Shown: piece by piece, positions 1 through 64,000 of the stretch | How positions within the stretch are numbered: the stretch's first letter is position 1 | How the letters are laid out: every line of letters starts with the position of its first letter | Source of the DNA: Amphiscolops sp. MND2022 | Lineage: Eukaryota | Direction of reading: 5' to 3' | Assembly (NCBI GenBank): GCA_964187785.1 | Contig: OZ076409.1 | Coordinates: forward strand, 45,942,001 to 46,006,000 | DNA: 64,000 bases | The notes under the pieces: generated by a model | The model's database searches: none | What the model was told of the DNA's origin: nothing | Seen by the model: only the letters and a program-made list of their open reading frames with translations | Program-made: the position numbers and the translations under genes

Positions 1-382
1 TTCGTTTCAGCAGATCACCGATGTAATTTTTTGCAAAAATGTTTGACTTAAACCAGCATTGACGAAACGATTATACGTTTGAGAATTCTAAAACTTTACC
101 TGGATTACCAAACTTCATGAAACAAAAGTTAGGCTCTTGTGCTTTTTCTGGCACTTCATGATTTTTATGATTTTTTTGTTAAACAAGAATATTTTGAGTT
201 TGTTTGAAGCTTTCAGCCCGGAATGCTTTGTTTGTTGATTGCACTAAATCACACTTTGGATGGTTTCTGAAACTCGAATTTTTGAGCAGGTTTCAAAAAA
301 GACCGACATTGAAACTTAGATGAGCTTGTTAGGCATCCACCTCGCAAAGTTGGAAAAAAGAACGTTTCTATGCTCATTTTAG

Positions 383-688
383 GTTTCACAATCACCGATT
401 ACGACTCCAATTTATCTTGCAAATTCCACAAATTCTCCTACACTTTTGGGCCCCACGTTGTCGCACTGACAACGAGCTGCATCGCTGCAGACAGACTCGT
501 TGCAGTCATGTTTCCCATTCAATACAAAAATCATGCTACTGAAGCTAAAGGCTATCTGGTTGGTTCTGTAGTCATGCTTCTTGGATTTTTTATTGCCAGT
601 CCATGGTTGGCGCTCAGCCAATTGGTGGCTGATAAATGCATCATTGGTGAATGGAATGATGTTGTGTACCAGCTTCATGCTTATGCCA
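383..688 (+). CDS. Class A (rhodopsin-like) GPCR, internal exon (ECL1-TM3-TM4-ECL2)
   Basis: Acceptor ttttAG at 381-382 and donor GTAAGT at 689. Translates (G)FTITDYDSNLSCKFHKFSYTFGPHVVALTTSCIAADRLVAVMFPIQY...SPWL...C: TM3 Cys, DRY-like ADRLVAVxFPxxY, TM4 and ECL2 Cys. Phase 1 at both ends. Upstream exons (TM1-2) not identified in the window. Confidence 0.85.
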
Positions 689-1002
689 GTAAGTATGATT
701 ATACAGGGTCTTCTCAAAGCAATTTTTCAAATGTTTTTCGTTCACAAAATCACCGAATATTCAAATTCCTGAATCTGAAAAGGATGTAGGGGATAAGCAT
801 CAAACTAATTTTCTATTTTTTTTGGAAATTGCTAGTAATGACGCGTAGTTGAAGTGCTGACCAATCTACATCTATTCAGTTCCATTTGATCTACTCAGTT
901 TATTCAAGTGCTGTTTGCTCGAATTTTCTAAGTTACCTTGACATAGAAGATTCAAATTCAGGACGTTCATTCATATTTCAATATGTAGTTTCTTTGTTTC
1001 AG

Positions 1003-1180
1003 TCATTGCTTACATACCAATCTCGGCAATTTGCACCTTGGCTGTTGTACTGACAATAATAAAACGCAAGGTCTCGTCAGGATCAACAACCAGGAAGACC
1101 AACACTTTCTCGAAACGAGACAAAGAAGTGACAGCTGGCTTAATTGCACTGTGTTGTGTTTTCATTGTGACTGAAACAGG
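1003..1180 (+). CDS. GPCR exon (TM5-ICL3-TM6)
   Basis: Acceptor tctttgtttcAG at 1001-1002, in phase with the previous exon (a+tc=Ile). Reads IAYIPISAICTLAVVLTIIKRKVSSGSTTRKTNTFSKRDKEVTAGLIALCCVFIVTET. Ends at CAGG|GCAAGT, a GC donor in phase 2. Confidence 0.85.
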
Positions 1181-1715
1181 GCAAGTGAATTACATTACCA
1201 AGTAATTTTAAATGTCTTACACTTTTAGTGAAACATCGTTTTCATCGAAGTTCCAAGGTTCTCGGCCAATCACATTTTTCTATCCCAGCGTGATACCAAC
1301 GTTACTCTGATTTCAAATTTGTGCGCAATTTTGTAGTTTTGCAGAACTGTGCGAGATCATATACTTTACACATGTACTTTACATATACTTTACACATATA
1401 CTTTACATTTTGAGATTTTTCAACAAAACTTCAAGCTGAATATCAAAACTTGGACAATACTTATGCTTCTAGCGTCTTCTATTCCACACATGACAAAATA
1501 GTGTCAAAATTTCTCCACCAAACACTACTGGAAAAACTTGTAACATGTTTCAATCGTCAAATGATTTCACGTTGCAACTACTGTTTATCAAAATCCGTTT
1601 GAAGTATGTTTCAGCCGTTTTCCACGCCAACCAAAAGCATTGTAGCTGTTTCTTATACGAATGTCACACATTTTGGACCCTTTAGTGAAATTTTGAATTG
1701 ATTGTGAGACGTTGC

Positions 1716-3423
1716 TGGAATGAGTATCCTCGTCATCCTCATCATGGATTGGATTCCTTGGGAACTCATTCCGTGAACTATTTCTCACCTTGCAGTTAAA
1801 AGTTCCTTCGGATCTGTACTTCAGTCTCTCAACCGGGACGTTCCATCCCTTTTGGAGCGTTCGTCCGGAAGCGGACCTGATAGATGTTTGAATTTGTGGT
1901 AATACTTATTCACGATTTGCCTCAATTATAGCCCTCTGAATTTGAACAAGCCGGGACCGGCCCAAGTCGGCGCCATATCCAAGGCTCAAAAATAGCAAAA
2001 AGACTTCCAAGTGTCAAGTATTCGTTTACAGTAGTCGAAACTCGAAAATTTTTCGAAAATTTTTTTTTTTGAAAAAATTACATACTAAAAAAATGGACCG
2101 ACTGGCGCGCTAACGTCTCACAATGCCGAAAAACTGAAAAGGGGGACCCTTTGAGGTTTTTCAACATCCATTCTGTCGCAAAACATGAAAAAATTGAAGA
2201 AAAAAATTTTTTTATTTTCGGGAGAAAATCTCACAATGCCGAAAAAAACTGAAAGGAGGAACCCTTTGGGATTTTCCAACATCCATTCTGTCGCAAAACA
2301 TCAAAAAAAATGCAGGGGGGACCCTTTGCGGAAAAAAAATTTCGAAAAAAAAATCCGAAAAAAATGTCTCGCAGTGCCGAAAAAAAATGAAAGGGGGGAC
2401 TCTTTGGTCTCGCCCGGCATGATATGTTACGCGGAAAAACAGGTAAATTCATTTTGGTCCAGTTCGCTAGGCCAAATGGTGCTATTTGACACCATAATAT
2501 TTTGTAGAACTTTTAAGAACTATTTTGGTCAGTTCGTGTGGATTGAAAAAAAAAAAAAAAGAAAAGTCACTATAATAGTCGCGTTTCACTTCATGAAGCG
2601 CCGACTAAAAACTAACACTGTTTCATCAGTCCATTCGAATATTGAGTGATCCTTTTGTTGCGTTCCACTGACAGTCTATTTATCTCTCTACTAGAATCCG
2701 TCGCTCCTGGGTTTTGGCCATTTCCGACGAATCTCCTAGTTTCATTCTCTCCCGAATTGGAATGAGAATTAGTATTATGATCCACCAGTGCGTCATAACT
2801 AGCGCTTTCTGGCCTTCTAAGCAGAATTTCCAAACTCACAATCCTTGTTTTCAAATTGATTGCTACCTTTCAATATGTCCATAATTTCTAAGTCGGACAG
2901 CATTTCTGCTTCTTTAGATTTTCTAGCTCTTTGCTCTTCTGCTTCCTTGTAGTAAGCATGAAGAATATCCGATTGTGAATATTTAAATCATTCAATCATA
3001 AAAATGAATTTTGACATAGGTTTGAACAACAGAACGGTTCGCAACAGAGTCGGCCCCAGGAGAAAAACTGGTATATATAGTCCTGAGGGCAAGACATTCT
3101 TATTCCTGTGCCTCAGCAAATCAATATTCTATCTAAGAAAACGTCTCATGACCATTTACTACTGCATTCCTTGACCATCAACAATTGGACGCATAAAAGC
3201 GTCGGAAGGGAAGAACTACATTACTTACAACACAGTATTCCAAAGGCACTTCCAAATGTAACATTATACCATTGCTAACTAATAAAACTTAAAATCGTGA
3301 AAAGTTGACAAAAGGCATTTGAAATATGCAATACCCAACTTAGACACGTGGAGGCACACGAGCCGTAATAACTGGAGCTGGATATTGTTTGCCGGCACCT
3401 GTTGTGTATCATGTCCCATCACA
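1716..3423 (-). repeat. 3' LTR of element A (interrupted by HINE at 1945-2611)
   Basis: Colinear with 6288-7865, e.g. 2640-2830 vs 6478-6670 and 3372-3423 vs 7814-7865. Carries a degenerate ORF (...ALVDHNTNSHSNSGENE...RNSSRNEFPRNPIHDEDDEDTH). Confidence 0.65.
1945..2611 (-). mobile_element. Non-autonomous Helentron-associated element (HINE/DINE-like)
   Basis: Minus-strand layout: T-run, subTIR AGTCGGCGC (2606-2598) forming a 5' stem-loop, central ~110-bp subrepeats (tgccgaaaaa..gggggaccctttg), second subTIR (1974-1965), GCCGG-xx-CCGGC hairpin (1950-1961), terminal CTTGTT. Inserted at AA/TT with no TSD. Confidence 0.75.
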
Positions 3424-6287
3424 GGCGGCAACATGCGATACTGCCAGTGCTAAGATTAGAATCGTTCCGGCATTTAGTCCATTTTCGTAGGCTTTTCTCC
3501 TGAGTCTCGTGACCTAACCGGGTTCTTCTTTCGGGGTAGATTTTTGCATATAGAAATCCACGTTCTCTCACTTGATCGCGTCTACAGACTTGCAAACCAG
3601 GCACCCAGTGTATCGTATTTCGCTTACATGTTAATACGACATTGTGTTTTCGACGTGACAGGCGGCTCTGAAACTTGAATCCGGAGGCTGACTGATTGGA
3701 GTCGCCATCACTGGCCCTCTTTCGTGCGGCATGGGAGACATGGTTGGATCTGCAATTGGGAATATTGTCTTGCATAATTGTATCCTTTCCCAAGCATCCT
3801 CCTTGGCCGGGTCGTAAAACAACTTTTCGTCAAAGTATACTTTACTGAGCTTGGGGACAATGCCCGCAAATGCTTGACTTGTGCTAAGTCCTGACACCAA
3901 TCTTTTTTCTGTCGTCCACCATCATGGCCCTTTCGCCAATCAACACTGGGCAGGAGGTTACTTCCCTCTCAATCCTTATCACTAATTCGTCTGTGTCTGA
4001 GGACCAGTCAGGCTCCCAGCCATCTGATTGCTCCTCTTCCTTGCTGCTGGAGACTCAAAAGCCGAGTCAATTGATAATGTTGAACTTATTTTATCAGCTT
4101 CGAACAGCCTTTAAAATCGGTTGAATTTCTGCATTATGATTTTGTTCGCAATCTTTAACTGCTGAAAGCAACCAAATTTGGCGAGGATTAAGATAGAATG
4201 AATCCTCTGCTCAACCTCCGACTGAGCCGTTTAAAGCGTTTTCCCGGCAATTTTGCTTATGCGGGAGAAACTTTGGTAAATTAACACAGCATAAATTTTT
4301 TCGAAGTCGGCATTAATTTTTCGAAATGACATTCTCCTGCTGCCGGCAACCTTTGAATTCCGATTGTTTAACCCTCTTCTTCATCTATTTCAAGAGAGGC
4401 GTGAAAGAAACTTCCAGTTGTTGTCATCAAGTAAACTCAATTCAAGAAGTTATTTAACGGCGCGTGTCGCATAACTCTCTCAATATGGTTTTAGCCAATC
4501 AAATCCCTCTGTTGATAAACTTAAGAGTATTGAGGAAATGGCGGTAAATAGGAATTATTGGGAAATAATATGAAATAGCAATACTTCTAAACTAACGTGA
4601 GGTAATTGATAGGGAACAAAGCGAAAGAAAACGAAACTGAGGAAGATTAACTAAACAAGTTTTAAAAAATAGGTTGTAAATATGGTAGAAACCTTGTACA
4701 TCTCGCTGGCAGACTCCATGTACATTTTAAATATGTATAAAATTCCCACAAGATATTGTTTTGAGCCACGAACTTTCTTCAGCCACGAACTTTCTTCAGC
4801 CACGAACTCCCACTTTCCATTTCCTTTACTAGCTCTTCCAAATTGCTTTCTTTTGAAATCCAATTCCATTCTACCTAATTCCATAGCAGTCAGCCTTATA
4901 GTTATCTTTGCGGACAGCAGTTTCTCGTAATTATGCCAGTGGTGGCCATTTCCCTTCAACTCCCTTTGTCACAGTTTCTTTCGTTAGTTTGCTGTTTATA
5001 GCCATTGGTTCATCCTTCTTTAATCCTTATCCGAATATTGTCCCATATCCAGAATCAACAGTTGGTAGAAAAATCTACAATTGAATGTAAGTTTGGGTTC
5101 TCTTTTGAACTAAGCTAACTTGATCCGAGTTTAGCTTTGTTCACATTTGCTTCCTCTTTCCATTTCGTTCACGTGATTTCTTGTCACATTGATTTCAAAA
5201 CACTTGCGGAAGACTCCATAAGCGGTGAAATCGATTTCTTTCAAGGAAGCCATAAAATTTTATTCCTTTCTGTTTAGATAATCAAACAATTGAGAATCAC
5301 TCTGACCCAGCCTTGACATCAAATGTTTCCCCTCCTGAGGCCCTGACTCAGCTTGCAATATCCCAAACACAAGGATTGCCAACCTGCTCACTAGCTGGCT
5401 TTGTCAGTGATGTCGACGTCACAGCATTCGCAGACAAAATGGTCAAAGTCATTGCAAAAACCCATCCTCCCATTCCTGAAGAGACTGAAGAAACACCTTC
5501 ACGCAATTCGGATTTGGCCAACGACCAACAACTAATTACTGTTACAGGCCAGTCAGGGGTATTGGTCTGTTCTAACACTCCAGTGCCAGGTCAGGAGTCA
5601 GAGGACACCAATGCTATCTTGACTACTCTTGAATAAGCCCTTGAGGCTGCTGCCACCTCTAGGACTCAACTGGCTGAGTTATTTCCATCTACTGGGCCTT
5701 CTAAGCGAAAAATCTTTTTTGGCTCACCCCCTCTAGATGATGATGTTGCCTCGTCAATTTATGAAGTTCATCCTCTCCCTGAAGGAGACCCCTATCCAAT
5801 ACTCCAGTGATTTGAGTGAGGGGAAAAACTGCCGACTGCGATCTCATCCCGAGTTGCTCTTACATACTGAAAGGTACTTTTAGAAATGAGGAATCTGGCA
5901 CTGAAGGAGGAGATGAGCCGGATTTGACCCACCTCAAATAGATCAGCCTGGGAAATCTTCATCCACCGGTGGATGCCCGGGAGACAGATACCACGAACAA
6001 TCCGGGCGCAGTCAAAGCATTTTAAAACGTTACTACCAGGACACCCCTCCATTTTCGTTACCACTGGGACACCCTACAGTAGCGTTTAGTGAGTCCCAAA
6101 TGCACCATCTTTTAAGGGTGCTAACAGATGAAACCGTAAAATTGTCTTCTACCACTGTTCTTGTGCACCTAAATCGTGTCAAGGGAATTGTTGTGATCAC
6201 AGATGCATTGGTTCAGTGCGTTCGGGACAGGGTTCGTCCTGTGAGGACCTCACGGAGGTTTTGGAGCTTCGTTGTCTCCTGTCACTA

Positions 6288-7865
6288 TGTAAAGAGCTTC
6301 TGACCTTGCTGTTAAAAGTTTTTTTGGGATTTCTACTCCGATCTCTCAGCCTCTTTTGGGGCATTTGTCTGGAACCGGACCTGAGAGAGGCTTGAATTTG
6401 CGGTAACCCTTTTTCGTTATTTGCCTCACTTATTGCCCTCTGAGCTTGAGAACAACATTGTTCATTAATCCATTGATCTATTGAGTGATCCTTTGGTTGC
6501 GTTCCACTGACAGCCTATTTATCTCACTACTAGAATCAGTCTCTCCTGTTTTTTGGCCATTAATGGCGAATCTCCTAATTTCATTCTCTCCCGAATTGGA
6601 ATGACAATTAGTTTTATGATCCACCAGTGCGACATAACTAGAGCTTCCTGGCCTTCTAGTTGATTTTCCAAGTTCACTATCTTCTCTTTCAAAGTGATTG
6701 CTAACTAGCAAAATATCTATTTTGTCTAAATCGCACAGCATTTCTGCTTCCCTAGTTTTTCTAGTCTTGCTTTTCTTCTTCATTGTCGTTTGCATGAAGA
6801 AACTCCGATTGTGAATATTTAAATTAATCTATAAGAAAAGGAAACTTGAAATAGGTTTGAACAACAGCACGGCTTGCAAAATTGTGTCGGCCCCAGAAGA
6901 ATAACTGGCATTTATAGTCCGTCGGGAATGATTTTCACACTCCTGTGCATCAACAAATCAACATACTATCTAAGAAAATCTCATATGACCCTTTACCGTG
7001 CATTCCCGGAATGGCACTTGGCCATCAACAATTGAACGCATCAAAGCGTCAGAAGAATTTGAATACTCACAACACTGTATTTCAAAGGCATTTCCAAATG
7101 AAACACTATTCTAACACAAATGTTCAAATCGTCAACAGGTATTCAAACTATGCATCAACTTACTTAGACACGTGTTGAAACACGAGCCAAAGTAAGTTAC
7201 ATGAATGAAACATTCTACATTTCACATGCAATGAATATATACTAATGTGGCCTAGTCTGACTGTGCGGCATAACATCACGCTTTAGCCACCAGCCGGAAT
7301 AGGTCCGGAGACTGGTGTTCAGTAGCATTGCACTAACTTAACATTTAGCACTGCAAACACTAAAAGGACCTTTTTTATCGTGTCTTGGCAATTGTACTAT
7401 TATTGGAGGAACCAATTACAACCTGAATGAATTAATAGCAACTTGAAAAGGTACTAGATTATCTGGCCGGATCCGGCAAATTACCTAGCGTTCACTACAT
7501 TTTGTTGAAGTTTGGTCAAATGGCCGTAAGCAGCAAATAATGGTATTACACTAATGCATACTGAGTTGTGATTCGTTAATATTGTGCTGGCAAGTCTCGT
7601 TGCCGTAAAAGTACGGAAGCTCAATCGAACTCGTTTCCGTACTTCTACGCAGTGTTTTACACTTGCCTAGCAATTACAACTTTCACAGCTATCATCATAA
7701 TTCATCGCTTCAAACAATTGAATCATCAATTTTTTAAACATTTCAGCATATAATGTTAGTAGACTAATATTCGAGAAGTTAAAATGTAGCAAAATCATAA
7801 AATCAATATTAACCTGGAGCTGGATTTTGTTTGCCGGTACATTTTGTGTAACTTGTTCCATCACA
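6288..7865 (-). repeat. 5' LTR of element A (about 610-bp unrelated insert at about 7200-7812)
   Basis: Homologous to 1716-3423. PBS-like sequence lies directly downstream at 6287-6276. ORF 6478..6795 lies within it. Confidence 0.65.
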
Positions 7866-8802
7866 GGCGGAAGCCTGACAAAGTTGCAGTAACTAAATCG
7901 AACTCACGTGTGAGCTTAAATCCGAAGAAATAGGAACAAAAGGAAGGACCCTTTATGAACAGAAAAAACATCTGGATTGATTAGGGGTAGTTTTAGCGGT
8001 GAATATTTTTTTCTCCACACCACAAAGCTCACATTGAAAGGGCTACTTTGTAAAGACTTTACGCTTCAGGTCTAAAGGCATCCGGAAAAGTACTACCTTT
8101 AAGTATTTCATATTTTTATCTCGAAACAATCCTCAAAAATATGGAATAGGAGTGTCACCCTCAGAGTTTTTCTGGCTTAATGCGACTGTTTTTTTAAAGA
8201 AATTTTTCACTCAAGAATTCCCTTTTCAAAATTTTTAAACATTCATGGCGATTCAAAAACCACAATTTTGGCAGAAAGGACCCTCGAGCGTAATGAATGA
8301 GACTAATTTTGACTACATTTTGAGACTAATGTAGGCGCTGACTCCTTCCTTTTCACAAAATTTTATCAGAATGTTTTCTTTGAGTTCATATATAACTCGT
8401 TCATCATGGCTGTTTGATATATCTTAAATTAATTCATATCTCTGATAATGAGAATATGATGACGAAACATTTTCGGTTCTCATGTGTTAGGACTTCTTAC
8501 GATTTTGCATGAAGAGACGGAAACCATTCCGTAAAAATCTTTACCTTTGAAATGAAAACAAAATTGTTACAAATTGAAACAATGATAATCACAAATTGAA
8601 CACCATTCAGTCAAACTCGGTTTTTCCAACGATGTTGACAGACAAAGGTTTTTCGAAAATTTAAAAAGACTCCGAGACACCGAAGTTTGAAATTTGACAG
8701 TTTGACATTTCCAAAATCATGTTGTCTGGTTTTCTGATTGTCAGAAAAACTTTGAATCGGTATAGAGAACCAATATACTTATAGTCCACTGCAATATTTC
8801 AG

Positions 8803-9010
8803 GTACTCTGTCTTGCAAATGGGGGCTAAGACCGGCTGGAACTCTACAGTGGATGTTTCGCTGTCGATGAGTAAATTTTTGCTAGCACTGAGTGCTTTTT
8901 GTCTGGTAGTCAATAGTGTGGCCACTGCTCCCATCTACTTGTGCATTACGCCAATGCGTCAAGCTCTCTTCAAAACATCCTCCCAACCAACTAGCAACAA
9001 TCAAGTCTAG
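8803..9010 (+). CDS. GPCR terminal exon (end of TM6-ECL3-TM7-helix 8)
   Basis: Acceptor atatttcAG at 8801-8802. Phase 2 fits the 1180 donor (gg+g=Gly). Reads GYSVLQMGAKTGWNSTVDVSLSMSKFLLALSAFCLVVNSVATAPIYLCITPMRQALF...*, with an NPxxY-like NSVATAPIY and helix-8 MRQALF. Confidence 0.8.
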
Positions 9011-10519
9011 ACCAAGTTCTGACAATCTGAAAAGTATTCAACTCACTTCGAAGTATGCAAACTTTTTAGCGACAGTTGAATTGAGGTAGCGTTTACATCG
9101 CCGGAAAACTAGACAAGTAAACTAGGTATTTTTTGATTTTGTTGCTGAAAAGTTTGCTAGCTCTTCATTTCAGCTGTAACCTTGTCCTCTGAAACTTTGC
9201 CTCAATCTTCTTCCTTCAAAACTTCACTCCCCCATTTTTGCTGCTGCCTCAGCAGAAACACCAGGCTGAAAACCACCCGCAAGATTTGAACTTTGAATCA
9301 CATTATCGTTTTTGTTTCTCAAAGCACCCAAAACCTATAGCGAAAGCCATAACTACATGCGCAACTCTGGAATTACATCTGTTTTGATAGAAGTTTAAGC
9401 ATTGTCTTCTCCTAATTATAATCTTGCAGAAGTACTTATATAACTTTTGCAGGTAACTATGTCACATTCCTTTAGAATGCTACTGTGATCATTAAAATCG
9501 ATGATTGAAAATTGGAATTCGCTGAGTCAATTTAAACCCATAAGATTATCTTTTCACACTACTTCCAAAAATTTTTCGACAAAACAGAGCATGCATTTTT
9601 AAAGATTTCACTTCAACTCTACCCATTTGCATGGAAGCCATCTGCTCATACACTTATTCAATATATAGAGTTTTGAAAATCATATATATCAGAAATCCAA
9701 GTGTAATTGTGCTTGTAATACAATAACACGATCTTCACAAAAAATCATGTCTTTTCTTTACAAGTTATATGGCCAACAAAGTCTCCTTTTCGTGCGGACA
9801 TTGAGCTTTTACGTATGTCACTGGAAAGCTGCCTCGGTGTATTTGCCACTATAGGTTTTTTCAGAACGTTTTGAAAGAAAATACTGACCGTAATTAGGAA
9901 AATACTCATTTTGAGCTTTACGGGAGGTGGTGGTTTGAAACACAGGCTGTGTATGAATCGAAAGTTACGAACTTGCCATGTTTATCAAAAACATCATTAT
10001 CTCATTTTACTTTAATGACTTCAAGTTTTTCATATACCACTTTTTACTATCAGATTTGAAGTTCAGCTCCAGTCACAGCCATGTGATTTAAATCGGCAGA
10101 TCCTGAAAATCACAGATGTCGAGATTCGACACGTTTCTGTTAGCAAATTCATAACATTATGTCTTCACAGCACTATTTTTCAATTCCACCTATATGAATT
10201 TACAATGCTGTGGAGATGTCCGGGAGTGTGGCATAACCTGGAAATTATCAGGCGTCACAAACTTAACAAACTGTTCATTTGCATTAGATGTCTGATTGTC
10301 TCAGCCTAGAGCTTCGGTTGGAACCCGTTAGAAGCGATGAAGGCAAAAACGCTTCAAACCACTATTAAAACATTTGTTTTTCAAATCGTTTTGTAATATG
10401 AAACTGAAGTCATGTAAATTTATGAATGATATCTTGGTAACTGCAACGTTCTTTTGTATCCAGTAATGATACACCTAATATTTGTGAATAATGTTGATTT
10501 TACATATATTTGAGTGAGA

Positions 10520-11310
10520 AGTGTATACTACTTGTTTACCAGCTACATTATGTTGTTAGCTATGAAACGAAAAAAACTAATGCTGTATTTTGTTCATATC
10601 ATAATACAATACAAGTTTACCATTTTCGAGAAATTAAGTGAGTTTTTTCAAGAACATGATTTTTCAAAATTGTTCGTTCATGCTTATGTAGTATATCGTG
10701 AACTCAAATGGTCATAGAAAGTGTGACTCGTACTGTATGTCACTGATTTCCATTGAAAATCAATACTACGGTTTAAACAGAGTAATGCAAGCAACAGCCA
10801 TTCAGAAAAAAAAAGAATCATTTGTGCTTTGCTGGATCATATGTTCTTTGCTGGATCATAAGTATGATGTCATGCATAAACTTAATTATTAAATTGATAA
10901 TATAACGAGGCACTATTTTTGAATAGAGTGTAACGATGATAAAAGAATGATTCCCTGAAAAAAGCTGTCATGCAACTAAAAATAGACCCTACAAAAATGA
11001 GAAGAAAACGCTTCAATTCTTTCCTTTTAATCTTTTGCAGAAATTAGACCAACCTTTTCTATCCTTCTTCAAAGTACAAACTGTGATTAACTTCATCTGC
11101 ACTTCTATGTCATTTAGTTAATTTGGTGAAATGTATGAATTTTTTCAAATCGTTCTCTACATAAAACCTGTTCATTTTCTCAAAATAAAAGAAGTTCTTT
11201 TCACCATCAAAGCAACATATTACTTTAATTGAGAATAAGAGAAACACACGATCAAAGCGAGAGAAAGATAAGTGCTCCAGAAGCAAAAGCCTCACAGAGT
11301 AATAAAACTA
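10520..11310 (+). repeat. Diverged interspersed repeat, copy 1 (copy 2 at about 14250-14930)
   Basis: Shared colinear blocks, e.g. ttgttcgttcatgctt, gtgactc.tactgta, agataagtgct.c.gaagcaaaagc.tcac.g.gtaat. Confidence 0.6.
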
Positions 11311-14120
11311 TGATAGAGACTTGAAAGTTGAACATTTCGTTTTTCCTTTGGTGCGGAGAGGCAGTTTCAAATGATGGTACACAAACAGAGTATGAGATGC
11401 AAGTGTGGACCCCGAGAATGACAGATAAAACAAACAAAGAAATGCTTGAATTGAAAAACAAATGATTGAAAAGATAGGGAAGATGATGAGAGAAATGACG
11501 AACAGCAAAAAATGCAATCAGACCCTATTGAGAGAAACAACGAACAACCTAGTTAAAAAATAGAAACTCTGAAACCTACCATTACAACGCACCAGGTCCT
11601 AGAGAACCAACTTACCACTCTGGAGCCAACATGGAAAACTGTCCTCCAAAATGGACACTCACTGAAACACAGAAAACACTCATCGAACGCTATCAAAACT
11701 CCGAAAAACACATAAACCATACAGCGCCCAAACAACAACTTTCATCATCGAAGGATCTAAACTACTACAGCCACGCCTCACCAAACGGGAGGAGACGAAA
11801 AACTGGCAGGATGCAACCCATCAACCAACAAAAATTGACAGTTTTTACACAACGTTCCGACTCACAGACCCATGACAATAAAGAAAACGAGTCTGAAAAC
11901 GTTCAAAATTTTGTAAGCATCTGAAAGAGAACAAACACCACAGCACTCGTTAACAGAACCTTTTTCAAAAAACAACACTCTACCTCTTCACAACTGAAAA
12001 CCCAACTGAATTTGCATCACCACAAAAATTGCCCTAGTAGATGATCGATCCCGAATCACCTTACCATCAACAAGGAAAAAGAGACATATTTCCAGCTGTT
12101 CTCTTGTCAACGAACAATATTTTAAAAAGTGAAAGGCATAGGTATAATTTTTCAATGGATTTTGAAAAACTTACACTTGACAGTTCAATAGATACCGGAG
12201 CTCTCGCAAGAGCCTTCTCAGAACAAGCTCAGCAAAATCAAAACATTAGCACCGGAAGCTATCTCTGACATATGTTCAGCTCCAATTTTAGAATATTATT
12301 GGCAGCTAACGGACCCTTATAAACACCAATTGGAACAGTCTGTCTGAGTTTTTTTTGGAGTAGCTTCAACGTAATGATAACCCTTTTGAATCTTGTTCTT
12401 GGACTTTGCTTCTCGAAACGAAATACCGCCATTTTATATTTCAGCCAGGGGTTTCAGACTTTTCGAGTTTATCAATGCAACTAAAACTAGAGCACATCCT
12501 TCAAACACAACAATCAACACCACCACTTCCAAAAGCAAAATACACAACCAGGCGAAACGTTACTTAATGCAAGCTTACATTACAATTAACAATTAATTAC
12601 CAATCGGGAAAAACAGTGAGTGCAACAAATATGTTGTAGTCTTATGTGGATTCTTCAACTCCATTATGATTCATGCGTTTCAAGAATTGAGAAAAGTGGA
12701 ATGAAGTAATTTTCTAGATTTTTTCACTAATACCGTGTGTAACTTGCGACGAATGCCACATCTTAGTTATCATGATGCAATTGGCATAGCAACGTCTTCC
12801 GCGCACCTTGGAAAACATGAAACAAACTTCCTAGTTTTATCTCTCAGTACAGTCAACAATAACATAGTGGATATCAAGTATTCAATTGTTTGAATTGCCA
12901 TAAACAACAACAACCAACACTCACCTACCTGAGTTCCGTGTTGGAACTGCCGGTCAATTTAAACTTGTCAAACCCTCAATTCTAACGTTCATCATGCTTC
13001 AAAGAACCGAATTCATAGTTGTGTAGCTCAATGAATTTCCTAAAGTAAACAACAAAGATCAAAAGAATCAGCAATTTTGAATCCCTGCACCTGAATAACC
13101 GGGTGTTCCGACCACATACACACCTATTTTAAAACGAATGTTTGACGAGCTATTGGAGCTATATTCCTTAGAACACCTCAACACACATGACAAAAAATGA
13201 CGTGCCGAATTCCTTGAACGCTTCAACTGGAGTGATACTACACTCATTCTTTTCGATAGCCAAAATTGCGAAGAAATTCCAAGGAAAATGTGATGTCTTC
13301 GCAAGACATAGGTTTGACCTCGGAGCCAACAGCGTAGAGTGTTCACAGTCATTCTTACGCAAACGATGATCGTAGAACTTCATTAGTACGGAACCATGTT
13401 TCATGGTACAACCCTACCTTTTTATAAGTACGCAAGTCCTATCTTTGCAAAAAGGCATAAAGTCGACCTCAGGGAGACTAAACAACCTAATCTCAGAAAA
13501 CTATGTAAATGATAACTGCCCATTTAGCGAACTTCCTGACGCAGCCTAAGTTTTCTGTAGAAAAGAAACTTCCCGTAAACTTGACTTTACACAAGCTTAC
13601 AACTGCTTGCAAATGGCAGACTAACAATCCAGTCAAATTTTTGCATTCTATTTGACAGTTACTCTTAACATACCGACAATTAGCACAAGGACTAAAAGTA
13701 GATGACATTGGATATGCAGCAAAGTTAGTCATAGAACTGTGTACAAACATTCGAGCGGTTTATGAATGCGTACGAAGTGCGGGACCAAATGTATCAATGT
13801 CAAAAAGACTACAAAGCTGTATCGAGTTTCTGAATTGTTATAGAAGTTAAATACCACGACTCTCCGATGAATCCCACCCTTCTTCAATTTTTTAATGGAA
13901 ACCAATGATTCTACATCGCTCTCCAATGATCTTACCACAAGTTTCGCACAACTCAACAAAATTCTCTTGCAGTCGTGCCAAATGGCACTAAAACAGCCAG
14001 TCAAAGACAAACAGCCTATTCTACTGTCGAATGCAAGCTTTACAGCTGCAAGATATGTCATCATGATCGATGCTGACCTTCCACAGAAAATACAATCTAA
14101 AGGAAAAACGTACGCATCAA
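11310..14120 (+). mobile_element. Heavily decayed Gypsy gag-pol relic
   Basis: RT remnants at 13200-13810 (DVFARHRFDLG; TLPFxKYASPIF; KLDFTQAYNCLQMAD; YRQLAQGL; VDDIG) and RNase H start (YVIMIDA...QSKGKTYA). 11390-11500 resembles 26505-26600. Many stops and frameshifts. Confidence 0.8.
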
Positions 14121-14249
14121 GAGCAATTGATTGATAAACTTGTAACACTACACAACTGAAAATTTCTATATCAGTCAAAGCGTTTATTGAGTTCAGACGA
14201 AGCTTTTCTGAGTGAATAATGTTGACTATGCTTGCATTTCAGTTAAAAG

Positions 14250-14930
14250 CGTACTTTATATGTTTACCATTTTCACACAGCTACAATACGTAAGTAACTA
14301 TGAATTGAATAAAATATGCGGTAACTTAGTACAGTAGTGCTTCACGTAAAACAGTACAAAAATCATTTTCAAGATCATGAGTGGGACTTTTCATGAACAT
14401 GACTCTTTAAATTTGTTCGTTCATGCTTGGGCAGTATAACGTGCAAAATAAAAATCAATTGATATCAAGTGACTCATACTGTACGTAACTAAACTTCGAC
14501 TGATGATCAATAATACGGTGGACACAACATAGTGCAAGCAAGAGCCAATAAGATAGCAGATTCACATACGTCGAGCAGGATTCAAATTATAACTATGAAG
14601 TCATGCTTAACTCTATTTAATCAATTGATGATGTAACGGTCCAACCTTTTCCATCCCTCTTTGATGCTCAAACTGTGAATCACTTCATATCAACTTCTAC
14701 TTCACTTCGCTACTTTGGTGAAATGTTTGGATTCCCGAAAGCTGTTCTCAACCTAAAACATGTATATTTTCTTCAACTCATTTGAAATTTTTCTCTCCAT
14801 CAAAACAACATTTTTTTCTAACCGAGGTTGGAAAAATAGAGAAACAAACAATATAGGCGAAAAGAATTAACCTCACTTGAGAAATAGATAAGTGCTTCGG
14901 AAGCAAAAGCATCACGGGGTAATGAAAACA
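14250..14930 (+). repeat. Diverged interspersed repeat, copy 2
   Basis: Colinear with 10520-11310 (same blocks). Confidence 0.6.
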
Positions 14931-15540
14931 TCAATGAGACTCTCAGTAAGTTGGAAAATGTTAGTTCAGTTATCTGCGGAGGAGCAGTTGTCACAGGCGG
15001 CCGCCAGTGATGGTAACATGAATTCTGTCTACCACAACTACCAACTTGCACTACACAACACTCGGGACCTAACTTAAAACTATTATAACAAATAAAACTG
15101 TTCACGATATTGCTATATAATTAAATATGTATATTATAGGCGGATGCTTCTATTATGTGCGTCTTTTTGTAAAAATTGAACATCAAAGCGCACAGGCAAA
15201 TGAAACGTGTTCAAATGTTTTCTTTCCTGTCACCTTGGACCTGGTATCAGTTTCTTTTTCGACTAATCAGAGCGCAGTATTGTTCTCGGTTAGTTGCTGA
15301 AACTTATCAAAATAAGCTCGTACGGCCAAATTAGCTGCTACGCCATTCTCGGCCTTCATGTACATATGTGCTGTTCATAGCTAAGTAAAGGACGTTATGT
15401 CCATTTAGACAGTGATTGGCCGCACCCTCATCAATCAATTACTGAGTTGTACTCTTTGTAGTGCTACGTGGAAACCCACCCTGATGTTTTAAAATTGTAG
15501 AAATTATTAACAAATATGAAGTTGGTCCATCGGATCAGTG

Positions 15541-15900
15541 TATGTATTTTGGCCTTTACGGCCAAAAAATACACATGCAGTGTTGATTACGCGTATGCGT
15601 TGCATCATCAGAACAGGTTTCTTCAATATTGCAGTGGATTTCGCTGACGGTAAATTTGGAACGCGTGCAGCGTATTCCACTAACAGACGCTGTTACGTGC
15701 AGTTGATTCCCTTTTTTGCAGATTTCCTCGCTGTTAATTCCGCTGCAATACATTGGAATCCACTATTAAGTACCTTAAACACACGGATCTTGCAGTGGAT
15801 TCCACTTAACACTGCCGTGGATTCCACTAAACGCTGCAGTGGACTCCACCATTGGCTGTAGTGGACTCCACTGCAATGTTTTAGTGGAGTTAAATGAGTT
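15541..15900. repeat. Array of short palindromes GTGGA(T/C/A)TCCAC plus a hairpin
   Basis: Hairpin tgtattttggcc-tttac-ggccaaaaaataca at about 15543-15573. About 8 palindromic cores, the last four at about 21-22-bp spacing (15792-15872). Confidence 0.7.
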
Positions 15901-16555
15901 CTTTCAAAAACCAACCTACACAAGTTATCAACCATCGAAAAGAAGTTGAGTTCATGTACTTCAGTGCCTAAAAGTTCTTCCGTTTTGTGTTCACTTTCGA
16001 AAATGAGATACGTTTTCAGAATCAGCAAGTGTCACGAAAAGAACGATTCAAAATCTCTTCATTTGGTTGAAAATTATCAATAGTGAGTTTTTGTCAATCG
16101 TTTCATTTTGATACTCGCACCGCTTTACCGCTTTAGTTACACTGTTATTTTTTTCATTCTTTGATTAAATTATAGGGACGTCAAAATTTCACACACAGCT
16201 CATGCGTGTATTTCAGGAAGAACTAGTTTTCATTTTTCATTTGCATCATGGTGGATACCAAAACTACAAATTGAACTACAAGACGAATGATGAATGAAAA
16301 TTAACCTATTGTTCTCAATCAACCCCTCAACTAGATTTAGGTGAAGAAGAACTTGCAAGGGCTCACTGAAATTCATATTCACGGTGTTTTGTATCGGTAT
16401 TATAAAAAAAACATTTGTATCTGTAGCAATACAATATAGTGAGTTAATACAAAATTGCTAGTGAAATTAAAATACAAGAAGTGAAAAATTGAAGGCCCAT
16501 TAACAAAAAGATGATTGTTTTGAAAACGGAAGGAGTGTTCTGACGATTCCATCAG

Positions 16556-16990
16556 TCAAATATCGGCTGGGAATCTGTAATCAAAACGGAGCTGCTCGAA
16601 TGGTAGAATATCCCGTGTAGCTCGAAACACTACAATCTTATCGCCAATTTGAAGCAACTCAATCACTGTGGGCTTAATGTTGGCGCCGTTTGATTTCAAC
16701 TGCGAGTGGTTGGCCAGGCGTCCAGGGCAGCGAATATTTGAGTGAAGAGGACATATCTCTTTGGAGGCATCAATGATTCTTTTAGAGGCAACACTTTTAA
16801 CTTCCAGAATGAACTCCTGCTCCACACCTTCTTTCTGGAGGACCTGGCGTAATGACACGTTCAAATACGCCAAGCCAAGGTAATCCACAAAATTATCATC
16901 CTTTGAAAAATTCTATGTGGCAATCACGCATCTCCCAAAGTTTCGACATTTTCGCTAAACACATTCCAGGCCACAGCTGCGTCTCACATC
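16556..16990 (-). pseudogene. SET domain lysine methyltransferase (PR-Set7/KMT5A-like, transposon-type variant)
   Basis: Reads QLWPGM / FGRCVIAT*NFSKDDNFVDYLG...FILEV...IIDASKEICPLHSNIRCPGRLANHSQLKSNGANIKP...IVVFRATRDILPFEQLRFDY. The RxxNHS and ExxxDY motifs are intact. One in-frame TAG at 16915-16913 and an upstream frameshift. Confidence 0.9.
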
Positions 16991-17129
16991 GTTGCGACAA
17001 CATAATTTGTTCTTCGTAGGACAAATAACGGGCAAGTCCAGCATACCGAAATCACTTGGTCTCAGGTACCTGCGAAGATTTTCTAAATTACTGGTTGTTA
17101 GAGAGAATCAAAACCTGCGCTTTCATTTT

Positions 17130-17579
17130 TTACACGTTCTGGTTCTCATCCTCCAGCGAAGTCCACTTTTCGAGCTGGAAAAATGCCGCCACTCTTGACC
17201 CAAGACAGTTAATAGCAACTTTTCCTGAAACGTGTTCAAAGTATAGCAAGGCCCTGGCTAACTGGTGAGTGTACTTTTGCTGGTCTTGGCGGGCGCGAAC
17301 AGCGTTTCTCACCTCGTCTTTGTCGAAACCTTCAACGTTCGAAAGAACCAGATTCATTTCATGTTTCAGTTTGGCCGTTTTGAAGCAGGGGTTATTGGAA
17401 AGTGGCTTCCGTTCCACGACTTTAGTTTTCATTGTATTTTGATCTTTTTCTTCTGCTTTTTTGCTTGAAACGAAAAGTTCCGCAACAGAATTAACGCGGA
17501 AGTCCGTTTTACCAATTAATTTAACAAAGACTAACTCTGCATTGATTGGACGTTTGTCGTACTTTTCGTATCGAACACA
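17130..17579 (-). pseudogene. Pre-SET linker ORF of the same gene
   Basis: Open frame 17579-17130 (…EVRNAVRARQDQQKY…RVAAFFQLEKWTS…) lies directly upstream of the SET remnant on the same strand. Confidence 0.5.
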
Positions 17580-19684
17580 TTACAAAACACAACTTTCATG
17601 AGCGTGAAAAGCTTATTAAAAATCCTCAAACGCTCCATAGGGGATTTTTCACTGGCCCCCAGTGTATTATTTTTTGTATTAATATTACCTATTTGTATGT
17701 TTCAAAATTTCTGGAAGCTTAAGGTATTTTAATAATTGGTAAAAACAGAGGTTTTTGTATCTACGTTATCATTAAACCTGATACGACTTATACAGATTTT
17801 TAATAAATTGGCAATGGCTAACTTGGTGTGGTTGGTAAGAGCAAATGGCTTAATTTGTGTAAAAAATACTTTCAATGCTTCAACAAGACTTACGGGTACT
17901 TTGTGAACTGTGCGTAATATTGATCCAATCGTGTGTTCCACACAGAGAATGAAGGCGTCGCTCAGTGCTCAGTGGATCTGTCACGATTTGCCCACCTGAG
18001 TGTACCGTGATATTCCGGATGAAACTTTCAAGCATAGGTGGTACCGCACAATCGAACAGGGTTGTGATTATGCGTCGAAAGGATTCCAACTTAGCTTTTC
18101 GTATGTTTAGTCGAAATGTTTTCGTACACGTTGTTGTCGAAGTAAGTAACTTTCGCGCATTTGGATTGGCTGTTACTTAAATTATCCTCACTGCACTGGG
18201 AGCCAAACGGACGCGTCTCGGGTGGCGCATTGAGCTGGAAGGACACCTTGGTCCGGGTTGCATTGCTCTGGGGTGGCACGTTCTGGTGAGGCAGTAAATT
18301 CCGTGATGGGGTCCCTGATGCAAGAGGTTCTCAGGCGGTAGTCAGATTTTGAGCATTCCGCAGTAAATTTTTAAGAGCGTCTATGGACGTGTGTTCAACC
18401 AAGTGCTCGATCGCATCGGTGTTCGACATTCTAGTTGCACTGAACAAACCCTATTCGTGGACCGATGGAATTGGCAAACAAGCTGGCTGACAATACAGGG
18501 ATGCGTCATCGAGAAAATCTGGTGGCCCATTCCAGTCGGTAGATCGTTGATGTGAGTTTTGCACAGACGTAGAAGTCTAGGGTGGACTCAAGAGATATTT
18601 GAAATTTTGTTAGGCATGCTGGAAATATTCATGAACCTAGGTGCACAAATCTTGACGGTGGATTTTGCTGAATGAATCAAAATTACGATGTGAAAAGAAA
18701 GGACTGTTTTGTTTTTAGCTGTTTTGATAAAGCGTTGTTTTACTAAATAGAAGAAGATTCGATTTGGGGGAATGTTATAGTCCCAAACATGTTTAGTTAT
18801 ATCCCCATTGTTATTTGAAGAACTCAGTGGAAGACACCCACGTTCTCGATGAGAATCCAAAAGACGACGAGGGAGTACAAGAGACTAGGAACATCGGGAA
18901 GAACCAAACCAAAAAGAACTAAAACACAAACACAGGAAATAGACTTTTCAACATTGATCCCGAAAACCAATGTTGCAAACAAATTAAAGTATATACCAAG
19001 TGGATTTGATTAGCATATGCAAATACATTAACAATGGATCCCACAAACAATTCTTTCCACATTTGCAAACCAATTCGAAAGGGGTACATTCAGTAACTTT
19101 TCAGTCCAGAATAGATTTAAATTTCTATTGCAGTGGATTTCGCTGTTTTGGAAGGTAATCTTCACCTTGCGCTATGTGGAATCGACTAACGTAATTCATT
19201 AAAAAATAGTGGGTTCCATAAACAAATGCTTGAACATTTGCAAACCATTTCAAAAGTAGTATATTCGGGGTATTTTCCAGGCTACTGGAAATCAGCAAAA
19301 TTTTAAAGATAACGAAGATCTTATATACGTTGTTCACTTCTGAACTAAACAGTTTGATATAAAAACAATAAGTTATAAAACTTTGTTCCAGACAGCTTCA
19401 GGTAGTTCACCATAGAGCATTTTTGTCACAGCTTGTTTTGCAATGTGGGCTTGTTGTGAAGACCTGCTTGTAGAACGCAATTTTCATGCTCAAAAAATCT
19501 TCAAAAGTGTCGCAGCTTGCACTGAGAGGTAGCAGGGTGTTTAAAAAGATCATAAAAATGAGGTCTGTAATTTTTTCAACAGACTTGATTTCAAGATTTT
19601 GTGATGGAGTAGTGGTCAAATATCTATGTAGATTTTAACATCAAGATTTCCAAACTTGTGACATCATCGATTGCGACTCCTAAC

Positions 19685-19933
19685 CTATAGCCAAGACGTT
19701 CTTCTCCTTTTGAAGGATGCTGTGGTCACGTTTAATCGTCTTCTGCATTAATTCGGGGAGTTGTGCCTGGTGTAAAGGTCCAATTGGCACTGCCTTGACT
19801 GTCCCCGTGGAGGCGTACACTGGTTCTTTTGGGTCGCGATAGGTCTTCTCTGGATCCCTTAATCCCAGTTGATGCAGATTGAAAGCTGGATACACATGGT
19901 AACAAAAGGCATTGACAATGATGAGTGGAGCGA
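19685..19933 (-). pseudogene. Exon of unknown domain within the JmjC-SET cassette
   Basis: Pyrimidine-rich acceptor cacttttctctttgaAG at 19935-19934, an open frame (APLIIVNAFCYHVYPAFNLHQLGLRDPEKTY...), and donor G|GTTAGG at 19684. Confidence 0.45.
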
Positions 19934-20229
19934 CTTCAAAGAGAAAAGTGCAAAGTTACGTTTTCTTTTGAAGAAATTACATTAAAATTGTTGAACGTTT
20001 TGAAACCAGAACCATTAAATTCCGTAGTTCACCACCCAGTCCGTGGAACAAATGAGTTCTTTTTTCTACATTATTAGTTCCCATTGATAATTAACAAACA
20101 TTTATTGCCATTTTGACGTCGTCGAGCTCACTGCTGATCTGTTCTTTCAGAAGAGTAAGGTGTTGGCTAGAGAAGTTGGGGCTCCATGATCATCTCAGGG
20201 AATTGAGTTTCCGCTGAAGTTGTCGTATT

Positions 20230-21345
20230 TTAAACTGTAACAGCATAAATACGAACAACTGCAGGAAACACTTCTTCTTCATTTAGTTCCTGCTGACTGG
20301 CCTTGAGTTGGCTATCGACAATCAGAGGGAAATGGGTGACAGCGAGGAAGTTGGAGGCAAAAGCAATGGAGTCCCCCCTTCGTCGCAACAATGTGTGGCC
20401 AGTGTGCAGCAAAAACCAGGATGTCGCCTGTTTCCACCACAAGTTTGTGGACCGCCCTGTCAGAGCATTCAGGTTCCCGAAGGAAGTTCGTCTAAAAAAA
20501 AACGAAATATTATACATTTGAACAAAACAACTGGTTCAATGATTTTGAATCATGTGCTTGATTGATTTTGTGCTCTTCTCAAAATGATACCTTGAGATGA
20601 ATATATTTTCAGTACATGCTCTGAGTACAAATACCTCATTGTGGGGATTTTGCTCCACTTCTCAATGAGCTGCAAATTAGCACTTGTCGGCTCCACTCGC
20701 CAGATCTTCACCCCATGGGCGACAGTATAAAAGGCAGTTGTGCTGGAGAAGTCGACATACGTCGTTTGAGACCAGCAAATAATTGGATGTAGCCTCAGTG
20801 AAAAACCCTGCTACATCCAAACACTCAGCTGCTAGGTGGTCAGCCACACAGTATCGGACAAAATCTGCTACTTGGTCAAACCGTTTTTTATATCACTCCA
20901 AATGTGAAAGGGACCGCCATATTTTCACCACTTGCTATAAAGGTTGAAAAACAGCCTTTTTTGAGAAATATATATTTTTAAAAGAGTCTCCGTGAAAAAC
21001 TTTGTTCAAAAGCTAAAACCGGACCCTAAGCAAAGATGAAAATATGCCTCCAAAGTCATTTTTTGTAACAAGCACTTCCAAAAATCAGAATAAAAGACGA
21101 TCATCTGCTGGAGTTTTGTAATGTTTCACTAAGTCGTTTCGGTATCTTTTCAATGCCACAATGGCTGACGTATTCGATATTGATTTGTTATCATCTATTT
21201 GATCCATCAAGAGTGGTCGCAGATCATTACTTTTCATCGGGTTGATCAAGAGTCAAGGGCTTATGATATATTCTTCAGGGTCTAGAATGACGGTAGATTT
21301 CATCATTTCGAGTACGTATTCAACAGTGATGAACATGAAACCCCC
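20230..21345 (-). pseudogene. JmjC histone demethylase domain (KDM2/KDM7-PHF8 family-like), spliced and degenerate
   Basis: Fragments in order: FITVEYV...MKSNDL...DLVKHYKTPADDR; NYLLVSN/(H>Y)VDFSSTTAFYTVAHGVKIWRVEPTSANLQLIEKWSK; GT-AG intron 20634-20492; TSFGNL/ECSDRAVHKLVVETGDILVFAAHWPHIVATKG/DSIAFASNFL...FP. This matches the KDM2/7 pattern YCLMS..HIDFGGTSVWYH..G.K...PT..NL.L...W...GWIHAV.T..D.LAFGGNFL. Frameshifts and stops present. Confidence 0.85.
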
Positions 21346-22804
21346 GACGCAAACCTTTTGCAGGCTAAAACTGCTGGAGACCACTTTTTTCCTAAAAACA
21401 GTTTCATTTTCTCTGCTTCGGGCGTCTGTTGACAATTGGCTTGCGGAAAAATGTCTATGAAGCTTCAATTTTGACCTCATTGCTTCCAATTGATGTCTAT
21501 CGCCGGTCCCGTTGATGAAATCCTCTTCATCTTTGACAATAACATAAAAATTCAAGATGTTTGAATGGGATTTCATTAGACTCTCTGCGTTTTCTTTCTC
21601 ATAAACCGCACCTTCCGTTTGGGAAATTCTATCTTTGAGGAGATCCTGTGTGAGCCACGGTTGGACGCACCTACAATTGTACATCTCAATCCTCTTAGAA
21701 GATCGCAAATTCTCTTTTTTCGCCAACAGCAAGGCAGAATACCGCCAGGGGATGTCTACAAATGTCTAGATAAGTTTTGGAACCCTCGAGAATCTCTTCA
21801 GTTGTGAGTGTTTCTCTTACATGTTCAATGACATTGGATTTTTTTCAGAAATTGTTGAAGAAATATCCAGGAACCGGCAAAACGAAAATGCAGTATCCAG
21901 AAATAGTGGATCTTGATTGTAAATGGAGCCACCGCCTCTCATGTTCCTGGATTGCAAATTTCTGGGCGCGTTGCAATTCAGTTTTTCCAAGCCTTCGCAG
22001 AGGTGATTCCATGGCTTCTCTATGTATCGGCTTTCAACTAGTTGGGCTATCAATGGAAGCTTGAGCTTGTATGGTGACAGCCCTTTCACCCAGAGAGAAG
22101 CAAATGGATTTGAAAGTATGTTTCTGCCAAGCGTTTGTGAGTGTCGAAATCAAATGTTCCCTTACATCTCAAGAGAATAGCACACTAGTTTAAACTTTGT
22201 CGTAGAAGCTCACAAGACGTCATACGTCATAAATTGACATATATCTCTCTTCGTTTCTCTGATTTATGGCGTCTCGTTTGTCAAAGAAATGTAGATGTAA
22301 AGACTTCAGTACTTTTGCAGCCCACAAGTTGTACCCATCCTCTTTTTCAAGAAGTATCTCGGTCGTCCAAACTCCGTCGTCCAATCTCCGTCATAAAGGT
22401 TCGTGATTGTTCCAAGTTGAGCACTTCTAAGTTATTCTGTTTCAGAAAAGACGGTCTTTCAGATTCGCAGCTGGTCAGATTTTTTTCAAAGCGCTGTATG
22501 CTTAAAGCTTCGTCGGGATGTTTTTCGTTAATTATCTTCTGAGCCACTCTTCTATTATCATTCTCAGTGTTACGCGTTATCATGTATGTAGCGTCTGGGC
22601 AGATTGTTCTGACATCGACTGTGCTTGATGATGCTTCTGTAGACACATGTTGTCTGAAAGGGATCTTCAAAGATGATTGTCTTCCACCGATATCTGAGCA
22701 GCAGGTGGGAGCAAATTTTCATCGCATACATTTATCGGAAGTTGTGAGGGATAAAAACTTGAACGTTCAGTTGAAATTCCAAGGACCAAACGCGTCAAGA
22801 ACGG

Positions 22805-23700
22805 CTACGGCCTGTCACAACTGTATGTAATTTCAACGCCCAACGCTTGTAGTTCTTCTGTCTGGCGGTATAGCCACCCAGATTCTTGGTTACTTAAGAT
22901 AGACGGGCCACAATTTTGTTCCATTGCATATCGACTATCGTTGCCACAAGAGGATGCAAAACAGAAGACAGCTTTGGATAATTGGCCGCTAACTGTGGTG
23001 TTAAAAATTCTGAATGCTAGACGCGTAACCTTAACCCCCCCCCCCAATTTCGCAACTGACATCCCAAATATCAATTTTAAGGCCTTCAAGATGCGTTTTT
23101 GCAGTGAAGATAATGATGCAAACGTCCCTGTTTTCAGTGAACTGACTCGAAATACAGAAGAGGTTCGCTCAGGCTCGCAAATTGTATCAAACATTTTCAT
23201 TATGAGGCTAATGGCTCTTTTGATGTGACGACGTGACAAAAATAGACTACCACTGCCTAAACCAACCGGAACTAGCATTTGTCGACTTGCATTGAGGATG
23301 ACTTCCTTGTTGCCTGTTTTCGTTTTGATCGAAAGGTCGTACCTAAAGCACTCGAAGGAGCCCCTGTCATCCAAAAGAGCCGTGAACAAGTCTTGAATGT
23401 GATTACCGCTTGCGCTCCTTTTCCGCCACGCGCTACGTTTCTCATACTGTTCTTTGGGAATTGTTGCTAATCCGTGAATAGGTATACCATGCATTGTAGC
23501 AAAATTCAAGACTCTGGTCCAAAAAGTTTTTTCAATTGTTCTGTGCCTTTTTTTGAGTTGCATTTGCGTAATATTCATATGTAACTTTTGCTGGTCTTGT
23601 TGAATACGACTCCGGTGTTTTCTGTAGCACTGCCTTTTCAGGGAATGTTAAATCAAGGGGTGTTTTTTCAACCACCTCATGATGAGAAGAAACTTCATTT
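22805..23700 (-). pseudogene. Putative tyrosine recombinase (Crypton-like), catalytically degenerate
   Basis: 257-aa ORF with YR-like motifs in the right order: SGN[H]IQDL..LLDD (box I R>H), IKTKTG (Lys hairpin), SLFLSR, TRLAFRIFNTT (second Arg), ASSCG[N]DSRYAMEQN[C] (box II H>N, Y>C). Each substitution is a single-base change from the canonical residue. Confidence 0.5.
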
Positions 23701-25239
23701 GTAAAAGTAACGAAATTGGGGAAAAATCAGGTGTTGAAAAATTTTGCAACGAATTCTTTTCTCTTTTCGTTCCAAAATAATTCTTTATAGCCCCGCAGAC
23801 TTGAAAGTTTCATTATTTTCGTTGCAACAAAAACAGATGCCTGGGGCTGTCCTTTAATTGGTAAATTCTGAGTAAGATGGTCTTTCTTCAGAGTGGTCCG
23901 TACGACCGATTCAGCAACGGTTGAAGTAATTTTCCTTTGACGAATTTGTAACTTGCGTCTTTTGTGACTTCTGATACGCCTCAATTTAATCCTCAACTTC
24001 AACCTCAAATAAAACTAGTCTTGCAACATATTTCTCATGGTTTTACCGCTCCGCACGCTGTATAAAGATTTCTTCGACACTTTTTTGAAAACTTTTGATT
24101 GCACGTTGAACCAAAACTACAATGTCATGCGTGCGTTTACTAGTAAAAGATAAAAATAGGTGTGACTGTTTCCCAAATCATATGGAAGGTTTTTTCATTG
24201 ATTTTCTCAGTTAGTTTTTGTCTCCACCGTGAGTCGGTCGACATTATATGGACAATTTTCCAGCAATTGATTCAAATGTTTTTCGAACGTGAGTTGACCA
24301 TGAAATGGAACACAGTTCAAGCACAACTGAGTTGCTTTACCTGCTGCTGAGAGTACTCAACTTGGCAAAAAAATACAAATATTAGAGGAAATTTTCATAA
24401 TAGGGTGTAGAAGAGAGGAACGCATCAGGTGTGAGTTGTAACTATTCATAAAGAGTGATTGTAAAATTCCCACTATTCGCCAATTTCTGCATGTTATTTT
24501 TAAAAAGTCTGGGACTTTTTGCTTTTTCCCACACTTTTCAACATGTAGTTTTTGCAATTACAGTAGACATTGGCTAATCGATTCACGTCTAATCCAAAAT
24601 CTCGGGTAAACGAACTAAATTTTCAATCCCCGGCAGTAGCGAACATACTCGCATGTTTTCGTTTTTTCGAATTTTTCGCTGAATGAAAAATTTTTCGCTG
24701 GTCCTACCAACATGCGAATAGCTGATGTCGACGGTAATTAACATAACAAAAAGATTTGAATACAAACCAGAATCCTTCAAATTTAAATGTTTTTGAAGAG
24801 GGACAGCTTAGAATTGAGATACAAACTTTGATTCCAATAATTTCCTATTTTTTGAAAGGTGTGATGGGATAAAGTTAAAATGGTCAAAAGTTTTCCAATA
24901 ACGTGGTCATTCACGTGTTAGTTTGAGAGATACAATACACCGAACCAACCTGAGAAATCCGAAAGAAGAACTTTTATGTTTCATAAAGGTTTCAATCATG
25001 TTTCAACATGAAAAACTGAAAAGAAGACATTTGATATTTTTTATTCAAGTTTCAGCCATGTTTCTACATGCAAAATTGAGAAAAAAAGAAATTTTGAAAT
25101 TTTATTCACGTTTATTGACCTGTTCTTTCACTTGTTCATTTGTTTAAAACAATCAGCTTTCACATAATCAAAAAATTTCACTGGTTTTGAGCGTTAAAAT
25201 CTAATTTGTCATGGTTCAATTGTTACAAGATATCAACGG

Positions 25240-25650
25240 TTTACGCATTTTTCTGACCGTGCAGTAGATTCGCCTTTGGCTTACAGTCAATTCCTCTCGT
25301 TTTGCAGTCAATTGCCAGAGGTGAAAAGTGAAATCGACTGTGCGCCAAAGTGGAATTGGCTGCGAGCCAAAGTGGAATCCACTGTATGCCGAAGTGGAAC
25401 CTACTGCAATTTTCAGCGAATTTCGCAGAAAGTTGAAATAGGATGACGCGATTGTTTCCATTCGGTTGGCAGTGAAAGCAGTGGATTTTGGTGCACGCAT
25501 TCTTGTACTGAGCTAGACATGTTAGTGGAATCCAAAACAGGCTACAGCGGAATCCATTGAAATTCAGTGATATCCATGTTTATTAACACGGCAGTGGATT
25601 TCGGTGACTTAATAGCACAAAGGTGTGCTAACCGACTTTTGACACTGTAA
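25240..25650. repeat. Second GTGGA(A/T)TCCAC palindrome array
   Basis: Repeated agtggaatccac, gcagtggattt and gcggaatccat motifs related to 15620-15900. A single motif also occurs at about 19135. Confidence 0.6.
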
Positions 25651-25949
25651 TGATTATGTTTAGGTGGACTAAGTGTCGATGTAAACATTGGTGGCCTGTT
25701 AAACTTTGTTGGTATATTTAGGACAAGATTACGTCACAAAGCTCTTTTCCGAATCTTTGTTTTCGGATGCAGTTCTATTGATAGTGTCGTGATGCCCTAA
25801 ATTTAGGATGTCATTCTTCATGGGATAAATATAGGAGTTCTCAGAAGGCTCTGACACAGTTTGGAGCGTCTTTACCTGAATGAAAGCTTGCAGAAAAGGA
25901 TTTCAAGAAATAATACACTATTACTCTCTCGCACCAATTTGATGCCTTC

Positions 25950-26840
25950 AACAAAAAAAGACAATTAATGCAAAAAAATCTAGAGAAATGGACGACTTGA
26001 TGTCTGATCTAGATAATCTAGACATAATGACAGGAAGCGAAACCATAAACCCTATTGATTGGAAGATAGCAAAGACAATTGGGGAATTGATAGCCCAATA
26101 TGACACTGAGTCCAACTCTCATCCTAGAAAAAAGTCTTCCCAGGTGAAAGATTTTAGAGATTTTGGTCATGAAAATGCAATTCCTAGACAAGATAGCTCC
26201 CTGAAAATCATGGAAACAACAACAAATGGAATTAATTTGAGGTTGTCTCAAGAAATGGATTCCATGGTGTTCTTGATGCATTCAAAAATTAATAGGAACA
26301 ACATAAACTCTGCGAGAACCGAAAGAGTGATCCCAATGATTCAAAAAATGTGGAGTATGTTGTCTTCAGGAAACAAGGACACTGACTCCTGTTCATAATC
26401 AAAAAACCAGGAACAAGAACTGTATGTCTACATTTCATCTAAAAGACACGGAGGACCTTAGTCCTTACAGCAGTTTCAAATGATGGTAAACAATGCGAAA
26501 ATGAGATGCAAGTCTGGTCCCAGAGAAAGACAGATAAAACAAACAAAGGAACGTCTGAATTGAGAAAAGAAATGAAAGAACAGCTGAGAAGATGATGAGA
26601 GAAATGAAGATTTTTGAAAGAAAGCCATCTGCCTCTAAAAAGAAAACTTACAAACGAACGACTTCAAAAAGAGAAACTCCAAAAAGTATAATTGATGAAG
26701 ACGGTGAACTTGACGCAACTGATAACGATGATCAAGAAAACGATATTCAGTATAATTTTTCCAGGTCCTCTGAAATAAACGAACTTAGAACCCCAATACA
26801 GCATGTCTGCATTCTTCTTGAATTGACATTACAGTAGTTG
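25950..26840 (+). mobile_element. Fragment of a Gypsy LTR/gag N-terminal region
   Basis: ORF MPSTKKTINAKKSREMDDLMSDLDNLDIM... shares its N-terminal pattern with the LTR-borne ORFs at about 2960 and 6795 (RKxRExxMxxDLxxxDI). It is followed by a segment similar to 11390-11500. Confidence 0.5.
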
Positions 26841-27138
26841 TCAATACAGACTATTAATGAAACTAAAATTGATCAAAATGCATTTAGGATTACAATAGAC
26901 ATTTTTCTTTATTCAACGTCCTCCACTTCCACTCTACTTTGATTCATCTTGTGTAGTCTCAGAATACGACATGGTGCAATCAGCCTTGAAATATTTCAAA
27001 CTTGCAAAACTTCTGACAAAGACCTACCCAATTACCGTACCAAATGATCAACGCGTTAGAGCGGAAAACACCAAGGGTGATACCGATGCGGATCTAACCA
27101 TAAAAAGTATAGTAAAAGCATTCTGATTGAAAAGTCTC

Positions 27139-28157
27139 TGTCACGACGAACGTCATGATTTATTTAACGACGACACGCCCCAGTCGTCAAAAACTGCAAA
27201 TGGAACTCAACACGAACTAAAAACACATGAAAGATGTTAACCGAAACGAACGACCCGCCTATCCAGTAGTCAAATTTCCTAAAACCCATTGCATGCAGTT
27301 TTACAAATAGTTATACAGTGCATCGATTAGTATTTCACGAAAATCATTTCCCATTTTTTAGGCAGTATTCATCAAAACATTTCATTCAGTGGTTGCCAAT
27401 TTCATGTATTGCGTCCATTCAAACCGATAACCAAAACAATAGGATGTCACCAACAACTAGTGCATTGATGTATTTTATATAAAAGTTTTGTATCCATAGT
27501 TACCACCACATTAATCGTAATTAGACGGAGCTAAAACTTTGAAGATTAGAAATGTAATAACAGGTGCGAAAGTGCTGCGAAAGAGATTAACGACGACTGA
27601 AGTTACCAGTCGCCTAACGCACCTTGAAGTGTGACTTGCCAAATCAATACGAAAAACATCGATAAAGTAGACGCAAAGTAATAGGTATTATGTACGCTTG
27701 ACTTGTAATATAGAAGATACTAAACCGAAGTAGAAAATCACCAGTTTAAATTGTGCTACTATTGAGAACAGACGTATCCTACTGGAAATCGAAATTGACC
27801 TTTTACCTTGCTCAGTTATCAATACATTAACATTATTCCAATTCAACAATAATTCAAACCTTTCAAAACTATTTTATTAACTTGAAAAGGGTGAATACAA
27901 GATCTCAGATCCTTAGAGAGACAAGATATGAACAGACAGAAGAAGATGGATATTCTGATAATGAACAAAACGTCAGCGTGGCTGACCACTACTCGGGGAG
28001 ATATTTCAATGAATATAATGATGAAGCGATGAGATCGCAAGAGACGGATCATGAAAGATCCAGGAAAGATCCAGAGCCCTTACTGAGAAAGGTATGAACA
28101 GTAGGGAAGAGAGTGATCCTAACGTCCACAACTTCAGAACGTTACCTCATTCTGACA
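27139..28157 (+). repeat. 5' LTR of element B
   Basis: tgtcacgacg...tctgaca. Roughly 85% identical by eye to 44430-45477. Lacks about 200 bp present near the start of the 3' LTR. Confidence 0.85.
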
Positions 28158-29220
28158 TGGTGACAGGAGTCTCGACGAACTCAATCCCAGCTCCAAATCT
28201 GCAACAACCATGCAGAACTCCCCCATCGCCTGTCGTAGATCACGCAAGAGAACATACCCAATCCATCAACGAACCACAAATGTTTGACGTCATGACGGGA
28301 TTACAAAACTTGCGTACCACAAGGACTGACGGAATGATCCAACCGAAATAATTGCCAAGTCAAGTGTCACTCTTTCGCGGAAATAGAGAAGAGTATAATG
28401 AGTTAGAATACCTACTAAAAAACCACCTCCGCCCACATATGCAAAAACTGACGGAAGAGCAAAAGCTCAACTACTTTCAAAGTCTGCTCAGGGACGAGGC
28501 CATTGAGTTCTGGCAAACCCTGAAGATCCATGCTGAAACGACGCTGGCAGATTATCCTCTAGCCTTCAACAAAGAAAACGCCAAGAAAGACCTCAGAGAA
28601 GTGTCAAAATGCACATTTGACCGAATAAGGTACAATGCAACAGTAGAATCATTCACGGGTTCTCTTACAAAATTCAAAAAAACCGCCAAAAAGGCATACG
28701 GAGAAAAAGCTAGCGACATAGCCGAAACATTTCTGTTCGCTATACTACCAGTGTCGATACAAAACGAACTTGCCATGGCAGGCAAGCACGACACCACTGT
28801 GGAAGCGATCAAAAAAATTGTACAACGACAATGTCAATATGCGCAACTAATTCCCATCACATCTTGCTTGCAACCCTTGAATCAGGCGTACAACTACCAA
28901 GAGAGACAACAAGCGAACCAACCAGCCTCAACCAACAACTCCGGAAATCCCACAACCACCAAAGAAGTCAAGCGGAAGTTCGAAGGCAACTGTCGCTACA
29001 GCAACATTGTTGGCCATAAATGGATCGAGTGCCGTAGTAGACTCAGAGATGAAGCAAACGGCACATACACAAAACCCAACAACGTCCACAACAAGCAAAC
29101 AACAACTGCCAACAGCATCAATCCGACAAACCACAGTACAACTCCAAGCTGGTATGCCAGATCTGTGGGAAAGTCGAGCACTTAGCACGAGATTGCAGAA
29201 ACAGAGTACCAGGAGCTTCA
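28094..29220 (+). pseudogene. Gypsy gag
   Basis: ORFs 28094..28351 and 28352..29185 are in frame across one TAA. Capsid-like LNYFQSLLRDEAIEFW. Knuckles CRYSNIVGHKWIEC and, after a frameshift, CQICGKVEHLARDC. Confidence 0.85.
28158..28170 (+). other. Primer-binding site (tRNA-Leu-like)
   Basis: TGGTGACAGGAGT immediately after the LTR, one mismatch from the complement of the common tRNA-Leu(CAG) 3' end (TGGTGTCAGGAGT). Confidence 0.7.
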
Positions 29221-29779
29221 GCCTATAGAAACGTACCCTACAAGAAACAGTCGACAACATAGAATCGATAGTTCTGTAGGGATTTCAAAAAATTCCAGAA
29301 TAATGGACAACCAGCTTACCAAGTCACACAAGCAACCGAGAAGCCAGCAAAAACCCAAATCCACAACGACTGCTATGACGTGGAGTACAATGGCGAATTC
29401 GAAGCGAATTCAAAAAACTTGTGAAGCCTTGTCATCCTACAATAAACCAGACAACAAGTGCGCGCAACAAACTACAGACTAACAACCACTACGACTGTAC
29501 GACCAAGACGTCAGAATGTCGGCAGAATACCGAAAGAAGGTCTCAACCCTCCAAACGATACTACGTTCGAAAGGTGGCTCACAACAATTATCACATCCTT
29601 CCTATTGTTGACGACGACGATACCTGCACGACTAATCAGTGTACTCAGACCGAAAACGACGATGACGCCAAACGGAAACGGAACATGAAGACTCACCCCA
29701 CAGGCAACCCAGGTTGACCATCCAGCCAAAGCAGAGAAGAACAACCACAAGAACAACTATCCCAAGACAAACACACACA

Positions 29780-32119
29780 TCAGACCGTTGAGGCACAGAG
29801 GCAATTCAGAGCGCAATGTCTGAGAATGAGCTCATACGAATACTCCAAGCACACCTAGCAGCCCAACTTGAATACCCAGCCCCGGCCATCAAAGTTCAAA
29901 TTGCCAAAGGAAGTATCGTAACAGTACGAAAACAAGTCCATCTGCGTTTTTTCATTGGGGGAAAAGTGTTCGAAGAGACATTCATGATCTTGCCTACAAT
30001 GAGTGAAATCCTAATTCGAATGTCCTTCTTCAAAAAATACTGTGACCCTGGACCTTGCAAACAGCATTGTACGATTCTTAGAGATTACCTTCCAGCTCAA
30101 ACCACCAAATGGAAAAGTCAAAATACAAATGTTGGAGCTCAGGGCATCACAGAAGACAACCATTGCACCCAGAAAACAAGTCTTTATTCCCGTGGTGGCT
30201 GAATGGGACATTGTCACTTTAACAGGCACAGTAGAATCGTTTCCGGCATTCGAACGCAAGACGGAACTACTAGCGTTCCCATCGTTGTCCGAGATGCAGG
30301 AACAACAGAGCCATGTCCAAGTTACCAACCACCTGGACCACGCAATAAAAGTCCCCTAGAATACAACACTTGCAGTATTCAAAATACTAACTCCAAATCA
30401 GGCCAGAAACATACAACCCATGACCAAGGAACAACTGACACTGATTTCCAAATTCCCTGATGAAGCTCACAACGTGATCAACAAGTTGTTCCATCGCAAG
30501 CAACCACGGACAAGCGATGGTACCCAACACCCGAAACATGCGACAACCCTGAAAAACTCAACAAAAACGTACGTCGGATATACGACGGAATCATAAAACT
30601 CCGAGAAGCTGAAAAGCTTGATCCCACATTTGACGACGATCAACGACAGACGTTCCTCAAAAATTTCAGCTGGGACGAGCAGGAGCAACAGAGGGTTGAA
30701 TCACTGCTAGTCAAGTACCACATGATTTTTGCACGTCACCATTTGGACATCGGCATCAACACCGAGTTTAAGATCAAGCTAACGCCTAAACATAATGATC
30801 CTGTGTACGCGCAAATTTTACCCACTCCAACTAACTTGAAAGATGACTTACTGGTTGAACGGGCCCTGATGCAGGAGTACGTGATCATCACAACACTTCC
30901 GATCATCACACTTGCCCGATATTTGCGCAGCGGAAGCCCCATGGCAAACTTCAAATACTAGTCGAGTTGAGACGCATCAACCACCTCCTCAAGACGAGTT
31001 TAACCAGCACAACCACCCAGTTACTACAATAGCAGATGCGGTCCAACACATGGCAGGCAAGAAAAACTTCTGCAAGCTCGATTGTTGGCCTACCACTGCC
31101 TCCAGATGGCCGACGAATAATAAATCCAACTTCTTGCATTCAACTTTGGCAGCAGAACCTTCGCATACCTCCGACTAGCCCAAGGGTTGAACAGGTCACT
31201 GTTAGCGGTCAACAGTACGATCCAAGAGTACCTTGACGCACTAGTGAAAGCAGACAAAAATGCACAGTACGTTGAAGACATCACTGCAAACAACGTAAAC
31301 GAGCTGGTAGACAACAATGAGGCAGTGTTTCAGCAGATTCAAAAAGCAGGACTGAAACTCTCAACATCAAAGTGCGCCTTTGGACACCCTAAGATTGAAT
31401 TCCTGCGTCGAAGCATAGCGAACAAAGGCATCACACCACTTGAGGGCCGCATCGAATTCCTCAAAACAATGTTGCCAACATCAGTCAAATCACTGCAGCG
31501 ATACATATGATTCGTCCAGTTTTACAGACAGTACATCCCGAAACTAGCCAAAAAACTTGTAGCACTGTACAATTGTTGCAGAAAGATGTCAAATTATTAC
31601 TAACACAGATACACAAGGAGGAGACTTTTGACATCAACGAGAATCTGGCACGAGCTGCAAGATTGTCCCTCAGGTTACCAATACCCGAAAAATAATTCGT
31701 CATCTTGTGTGATGAAAGCGAACACGCAGCGGGATACGGACTTTTCATCGAAGACTACACAGAGACGAACGACGGAAACAAGAAATCGTATGCACCTGTA
31801 GCGTTCGGTTCCCAGAGATTCACTGACGGTCAGATGTACTAACAACGTACGCGAAAGAGTTGCTGGCCTCGATGAATTTGCACACATTTTGTGGGGAGTC
31901 AAAAAACCCACAATTGTGATGGCTGAAAACAAAGCATTGACACGCTTCTTTCAGTCGAAACGAATCCCGCCTAAACTGTGGAACCATTGTGACCAAGCAC
32001 TGCAGTTTGACTTCGTGCTGGCCTATGTACTAGGGGTAGAAAATCCAGCAGCAGACTACTTGTCTCCACTTGACATCAACCCCGAAGAAAGGATTCATCT
32101 GAAACTCAACAACCAGATT
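29780..32119 (+). pseudogene. Gypsy pol: protease, RT, RNase H (frameshifted)
   Basis: Protease remnant (GTEAIQSAMSE, decayed DTG; FMILPTMSEILIRMSFF). RT (IFARHHLDIG; FCKLDC; YLRLAQGL; QYVED, decayed YVDD). RNase H (LCDESEHAAGY; APVAFGS; ENPAADYLS). Confidence 0.9.
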
Positions 32120-35100
32120 TGTTGGCGCCTGTCAATTGCGAGATCAGAAACTCAAATTCGAGCGTGACTTATGAAACTTATATTTCAAAACACTTAGAAA
32201 CTTAGTTGGAGAGCCGGAGCGCGTGAAGATACAGTGAGGGAAGTGTGTGCAGGATCACATCGGATCCAAATCAGTGCAAAGAGGAATCGCAGGAGATTCC
32301 ACGGGCCACATCGGACCCATCAGTCACAAGATACAGTCCTTTAAACAAGAAAACCAGTACTTGTTTAGTAACGGTCCACAGTAATAAGCAAAGGATCAGG
32401 GCGGCGTAAAGCTTGTCAAGCCTCAGCGCAGGATAAGGGCAAGCAGCCATTACATTTGGTCCGCCGACCCAGACCAGGAGAAGACGAGGACAAAAACGAC
32501 TCGTTGGTGGACAAATGAGAAGATTGCCCAGGAAGAAAAAGTGTCTGATTCTTGTAGTCTCTGACTTTGTGTCTCTGGGAGAATGTGTTACTGTGTCTCT
32601 GGGAGAGATTGGGCTACTGTGTCTCTGGGAGATTGGGCTACTTTGTCTCTGGGAGATTGGGCTACTGTGTCTCTGGGAGAGTGGTCTATTGTGTCTCTGG
32701 AAGATTGGGCTACTGTGTCTCTGGGAGATTGGACTATCGTGTACTCTGGGGTTTTGGGCTACTTTAGCGGCTTGTTGGGAATTGTATTCACAGCAGAAAG
32801 TTTGGACTCCTTTGGTTAGTTAGAGTACACTGGGGTTTTGCACCACTTCAGAAGAATGGCTGAACCTAAGAAAATTGAAACCAAAAGATTTGACGACGAT
32901 TAGAAGAGTTCTATGGACGAGCCACAATGGGAGAGCAACTTGAGAGCGATTCAAAACTTTGAGACAAAAATGGATGAAATACATAGTGAGCTGAGCAAAG
33001 CAGACGTAACGAAGAAGAAACTCGCAGACCTTCTACCGAACCGACAAGACCTACTGCCCAGATGGAAGAGACTCGTCGCGGCGAACACAGCACTCTTGAA
33101 AGCCAAGTATCAGCCAAAATGGTCGGATAGCAAAGCCGACCGATTCGGCAGATATCGGGATGAATTCGATTCCTTGGACACACGACACTAAAACATTGGT
33201 CAGATGCTCACAAGGATGCGGAGCCTAAAGAATGAAGGACAGTTGAAGGAGTTCCTACAACTTCAAAACTCCAAAAAGAAATGTGATGAAATGCTTCAAA
33301 AAAACGAAGATGAAATCAATAAAAGTCGGGATACTCTTTGCATCTCAGAGGTTACCAAAAAATGGTAGAATCAAACGAAGAAACTCTCAAAAAGAGAGAT
33401 GAAATTGTGAACGAGATGGATGAGTTGTTGAAAGATACTTCAATCTACAGTGAATTGCATCCTATGGAGGGAATCATGGCCCGTGCCAGGGTGAATTGGC
33501 AAGAGCAACAACTAAAGTCCCCCGACATTTCTCTTCAGAAGAATGCGAATGAAGAAGTGGCACAAGGTACAGAGGGACCCCAATCGTTTGTGAATCGTTG
33601 TGTCAATGAGGCGAACTCGCCACCTGACATAAGAGATCAGTGTGCAAGCAAGGCACATTCAAAGGGCAACAGAACATCGGTTAGTTGAAAGTCAACTACT
33701 ACAAAGTGAGTGATGCTCTTCGAAGTACAAGCAATGAAGAAGCAAGGAGAAATCGATGAACAACTAGCTGCCAAGGAACGCGAAGTAGAGATCCGAAAGA
33801 AACAAAAGGAAATGAACATGAGGATACTAGCGGAAGAAAAAGAGATTGCTGAAATCGAAGAAAAAATAAAATACTCGCTAAACGAATATCTGAAAAAGAA
33901 ATGGAAATAGCACAAGCAGGGAATTGCCGGGCAAGTAAAAGTCTGCGAAGCGTCTCCACGATACCCCTCCGAAGTGATCCGTTTGAAAAGGTACCTTCTT
34001 GGCTGAGTCAAATCGAAGTTGACAACAAGCTAACGAAGAATGGGAAAGAGGTATCCAGAATCGCATTAGCCAGTAAACTTATTCAACGATTATCCGGTGC
34101 ATTGCCGCAAACAAGGAAGTTGTTTCAACCAGCTGGCAAGATGATACAGCCAACAGTATCAAACGTGGGCAACTCGGGCAATCTCTTTGTCCCGAAGGTA
34201 GCTCCTGTAACGCTAAAGAGTGCCGCACCACATTATGTTCAGTTTGGGAACAGTTTACCTCCCAACCAACCAACAACGAACCACAAGATGGGAAATGATA
34301 CGGTACGGCCACATGTTGCATCCGCCGTTAGCCTCACTGCACACCCACAGAGTCATTTCGGACCCACAAGAGTCGGAAACATGGGTCTACCAGCCAGTCT
34401 ACCAAAACTGAAGTTACATTATTCTCAGGTGACCCATTGGAATGGCCTGAGTGTTGAGGGTTGTTCCTTTCAACTGAGCACGCTGCAAATATCGACACCA
34501 ATCTGAAGATGTATCACCTCAAGACGCTGCTCACTGGGAAAGCAAAAGACGCATTAGCTGGACTAGGCTACACTGAAGACATGTATGATGTTGCTTGGAA
34601 CACTTTGGTTGATCAATTTGGGAGGCCGCAAGTGGTGATCAATGCGCAATTGAGAAGGATCTATACTTTTCCGCCAAATAAATTTTTTGATTTTACATCG
34701 CTCGTGAGATACTCAAAGATAGTATCCAATTGTGTACAAGTTCTGACGCAGATGACTCATTCGGAATTATGTTGGTGATTTGCGGTCAGAAGGTGTTCTG
34801 AATAATGCCACCAGGAAATTGCCATTGAACATGATGACAAAATGGTTGGCTTATGCTAGGCAGAATGCGAACTACCACATGGGGTTGAAAACTTTCAGCT
34901 TCTGGTTGCGAGAGGTAGCAGCCATGCAGTAAGGCGTTCTTATGTCAGGTCATCACAACCCTGACAAAGCAAAATGAGAAAACCAAGAAAAGGCTAAAAG
35001 CTCCACGTTTGCAACATCAGCAACAAACATCACGGAAGATAATTTAAAAAAACTAGCGAGAATGTATGCTGAAAAATGATAATCATCCAATTTGGAAATG

Positions 35101-35816
35101 CGAAAAGTTCAAGAAAATAAACGTCGAAGAGAGAGGACAAAAAGCAAGAGAACTGAGACTGTGCTTCAAACGTTTATCAGATGCACACCAAGCAAGGAAT
35201 TGTTCGGGCAGACTCTGTGAGGTCATTGGTTGCGGAAAACCTCGTCACCGATTGCTACACAGACCATACAAGAACGTGGAACAAACGAAAAAGGTTGAAA
35301 ATGTTGAAGAGGTCTCTAACCTGTCCTCTATGAGAAGCAGTGGTGTGCTTCCTGTCATTCCAGTAACGAAAAGAAGTGGGAGCAAAACTTTGAAAACGTT
35401 CGCTTTGTGCGACTCTGGAGCAAACTTGTCGTTTGTGGACGAGAACCTGATGAAAATGTTAAAACTGACGGGACAGCCAGTGAATTTGAATGTTGCAGGG
35501 ATTCATGGAACGCGAGATATTAGTATCAAACGAACTCGGAAAGGTCAATGAAAATATCATGGCCTATAGTCATGCCAACAAGAATACAGGAAATCGAACG
35601 TACAACCTCATGAAACTGACAGAAACATATCCTCACCTTTCAGTTTTGAAAGCTCTATCATCAACCTGAAAGATGTTAAGGTTCTATTGGGCCAAGATTG
35701 CTACCATTTGTTGGCGCCTGTCAATTGCGAGATCAGAAACTCAAATTCTTTTGTTAAACACATTCTGTAAATGTTTGGATCATTGCTTACATTCTTTTGA
35801 GCCCACCTAACCAACA
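32120..35816 (+). mobile_element. Nested BEL/Pao element lacking RT, RH and IN
   Basis: Identical 40-bp start tgttggcgcc...ctcaaattc at 32120 and 35709; right end ...ccaaca. Pao gag (KLPKLKLH..GDPLEW..; KMYHLKTLLTGKAK; FGRPQVVINAQL), Cys/His knuckles (NHPIWKC; CFKRL...HQARNC; CGKPRHRLLH) and protease LCDSGA, truncated at GQDCYHL. Confidence 0.85.
32565..32761 (+). repeat. 24-bp tandem repeat, about 8 copies
   Basis: Unit ctgtgtctctgggagattgggcta, head-to-tail with no spacers. Confidence 0.95.
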
Positions 35817-35849
35817 TGCCAAAACCACCACATAGTTTGTTTACTTAGC

Positions 35850-37200
35850 CAATGACTTCGCAAAATATCCAAAATCAGTTAAGTAACCAGGACGTTCAAA
35901 AAATGGTTCGCGTCCTGGAAAACAACGAACCACTGCCTAACCACGTAAACTTTGCAAGTCCCTTTTTCCAAAAACTCGTGAAAAATGAAAAGTTAACAAA
36001 GTCTTGTACAGGAACTTTTTTGATAACACTAGTGGAGTTCTATCGAAACAAATTGAAGTACCTCCAGAAACTACTATGCCCATATTCAGGACGATGCATG
36101 GCGACCCCATGCAGGGACACCCTGGGGCATCAAATATGTAGAATTCGGCAAGCGTTATTACATACGATGACTTAGTGAACACGTTTCAAAGTATGTTAGT
36201 AACTATACCGATTGCATCAAAGCCAAGCCTGTAGACCAAATGACTAGTCCCTCCTCAAGAGAAAATCTATGACCCCTGCAATGGTCCCGATGACGTACTC
36301 GAGATTGACCTAGTAGGCAAACTACCTTGTTCAAACGGTTACACGCACATCCTGACGGCGTGCGATTACTTCTCGCCTTATCTGTTGGCTGTCGCAATCC
36401 GTAAACCAGACACGAATTCTGTGGTGAACGCCCTCATGCAGAGATTCACTCAACACGCCTACGTACCAAAGTCAATCATTACCGACAAAGGCACTGCATT
36501 CACGTCAAGCATCATGACGGAAATAATGAAAATGTCGGAATCAAAATCGAACACGCGACTGTAAAACATGCCCAGACCATAGGGATGATAGAACGTTCCC
36601 ATCAAAGACTGAAGCAAATTCTAAAAATCAGCGTTTCAGCTGACTGTCCCCAATGAGACAAGTTTGTTAATCTAGCAGTCATGGCACACAACACCACCTA
36701 CCACCAGTCACTTAAATGTACACCCAGCGAAGTGTTCTACGGTAGGATTCCGTTTAACACACTAGACCTTAAATTCAGTAACTCTCTGAAATGCGAGACA
36801 ACGGAAACTTACACAGCTAAACTTGTCGATCAAGTCAACGAAAAGTACAAACAAGTAGACGACAACATACTCCAAGCCTACCACAAGTACAAAAGGTACT
36901 ACGACCGCAAAGCGCAGGCGTTACCCTTAAAAGTTTACGACTTCGCATTTCTACTTAACCCCAAAGTCACAACTCAGTCTCACAAAATCGCGTTCAACCA
37001 ATTCAAATGGGAAGGCTTTTTCAAAGTAGTAGAATTCCTCACCAACTTCAACTACACAATTAAAAAATTCGGAACTCTTCGAACTCAGTGCGTTCATAGG
37101 ATGCGACTACGTCCTTTTACTCAGAACGCACCAATACCGGACATTGAAGAAGACCCAAATCTCTTTTTTTGCTGAACCTGATGCGTCCTACGATCAAGAG
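35850..37200 (+). pseudogene. Gypsy integrase of element B
   Basis: PMQGHPG..C..C zinc region; EIDLVGKLPCSNGYTHILTACDYFS; IITDKGTAF; IGMIERSHQRLK; C-terminal TQCVHRMRLRPF. Confidence 0.9.
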
Positions 37201-37976
37201 TTCTTCATTGACCACATCCCTCAACTAATTCACTTCGAACCAACGCTCGAAACAGTAGAACGTGATGAGTTTGATACCGAACATGGCATCATATTCTATG
37301 ATCGGGCACAAAGAAAAACTGACAGACAACAGTAACAATTGATCCTTGAGAATTTCCCGCAAACTGTAGAACAACCACCTCACGACTCGTTCGTCAGCAA
37401 TAACACAAACGACGAGTACCGGGTTGAAACCGATGAAACTGCAGCCGACGATAACGAACTGACAAACAATAACAGCAGAACACAAGTCACGTCACGCAAT
37501 AACAGAATCACTTATACTCGGAAATTAACTCGCTGATAATTTATGCAATTCATGTAAAATCATTTACCAACCACACTCAAAAGGAAATGTGCTACATTTC
37601 TTGCTACCTTAGCTCACTGAAGGAAAAGAAAACATAAATAAACCACCAAACACACGGAAATGACAAATTATCACGACCTAACTGGTTGAATAATTTTATG
37701 TTCATTAAACCTAAACCTCGCCCTCCCCCCACAAGAATCATATGCAATCATAAGCATGTCTGTGTGGTTGGTCGTGCATATTCAGATGAAGCTTGCTCTT
37801 TAGCAAGTGGATTCATTGTTAGTTTCGAATGGGCTTTTGTGACAACAAAAACCTTTCGCTAGAAACGAACTGAAAGAAAGAATTCAAGACGCTAAAATAC
37901 AGTCATTGCAACACAAAAGAGAAAGTCCGTCATCAGAAAACTTCACGTATGCATGCAAACGACATGAAATAAATCA

Positions 37977-38288
37977 TGTAACGACTAAGCGTCAAAGATG
38001 TCGATGACACACATCACGAATGGTGACGTCGCATTGACACGCATCAGCGATGAATACGTCATAAACAGTACGTCCCGCAAGAAAAGACATGCAAACCAAA
38101 AACTGATTGACAGCCACAGCAAGGCAAAATGATGACAACGCCCGTCACAATACTTGTCAGTACGGTATAAAAGCGGAAAACCTAAAATGTTCAAGTCATC
38201 AGAAGGAGCGCAGCAGCTCCACCCACTCACCAAACGCCACTTGCGCCAAATGTATTATAACTGGCATTTGGTGAGTGAGAGCTTTACA
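37977..38288 (+). repeat. Short LTR-like segment (different family)
   Basis: TGTAA...TTACA termini, internal TATAAAA, followed by a-TGGTAG. No partner LTR or TSD seen. Confidence 0.35.
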
Positions 38289-38695
38289 ATGGTAGTCGCG
38301 AAAGTAACTACTCTACCATTTACGAAACAGCAGGTAAAGCTAAGCCGGCAACTCCAACAAATTGAAACCAGCTAAAAAACATGCAAATCTAGGATAAAAA
38401 TTTATGATAACGTAGATCGTCATGTAACAAGTAGAAATTAGTCAAAAACCCTAGAATTGAAAGAACCTCTGACCTGGTTTACTCTACGACTACGACTCAG
38501 TCACCAAAACATCCAATTGGCAAATAATTCAAATAATAAATAGCCAGCTGACCCTTTAAACCAGAGTCTCCTAGAAGGAGTACAAAACAAACAAGTGCCA
38601 GCATAATAATTCAAACAAACATTACACTCAAGTTAAATACATGTAAATTGCAAGATTTACAAGCAAAACACAAAACCATTCCAGCAAAAAAGCGA

Positions 38696-41600
38696 TCAGT
38701 AATATAGTTTTTTGAACAATCTCAACTCAGTTTTCATGTCAAGAAGTGTACAAGCCAGTTTAGCGACACTCTCATCCGACGAATCGATGACCTGTCTTCG
38801 CACTCGTTTCACTTTCTTCACCACCTTAGATGACCCAGTTGGGTTCGAAGCAACTATCTTCTTCACTGGTTTCTGTCGAGAATCTTTAACCATCGGACTC
38901 CGTTTTTTGGATTTTGCGGTCACACCTCCCGGCAGACGACCTCTGTTCCTCATCGCTGGCGAAAACTCCGACCCCACTCCTTTGAATTTCGATTGAGGCG
39001 ATGAAGTCACGACTAGGCTTACTTGAACCTGCAAACAAGGCGTCCGTTGGCTTGATGTGGACGGGCCAGGAGTATCCTCACTCACGGAATCATAAAATGC
39101 TGATTAGCCTAATTTCTGGATAGCTAATTTCGAAGCAGAGCCACGACCTCGACGACGAACAGGACTAAACAACTTATGCTACAAACACTCGAGCCGAGCG
39201 CACACCTTTTATCTGTGGGCATGTATAGGCATTATATCCTGTTCGACAACTCCACCTGTAAGTACACGGTCGCATTCAAGGTTGAATTCCGCTAACCCTC
39301 TCTTCAGAAATTGATCCCACGGGGACAACGCTCTGAATCGTGGAGACGCGACACCTGTAAAACCGTCGAAGCACAGTGGCGAATTAGTCCAACAAGCAAT
39401 TTTTTCGGTCGACCACTGAATCCTGCAGTCATCCAGCTTCGGACGAAATTCAATCTTGAACGCATCTCATCACAACAAATGGCAGAACAACCAAGATTTA
39501 AGAAGTCACAAGGTAGGTATATCATCAACGACAGGCTCATAAGCCTAATTAGGGCTCAGCCAACGGTGCCGAAAGTAGATGCTGACTTCTTGTACTGCTG
39601 CAACACAACTGTTCCCATGTTTTCTCCAATAACTTTACTCCGGGTTAACAACAGGCACACATCCATCAAGGAATCCACAAGACGGTTTCTTGAACCTTGA
39701 ATGATCAATACTGGATCGAAAGGCATGAGGCACATACGATCTCCTTGGTCTTGCAGGTATTCGGATGCTAGAGACACACACAACCCCTGTAGGAACTGCG
39801 GCACTTCCCGGTAGAAAAACGGCTGTTGAGCGCTCACGTCAAAACGGAAGTACTGTCCGAACAACACATGGTATCTGTAGGAACTGCGGCACTTCCCGGT
39901 AGAAAAACGGCTGTTGAGCGCTCAAGTCAAAACGGAAGTACTGTCCCAACAACACTGTCATTGTCCACGGGCTTTAACACCATATCAGACACTGTCAAAA
40001 TCAAGTCAATGTCAAAAGCAGCGGGAACATCGGTCGCATCCTGAATAAGTAAGCGGAGGGATATAATAAAAGCTGCGGATTCACGATGAAAGCAAGTGTC
40101 TCGAACCCGATTGGTCGAACATGCTCGTGGACACTCATCGACGACTGAAATACAAAGTTGTCACTGCGGTAACTAAACTCAAATTCCGACACACACCCAC
40201 TCAACCACAACTCAAATCTCCCACACACAACTTTTGTAACCAGCAGAAAACAAAAAACACAACCAAACCAAGAGGTACTTACGAATCGTCAATAGATAAC
40301 GCAGAACTGCAAAGCGTGGTCGTGACAACCGTTCCTCAAACAAGTACAAATCGAAAAACGGTTGCGTCCGGATTTCAGCTGGCTTAGTGGAGCGATATGT
40401 CCCAAAGTAGAGCATTACAATACATATGTCGCAACGAACTAGCTAGATCTTGCTAGTTCGATTAACAGCCAATAAAAACGCGTTCCTATTTCAGATACGC
40501 GTTACGAGTTTTGCTCGTTACACTGTGTGTTTTGGCGTTACGCGTATAGATCAAAATATAGTAAATGACTACTCTACAGTCTCTACATTTGCGTACTTTG
40601 ACTGCTTTCCACTTCACGCATGAATGGAAGCATCGTTGGAGTTCTTTTTACTCACGGTGAGTACCAAAATGTGACTAGTTTCCACTTTTCTATAATTAGG
40701 TACGCTCAATGATCACATTCCGCAATTTCTCATTACACTGTGCATAACAATCCATGATGAACACGGTGCATTGTTTGATAAGAATACGGTTCGCTCTCGT
40801 TTTACGGAAAATACAGTTTACACTTGATGATAAATTCCACTTTTGCGGCATATGTATTGTAATGAGACCCAAATCATCCAACATCTCTACAAGTTCCACG
40901 CAGACACGCGAAGAGCAACGGCAGATTCAAATCTTCTCTGTACGAACTAAAAAAACCATACCAAACGCTCAACAGTCAGCAAAACATGTAGAAACCCCCA
41001 CCTCACTCAAAAATAAGAGACAAACAAAAACAACTGGTTACTACACACCCACTCAGCAAAGCAAGAAAAAAAGGCGTCGCATACCCAAGCAATTACACAA
41101 ACAAAACACAAAACACAGCGAACCTGACGCAGTTCTGGCATCTTGTCAAACGGGTGATCAGCAATCACCCTCGCCAGTCGACACTTCAAGAAATCAAGCA
41201 CTTCGTAAGGGTCCACCCCACCGAACTGGCTAGTGAACTGGCGACGAAACACATCATGCGACCACGTGAGGCCACGAACCCAATCGACTACAGGTACGGT
41301 AGGTGAAATGACACTCGCAGTAGCACGTCCAACTGCAGGATCTCCTTTGACACAAACCACATTCACACTGGTCACATCGTCAAGACAACTGAGATGTGCA
41401 GCAACCACGTGAGTTAATTGCTTCTGCCAACTTTCACCAGGTAAGAAAGCACTTAAGCAACTGGACTTGACATCACAACCGTCGACCACATGACAATCGA
41501 CGCGCCACACTTTCCCGTCTCGGTAGAGCCGCAAACCCACACAACATCCTCTGGTCATCATGTCATGGATTTGTTCCAAGACGTAAGGATATAATCCGTA

Positions 41601-43900
41601 CAGAACAAGGCTCTAAACACACGTCACACTAGAAGTAACAGTTCTCAGAACACATTCCCCCGAGAACCCGATGAACACCACTAGACCACAATTACATTAA
41701 ACAAAAAGAAACTTCTTTTTCTTTTACCTTGCTTCTGTTAAATTACCCCCTCCAATACTGCTACTACTGAGCATACCTGAAATTGCTCGTAGTTGAGTAA
41801 GCGCTGGGTAAAACTCAACTCAGTCTGTGTACACATTGTCCAATGTTCCACCTGTGATGTGACAGTTTAAAATTGGTAGCAGACAAGAAACTGTTCAGAA
41901 AACTACTGAGCCACAGATAAGCTCCACTCTCAGAAGATAACACCGGACGGGCCTCGGCTTCCGCTTCTGCCTCCTCAATCGCCATCCTCCTGTCAATCGA
42001 TAAACCCAAGAGGGACTCCAGGTAAAACGCGGGCCCAGCCATGCGATTCAACTGAATGCAAATGAAAGAACGATCTAGCAAAGGACGCTGGGTCATAATC
42101 TGGAACTATTGTTCCAGTCAAGTGTGCTCGGCGCCCTTCCAGTGCACCCACAAATTACCCAATCCACGTCCAGCGCTGCTGATATCCCCTTTACACATCA
42201 TACATTGCACATACCCGTCGATAACCCGCTTATGACGTGGGAAGCCGACGAACAGACTCAGGACAGGCAACACGAAATAGGATGACTTCGGAGTATTGAT
42301 CTTTCGCTTCCTTGCTAAAAACAAAATGAAGCCAATAAGCGAACCATTATCAAACTAGCGACATCCTAAAGAGCACCCAACGCCGCGAAGTAAAAAAAAC
42401 ACTCAAGCAACGACCATCAAAACACTCAGCTATAACAACGTTTTAAACAAAATAATTTCCTCTGTATGTTTATCTTCTCCTTTTTCCACCCTAATGTCGC
42501 AGTTGAGTCAAATAATACGGTTAAACGAAGAGTCTACCACCAAAACCCCTCATGAGGTTCTTACCAGGTTACAGTTTTGACAACGACGGCAGATCAGCAA
42601 CATGATTGTAGACCGATGAGGCTACATCTACACCTAAAGCAGTAGGCACAGACGACGCCCCGTCTACTGAACCAGCGGTGACAGTTGATGACCGCACACC
42701 AAAAACAGACGCAGTTGGGAAATTCATCAGAGGTACAACAGCTTCGAAAGCGACTGCGCCTGGGGCAACTATCTCTTGAACAACGGCTTTCAACCGCTGC
42801 ATGAACTCGTCCATAGCCATAGCTCCTACGGCCCATTGATGACTCGACAGCTGCCTTCACCCAGCGGTTGACATCACGCTCCAATTGTGCTTCTAATTAA
42901 AGTCTCTCAGTAGGTTACGAGATCAGCAGTAGACGTCTCGGCATCTACAACAGACGAAATCACATGAAACCTCCTAACAATGTCTGCACTTTCCTCCGAC
43001 TTCCTCTTTACAATGACAATGGCCCTTTGCATAGCGGACATCCAACAGGACCCCTTGGGAATACAAACCCCGGATAAACACAAAAAATGCCAAGTGCAGT
43101 ATGACAACGACAAACGACAGTCGTCTACAACCTTCAAATTCATGCAAACCCCCCAACGACCACATACAGTGAATGACGCGAGATAAGTAAAAAACAACGA
43201 ACACTAGTGTGGTACTTACTGAACTCCTCAGATAGAGCTATTTCAAGCAGTTCTCAAGAGCGGGACGGACCGACGACGATACACGGGCAGACAACCCACA
43301 ACACGCAGGAACATTCACAGCCGTAACTGCCATTTGACCCAAGTCCGGTGATTCAGAGTCTGAAGACAACTCTTCCACCACAAGAAGACAGCTCTCTGCT
43401 TGAGACACAAGCGAATTCAAATCGAAGTCAAAGCTTTCGTCGTCTAAACCGGACAAAGAACGAGAGGTGTGAAGACGAAATAATACCATATCCACCCAGT
43501 ATAAACGCAAGACAGAAGTACCTGGCAAACACTGGACTACAACTAGACAAGATCATCTTTCATTTCACGGATTGTGTGTCCTGATCAACTACTCAATTCA
43601 AAAAAGGTGAAAATGTCACAAGAAAAAATTCAACAAAACGAAAAATGCTAACTACAGCCTTTTCAATTTGAAAATCCCAAACAAGCTCTTCAAATGGATG
43701 TCACACCTCACACCCAAAATCACTAGTTGTGATCCAAGTAATTCCAGTTACAATTAATTTGCCTCGAAAGACAAAAAGGAAGCCAAGTTGGTATAACTTA
43801 GACAACCACACAACCCGCAAGATGTCCTTACCAGTCTCCATATCAAGCAAACCAAAGAAAGAAAAACCAACCCCGGTAAACACCGTAACAATTAACTAAT
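38696..43900 (-). pseudogene. Antisense ORF remnants between IN and the 3' LTR, including a BED-type zinc finger
   Basis: Series of minus-strand ORFs (43528-43238, 42820-42569, 42324-42118, 42096-41815, 41579-41007, 39867-39304, 39085-38696). 42324-42118 contains GYVQCMMCKGDISSAGRGLGNLWVHWKGAEH (CxxC...H....H). Confidence 0.6.
39787..39957 (+). repeat. 88-bp tandem duplication
   Basis: ctgtaggaactgcggcac...gtactgtcc..acaacac starts at 39787 and again at 39875, nearly identical. Confidence 0.95.
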
Positions 43901-44019
43901 CAGGAAGTGGCGAACAAACAGTAACAAAACAGTTGAAGCAGAGCTACTTGCAGCAGAATGGTTTTGAGAAAGCGAAACACGACTATCAATAACATCAAAC
44001 TTCCAACGGAATACCGACT

Positions 44020-44160
44020 GCCGCGGTCACTTCCGATCACTATTTACTTTAACCCGACTACTTTCCAAACGCGCACGACAAGATGACGTGGCATACAATT
44101 GCCACCGTTGAACTATTTACTCGCAATACTTCCACACGAACTGTTCAGTGACGTCACAAT
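44020..44160 (-). promoter_or_regulatory. Promoter-like motif cluster upstream of the antisense cargo
   Basis: CRE TGACGTCA at 44149-44156, TGACGTGG at about 44084, and ETS-like CGGAAGTG (minus strand) at about 44028-44035. Confidence 0.3.
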
Positions 44161-44224
44161 TCTCTGTCTCTTTCCGCTGCTTGCTGTGCTGGTACCTATT
44201 TCCGACCTAGGTACCTATTTCTGT

Positions 44225-45477
44225 TGTCACGAGTCGTCATCATTCAAATACTATCCAATCACCGAACTGCATTAAACGAAGATGAATAATTGCCAACCAA
44301 CGATTGAAGCTTCCAGTCGTCAGAATCGGAAACACTCACATGCGCAAACGAGCTAAATCTGAACCACCCTTCTCCACAATTTCTTGAGCCCATACTTCAT
44401 TTTGTTTTCAAAGGGTCGGACTTTCGTACCGAACGACATGATTTCTTTAACGACGACACGCCCCAGTTGTGAAAATTTGCAATTGGAACTCAACACGAAC
44501 TAAAAATTCATGAAACAATTATACAGAAAAGAATGACCGGCCTAACCAGTTGTCAAATTTCGTAAAACACATTGCATGCAGTTTTACATAGAGTTATACA
44601 GTGTATCGATTGGCATTTCACGAAAATCATTTCCATTTTTTTAAGCAGTATTCATCAATCCATTTCATTCAGTAGTTGCAAGTTTCATGGATTGCGTCGA
44701 TTCAAACCAATAACCAAAGCAATTAGTCGTCACCAACAATTAGTGCATTGATCTATATTATATGAAAGTTTTGTATCCATAGTAACCACCACCACTTTAT
44801 TCGTGAATCAGCCGGAGCTGAATGTGTGAAGATTAGAAATGTAATAACAGGTGCGAAAGTGCTGTGAAAGATTAACGACGACCAAAGTTACCAGTCGCTT
44901 ACCGCACCTTGAAGTGTGACTAGCCAAATCAATAAGAAACACCGAAGAAGTAGACGCAAAGTATTAGGTGTTATGTACGCTTGCCTTGTAATACAGAAGA
45001 TGCTAAACAAAGTAGAAAATAACCAGTTGAAATTGTGCTACCATTGAGAACAGACGTATCCTACACGATATCGAAATTGACTTTTTACCTTGCTCACTTA
45101 TCAATACATTGACAAAATTCCAATTCAACAATAATTCAAACCTTTCAAAACTAACTAATTAACTTGAAAATGGTGAATACAAGATCTCAGAGAGAATGGG
45201 TTAGAACAGACAGAAGAAGATGGATTTTCTGATAATGGAGATAACATCAGCGTGGCTGACAACTATTCGGGGAGTTATTTCAATGATTATAATGATGAAG
45301 CGATGAGATAGCAAGAGAGGGATCATGAAAGATCCAGGATAGAACAGAGAATCTTAGAAATGAATAAGCAGATTGGCGAATTGACGAGCACGGTTAGAGC
45401 TCTTACTGAGAAAGTTACAAACCGGGAAGAGAGTGATCTTAACGTCCGTAACTTCAGGACGTTGCCTCCTTCTGACA
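44225..45477 (+). repeat. 3' LTR of element B
   Basis: tgtcacgag...tctgaca, colinear with 27139-28157. No clear polypurine tract upstream. Confidence 0.8.
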
Positions 45478-45799
45478 GTCTTCTTTCTTGAAAACTTCAT
45501 GTTCAAGGTTTTTGAGACTCTTTCCAACTTTCCTACTGTTGATTAGTTTCATATCATTCAGTAACATGGATGTTTAAAAATACCACTTCACACAGTTAGT
45601 TCTTTTTAAATTTCGCCACACAGACGGATTATTGACAGACGATTGTTTTTCAAAAGTCTCCGAGACACAAACTTATGATATTTGACAGTTTGACAACTCC
45701 ACAATCACCTTATTTCGTTTCGATCCTTTTTGATTCGGTCCAAAGAACCTCTATATTCGTAGCCTTCCGCAATATGTTCCAGAAGTTTTTCGATTTCAG

Positions 45800-45989
45800 G
45801 TACTCTGTCTTTCAAATAGGGACTAAGACCGGCTGGAATTCTGAAGTTGATGTTTCGACGTCGATCAGTAAAACTTTGCTAGCTCTGATTGCTTTTTGCC
45901 TGGTGGTGAATAGTGCGGCCACTGCTCTCATCTACTTGTGCATTAAGCCAATTCGTCAAGCTTTTTCCAAGAACCACCCAACCAACTAG
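45800..45989 (+). CDS. Duplicated GPCR terminal exon (alternative last exon or orphan paralog fragment)
   Basis: Acceptor ttttcgatttcAG at 45798-45799, same phase as 8803. Intact frame GYSVFQIGTKTGWNSEVDVSTSISKTLLALIAFCLVVNSAATALIYLCIKPIRQAFSKNHPTN*. Flanks 45620-46080 are homologous to 8620-9085. Confidence 0.6.
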
Positions 45990-47178
45990 CAGCAATCAAA
46001 TGTAAACTGAGTTCTGACAATCGTAAAGGTATTCAACTCACTTCGAAGTCTGCAAACGTTTCAGCGACAGATGAATTGGAGTACACTAGGGTACCAACGC
46101 TAAAGACACTCAATTCAGCTGACAATTATTTTCATAATGGAATTATTTTTACGTAATCAATTGGCACAAACTCACAGGGGCAAAATTGTCTCAAGTTTTG
46201 ATCGAGTTCACAACGATATTTTTTCTTATGAAATCATAAAAAGTACAACAGTTAAAAGACTCAGCTTTTGTATTTTCATGCAATTCATTCTGAAACATCT
46301 CGAAAACCGTTGTTCGTAACAAAATATGTCTCCAACAAATGTGCATTTGATTCAAATCTGTAAACCATTGACACTGTTCCTCAAAAACTCCTCCTTTAAA
46401 AGTTACACGAAATGAAACAAAACTTTCACATTTTACACCAATAAATAATGTTTTGGCAGAACTGCAAAAGCATTTAGCTGTTCATTCCTCATGATATCAA
46501 AAAAGTTTGGGACAAAAATTAAAGAGAGGTGTGTAGGCTACAAGAATGATCGACGGAAATTTTTGTCTGACAGGTATTTTCTGAGATGCTTTCGGTCGGT
46601 GCTTCACATGTCACGGAGGGATTCACAAATTCGCCAAAGGACGCGGGCACGGAAGGAACTATTGAAACGTTAGACTACTAAATTCTTCTTACGGTACAGC
46701 TAGATACTTTGTAAAGTTTTTTCTGAATAAGGAAAATTGATGTAAAGTCTACTTAATGCTCTGCAAAATGATTTTCGAAACAGCAAAAAACTTCCGATGT
46801 ATCAATCTTAAGTGTGATCGTTTTTTCGGTTTCAACTTCTGAGATCCACATACTGATCTAAATAGCAAAACAAGAGACAAAATTCACGACAGAAAATTGG
46901 TTCGTCTTTTTCACCCTGAAGTGGAACATTAGGAACAGTATTTAGTTTTGTGACCCTAACGGAGCTCATGTGATCTAAAATGAAATGAACATAAAAAACA
47001 GTATAGTGGACTGTTTTCCAGCGCTAAAGTAGTTGTCAAAATTCACTTAAACTACAGTCAAGCAATCCAAGTAAACAATTAGAACGTTATTGCAACGTCA
47101 CTCAGCAAAACTAGTAACTGGTGTTTCTATTTTACGGAACAATAGCGTTGTCCCTTTGCAGAGCTATTTACGCTCTGT

Positions 47179-47207
47179 CCAATCAGAATGATTTTCTCCT
47201 GACGTCA
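47179..47207 (+). promoter_or_regulatory. CCAAT box plus CRE motif
   Basis: CCAAT at 47179 and TGACGTCA at 47200-47207. No associated gene identified. Confidence 0.2.
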
Positions 47208-48257
47208 TCAGCTGAGAGAATAATAACGAGCGCCTGAACTCTCCGCAATCTCTCCGTTCAACTATGCCTGACCTTAATACGTACGGAGACGTTACGGGGC
47301 AAATTGTAAAATTGTAACTGTAAGAATCATGCTCAAGTAGGATAGGATTTGAAAAGAGTATCCCAAGAAATCGACGCGTTGTAAAGGATCTGAGAATAAG
47401 TTAAATTGGTGGAAGCTGTACTGTAAGGAAGAATTATCAGATTGTTTACTATAATGTCTTTGTTTGCACTACGACACCAAACATGAAATTAAGTTTACCT
47501 TACGTTACAAATAACTTTCCTTGAAAAGAGTGAAGTCGAATATTCCATTGCAACCATGAACTACAAAATAGTTTTTCGTCCAAAAACGTAACGAAATGTC
47601 ATCGTCGCCAAATGTACAAACCGTGGTATTAAGAAGGGAAACACGTCATAGTTTTCCATTTCTTGTGTTATATATTCGTACTCGTGTAGTGGTGCTAATT
47701 TTCAATTGCGTTCAAGTTAAGCTACATAATTATCATATAAGTCTTGTATTATAATAACTTGTTCTCGTGAAGGACGTGTTATGTCCGGATTTGTGTTAGG
47801 TTTCTAGTACCTTCGTACAAATTATGCAGTTTGCCAATGTTGGCATCTGATGTTTTTGATGCTACATGTTTCAGTAAATGTTCGTTCATACCCATAATGA
47901 CAGTAATATGTTATTCCAGCATCATTTGTTCCTTTTCATCAACATTCTGATATTTCTCTGCTCTCAAAAACATTTGCTCTGTTTCAGCCGCGTTGCCAAT
48001 TTTGTGTGTGATACTTTTGTCTTAATCTTCAAAACGCTCAATTTTGAAATTAACTATTTGACAACGCCGGCGTGTCTTCGTCGATGAACATATTGAGCAG
48101 AGTCCTAATTTGCCGCCATCTCGAAGTTCAAACAGGAAACGCGATAGGATGACCAAAAACTATTTTTTCAACAAACGCTACGTAAGAGTGACGCATCTAG
48201 GAATTTTGATACCTGACGTTAGGTCGTCGAACTGAAATGATTTGGATTTCATGATAT

Positions 48258-48457
48258 NNNNNNNNNNNNNNNNNNNNNNNNNNNNNNNNNNNNNNNNNNN
48301 NNNNNNNNNNNNNNNNNNNNNNNNNNNNNNNNNNNNNNNNNNNNNNNNNNNNNNNNNNNNNNNNNNNNNNNNNNNNNNNNNNNNNNNNNNNNNNNNNNNN
48401 NNNNNNNNNNNNNNNNNNNNNNNNNNNNNNNNNNNNNNNNNNNNNNNNNNNNNNNNN
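48258..48457. other. Assembly gap (200 N)
   Basis: Run of N. Confidence 1.
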
Positions 48458-49309
48458 ATCAGGATTTTTAAGAGAGTTTTGACTGGAAGTTGTAGTAATA
48501 GAAATAATAGTTAAGAGAGGAGTTGTGACTGAAGTGTTCATGTCATGATTTTTATATGAGGCAAAGTTGATAGTACGTTGAGTCAGAAAATGATTAGGAG
48601 GATTGGTATCGGTTGGGAGAGTCAATTCAAGAACGTCAAATTTGGAAGAGTTTGATGGAGTGAACGTCATTTTCAAAAGTTGGACAAGTCATTTTCAGTT
48701 CTTATCAAGTATGAGGTTCGCGTAAGATTTCGCGCGCGGAACAACAGAAGAGAGAAAGGTTTAAAGGTTTCAAGTGGAAATCTACGAGAGGATAAATTTT
48801 CAGTGAGCTTTCAGGAGACTGATTGAATTTGGTATTGACAGCATTTAATGGAATGTCATCATAATTAATCGGTGTTGGAAAAAAGTTATAATTTAGTAAA
48901 TTGCCAAGCTTTATGAACGTGTGAACATGAAACTCAAAAGGAGAGGTGACAAAAGAGGTGTCTTTGTTAGAATTTGAATAAAAAAAAAGGTTTAGGAGAT
49001 TTAATAGAAGTCATTTTGGACGTTTGTTTTCGGGAAAAACGTTAACAATATAACAGCTCGGTGTGGTGAAGGAGGTGCTGCAATAGTTTCATGGTTTGGC
49101 AGTGAAAGAGAGTAAGGCCTTAAAGATGGGTCAGCTGGAGATATGTCATTATTAGCTGTAAATGTTGAAGGTATGGCAATTAGTTGCATAATGTTTTGAA
49201 GTTTCAATTTTAATAACGGATTTATATGAGTCTCGATTTTTACTTTGGTTAGTTTTAGGACTTTGAGTAGAATCTGAGTCACTATGTGTATTCGAGTCAA
49301 CCGTGTTAG

Positions 49310-49790
49310 TGTGCTATAGTAATTGTTCCAAAAATTCCATGTCCAAAGGCAAACAGCAAACTAATACGTTTTTGAGAACCCGTTTGGTATTGAGGGATTG
49401 GTAAATGCTAAGGAGAGTGTTGATAAGAAACTGTATGAAAAGGGCAGTGGACAATGTTTTTTCACACTCAGTTATTATGTAGCATGAGTATGCAAATCGT
49501 TCAATAAAGCATTGACAGAATATTCAGATGAAACAAAAGGAGTCATAATTAACGTAGAGTCACTAGGATTTATACGGAGTGATTTGTAAGGATTATTGAA
49601 GTTGAAGTTAGAGAATTTCAATTCGTAAACACATAGCTCATGACTTTACACAAAAACTGTTTTATTGAAGTGTTTAGCAAAGAGAACCCGATTCCAAAAC
49701 TGTTTGATTACTTTTCGAGAATACATTCCTGCTTTTTGAGCAGTGAAAGTGTTTGGGCTAACAGCATTTTGGATGTGTTATGGTCAAAAC
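49310..49790 (-). pseudogene. Env-like glycoprotein C-terminal remnant
   Basis: HIQNAVSPNTFTAQKAGMYSRKVIKQFWNRVLFAKH...NPYKSLRI.../FIERFAYSCYIITECEKTLSTALFIQFLINTLLSIYQ: an ectodomain-like stretch followed by a hydrophobic TM-like segment. One stop and one frameshift. Confidence 0.4.
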
Positions 49791-50269
49791 GTAAAGGAGG
49801 GTCTTTTTAATAGCTTGTGGAGTTGGAAAAAAACTGATCAGTGTCTGGGACTAGCGCTAATACAGTTTGGGGATTGTTTTCAAGGAATTTGATTTGTGTA
49901 TTCAATTGTTTGTTTTGGAGGATCAACATACATTACAGTGTCTTTTTAATTAACAGCTATTTTATCATAACAGTTTTCTGCTATGTACAGAGACGCGAGA
50001 TGATGAGGACGATCAAAAATTGCGAGGCGTTGGATCCTTCAACATAAAAGATTTTATTTCTATTTCGGAAAACAAGCAATTTGTCGTTTTTTTAGTCGGC
50101 GCTTTTCATAAGAAAAGAGTCGCCTATAGTCATGGCTTTTCGTCAGTGTTTTTTAAGACATCTGAACTGACCAAAATAGCTCTACCAAAAGTTCTACAAA
50201 GTTTTCAGAAGACGCCAAAATGTACCTGTAGGCCCAAGGAACTGAGCCAAAAAGGTTTCCCGCGTTAAA

Positions 50270-50350
50270 TACAATACCGGACGAGACCAAAGGGTCCCTG
50301 AAGGTCCCTTCAGATTCTTTCGGCACTGTGCGACTTGTTTCAAAAAAAAT
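50270..50350 (+). repeat. Fragment of HINE central subrepeat
   Basis: aaagggtcccc-like and ttcggcactgtgcgactt sequences are the reverse complement of subrepeat motifs at 53540-53710. Confidence 0.5.
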
Positions 50351-53300
50351 TCCCCATGAAAGGGTTTAAAGACATAACTTTTGGATATTCAATTATTGTA
50401 ATGAAGTGAGCTTCACTATCGAAAGTTGCGAAAATATTAGAGGTATTCAACAGCAGGAAAGGATGTGTGCGTGTCATTTTGAATGAGTTATCGGCAAATA
50501 GGTTGGTTTGAAAAACGAGCAAAGTGTATTTCCCGGTAAATGAAGAAGATGTCTAGTGTGCATGTTCAATCCTTCTTTATGAGTAGTAGAGAGGCCAGGG
50601 TATTGAGTTGAACGTAGAGGTTTGTGTTTGTTTCTTTTGTGATTCTGGGAAACATTCAATTCTTCACAGGCGTTTTTGAGATTTGAAATCATGGTAAATA
50701 GTTTCGTGTGAAACGTAGGATTGCCTGAAGATTTGTTCAGTATCTAGCGAAGTATCTGTTACTGATGTTAGTCATTCGGCCAATAAAAGTGTGGATTTCA
50801 AAAACTAAGCAAAGATCATCGGAGGACCATACTGTGGTCTAAGGTGTTAAAACGGTTGTTCTACAGAAACTAACTATCCACGCGTTTGTTGTGCATTAAT
50901 ACGTAAAATTAGTGAAATTTTGATCGATCACCGAGTTTTTGAACTGGTTAATTTTGGTCCCTGTCGTCAGCACTTTCATTAGCACTGTCTAATTACTAAT
51001 CAGTTGTATCACTATGTAGGAGGAGTGATTCATAATTATGTAATTCGATCGGCTGATTCACACTGTGTATGCGAGTCAAGCGGTGGAACAAAATTGCCCT
51101 GTGTGTTTACCAGAACCAACCGTAAGTACCAGAACCACCTGTAACAATGAGATGGACAGCGTAGGTTGCCAAATTGCGAAAAAAATTCGATGTAAACTAG
51201 TCAATTCCTGTGAACCCTGAAGCTGTAAACTGGCCAATTTACGAAGCTGTCTCAACTAGTGTAACTGTTTATCAATGCTTGTAATGTGTGACAAGTGTGA
51301 ATTTTCCAGAAAAACATTCGCGCTTTGACTGGATGAGAATCGAACTAGAAGGTTAGAATGTGTCAAGAGATTTGTGCGTGGGCAAAACTAGGGAATTAAA
51401 TTAGTACCTTTGAACTATGAAACTTTGAGGGTATTTTTGAATCAGAAAGAGTTTGCAATTTTGAAGGTGGATGTTTCAACATTATAGCAAGTGGTTGTAT
51501 CAATGGGGTTAGCGTTAAGGTCAAGTGAGCGCAAAAAAGATATGAGAAGAATAAATTGAAAGTGAAAACGATTTAGATTTTTTCGATTGCCAGAACGAAA
51601 ATTGAGAGAGTTGAAATGCGATAAGAGGAAGGAATCATGTTTATGAAAGGAAAGTTTGCTTTAGATTGAGGGTTTTTGAGAATTTCATGTGACAGAGTGC
51701 TATTCAGAATACATAGCTGTTTAATTATTTCAAACATGTTAGGTTTTGTTTTAGCGAGCGGGAGGACATCGTCAATATGAACAAGCGCGAAGTCTTGATC
51801 GGTGACAAGGAGTACATTTGTTTTGTAAGTACACCTGAAAGACTTTAACACCGTTCTAAGCTTCAAAAACTTCGTCTATGTTATAGATTACGCGTTTGAG
51901 TAGTGAGCGTCAACGAAGGTTTTCATAGTATTTCCTCTTGGAACAATAATGAGTGGGTTTAGCATGTTGTAACAGCTGCTTGATCCCTTCACTTGACCAA
52001 ATTTTAAACCGCCCTGAATGCGGTGCTCAGTACTGCGGATCGTTACCTAACAATGCTTTCTTCTTAGAATAAAAGATCTCTACTTTGCTCAGTGGGACAG
52101 ATGATCCTGAAATGCATTGTTCCTTTTTCCAACGTTTGCAACGCTCCACAAAAAGTTTAGAGTAACTAAATTAGTTGCCCTAAGTCTTTGGCGAAAAGAC
52201 GAAAAGGAGTCAGTTGAGATTTGAAGTGGTCCTAGGACCCACTTATTTACACTATGGTATTGGCAATGTAAAAAAAACCATCGGAAGTCTTGAACGCTGG
52301 TAAGGTGGTCTCAAATGATATTTCAACAGAAAGTGAAAATCATCGATTCAAAGTTATGGAACTTGCAGAAGTGTCATAGGTGTTATCACATTCTTTGTAT
52401 TTCGAGTAATCGACCTCGAAACGTACACATAAGAAGCGTAAAGGGGGTTATAATTAGAGGTTGACCTTGAAACTTGATCAAGGTGTTTGTGTTGGGTACA
52501 TGCATACATTGCCAAATTTCATGGCTCCATGACTAACGGAATTCGATAAATCCTGTTTGGGGGTTCAATTTTGTGATGGTTGACATTTCTGTAATTTTCC
52601 AACAAAGTTGAGACGAGTGTAAGTTCTTGTTTTCATCCATCATGCTTCACGTCAACTTTCTTCTCATCCAGTGGCGTGACTCCGAAAAATGGCATTTTCG
52701 ATATTTCACAAGCATAGATTTGTGATTATTCGTGTGTATTCATCAGTGTCATGAAATCCTTCAATTTGAATCGTTTTTAAACAAGCGCAACAAGTAGGTG
52801 GTTTATATTCAGTAGGCTGTAGGAGCGATTTAGAAAAATGAATGAAACAAGACGATAGCTAAGCACCGGGACATTTTCCGCCTTCTTCGCCTTCACCAAT
52901 TGGGCCATAGCTGTGGCTCCAACTGAGTCGTAGCTTTTTTAGTTACCTGACTGGTTTAGTTAGTTACTTGTAAATAAAATGGTCAAGTAACTACAATTGT
53001 CGAGTGAAGTGGATGGCAATTGTGGAGGTTTGACAGAATTTGCCAAAAAACGCAACACAGATTACGATTTTCCCTCCCCCAGTATATGTGACGGAAAAAA
53101 GTATTAGACTAAAGAATCGCCAATATGCCCTTGGTAGCGTGTAGGTCTCACATTGGTGGCAGTAAGTGGTAAGGAGTAGGTGGTGGGATAAATTTGGACA
53201 ATATGAATGAAAAAAAGAATAGACTAAAAAGTGCCATCAGTAGCTCTGTAGCGTGCAGGTCTCGTAATGGTAGCAAGTACGTTGATATATCCGTCGTGAC

Positions 53301-53429
53301 TTGGTGAAAGAGTGGCAGAATGACGAATTTATTTTTTGGATCAATACTGAACAGTTATTAAAATCAGGTTGAGAGTTTTGATACTCTTGCAGAAAGTTGA
53401 AAGTTGGAATGGGGCGTTGTTGAAATAAG

Positions 53430-53917
53430 AAAAAAGACGAGAACGTCTAAAGTCGGCGCCATATCTAAGGCTCAAAAAGCGTAAAACACTTTTTTTGGAA
53501 AAAAATTGAAATTTTTGAAAAAAAATTTTCTTTCAAAAGAAGTCGCATAGTGCCGAAAAATGTAAAAGGGGGGACCCTTCTGGATTTATTAACAAACATT
53601 CCGTTGCAAAATATCAAAAAACTCAAAGGGGGGACCCTTTGGGGACATTAAAAAATTTTCGAAAAAAGTCGCACAGTGCCGAAAAAAATCCAAAGGGGGG
53701 ACCCTTTGGGCACGTCCGGTTGTGTATGTTTCCTTGAAAAAGTAAAAACTGAAAGGGGGACCCTTTGGAGTAAAGTTTGCCTTCTGCGCAGAATTGCAGA
53801 ATTGTAAGAAAAATGGACCACTCAGAGTGAGATTGTCAACTGAAAAAAAAACAAAAAAAAACTACTCACTGTAAGAGTCGGGCTTTTTTCCTTAAGGGAA
53901 AAGGCGCCGACTAAAAA
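53430..53917 (-). mobile_element. HINE-like element, second subfamily
   Basis: Perfect 10-bp subTIRs AGTCGGCGCC (53451-53460) and GGCGCCGACT (53903-53912), hairpin AGACG-agaa-CGTCT (53435-53448), the same subrepeat motifs as 1945-2611, and an A/T-run at the end. Confidence 0.75.
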
Positions 53918-56900
53918 GAAGAGATGGAAGTTTCGTTTCTTTTTCCGATGTGCGGAACGTTGATAGTAAAATGAGTTGTAAAATAAAATTCAAAAAATCT
54001 GAAACGTTTTCTTTGAAATGTTTATTTTTAAAGGTTTAATTTATTAGAACCTGGGGCCAAAATAACCATTCTGTCTATAAGCAAAAGAAAAGAGAGATTA
54101 ATAATTGATCCGTGTGGTTTCTTAGAAGTTAGGATACATTTTCAATGTTCATAGTTTTGACGTTTTGCTCGAAGAAAGGAGGTTCCAAGTAAATTGTACC
54201 TAAATCTATTGTACCTATCATTGTTCTTGTGTTTTTATGGACAGATGTATGTAGTTTGGGGGCATTGTTGAAGGGTAATGGAACCTTAGCTTCCTTTCCA
54301 ACAGTGAAGTTTTGAAAATCAGCTTGGATGAGTGGACGTTTTGAGTTAGCTATTTGAAAATATTTTAAAAGTAGGTTCATCCAGAACAGAATCTGGAGCA
54401 CTTCTTTAAAGCTAGAGTAGTTTCATCTATGAAGTCTCGAAGAAATATTCATTGATGTTCTGCTGGTTCCAAATTGCATAGATTTAAACGCTAGTTGAAG
54501 TTGTGATAGCATTTGGTTGAGAAATTGTTTTGTGTATATCCCCAGTATTCAGATTAATTGTATCTACTGCATTGGTAGTAGAGGTGAGATGACATATTGA
54601 TTTCAAATTTAGGATCAGTTGAAGGAAGAGTAGCATTGTTGATGTATTTGCGGGTTTGTAAATTGGATTGGAGATAGAGTGAGATCTTTTTCGGTATCGT
54701 TCGAAGCGAACTTCAAAGGGTGGACGATGGGTTTTGTGATTTTGAGAAGAAGTGTTGTTTTAACAACGGATAATAGGAGAGTGATCGTGAGAATTAACGA
54801 CCGTATGGGCTTTGGTATGGACGATACCCATGAAATGAATGGTTTTGGTAGTTGTTGTAGTGAAAAGATTGTGAGGATTTCCATTGCTTTCGTTCGTAAC
54901 TTGATATTTTTCGATCAATTGTACTTGTAAATGTTACGTTGTTTGTCATATCATTTATGGCATGACTTTGAAGCGTTAGCGTAAAAAATACCGAGAATTG
55001 CGTGAGGAGATTCATTAAAGTGTTTTTTTAGATGAATTCTTGCGAGAAGTTCAGAAACGTTGGTAAAAAAGAATTTGGATTGGTTTATTTTCGTTTAACA
55101 TGATAGGTCGTCTACAGCTCACCTTCAAGTTTTTTCGAACCCCTCATTACACTTCTCTCAATATCAAAATGGATGATTCGGAAGAAAAGACTTTTGACCA
55201 AGTTGAAACCCAAGAACTTTTTTCTGGAATTTACACTCTCTCTGACGTTTCTCTTTCTCCTCGAATAAATCTCACGAAACCCAACTTTAAATCCAAACCT
55301 CAAGCTAAAAACACTTTTTGCCATTTTTAAACATTAAAAAACTACTCCGTCTGTTTGCTATACTTGTATTTTATTGACAAAATCTTTAGTTTTTGTCGAA
55401 AGTCCTCGAATGAAAATTTCGTTGCACTCAAGGTCAAATGTGAAAAGGTATTCATTGTAACAGCCGTGTTTAACAACAACATTATCGTTCTCTTTTTTTC
55501 CCTACAAAAAGGAGCGTCAACTTGGGCATGGTATGCATTAGGAGACAAATCTTGGTACTACCCGCTTTAGTAAAGTGGGTTTCAGTTACGCAGCGTAATA
55601 TGTTTACTTACTCCGTAAAATGGTCATTCAGCGTAAGTCAATCAAGATTGTCTGCTCCTGATGTTTTTTGTTGAGAGTAGAAATATTCTTTGGAAACCTG
55701 AAGAAAGCAGGGCCAGTCATTTTTTGTTTTGAACTTGAAGAAAATTCAGCGGTGACTGCGATGGGACAATATAATAGCGACATACGTCTAGAGGGTCATG
55801 TTAAATGTGCTTGTGTATCTAAGAGTTGATGTCACGAGTTGGAATGTTACTCTTGCACTAAGGTGAGCGATAAGGTTACAAGGCCGATAGGTGCGGTGAA
55901 TCATGCCATCAAAAAGTTTATTGGGATCAGAGAGCAGCTATAGGAACTGAAGGAGGCATTTGTTGTATTTGAATGGGAGGTGGTTGGTAAGGGTAGTGGT
56001 TCAATACAAAAGGATGAATTTTTGGGGCAACGGAGGTTGATTTAAAAGTTTGAAAATCATTGTGATTGAAAATCACAGACTGAAAAGAGTCGGAATTCAG
56101 ACTGTATGGAGGAAGTTTTCAAATGCATTCGAGATTGTGGTCGAGAGTTAACCTTGAGTTGACCAGAAAAATTCTAGGTCAATCACAAAATCGGTTGCAT
56201 AAATTTTAAACCGCAATATCTTCTGACTATTCAAGTCCGACAAACGACCTGTAGAGCGTGCGAAAGAGGAGAATCAGGGCTTTCAAATCAATTTTTGAAC
56301 TGTTGGGCTGGGTCCCACTTCGCCGCATTAGCTCCGAACTTTGCGCCAATATTTTGCAAGCGTCATGTCTCTGATTGGTGTTCAGCATGTTTCAAAACAT
56401 GCTGGGGCAACTTTGATCTAATGGGGATACCAATGGCATTAAAAGGCCACAAACAAAAACTGAAAAAAAACGAAAAAGCTACGCTCAATTTTTTTTTATT
56501 TTTGGTACCATTTTCTTGATTTCGAAGTCATCGTGCCAATATTCCGTTGAAAGGCGCGGAATGCTATGTAATGTTGTCTGAAAATAATATTCAAGAGTTT
56601 TTTATCATACAATCAGCTGGTGCGTTTAGGACTTTGCTGAAACTAAGTGTGCCAAATTTGTACCATTGGTCAAGTGGGGGTTAAAAGGATTTGAAGGAAA
56701 GGTAGTAGGTTACGGTAGAAGTGCAAGAGTGTTGACGTTGTGCTACTGTTTGACGGTGAGAAACTAGATGTTGAGGTTGATTAGCAAAAACTGTAGAGGA
56801 AGTATTCAGTAGACAAAAAGACGTTAAGATCAATCGACGTAGAAGGGTTATGAGTAAATTGTGTAAATGGAGGAAAGGTCGAGGGCGTTTTGTGAACCAA

Positions 56901-57274
56901 TGGTGAGTTTAGAATCGATGGTTGAGTAGTTACGACAGAAAGAGGTTGAAGATCCAAAATACGACGAGTGTAACCAATAGAATGTGTAGCACCATGGATG
57001 GTCGATGTGGAATAAAGATTTTTTTAGAGGAACATTGGAGGTTGCTTCAATTTTAGGCGGTTGAGGTTGATGAGTTGCATGAGGTTTACGGGGTCAGGAA
57101 GTACGAGGCTTTTGTCAATTAACGTAGACAAAAGTGACAAAATCAAAGAATGTGATTTCAAAACCGAGTTAATTAAAGCAAACAATGCTTATTTTCATTG
57201 TTTGATATAAAAGAAAAACGCACATCATGTTGATATTGTGTGGGAAAGTTCTTATTGTAATCCACCCGAGTTGA

Positions 57275-57493
57275 CAACCCAGGGAAATCCATCGGTGGCC
57301 ACCGATCTTCCACCACAGTTCCATCGGTAGCCACTTCCATCAGTGGCCGTAACAGTTTTTGCGGTGGCCACCGGTGGCCCACCGGTGGGTAATGGTGGCC
57401 ACCGATGGGCTATAGATGGGACCATCGGTGGGCTACGGTGGGCCACCGGAGGGCCGTCGATGAAAGGTCCCCAAAGGTTGGTTACCCTAGTTG
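57275..57493. repeat. GC-rich palindrome-rich MITE-like element
   Basis: Imperfect TIRs caacccagggaaa / ttaccctagttg. Interior built from GGTGGCCACC, CCACCGGTGG and CCATCG/CGATGG palindromes. Confidence 0.55.
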
Positions 57494-57589
57494 AAACTGC
57501 GGAAAAATTTTACGAGCACAGGCATACATGCACTGATCATCTTCGATAACTTTTGGAAAGTCGTAAGCAAGATCATTAGTAAAGTCCTA

Positions 57590-57929
57590 CAGAACGAAGA
57601 TCTGAAACCTATGAAAAACGTCGGAATAAGATCTAAAATCTCCAAAAATACATTGAATAAAATCCAAACCCTATGAAAAACACCGGAATAAGATCTAAAA
57701 TCACCGAAAAAACATCGCAATAAGATCTAAAATGACTGGAAAAAACACCGGCAGAAGATCTAAAATCACCGAAAAAACATCGGAATAAGATCTAAAATTA
57801 CTGGAAAATCACCGGAAGATTTTAAATCACCAAAAAAACACCGGAATAAGATCCAAAATCACCGAAAAAACATCGGAATAAGATCTAAACTCACTGAAAC
57901 ACAACGGACTCAGATCTAAAATCACCCTG
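57590..57929 (+). repeat. About 31-33-bp minisatellite, about 10 copies
   Basis: Unit cggaataagatctaaaatcaccgaaaaaaca(c/t). Confidence 0.9.
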
Positions 57930-60052
57930 TTTCTGTTGCAATTTCTGTTTATCAGAATAAGTGGTAGTTATGGCGTAAAACGTTTTGTGACAAAAATAAA
58001 AGATTTGAATTTGAGTTTTATTTTGTGGCTTTTTAGGGTTAAACTTTGAAAGAACTGATACTGAAAATGGTGAAGTTGTAATACATGAGTTTGTAACCAA
58101 TAATGAGGGTCATTTTCAAAAATTCCGTCTTGTTGAAGTTATGCAATTCAAAAAAATTCTTTTCGATCGGGAGTTTCATTGGCTGTTGGAGTGAAAAACT
58201 TTTGCAGTGAAAGATTTTTTCTTTGAGAGTGTTGATTTTTAAAAGCTCTGAACACGTTAGCAACAAAAGAGATGTTTTCAGGGTGAACATGTTTTCATTT
58301 GTAATTAGGTGTTTATTAAAGGTAGAGAAAAAGGAGGTTCATCAGGCGTTTCATTTAAAATTCAAGTTTCTGAATAATAAAATCATCTATGAAGAAAGGT
58401 GAAAATATTTTCAGGGTAGGTTGCAAAGGATAGTGGAACTGTATAGTTGTACATGTGGTTTTCAGGAAACTTAGAGAAGACATGATTAATCTCCCCTGGG
58501 ACACGTTTAATACAATCCAAGGCAAACGGGGGAGGTGTTATAGTTGAGCTAGTTGTAGTCATTATGAAGTTTTTAAGGTTCTAGGAAGGACAATTTACTC
58601 ATGGTGCCGAGAATTAAAGTCAAGGTATAGGTGATCAAGTATAATATCAATTTTGATAGAGGGTATTGTAAGTGGTGGACAGATAAACCTAACGGTAATC
58701 CGATGGAGTTTGAGATGAAGGTAAAACGAGAGAAATACTACACGTGTGAAGAGTAATATGAAAAAGGTAAACAGTTAGATATTTTCATGGAGACAATGAA
58801 AATATTTGAGAGATTGCATGTTTGAGGTAAGGGTGTGAAAAAAGGCAAAACATCATGTGGTAAGTTAATTGGCTGATAGGTTACAGCTTAGATTAGGGAG
58901 ATATTTTCGAAGCCAGTTTGATTTTTGTACCTTGGTATTGAGAAGTAGTTAAAAAGATGTTTGATTTACAATAGATTGAATTACTTTCAAGATAATTCTA
59001 GTGAATTCAAATAAGGTTTGAGCCAAGATGTGGAGATGAAAAGAATTAGGAGGTGATTTAGTAATAAATAACGATTATTAGGGAAAATGTTGAAAGGGTT
59101 ATTGCATGTGGACATAGAGTATACGTTTTGAAACCCTTTGGAGATGAATTAAATACAAAAGTGGTTTTGTTAAAATGACAAACTTGTGGAGGAAAAATGA
59201 GAAAATTAGGGCTAGACAGGGACGAAATTAGAAGAAATGGAACATAGAAGATTGATGTTTTCGAATCATTTAGAAGCAATAGAAAAACTCATCACAAATT
59301 GTACATCGAGCTGTTTGAAGCAAAAGAGATGTTGAATCCGGAAGAAGCGAAATCGATCCAGAATGAACTTAATTACAAATTTGTCTAAGACTAGGTCATC
59401 GATAGCAAGAAAACCACCAACTTAAAAGACTGTCATCAAAGTACAAACGATATTATTTGAAGGAGGCATTTAATGTGGAAAACCAAAATTAAACATGTAC
59501 CGACGGAGAATGCCGAATCAAGGAAATGCTTAGTGCAGAAAGAGATGTGATGTGTACCGACTTCAAGGTCGAAAAAATGTGTAGTTAGTCGACAAAGTCG
59601 AACCATCTTGCAGGGTAGTTGAGATGGGATGTGCCGATATACGATATCAATCAAGTTTTCGTTGGTTAGTACAAAAGAGGTTCGCGAGAAATGTCTAATT
59701 GAAACATCGAACCCCAGAATTTGGTTAGCGGAGAAAAAGATTTCGAACGACAGAAAGTCGAATCGGAAAGTTAGCGGAAAAGAAAATCGAAAAAGACAAG
59801 GTAAAAGACAGACTTGGTCGCACCAGTTAAAATGTTCGTTTTTTTCTATCAGAAAGTGATATTTTATAATGCTGATTCGTTTCATGTCAAGTTGATATAA
59901 AACTTCATTGAAGTTTTCAAAGAGATGCTAACAGAGCTGCAGTTATAAGGTCATATAAGCAACTCAGAAGTAAAAAAGTTTAAGGTTGTCTGGTTATAAA
60001 AAAAAATCAGACGTACTTTACAAGTGCTTTGTATAATGTGGTAGACAGAGTA

Positions 60053-60450
60053 CAGTAGCGTTCTAACTCAATGCAACCTCTTCAACGGTTTTCTAGGCAA
60101 ATATTATCAAATATCTCAGACTCTAGGGTTGCTAGGAAAGTAAACAAGGTATCAATTGAAAAGTAATTTGACAAGCTTTCTCACAAAAGTTTGTTTATTT
60201 TCATTTTCATAACCAAAGATGCCTCAAACCTGCGCTAAAGATAGAGCAAAGATTATAACTTTATATCGCAAAAAAATTAGTTTATCTCAGATTTCCAAAA
60301 TACTGAGCATCCATAAAAGCACCGTTTCACGTGTTATTCGGAGATTTCTGGTGTCACAGCCCGCTCCCGGTCTGGGATGTTGCTGCAAACGCATCGGAAT
60401 CGGGAGAGGACACGGCAGCAGCCTGCAATTCCCCAATTGGTATTTTAACT
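60053..60450 (+). mobile_element. Internally deleted Tc1/mariner element
   Basis: TA|CAGT start at 60051-60056. ORF 60219 encodes a Tc1-type N-terminal HTH (DRAKIITLYRKKISLSQISKILSIHKSTVSRVIRRF) and then loses similarity. Right TIR not clear. Confidence 0.6.
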
Positions 60451-61281
60451 ATTAGCTCCAAACATTAGTACTCAAATTTAAAATGAACATTGACTGAAAA
60501 TATAAAAAGTACGTCTTCTCTGCGCAAATCTCAAACAAAAATGAAAATAGGAAATTAGGTGAGCTAAAGTGATTTCACGCATTTCCGGCATTGACGTTTT
60601 TGTCATGTCAAAATAGGAACATCCGGTACCTGAAAAATGAAGCGAAACTACAACTGATGCGTTGATTTATATGTTGATGTTTGTAAACGTTATTTTGTCC
60701 CTAATCCAATATCCATCTTTGCAATCTTATCAAAATATCTTCCTAGCATCGTTCAAACAATCATAGCTCAAGATTTAGTCATAGCATTTGCCCGAGTAAA
60801 AATTCAAAATCAAGTAATAGTTGTTCACGCAAGCGTCATTTCGGGGTCAATTTTCCTAAGAACCAACGCTGTAAAACAGGGAATCATTTCTGGTTTGACA
60901 GACTGAAGTAATATCTATTTCCTGCTTGGGAGGAAACAAAAGGACGCCGGAAAGAAATGATATGATTATTGTTGATAACTAATACTGAATTAAAATGTGG
61001 TGTCTCAAAATTTGACGAAATGTCGACGCAAATTTGGGAATAAGATGATTTTTTCATCAAAAATACAGGAAATGACTAATTGTTCGAAAGTAATTGATCT
61101 TATTCCGTGATCAAATGATGCTAGGAGGGTATATACATGATGCTCTTAGATAATTGAGGGACTCAGTATTTTCTCTGTGAAAATCAGTTTTGTTACGCTT
61201 TCTCAGTTCCCAGATCGATTCTCAACTTTGTTGAAAATACAGTTCGAAATTGAAAATTCAAATTGAGTCTCTTCATTCATA

Positions 61282-64000
61282 ATGTCAACTACAAGGAGCC
61301 AAAAGAGGAGGAACAACCAGCAGGAGAGCACCGAAAATGTAAGTGAAGGTCTAGCTTCACCAATAGTAGTAGAAAATTTTTGTTTTCTGGAACAGGACAT
61401 GAGCATTGCGGTCGCCCCAAGACCACAAAATCCAGAATTCTAAGCAAACGTCAGATTCTCGAAATCAAAGAAGCAAGTACAAAGATTCATTGGATTCGTC
61501 AATTTTTACCGCAACTCTATCCCGCGGTTGTCAGAAAAATTGCTTGGATTCTACGAACTGTTGAAAGCAGACAAACAGATCGAAGTAACAGAAGAACTAC
61601 TCGACAATTATAAAGCGATCAACGCAGCATTAGGGCAAGCTTGTGGATTGGCTCTCAAACAACCAATCAGAGGACGCCAATACGTCCTAATGACGGACGC
61701 TAGTTCTCGCGCCTCGGGCTACGCGCTAATGATCGAAGAAGATAATGACAAAAAACTCAATTCAAAAAAGAAAACGTTCGCTCAGTCGCATTCGGATCAA
61801 AAGTATTTTCCCCAGCTCATCTAAAAATGTCAACCTACTGCAAAGTATGTTTGGCAATCTACCATGAGTTTTAGGATTACACCCATGTTCTATGGGAAAC
61901 AACACTACCAACTCTCATAATGACTGACAATAGATCGGTAACACGGTTTTTCCAAACAAAGGCGATCCCTCCCACGCTATGGAGTGCATGCGAGTTTGTG
62001 CTACAATTCAATTTCCACGTTATGAAAGTAGCAGGAACACAAAATACAGCGGCTGATTTTCTATCAAGAATTGACCTTAACCCCAAACAGAGTGTCGAAT
62101 TAAAGATAAGAAACGACATCACAATCCGGCCGATACAAGTAAATTTGCAATCAACAGACGTCGCAGATGAGGAACAGTTTTTCTTTTTTCCAGACGAAAC
62201 AATCGAAACGGAAGAAGAAAGACTCTTGCCAAAAGAGCAAGCCAGACAGAATGCTTGCAACGAAGAGACGACAAAATTAAAATTGGCCAACAAAGAGACA
62301 ACCCCAATTCCGATAATCAAGGCATCATACAACTTTGGGGCAATAAAAGAAGACGCACGTATCAGAGTGGAACAAGAGTCAGACCTAGCCTTCAAAGCAA
62401 TCAAGAGGAAACTGATATGTGATGAATATGACAAACACTTTTTACTGACTGATCCGACAGCAAAGCGCCTCTTAGTCCATGAAAACATACTAATAGTCAA
62501 AAACGGCATCCTAATGCAAAAATACTACGGGGAATGCGGACAAGTTACACATCATCAAATACTAATACCTGAACATCTAATTACAGAACTTCTAAAAGCG
62601 ATACACGGACAAATGGGAAAGTACCCAGGAATCACAAAAATGATCCAAGAATGCAGATCGAAAAACTACTACCCTGGACTAGCCAAAAGAATCAAACAAT
62701 GGGTACTAAAATTTGAGGACTGCAATAATTACAAAAGAATCAGCAATAATCAAATCAGACCAAAAATGATCAACAATGAGGAACACGTTCTGGGACCGTG
62801 AGACAAACTAGAGATTGACATATTACCGAATCTACCAAATTCTGCTGGATACCAAATTATTATAACAATGATCGACGTGTTTTCCCGCTACTTATTCGCA
62901 TATCCAACGCAAAACGTAACAGGAAAAACAATTGGACGATGCATTGTCGACGTCACGACAAGACAAGCATATCTACCAACACTAATCATAACAGATAAAG
63001 GCTCACAATTCAGATCAGAAGTCGTCGCAGAAATAACTGGAAATCCAAACAAAGACTGGAAATCCAAATCAGCCAGGCGTCTACGAAACACACACAATCT
63101 ATTGGAATTTCGGAAAGAACACACGCTTCTATCAAAACTGCCCTAAAAATAACAACCGTCGAGAGACGTTCAATGTGGCACAAATTGCAGTCATGAACTA
63201 CAATACAACCAATCACGAGACTCAAGGCTGCGAAGCATCTACAGTCTTCCATGGACGAATACCCTACAATGTACTTGATTTAAAATTGGGCATCAAACCA
63301 AAATGCAAAACTACGCTAATTCGGATATAGCTGATCAGCTGCAAAAACATATCGACGAAGTGCGCGCGACAGCAAAAGAAAATATGATGCTGTCTTATCT
63401 CAAAAACAAAAAATAAACGATCGCAAAGCGTCTGCAGCCCTGCTCAAAAAAACCGACTACTGCTATATCTTTAACCCGAAAGCCGACAACGAATCGACAA
63501 AGTTTGCATTTCAAGATTGCATATGGATGGGACCATATGTAGTGATAGAAGTGCTATCAAATAACAATTACACAATACGGAAAATTGGCACCAGATATAC
63601 ACAAACGCAACATAGAATACGCATACGTCCCTACACGCGAGAACAACGCATGCCTGACATCACAGTACGATCATGAATATCTCCCAGAGCAAAACGTCCA
63701 GGTGTCGCACAATGAGTGGTACGCAGTCTCCTGGGAAATGGATTTCGGAAAACAAATTGACGAACACGAGACGTCTGACAGTGCCAGCACTAAGGAACAA
63801 ACAGTAACCCAAAAAGTGACGAATATGAATGACGAAAAGACGACGCAACAAGAAACCGACAATCAAACTGAAGACACGAATGACGCGTCGCCGCCGTCAA
63901 CGGACTTTTCAAATCTTAACACAGACGTAGAGAATAACCCATATATATGTCGCCCCCACCCCTTGAAAATCCACCTTTTCCCCCAAATCACCGCCTACAG
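61282..64000 (+). mobile_element. Decayed Gypsy element: gag start, RNase H, integrase
   Basis: MSTTRSQKRRNNQQES gag start, then a deletion into RH (YVLMTDASSRASGY; TDNRSVTRFFQTK; NTAADFLSR), IN zinc region (IHGQMGKYPG...) and core (MIDVFSRYLFAYP; ITDKGSQF). Runs off the window. Confidence 0.9.

What the first reader, a model, noticed from the sequence alone, without database searches (positions are those of the whole stretch)
16556..24008. Candidate novel mobile element carrying a tyrosine recombinase plus both a histone demethylase (JmjC) and a methyltransferase (SET)
Seen: on one strand within 7.5 kb, in 5'->3' order, a YR-like ORF (23700-22805), about 1.4 kb of unknown coding sequence, a KDM2/KDM7-like JmjC (21345-20230), further exons, and a SET domain (16990-16556). 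GT-AG introns are present and all parts are decayed by stops and frameshifts, in a TE-only neighbourhood. Established: Cryptons are intron-containing YR DNA transposons; KDM2/7 JmjC enzymes remove H3K36/K9/K27 or H4K20 methyl marks; PR-Set7-type SETs write H4K20me1. Inference: an element that encodes its own writer and eraser to remodel chromatin at its locus or evade silencing. I do not know of a described transposon with both domains.
Basis: partly seen in the sequence, partly recalled or inferred. Interest (0 to 1): 0.92.

Follow-up and report, generated by a model that had tools for sequence, protein, structure and literature searches.

The report
Giant DNA transposon carrying histone enzymes

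Summary
The JmjC (KDM2/7-like) and SET (KMT5A/SET8-like) remnants are real and lie on one strand. The "tyrosine recombinase" is not one. Its family has no integrase signature, and a confident AlphaFold model of a homolog matches only RAG1, Transib and RAG-like transposases. The "unknown 1.4 kb" is the rest of that transposase, plus a BRCT domain.

The unit is a true mobile element. Nine full copies from the same assembly are 16.5-17.3 kb long and share a 22-bp terminal inverted repeat (CATTACAGTGCCAAAAGTGGGT). Each has a perfect 2-bp target-site duplication in unrelated flanks.

Intact copies encode:
- a 1001-aa transposase with BRCT;
- an intron-containing gene with C2H2 fingers, JmjC and ELM2, with cofactor residues intact;
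- a conserved 420-aa ORF of unknown function on the opposite strand;
- a 644-aa SET protein.

The window copy (about 15600-25652, minus strand) is old (72-87% identical over aligned blocks), internally deleted and catalytically dead.

Divergent relatives carry overlapping subsets of the same genes in other arrangements. The SET gene and the unknown ORF show dN/dS of about 0.25 between lineages, so the cargo is maintained rather than incidental. I found no published transposon with both enzymes. Repbase could not be checked.

The parts
25631..25652 (-). 5' terminal inverted repeat of the element (CATTACAGTGTCAAAAGTCGGT; 2 mismatches to the family TIR)
   Evidence: Only match in the window, none expected by chance. 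It sits at the same position where copies C2 and L007 begin.
23959..25630 (-). 5' subterminal and untranslated region of the element
   Evidence: Collinear with reference positions 1-1602 at 72-87% identity.
20985..24014 (-). Transposase pseudogene (RAG1/Transib-fold DDE family with C-terminal BRCT).
   Evidence: 90 homologs were found. Foldseek gives RAG1/Transib/RAGL as the top 49 hits. BRCT is seen in homologs and in a young copy. In the window copy the family-conserved D370 and D374 are lost, H528 is Y and H751 is C. The DIWGDG block sits in another frame at 23034-23168.
20881..20985 (-). Deletion junction. About 4.45 kb of the full-length element is missing here: one 183-bp repeat array, the C2H2 zinc-finger exons and the N-terminal JmjC exons.
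   Evidence: Reference positions 4869-9320 have no counterpart in the window.
20233..20892 (-). JmjC (KDM2/7-like) exon remnants. 20553-20810 holds the Fe-binding HxD region, mutated to YVD. 20315-20491 and 20233-20535 hold the second His and the C-terminal part, split by a frameshift.
   Evidence: Intact versions match KDM2A at 4.7e-11 and PHF8 at 3e-10.
19683..19955 (-). ELM2-like exon remnant downstream of JmjC
   Evidence: Pfam ELM2 E 0.031 in the window. The intact copy scores 23.2 bits against a cut-off of 21.7.
19002..19274 (.). Remnant of the internal 183-bp tandem-repeat array
18786..19002 (+). Small remnant of the opposite-strand accessory ORF (ORFx). Most of it is deleted in this copy.
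   Evidence: Aligns to reference 12569-12791, inside ORFx at reference 11943-13268.
16556..18765 (-). SET-protein gene remnant. The SET domain is at 16559-16912, with the NHS and FDY motifs still readable.
   Evidence: Pfam SET. Collinear with the 644-aa SET ORF of intact copies. Closest structures are SET8/KMT5A.
15597..16263 (-). 3' subterminal region. The last alignable base is 15616 and the 3' TIR is not recognisable (mutated or deleted).

Best explanation
Window ~15600-25652 (minus strand) is an old, internally deleted, inactive copy of a ~17 kb autonomous cut-and-paste DNA transposon of an unidentified, probably invertebrate, eukaryote.

SHOWN
- The family has 22-bp TIRs with 5'-CA..TG-3' termini, subterminal short repeats and 2-bp target-site duplications.
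- Its transposase has the RAG1/Transib fold, with conserved acidic residues and a C-terminal BRCT domain.
- Intact copies also carry three more genes: a spliced gene with C2H2 zinc fingers, a KDM2/7-type JmjC domain and an ELM2 motif; a conserved 405-450-aa ORF (ORFx) on the other strand; and a 644-aa protein ending in a SET8/KMT5A-type SET domain.
- Overlapping subsets of this gene set recur, rearranged, in divergent relatives. SET and ORFx are under purifying selection between lineages.

INFERRED
- The transposase excises and integrates the element, probably with ORFx as a second transposition factor that binds the subterminal repeats, as TNPA does in CACTA elements.
- The two histone enzymes act for the element rather than the host.
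- My preferred reading (about 40%): they set the chromatin state of the element's own copies. The zinc fingers would target the demethylase to erase repressive methyl marks, and the SET enzyme would write H4K20me1-type marks, which would delay silencing.
- Close second (about 30%): together with the BRCT domain, they shape the chromatin at transposition-induced DNA breaks (H4K20 methylation feeding 53BP1/NHEJ repair), as proposed for SETMAR.
For: MOBILITY
- Nine of nine full copies have the same TIRs, perfect 2-bp TSDs and unrelated flanks, with lengths of 16,505-17,344 bp.
- The 5' end falls at the same base in C2, L007 and the window. The 3' end is the same in C2, L004, L005 and L006.
- Copies are 94-96% identical to each other. 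Cluster sizes are 92 (SET ORF) and 76 (ORFx).

TRANSPOSASE
- 90 homologs. AF2 model pLDDT 79, pTM 0.71.
- Foldseek top 49 hits are all RAG1, HzTransib or BbRAGL, E down to 1.6e-6. The next hit is Hermes at 3e-3.
- L010 has an intact 1001-aa ORF with all 13 family-conserved D/E/H residues.
- BRCT hits.

CARGO
- Pfam hits for zf-C2H2, JmjC/Cupin_8, ELM2 and SET.
- KDM2A 4.7e-11 and PHF8 3e-10. SET8/KMT5A 1.6e-8 to 1e-4.
- The demethylase HxD..H and T/Y/K residues and the SET NHS and FDY motifs are present in young copies.
- In-frame GT..AG intron.

CONSERVATION
- L019, from another sample with a transposase 28% identical, has SET, transposase and an ORFx-like ORF.
- The P0128 contig has a weak SET hit next to its transposase.
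- L020, a second family in the same genome with a transposase 35-49% identical, has ORFx, a JmjC exon match and a match to the N-terminal part of the SET protein.
- L023 and L025 have ORFx next to the transposase.
- dN/dS is 0.25 for SET and 0.23 for ORFx between L010 and L018.

SUBTERMINAL REPEATS: 13-bp and 22-bp arrays.
Against: - No expression, activity or transposition data exist. All functional roles of the cargo are inferred.
- ORFx has no recognisable domain and its AF2 model failed (pLDDT 30).
- The canonical C(2)C / H(3-4)H zinc motif reported for CMCT transposases is not conserved in this family, so superfamily placement is unsettled.
- JmjC was not found on the 10.4 kb contig of the distant relative L019. 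Pfam did not confirm the JmjC exons of L020. The demethylase may therefore be a later addition than SET and ORFx.
- The host organism is unidentified, and all copies come from one metagenome-labelled assembly.
- The window copy itself is dead, so nothing here works at this locus.
Confidence: 0.85

Rival explanations
1. Crypton-like element mobilised by a tyrosine recombinase.
For: The 280-codon open frame contains an 'RRHIKR' stretch that can be read as an HxxR box.
Against: There is no Phage_integrase or DUF3504 hit, and no integrase among the PDB sequence or profile hits. The family folds as RAG1/Transib. The element has 22-bp TIRs and 2-bp TSDs.
Confidence: 0.01
2. Chance juxtaposition or segmental duplication of decayed host genes (KDM2/7, KMT5A) next to an unrelated transposon fragment.
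For: The window copy alone is single-copy within the window and fully decayed.
Against: The same order recurs in at least 12 copies on different contigs, bounded by identical TIRs and 2-bp TSDs with unrelated flanks. Partial versions of the gene set recur in divergent families.
Confidence: 0.02
3. The histone-enzyme genes are neutral passengers captured from the host (as in Pack-MULEs or Helitron captures), carried along but of no use to the element.
For: Inverted 183-bp tandem arrays flank the JmjC gene, and an internal TIR-like site sits in one of its introns. This hints at modular acquisition. The L007 copy and the window copy have lost parts of the cargo. JmjC was not detected in L019.
Against: SET and ORFx are kept next to transposases only 28% identical, in another organism. 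JmjC, ORFx and the SET-protein N-terminus are kept in a second family with a transposase 35-49% identical. dN/dS is about 0.25. Catalytic and cofactor residues and the splice sites are intact in young copies.
Confidence: 0.1
4. The cargo serves DNA-break repair rather than anti-silencing. A SET8-like enzyme writes H4K20me1 at excision or integration breaks, the transposase BRCT domain docks on phosphorylated damage-response proteins, and the demethylase resets the mark. This would be a built-in version of what SETMAR is proposed to do.
For: The BRCT domain is conserved in the transposase family. The SET domain is of the SET8/KMT5A type. SET is the most widely conserved enzymatic cargo gene. 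SETMAR is described as a SET-transposase fusion that methylates histone H3K36 and enhances DNA repair (abstract of PMC2847698, listed). The roles of KMT5A and PHF8 in break repair come from my own background knowledge.
Against: No data. The C2H2 fingers and ELM2 motif on the demethylase fit sequence-targeted transcriptional control better.
Confidence: 0.3

Closest known systems
CMCT clade of DNA transposons (CACTA/EnSpm, Mirage, Chapaev, Transib; Kojima 2025, PMC12730594), especially animal CACTA/Mirage-type elements with 2-bp TSDs (e.g. ENS1_Cis, PMC6004678)
   Same: DDE transposase whose only structural relatives are RAG1 and Transib. It has 5'-CA..TG-3' termini, a 2-bp TSD and subterminal short repeats. 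It also has a second conserved ORF that could play the TNPA role.
   Different: The termini are CAT..ATG, not CAC..GTG. No conserved C(2)C / H(3-4)H motif was found. The transposase is fused to a BRCT domain. The element is about 17 kb and carries a conserved JmjC, ELM2 and SET cargo. No Pfam CACTA transposase model hits.
Transib transposons and RAG1-like (RAGL/ProtoRAG) transposons
   Same: They are the best structural matches over about 550-770 aligned columns (Foldseek probability 1.0). The TIR contains an ACAGTG core reminiscent of the CACAGTG heptamer.
   Different: The TSD is 2 bp, not 5 bp. Identity to RAG1 and Transib is only about 10%. No RAG2-like partner is recognisable. A BRCT domain is present.
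Transposons that encode chromatin or DNA-modification enzymes: HarbingerS and MuDR of Phytophthora with SET genes, fungal transposons with TET/JBP dioxygenases, and VANDAL with VANC (all as cited in PMC12730594)
   Same: A DNA transposon that co-mobilises an epigenetic enzyme, presumably to counter silencing.
   Different: The transposase superfamily and the host group (probably an animal) are different. This element carries both a putative methyl-lysine writer and an eraser, plus ELM2 and zinc fingers. I found no such combination in the searchable literature.
SETMAR/Metnase (host fusion of a SET domain with a mariner transposase)
   Same: It links a SET methyltransferase with a transposase and with DNA-break repair.
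   Different: SETMAR is a single domesticated primate gene. This is a multicopy mobile element with separate genes and a different SET type (SET8-like).
Crypton (tyrosine-recombinase DNA transposons)
   Same: Intron-containing genes inside a DNA element.
   Different: There is no YR domain. TIRs and TSDs are present. The transposase is of the DDE type.

Membership tests
Crypton / tyrosine-recombinase elements | Encodes a tyrosine recombinase catalytic domain (R-H-R-Y; Phage_integrase or DUF3504 fold) | tested here: not met
   No Pfam hit. No PDB sequence or profile hit to integrases. A family member folds as RAG1/Transib.
Crypton / tyrosine-recombinase elements | No terminal inverted repeats of the DDE-transposon kind | tested here: not met
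   22-bp perfect TIRs and 2-bp TSDs in 9 of 9 copies.
CMCT clade (CACTA/EnSpm-Mirage-Chapaev-Transib) | DDE transposase related to RAG1/Transib | tested here: met
   Foldseek top 49 hits are RAG1, HzTransib or BbRAGL. Conserved acidic residues D370/D374, D413 and E744/E747.
CMCT clade (CACTA/EnSpm-Mirage-Chapaev-Transib) | Termini 5'-CA..TG-3' and TSD of 2-5 bp (PMC12730594) | tested here: met
   Termini CATTACAGTG...CACTGTAATG. The TSD is 2 bp in 9 of 9 copies.
CMCT clade (CACTA/EnSpm-Mirage-Chapaev-Transib) | [quoted passage not shown] | tested here: inconclusive
   In a 12-sequence alignment no Cys pair is conserved. Only H528, H741 and H751 are conserved. There was no reference CMC alignment to compare with.
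Transib / RAG-like transposons proper | 5-bp TSD and a CACAATG/CACAGTG-type TIR start (my background knowledge) | tested here: not met
   The TSD is 2 bp. The TIR starts CATTACAGTG.
Transib / RAG-like transposons proper | RAG2-like partner gene (for RAGL) | tested here: inconclusive
   ORFx is a conserved partner gene. It has no Pfam or PDB hit and its AF2 model failed.
KDM2/KDM7 (JHDM1/PHF8) JmjC demethylases | JmjC barrel most similar to KDM2/7, with an HxD...H iron triad and 2-oxoglutarate-binding T/Y/K | tested here: met
   In young copies, KDM2A 4.7e-11, PHF8 3e-10 and ceKDM7 1.5e-5. The motifs TPWHVDF..Y..K and WPHIV are present. In the window copy the first His is Tyr and there is a frameshift.
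KDM2/KDM7 (JHDM1/PHF8) JmjC demethylases | Demethylase activity and substrate (H3K36, H3K9, H3K27, H4K20) | not testable with these tools
   Needs enzyme assays.
SET8/KMT5A (PR-Set7) type SET methyltransferases | SET domain with NHS and ELxFDY motifs, closest to SET8 | tested here: met
   Pfam SET 35-41 bits in intact copies. All 15 PDB hits are SET8/KMT5A-type, counting one Cryptosporidium protein deposited only as a SET-domain protein that I read as SET8-like. GRLANHS and LRFDY are present. The window remnant scores 25.7 bits.
SET8/KMT5A (PR-Set7) type SET methyltransferases | H4K20 monomethylation | not testable with these tools
   Needs enzyme assays.
Autonomous, recently active transposon family | Multiple near-identical copies with intact ORFs, TIRs, TSDs and different flanks | tested here: met
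   L010 carries an intact 1001-aa transposase, a 420-aa ORFx and a 677-aa SET ORF.

The most novel reading that the evidence does not exclude
A previously undescribed clade of RAG1/Transib-fold DNA transposons, present in several eukaryotes, has as stable core equipment a BRCT-tagged transposase, an unknown partner protein, a SET8-like histone methyltransferase and (at least in this host) a zinc-finger KDM2/7-like demethylase with an ELM2 motif. It would be the first transposon lineage known to carry its own methyl-lysine writer and eraser. It would use them to control its own chromatin or the repair chromatin at its transposition breaks.
Probability: 0.45. Interest if true: 0.85.

Novelty: new variant of a known kind. 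Interest (0 to 1): 0.74.

Why it matters
Transposons that carry epigenetic enzymes are rare, and each case shows how mobile DNA fights or exploits host silencing. This one pairs a putative histone-methyl writer with an eraser, adds ELM2 and zinc fingers, and has a BRCT domain on a RAG1-like transposase. Copies in the same genome look recently active.

If the enzymes work, the family offers three things:
- a natural system for asking whether a transposon can programme its own chromatin or its own break repair;
- a new, distant branch for studying the RAG1/Transib transposase fold;
- a possible source of large-cargo (17 kb) cut-and-paste vectors.

For genome annotation, it warns that KDM- and KMT5A-like gene models in such genomes may belong to transposons rather than to the host.

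Tried and rejected
- **Tyrosine-recombinase reading.** Pfam, PDB sequence and PDB profile searches gave nothing. The fold search gave RAG1/Transib instead, so I rejected it.
- **Self-comparison of the window.** No second copy was present. Copies had to be fetched through exact-protein look-ups.
- **TSD of copy C2 from an uninterrupted paralogous site.** The 5' and 3' flanks could not be joined at nucleotide or protein level. Nine full copies settled the question instead.
- **ORFx.** Pfam and PDB gave nothing. AF2 with 7 sequences gave pLDDT 30, which is unusable.
- **Word-based homolog searches.** They found only close relatives of the SET ORF, the transposase and ORFx, and no source gave any of them a name.
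- **First metagenome scan.** The repeat with alignment A5 gave 11 short loci.
- **Viral contigs.** No relative was found.
- **Pfam on the JmjC exons of L020.** It did not confirm them. The evidence there is a tblastn hit and visible motifs only.
- **TIRs in L019.** None were found; the contig is probably incomplete.
- **Another copy of the putative solo LTR around the window element.** None was found, so the window copy's exact 3' end and TSD remain undetermined.
- **Literature.** No paper was found with a transposon carrying both JmjC and SET. Repbase and Dfam are not available here.

Full report
**1. What is in the window**

On the minus strand between about 24014 and 16556 there are many short open frames and one long one (22808-23647, 280 codons).
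- Pfam finds a SET domain at 16559-16912, at 25.7 bits against a cut-off of 22.4.
- Pfam finds a weak JmjC signal at 20315-20491.
- The piece 20553-20810 matches PHF8, KDM2A and KDM7 structures at E 2.5e-4. The iron-binding HxD motif reads YVD.
- The C-terminal JmjC half continues in another frame (20233-20535), which indicates a frameshift.
- A weak ELM2 signal lies at 19683-19955.

The JmjC and SET observations are therefore real, and this copy is decayed.

**2. The 'tyrosine recombinase' is a RAG1/Transib-like transposase**

The 280-codon frame has no integrase hit in Pfam or the PDB. An exhaustive HMMER search found 90 homologs. Several are 700-1300 aa long and have a BRCT domain near the C-terminus.

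Alignments show blocks typical of a DDE enzyme: VDIWGDGxEIGG, FCFAxYRGKDxR, SGDxPF, CPDxTH and PWxHMxEGxEKSNHH.
- Window 21820-22149 carries the last block.
- Window 21256-21765 is the BRCT region.

An AlphaFold2 model of homolog P0007 scored pLDDT 79 and pTM 0.71. Searched against the PDB, its top 49 hits were all RAG1, Helicoverpa Transib or amphioxus RAG-like transposase (E from 1.6e-6, probability 1.0). Hermes followed at 3e-3.

In the window copy the DIWGDG block is thrown into another frame by a pair of compensating frameshifts. Conserved H528 and H751 are also replaced.

**3. It is a mobile element with defined ends**

Exact-protein look-ups retrieved paralogous copies from the same assembly, ENA ERZ25074608 (L001 is the window locus itself).
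- The window is collinear with copy C2 from 25653 down to 15629, at 70-87% identity over aligned blocks.
- Copies C2, L007 and the window begin at the same base. Copies C2, L004, L005 and L006 end at the same base. All flanks are unrelated.
- The ends are a perfect 22-bp inverted repeat, CATTACAGTGCCAAAAGTGGGT.
- Nine full copies (16,505-17,344 bp) each have a perfect 2-bp direct duplication: CT, AA, TT, AA, AA, TA, TC, GT, TC.
- Young copies are 94-96% identical to each other.
- Protein clusters at 90% identity hold 92 (SET ORF) and 76 (ORFx) members.
- The window has the 5' TIR at 25631-25652 with 2 mismatches. It has lost a recognisable 3' TIR.

**4. Gene content of intact copies**

Reference: L010, reverse-complemented, 16,964 bp.
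- **Transposase with BRCT.** A 1001-aa ORF with all 13 family-conserved D/E/H residues.
- **Spliced zinc-finger/JmjC/ELM2 gene.**
  - It carries three C2H2 fingers, a KDM2/7-type JmjC domain and an ELM2 motif.
  - The JmjC exons match KDM2A at 4.7e-11, PHF8 at 3e-10 and C. elegans KDM7 at 1.5e-5.
  - They keep TPWHVDF..Y..K and WPHIV. A canonical 149-nt GTAAAT...TTTAG intron joins them in frame.
- **ORFx.** A 405-450-aa ORF on the opposite strand with no detectable domain.
- **SET protein.** A 644-aa ORF ending in a SET domain. All its PDB relatives are SET8/KMT5A-type, and it keeps the GRxVIAT, NHS and FDY motifs.
- **Repeats.** Subterminal 13-bp and 22-bp repeats, and two inverted 183-bp tandem arrays flanking the JmjC gene.

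Relative to this reference the window copy lacks 4.45 kb (one array, the finger exons and the N-terminal JmjC exons). It also lacks most of ORFx.

**5. The cargo is conserved, not incidental**
- L018, from another sample, has ORFx and SET in the same arrangement. dN/dS against L010 is 0.25 for SET and 0.23 for ORFx.
- L019, a Logan assembly with a transposase 28% identical, has SET(-), transposase(+) and an ORFx-like ORF(+).
- Another distant transposase, P0128, sits beside a weak SET hit.
- L020, a second family in the window's own genome with a transposase 35-49% identical, has four of the genes.
  - They are ORFx(-), transposase(+), a finger/JmjC gene on the minus strand with an FHQDF...H motif, and a homolog of the SET protein's N-terminal region.
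  - Pfam did not confirm those short JmjC exons.
- Two metagenome contigs have ORFx next to the transposase.
- No relative occurs in viral contigs.

**6. How it most likely works**

Shown: TIRs, TSDs, a RAG1-fold transposase, and intact enzymes in young copies.

Inferred: cut-and-paste transposition by the transposase, probably helped by ORFx. ORFx is the most widely conserved partner, and the subterminal repeats suggest a TNPA-like binder. The demethylase, with fingers for targeting and ELM2 for co-repressor contact, and the SET8-like methyltransferase probably act for the element. I see two candidate roles:
- setting the chromatin of element copies to delay silencing (preferred);
- preparing the chromatin around transposition breaks for repair. 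This would also explain the BRCT domain and echoes SETMAR.

I cannot separate these two with sequence data.

**7. Comparison with known systems**

Termini (5'-CA..TG-3'), the 2-bp TSD and RAG1 similarity fit the CMCT clade defined by Kojima (PMC12730594). They also fit animal CACTA-type elements with 2-bp TSDs (PMC6004678). However, the C(2)C / H(3-4)H motif is not conserved here, and the BRCT fusion is unusual.

Transposon-borne SET genes (HarbingerS and MuDR of Phytophthora) and TET/JBP genes are on record (PMC12730594). I found no report of a transposon with both JmjC and SET. Repbase could not be searched.

**8. Verdict**

It is a new variant of a known kind: a DDE transposon with epigenetic cargo. 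Interest is fairly high because of the writer/eraser pair, the RAG1-like BRCT transposase and the signs of recent activity.

Noticed in passing
window 14985-15600 and 25653-26461; repeat copies at 10484-11569, 14212-14984 and 26462-26679: The element sits inside a ~1.4 kb sequence bounded by TG..CA and flanked by a 5-bp duplication (GCAGT). That sequence itself splits a ~1.1 kb repeat whose intact copy lies at 10484-11569. This looks like a solo LTR nested in another repeat. No second copy of the LTR was found in the fetched loci.
   Followed up: partly
C2 (L002+L003 merged) 17198-17219; L004 5687-5708; L005 5681-5702; L006 5520-5541: An internal sequence matches the 5' TIR at 18 of 22 bases (CTTTACAGTGCCAAAAGTyAGT), in the same orientation as the 5' TIR. 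It lies in a presumed intron of the JmjC gene. Together with the 3' TIR it would delimit a 7.7 kb JmjC-ORFx-SET sub-element. This is unexplained.
   Followed up: no
L010 6550-7187 and 12626-13205; window remnant 19002-19274: Two arrays of a 183-bp tandem repeat, in inverted orientation, flank the zinc-finger/JmjC/ELM2 gene in full-length copies. Copy L007 has a deletion (C2 14022-18485) that removes most of that gene, and it lies between these arrays.
   Followed up: partly
window 23034-23168 versus 22808-23647: The 280-codon frame stays open even though the conserved DIWGDG block lies in a different frame. A pair of compensating frameshifts is responsible, so the long ORF overstates how intact this copy is.
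   Followed up: yes
L020 (same assembly, contig ctg184715) 7641-21464: A second, divergent transposon family (transposase 35-49% identical) has ORFx, the transposase, a JmjC gene on the opposite strand and a homolog of the SET protein's N-terminal region, in a different arrangement. Its ends were not determined.
   Followed up: partly
window 17578-17811: About 235 bp in the SET-protein region has no counterpart in the reference element. It is either an insertion in the window copy or a deletion in the young subfamily.
   Followed up: no
window 28352-37172 and 61444-64000: LTR-retrotransposon fragments on the plus strand, with hits to DUF1759 gag, RVT_1 and the integrase zinc-binding domain.
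   Followed up: partly
window 313-786: An open frame with a rhodopsin-type or nematode-chemoreceptor-type 7TM hit just below the Pfam threshold (29.7 bits against 30.5). It is probably a GPCR exon or pseudogene.
   Followed up: no
L008 596-1045: A gene called next to one element copy carries a Monjiviricetes_fusion Pfam hit. It may be an endogenous viral glycoprotein fragment.
   Followed up: no
window 48258-48457: A 200-base run of N (assembly gap or masked). It was left untouched.
   Followed up: no

Follow-up and report, generated by a model that had tools for sequence, protein, structure and literature searches.

The locus examined here raises the question of how a degenerate JmjC histone demethylase domain on the minus strand of contig OZ076409.1 of Amphiscolops sp. 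MND2022 (assembly GCA_964187785.1) came to lie where it does, i.e., whether it is what remains of a host gene or was brought in by a mobile element. The analysis covered a stretch of 64,000 nucleotides (contig positions 45,942,001 to 46,006,000, henceforth called the window), and all coordinates are positions within this stretch. An original prediction, made from the sequence alone, had recognised a JmjC domain at 20230-21345 and described it as a captured, stripped-down enzyme, while the element around it, its SET and ELM2 neighbours, and the transposase-like gene were overlooked.

The JmjC domain and its decay

The domain was resolved into the following parts:

20635..20933, minus strand: JmjC exon 1, HxD His replaced by Tyr, Asp and GVKIW Lys retained; interrupted by a stop and two frame changes; 5' boundary drawn by eye only
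20492..20634, minus strand: JmjC intron, 143 nt, GT-AG, called from splice signals and base composition
20230..20491, minus strand: JmjC exon 2, with the distal His, a frame change in the G-run 20378-20373, the C-terminal helix region, and the stop 20232-20230

Judged by its similarity to proteins of known structure, the minus-strand JmjC domain of the KDM2/KDM7/PHF8 type is real. Comparison of its core (20550-20810, minus strand) with the PDB yielded matches to PHF8 (E 2.5e-4) and KDM2A (2.7e-3), followed by KDM7A (4.5e-3) and PHF2 (0.04), with chains of the KDM2/7 family making up the top 13 of 17 matches; identity to PHF8 was 20 of 55 aligned columns (~36%). Exon 2 gave weak independent signals, namely a match to the Pfam model JmjC_2 (E 0.1), a match to the Cupin_8 chain 8a82 in which WPH was aligned (E 0.95), and the segment DSIAFASNF, which aligned to PHF8 as a second, sub-threshold stretch. 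No Pfam JmjC model exceeded its cut-off in any single frame of the unstitched fragments, the JmjC_2 match being the best, and the domain was therefore stitched from colinear fragments; the whole frame P0001 had no match in the PDB. The hidden, spliced domain thus stood up to comparison in part, as a pseudogene that stays below the Pfam cut-offs.

The 143-nt intron is credible at the position originally proposed (20634-20492): the donor reads AG/GTATTT, 13 of the 15 nucleotides before the acceptor AG are pyrimidines (which places it in the top 1.1% of 3333 minus-strand AGs), and GC content is 0.29 in the intron vs 0.47-0.49 in the exons. Three of the four ligands are intact and their order HxD..K..H is kept. 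The first His reads Tyr (TAT, 20759-20757, minus strand, aligned with the HxD His at residue 247 of chain 3kv4_A), as had been claimed, whereas the Asp (GAC, 20753-20751), the 2-oxoglutarate Lys of GVKIW (AAG, 20708-20706, aligned), and the distal His of WPH (CAC, 20395-20393) remain on the same strand, the last two likewise in agreement with the prediction. The retention of Asp, Lys, and distal His in a domain with only 20 of 55 columns identical to PHF8 points to a protein that was long under selection before it decayed.

An open spliced reading frame is absent, owing to three frame changes within about 0.56 kb and a stop. Of the several single-nucleotide indels that had been proposed, that in the G-run 20378-20373 alone is evidently a 1-nt change. 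The stop is an in-frame TGA (20895-20893, minus strand) in the putative 5' part of the domain, and HMMER gave no match for this 5' part of exon 1. The distance from YLLVS to the Tyr is only 7 nt, where KDM2/7 proteins have about eight codons; a larger deletion would therefore abut the Tyr, which makes a His-to-Tyr change the simplest but not the sole reading of this residue. The copy in the window is a pseudogene without a function of its own, and the word enzyme does not apply to it, given the three frame changes, the stop, the Tyr at the first iron ligand, and neighbours in a comparable state of decay.

Searches for intact JmjC relatives recovered only P0002, which covers the transposase part, and P0003, on a 28-kb ENA contig. 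The latter is near-identical to the JmjC of the window (193 of 196 compared residues), is equally broken, agrees with it in the Tyr and in how the frames relate, and could represent an allele or the very same locus. The CAT codon looked for in other copies was thus not recovered, no His-bearing copy was found by these searches, and the ancestral His is not observed, since the sole other JmjC copy found shares the Tyr; for the same reason the Tyr is not an obvious sequencing error. Its presence in P0003 would agree with a living pseudo-enzyme, in which the Tyr was selected for and the JmjC, no longer catalytic, serves as a methyl-histone decoy. We find this reading hardly credible in view of the frame changes and the stop, of a P0003 so similar that it may be no separate locus, and of the same type of lesion, His to Tyr, in the transposase-like gene described below. 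As the latter gene is equally decayed and its own DxxH His has also become Tyr, the Tyr of the JmjC copy is best read as decay.

The insertion and its empty site

The JmjC pseudogene lies within a discrete insertion, delimited by the following features:

14990..26468, minus strand: 11.5-kb insertion whose flanks rejoin into one match to the paralogue; without terminal inverted repeats (TIRs) beyond GT..AC or TGT..ACA
14983..14989, plus strand: left junction duplication AGCAGTT, a 5-7 nt target-site duplication
26469..26475, plus strand: right junction duplication AGCAGTT, a 5-7 nt target-site duplication
10484..11583, plus strand: uninterrupted paralogue of the target repeat, i.e., the empty site, with a single GCAGTT at 11361-11366

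The insertion and its junction duplication were observed directly. Comparison of the window with itself showed the paralogue at 10484-11583 to be colinear with 14212-14989 and then with 26470-26693, and after removal of the insert the flanks aligned to the paralogue as one alignment across the junction (556 columns, 70% identity, E 5e-69). The chance of meeting the 6-mer or the 7-mer in a random 16-nt stretch is 0.003 or 0.0007, respectively. The target repeat family occupies 10484-12500 and 13000-14989, with open reading frames at 11553-11924 and 13068-14238 that have no Pfam match.

With an empty-site paralogue at hand, the JmjC can be assigned to a mobile insert, which speaks against the remains of a host locus. 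It is very unlikely that the pseudogene represents a decayed host KDM2/KDM7 orthologue or an ordinary pseudogene: its closest matches are of the host type (KDM7/PHF8/KDM2) and it has an intron, as such a gene would, but it sits in DNA that the paralogous site lacks rather than at a host KDM2/7 locus, its upstream neighbour is a multi-copy transposase-like gene, and PHD, CxxC, and F-box domains were absent from the three minus-strand frames of 15600-25800. The last result agrees with what had been noted before, and the description as captured and stripped-down is borne out by the discrete insertion and by the transposase-like, SET, and ELM2 neighbours.

No terminal inverted repeat beyond 2-3 nt was found at the insert ends. 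If a 5-nt duplication is assumed, TGT..ACA are the ends of the insert, which then begins with TGTCAC just as the neighbouring long terminal repeat (LTR) does; ends and start together indicate that the outer 600-850 nt of the insert may be a solo LTR. Words from the opposite target flank occur within the insert ends 14990-15020 and 26438-26468 (TGATGGTAA, 9 nt, chance 0.004; CGGAGGA, 7 nt, chance 0.015; noticed post hoc), and they could be target mimicry, remains of a longer decayed duplication, or chance. Inner pairs of TIR and target-site duplication were no more frequent than background (21 candidates in the insert vs 22-31 in three control boxes) and terminal hairpins were rejected as well (left z -0.15, right z -2.0). 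For the insertion site, neither ARAGORN nor Rfam gave a tRNA or Rfam match in the window.

Several other features of the window were recorded. An LTR retrotransposon at 27139-45477 has direct repeats of ~1 kb (27147-28157 and 44430-45477, 87% identical) and a broken gag/RT/integrase region; its first LTR starts TGTCAC like the insert. A stretch nested in it encodes a DUF1759 gag (34458-34775), which we take to be of the BEL/Pao type, and a second Gypsy-like pol region (RNase H, integrase zinc finger, rve) lies at 61444-64000. Rhodopsin-type GPCR exons were found at 313-1205, 8660-9083, and 45648-46078 (7tm_1, E 5.6e-7), the latter two being 77% identical duplicates that resemble GPCR C-terminal exons and have no Pfam match. 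A dispersed repeat with GGGGGACCCTTTG subunits is present in both orientations (2108-2650, 50089-50346, 53431-53917), with 50269-50346 and 53656-53727 as an inverted pair within it. Tandem repeats occur at 32568-32763 (24 nt, 8 copies) and 57614-57926 (32/65 nt, about 10 copies), and an assembly gap of 200 N at 48258-48457.

The transposase-like gene

Upstream of the JmjC pseudogene lies the largest gene of the insert:

21085..23954, minus strand: decayed ~950-aa transposase-like gene with a D, D, DxxH, E pattern and a BRCT-like C-terminus in relatives; about 10 frameshifts and several stops; first Asp motif and DxxH His altered

It accounts for the 225 nt (21345-21121) by which the JmjC domain had originally been drawn too long, and about 150 nt separate its stop from the JmjC exon. 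By eye, its end (21130-21025, minus strand) continues into sequence similar to the N-terminal lead-in of a KDM7-type JmjC, which would imply a fusion; HMMER gave no support for such a lead-in at this C-terminus.

Relatives were collected by searching the open reading frame 22805-23647 against 1.84 billion representative proteins at E<=1e-3. This yielded 90 proteins, including the window's own and one chance match (P0082, a receptor phosphatase, omitted from the cargo comparison and the conservation alignment), to which a family profile search added 11 further relatives. The conservation alignment (99 relatives) was made without P0001-P0004, and the cargo and identity comparison without P0001 and P0003. 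Long members measure 640-1300 aa at 24-56% pairwise identity (n=13). In the window, the family profile runs colinearly through several frames over 23954-21121 and matches marginally at one other place (E 0.01); frameshift-aware alignment to three relatives revealed about 10 distinct frameshifts in 2.8 kb as well as several stops. P0002 is a diverged second copy of the gene (73% identity) with frameshifts of its own.

Among the 99 aligned relatives, the first Asp (DIWGD) is conserved in 74 of 75 and the second (SGD) in 50 of 51, the Asp and His of DxxH in 25/26 and 25/25, and both Glu of ExxExSNH in 13/13. The copy in the window departs from this pattern, with DIWDV at the first Asp motif and a Tyr codon (TAC) at the His of DxxH. 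The two Asp are 80-105 aa apart in 9 of the 11 long members (the other two do not have the first Asp), and 286-309 aa separate the second Asp from the second Glu in all 11. According to the accessible part of PMC1131882, the corresponding distance is 206-214 aa in Transib, 253 aa in RAG1, and 325 aa in hAT, so that the family falls between the RAG1 and hAT values given there. A D, D, E triad is thus present by conservation in the relatives, and its role would be catalytic. BRCT was matched at E<=0.01 in 4 of 90 relatives, one of them above the cut-off, and PDB profile searches with the family returned only a weak match to the BRCT of PARP1. Taken together, conservation pattern and spacing suggest a long-insertion DDE transposase with a BRCT tail.

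Transposase matches to the gene or its relatives were absent from Pfam, NCBIfam, PHROG, and PDB (subsets of 22, 12, and 6 relatives in some scans), including RAG1/Transib among the PDB profiles, and the ESM Atlas gave no usable match. No relatives occurred in GTDB genomes, phages, or plasmids; pattern matches in GTDB (37 and 44) were not confirmed in any case. A tyrosine recombinase, including the Crypton type, was rejected as the identity of open reading frame 22805-23647 (no Pfam match in the window frames or the 90 relatives, which show D/D/DxxH/E instead). The zinc motifs of the CMCT clade are not conserved either, with CxxC in 1 and H(3-4)H in 2 of the 11 long members. This lack of any profile or structure-sequence match to a transposase, of CMCT zinc motifs, and of TIRs would fit a non-DDE protein from another mobile or virus-like element that carried chromatin genes. 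We regard that origin as quite unlikely, given the invariant order and spacing of D, D, DxxH, and E, the short target duplication, and an insert in which no virus-like genes were recognised and which found no phage or plasmid match. The DDE reading is retained; with ~100 members, no Pfam or PDB match, and no place in any of the superfamilies tested, the family may represent a gap in transposon classification.

Further coding regions and motif arrays

Downstream of the JmjC exons the insert contains further decayed coding regions on the same strand, and motif copies outside and between them:

16559..16975, minus strand: SET methyltransferase domain, SETD8/KMT5A-like, with two in-frame stops; NHS and FDY motifs kept
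17130..18460, minus strand: broken frames upstream of the SET domain, without a family match
19725..19784, minus strand: ELM2-like motif in open reading frame 19680-19955, weak and below the Pfam cut-off
15630..15890, unstranded: left array of 22-nt units with the palindrome GTGGANTCCAC, similarity to the right array z 5-8
25260..25605, unstranded: right array, built from the palindromic 22-nt unit and located upstream of the transposase-like gene
19126..19186, unstranded: internal palindromic motif copies upstream of the SET gene, of which 19126-19145 equals 15627-15646 exactly

The SET domain matched PF00856 at 16936-16577 (E 1.7e-7, 32 bits vs a cut-off of 22.4), with chain 4ldg as the best PDB match, followed mostly by SETD8/KMT5A, and the broken frames at 17130-18460 are probably the rest of this gene. 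The match to ELM2 (PF01448) is weak (E 0.013-0.031, 16.8 bits vs a cut-off of 21.7). Transposase-like gene, JmjC, ELM2-like motif, and SET form four co-oriented coding blocks, all on the minus strand, and the neighbours of the JmjC are decayed about as far as the JmjC itself. The ligands retained in the diverged JmjC core would fit cargo that was long under selection before all genes decayed jointly. A 151-aa open frame without a credible family match was also observed at the right end of the insert (25943-26398, plus strand), on the strand opposite to the other genes.

The arrays sit 600-850 nt inside each insert end. With at most 1 mismatch, the GTGGANTCCAC unit matched at 8 places (1.5 expected), of which 7 lie in the arrays and the remaining one at 19176; when motif sites were ranked, 18 of the top 40 fell within 850 of the 64,000 nt, seeds having been taken from those same arrays. 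Both array orientations score alike because the motif is palindromic. The 22-nt arrays were rejected as true TIRs, since local alignment of the left to the right array scored 50 and the highest of 60 random pairs 53, and so was a 380-nt inverted repeat (18924-19302 / 25408-25787), whose z of only 1.3-3.3 depended on scoring.

The JmjC, ELM2, and SET regions were matched by none of the 101 relatives of the large gene, i.e., the cargo is not fused to it in those open reading frame predictions, and the linkage of the cargo is seen at one locus only. The main rival to a single element with functional cargo starts from here: a composite nest or passive capture, e.g., one or two DNA elements inserted into a solo LTR, with JmjC, ELM2, and SET as passengers or separate elements without a joint function. 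Besides the relatives, none of which shows cargo, it could explain the LTR-like TGT..ACA ends and the 600-850 nt of unexplained DNA outside the arrays; a second end might lie at 19126-19145, where 20 nt of the left motif recur exactly, and the window is full of nested elements. This reading is nonetheless judged unlikely, as the four coding blocks are co-oriented and closely packed and are all bracketed by the same motif family, as inner TIRs with target-site duplications are absent, and as a chance meeting of three chromatin domains would be improbable.

Proposed function of the element

We consider it rather probable that the JmjC was an accessory gene of a ~11.5-kb cut-and-paste animal DNA transposon that carried histone eraser and writer genes as cargo and used them against its own silencing, the present copy being dead. 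KDM7/PHF8 demethylases remove H3K9me1/2, H3K27me1/2, and H4K20me1, and KDM2 removes H3K36me2; SETD8 writes H4K20me1, and ELM2 binds HDAC1/2. Erasing the marks targeted by KDM7/PHF8 (H3K9me1/2, H3K27me1/2, H4K20me1) would lift silencing, and an anti-silencing role of the JmjC, SET, and ELM2 cargo is probable by analogy. In the preferred reading, the long-insertion DDE transposase with its BRCT tail would have moved the element and made the 5-7 nt duplication. The KDM7/PHF8/KDM2-type JmjC of the intact element would have demethylated histones as an active Fe(II)/2-oxoglutarate enzyme, stripped of the PHD, CxxC, and F-box targeting modules of its host counterparts, and an element-encoded DNA-binding protein may instead have delivered JmjC, SET, and ELM2 to the palindromic arrays. 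There, JmjC, the SETD8-like writer, and the ELM2 co-repressor hook, the latter by recruiting deacetylase complexes, would have reset the chromatin on the element and allowed it to escape host silencing. After insertion all genes presumably decayed together, the Tyr at the HxD position being one such lesion.

A more far-reaching version is possible but doubtful, in which the insert is the relic of an undescribed superfamily of animal DNA transposons. Its hallmarks would be a zinc-free, BRCT-tailed long-insertion DDE transposase that acts independently of TIRs, ends that copy words of the target, and a complete kit for editing histones, made up of an eraser (JmjC), a SETD8-like writer, and a hook (ELM2) and directed to the palindromic arrays of the element itself, with the JmjC possibly fused or spliced to the transposase.

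Comparison with known systems

Among cellular proteins, the demethylases KDM7/PHF8/PHF2 and KDM2A are the best PDB matches and have the order HxD..K..H in common with the JmjC of the window, which differs from KDM7/KDM2A in the Tyr at the first His, its frameshifts, the lack of detectable PHD, CxxC, and F-box domains, and its location inside an insertion. Among mobile elements, the giant Plavaka (EnSpm) elements of red algae with PAG2/PAG3, as described in the accessible part of bioRxiv 10.1101/2025.02.11.637652, encode a DDE transposase with SET and 2OG-oxygenase accessory genes, carry inverted-repeat tandem arrays, and are mostly degenerate. The present insert resembles them as a large, degenerate DNA element with SET and oxygenase accessory genes and repeat arrays; in contrast to what is described there, its oxygenase is a KDM2/7-type JmjC, its host is, to judge by the 7tm_1 exons and the spliceosomal introns, an animal, and its large protein has no Plavaka Pfam match. 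The accessible part of PMC12730594 reports SET in HarbingerS/MuDR and TET/JBP in fungal elements, with the chromatin enzyme proposed to counter silencing. These are likewise transposon-borne, but the enzyme is single and the hosts are oomycetes or fungi, and neither JmjC nor BRCT occurs in that part of the text.

The family has in common with Transib, RAG1, and the CMCT clade, as far as PMC1131882 and PMC12730594 were accessible, that the Glu lies far from the second Asp, that a His motif follows this Asp, and that the duplication may be 5 nt long. PMC12730594 characterises the clade (Transib, RAG1, EnSpm, Chapaev, Plavaka, Lanisha) by the motifs C(2)C and H(3-4)H in the stretch from second Asp to Glu. 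The family differs from these accounts in its spacing of 286-309 aa, its BRCT-like tail, and the absence of the zinc motifs and of CAC..GTG or CA..TG TIRs; the insert ends read GT..AC or TGT..ACA rather than CA..TG, and the true ends may lie further in. Dada elements, according to the accessible part of PMC3706591, have DxxH after the second Asp, no TIRs, a 6-nt duplication, a size of 5-11 kb, target-like words near their ends, and a distance of 176 aa between second Asp and Glu. The insert is similar in DxxH, lack of TIRs, short duplication, size, and target-like end words. It is unlike the Dada of that description in that it does not lie in a small-RNA gene, has about 295 vs 176 aa between second Asp and Glu, lacks CCCC/CCHC fingers among the columns with a conservation of at least 85%, and has its target-like words as direct copies at other distances. 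An element-encoded factor acting on the arrays of its own element, as in our model, is also the principle of VANDAL/VANC, so far as the sources consulted describe it, although VANC is a plant MuDR protein that acts on DNA methylation.

In the full-text literature searched, outside which Repbase Reports and subscription journals lie, we found no description of a transposon that carries a JmjC histone demethylase, nor of a eukaryotic DDE transposase with a BRCT tail; the supplements of bioRxiv 10.1101/2025.02.11.637652 list further accessory genes. The accessible parts of PMC9406493 and PMC6431247 likewise contain nothing on JmjC cargo or a BRCT-tailed transposase. HarbingerS and Lanisha were published in Repbase Reports or subscription journals, and the transposase-like family may therefore already be catalogued.

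Transposons with chromatin enzymes of their own are rare and known mainly from plants, fungi, oomycetes, and red algae, according to the accessible parts of PMC12730594 and bioRxiv 10.1101/2025.02.11.637652. Chromatin-enzyme cargo as such (SET, TET) is thus already known, and JmjC cargo was not found in print within the sources covered. If the preferred reading is true, JmjC together with SET in an animal DNA element would extend the anti-silencing repertoire of transposons to the erasure of histone marks in animals.
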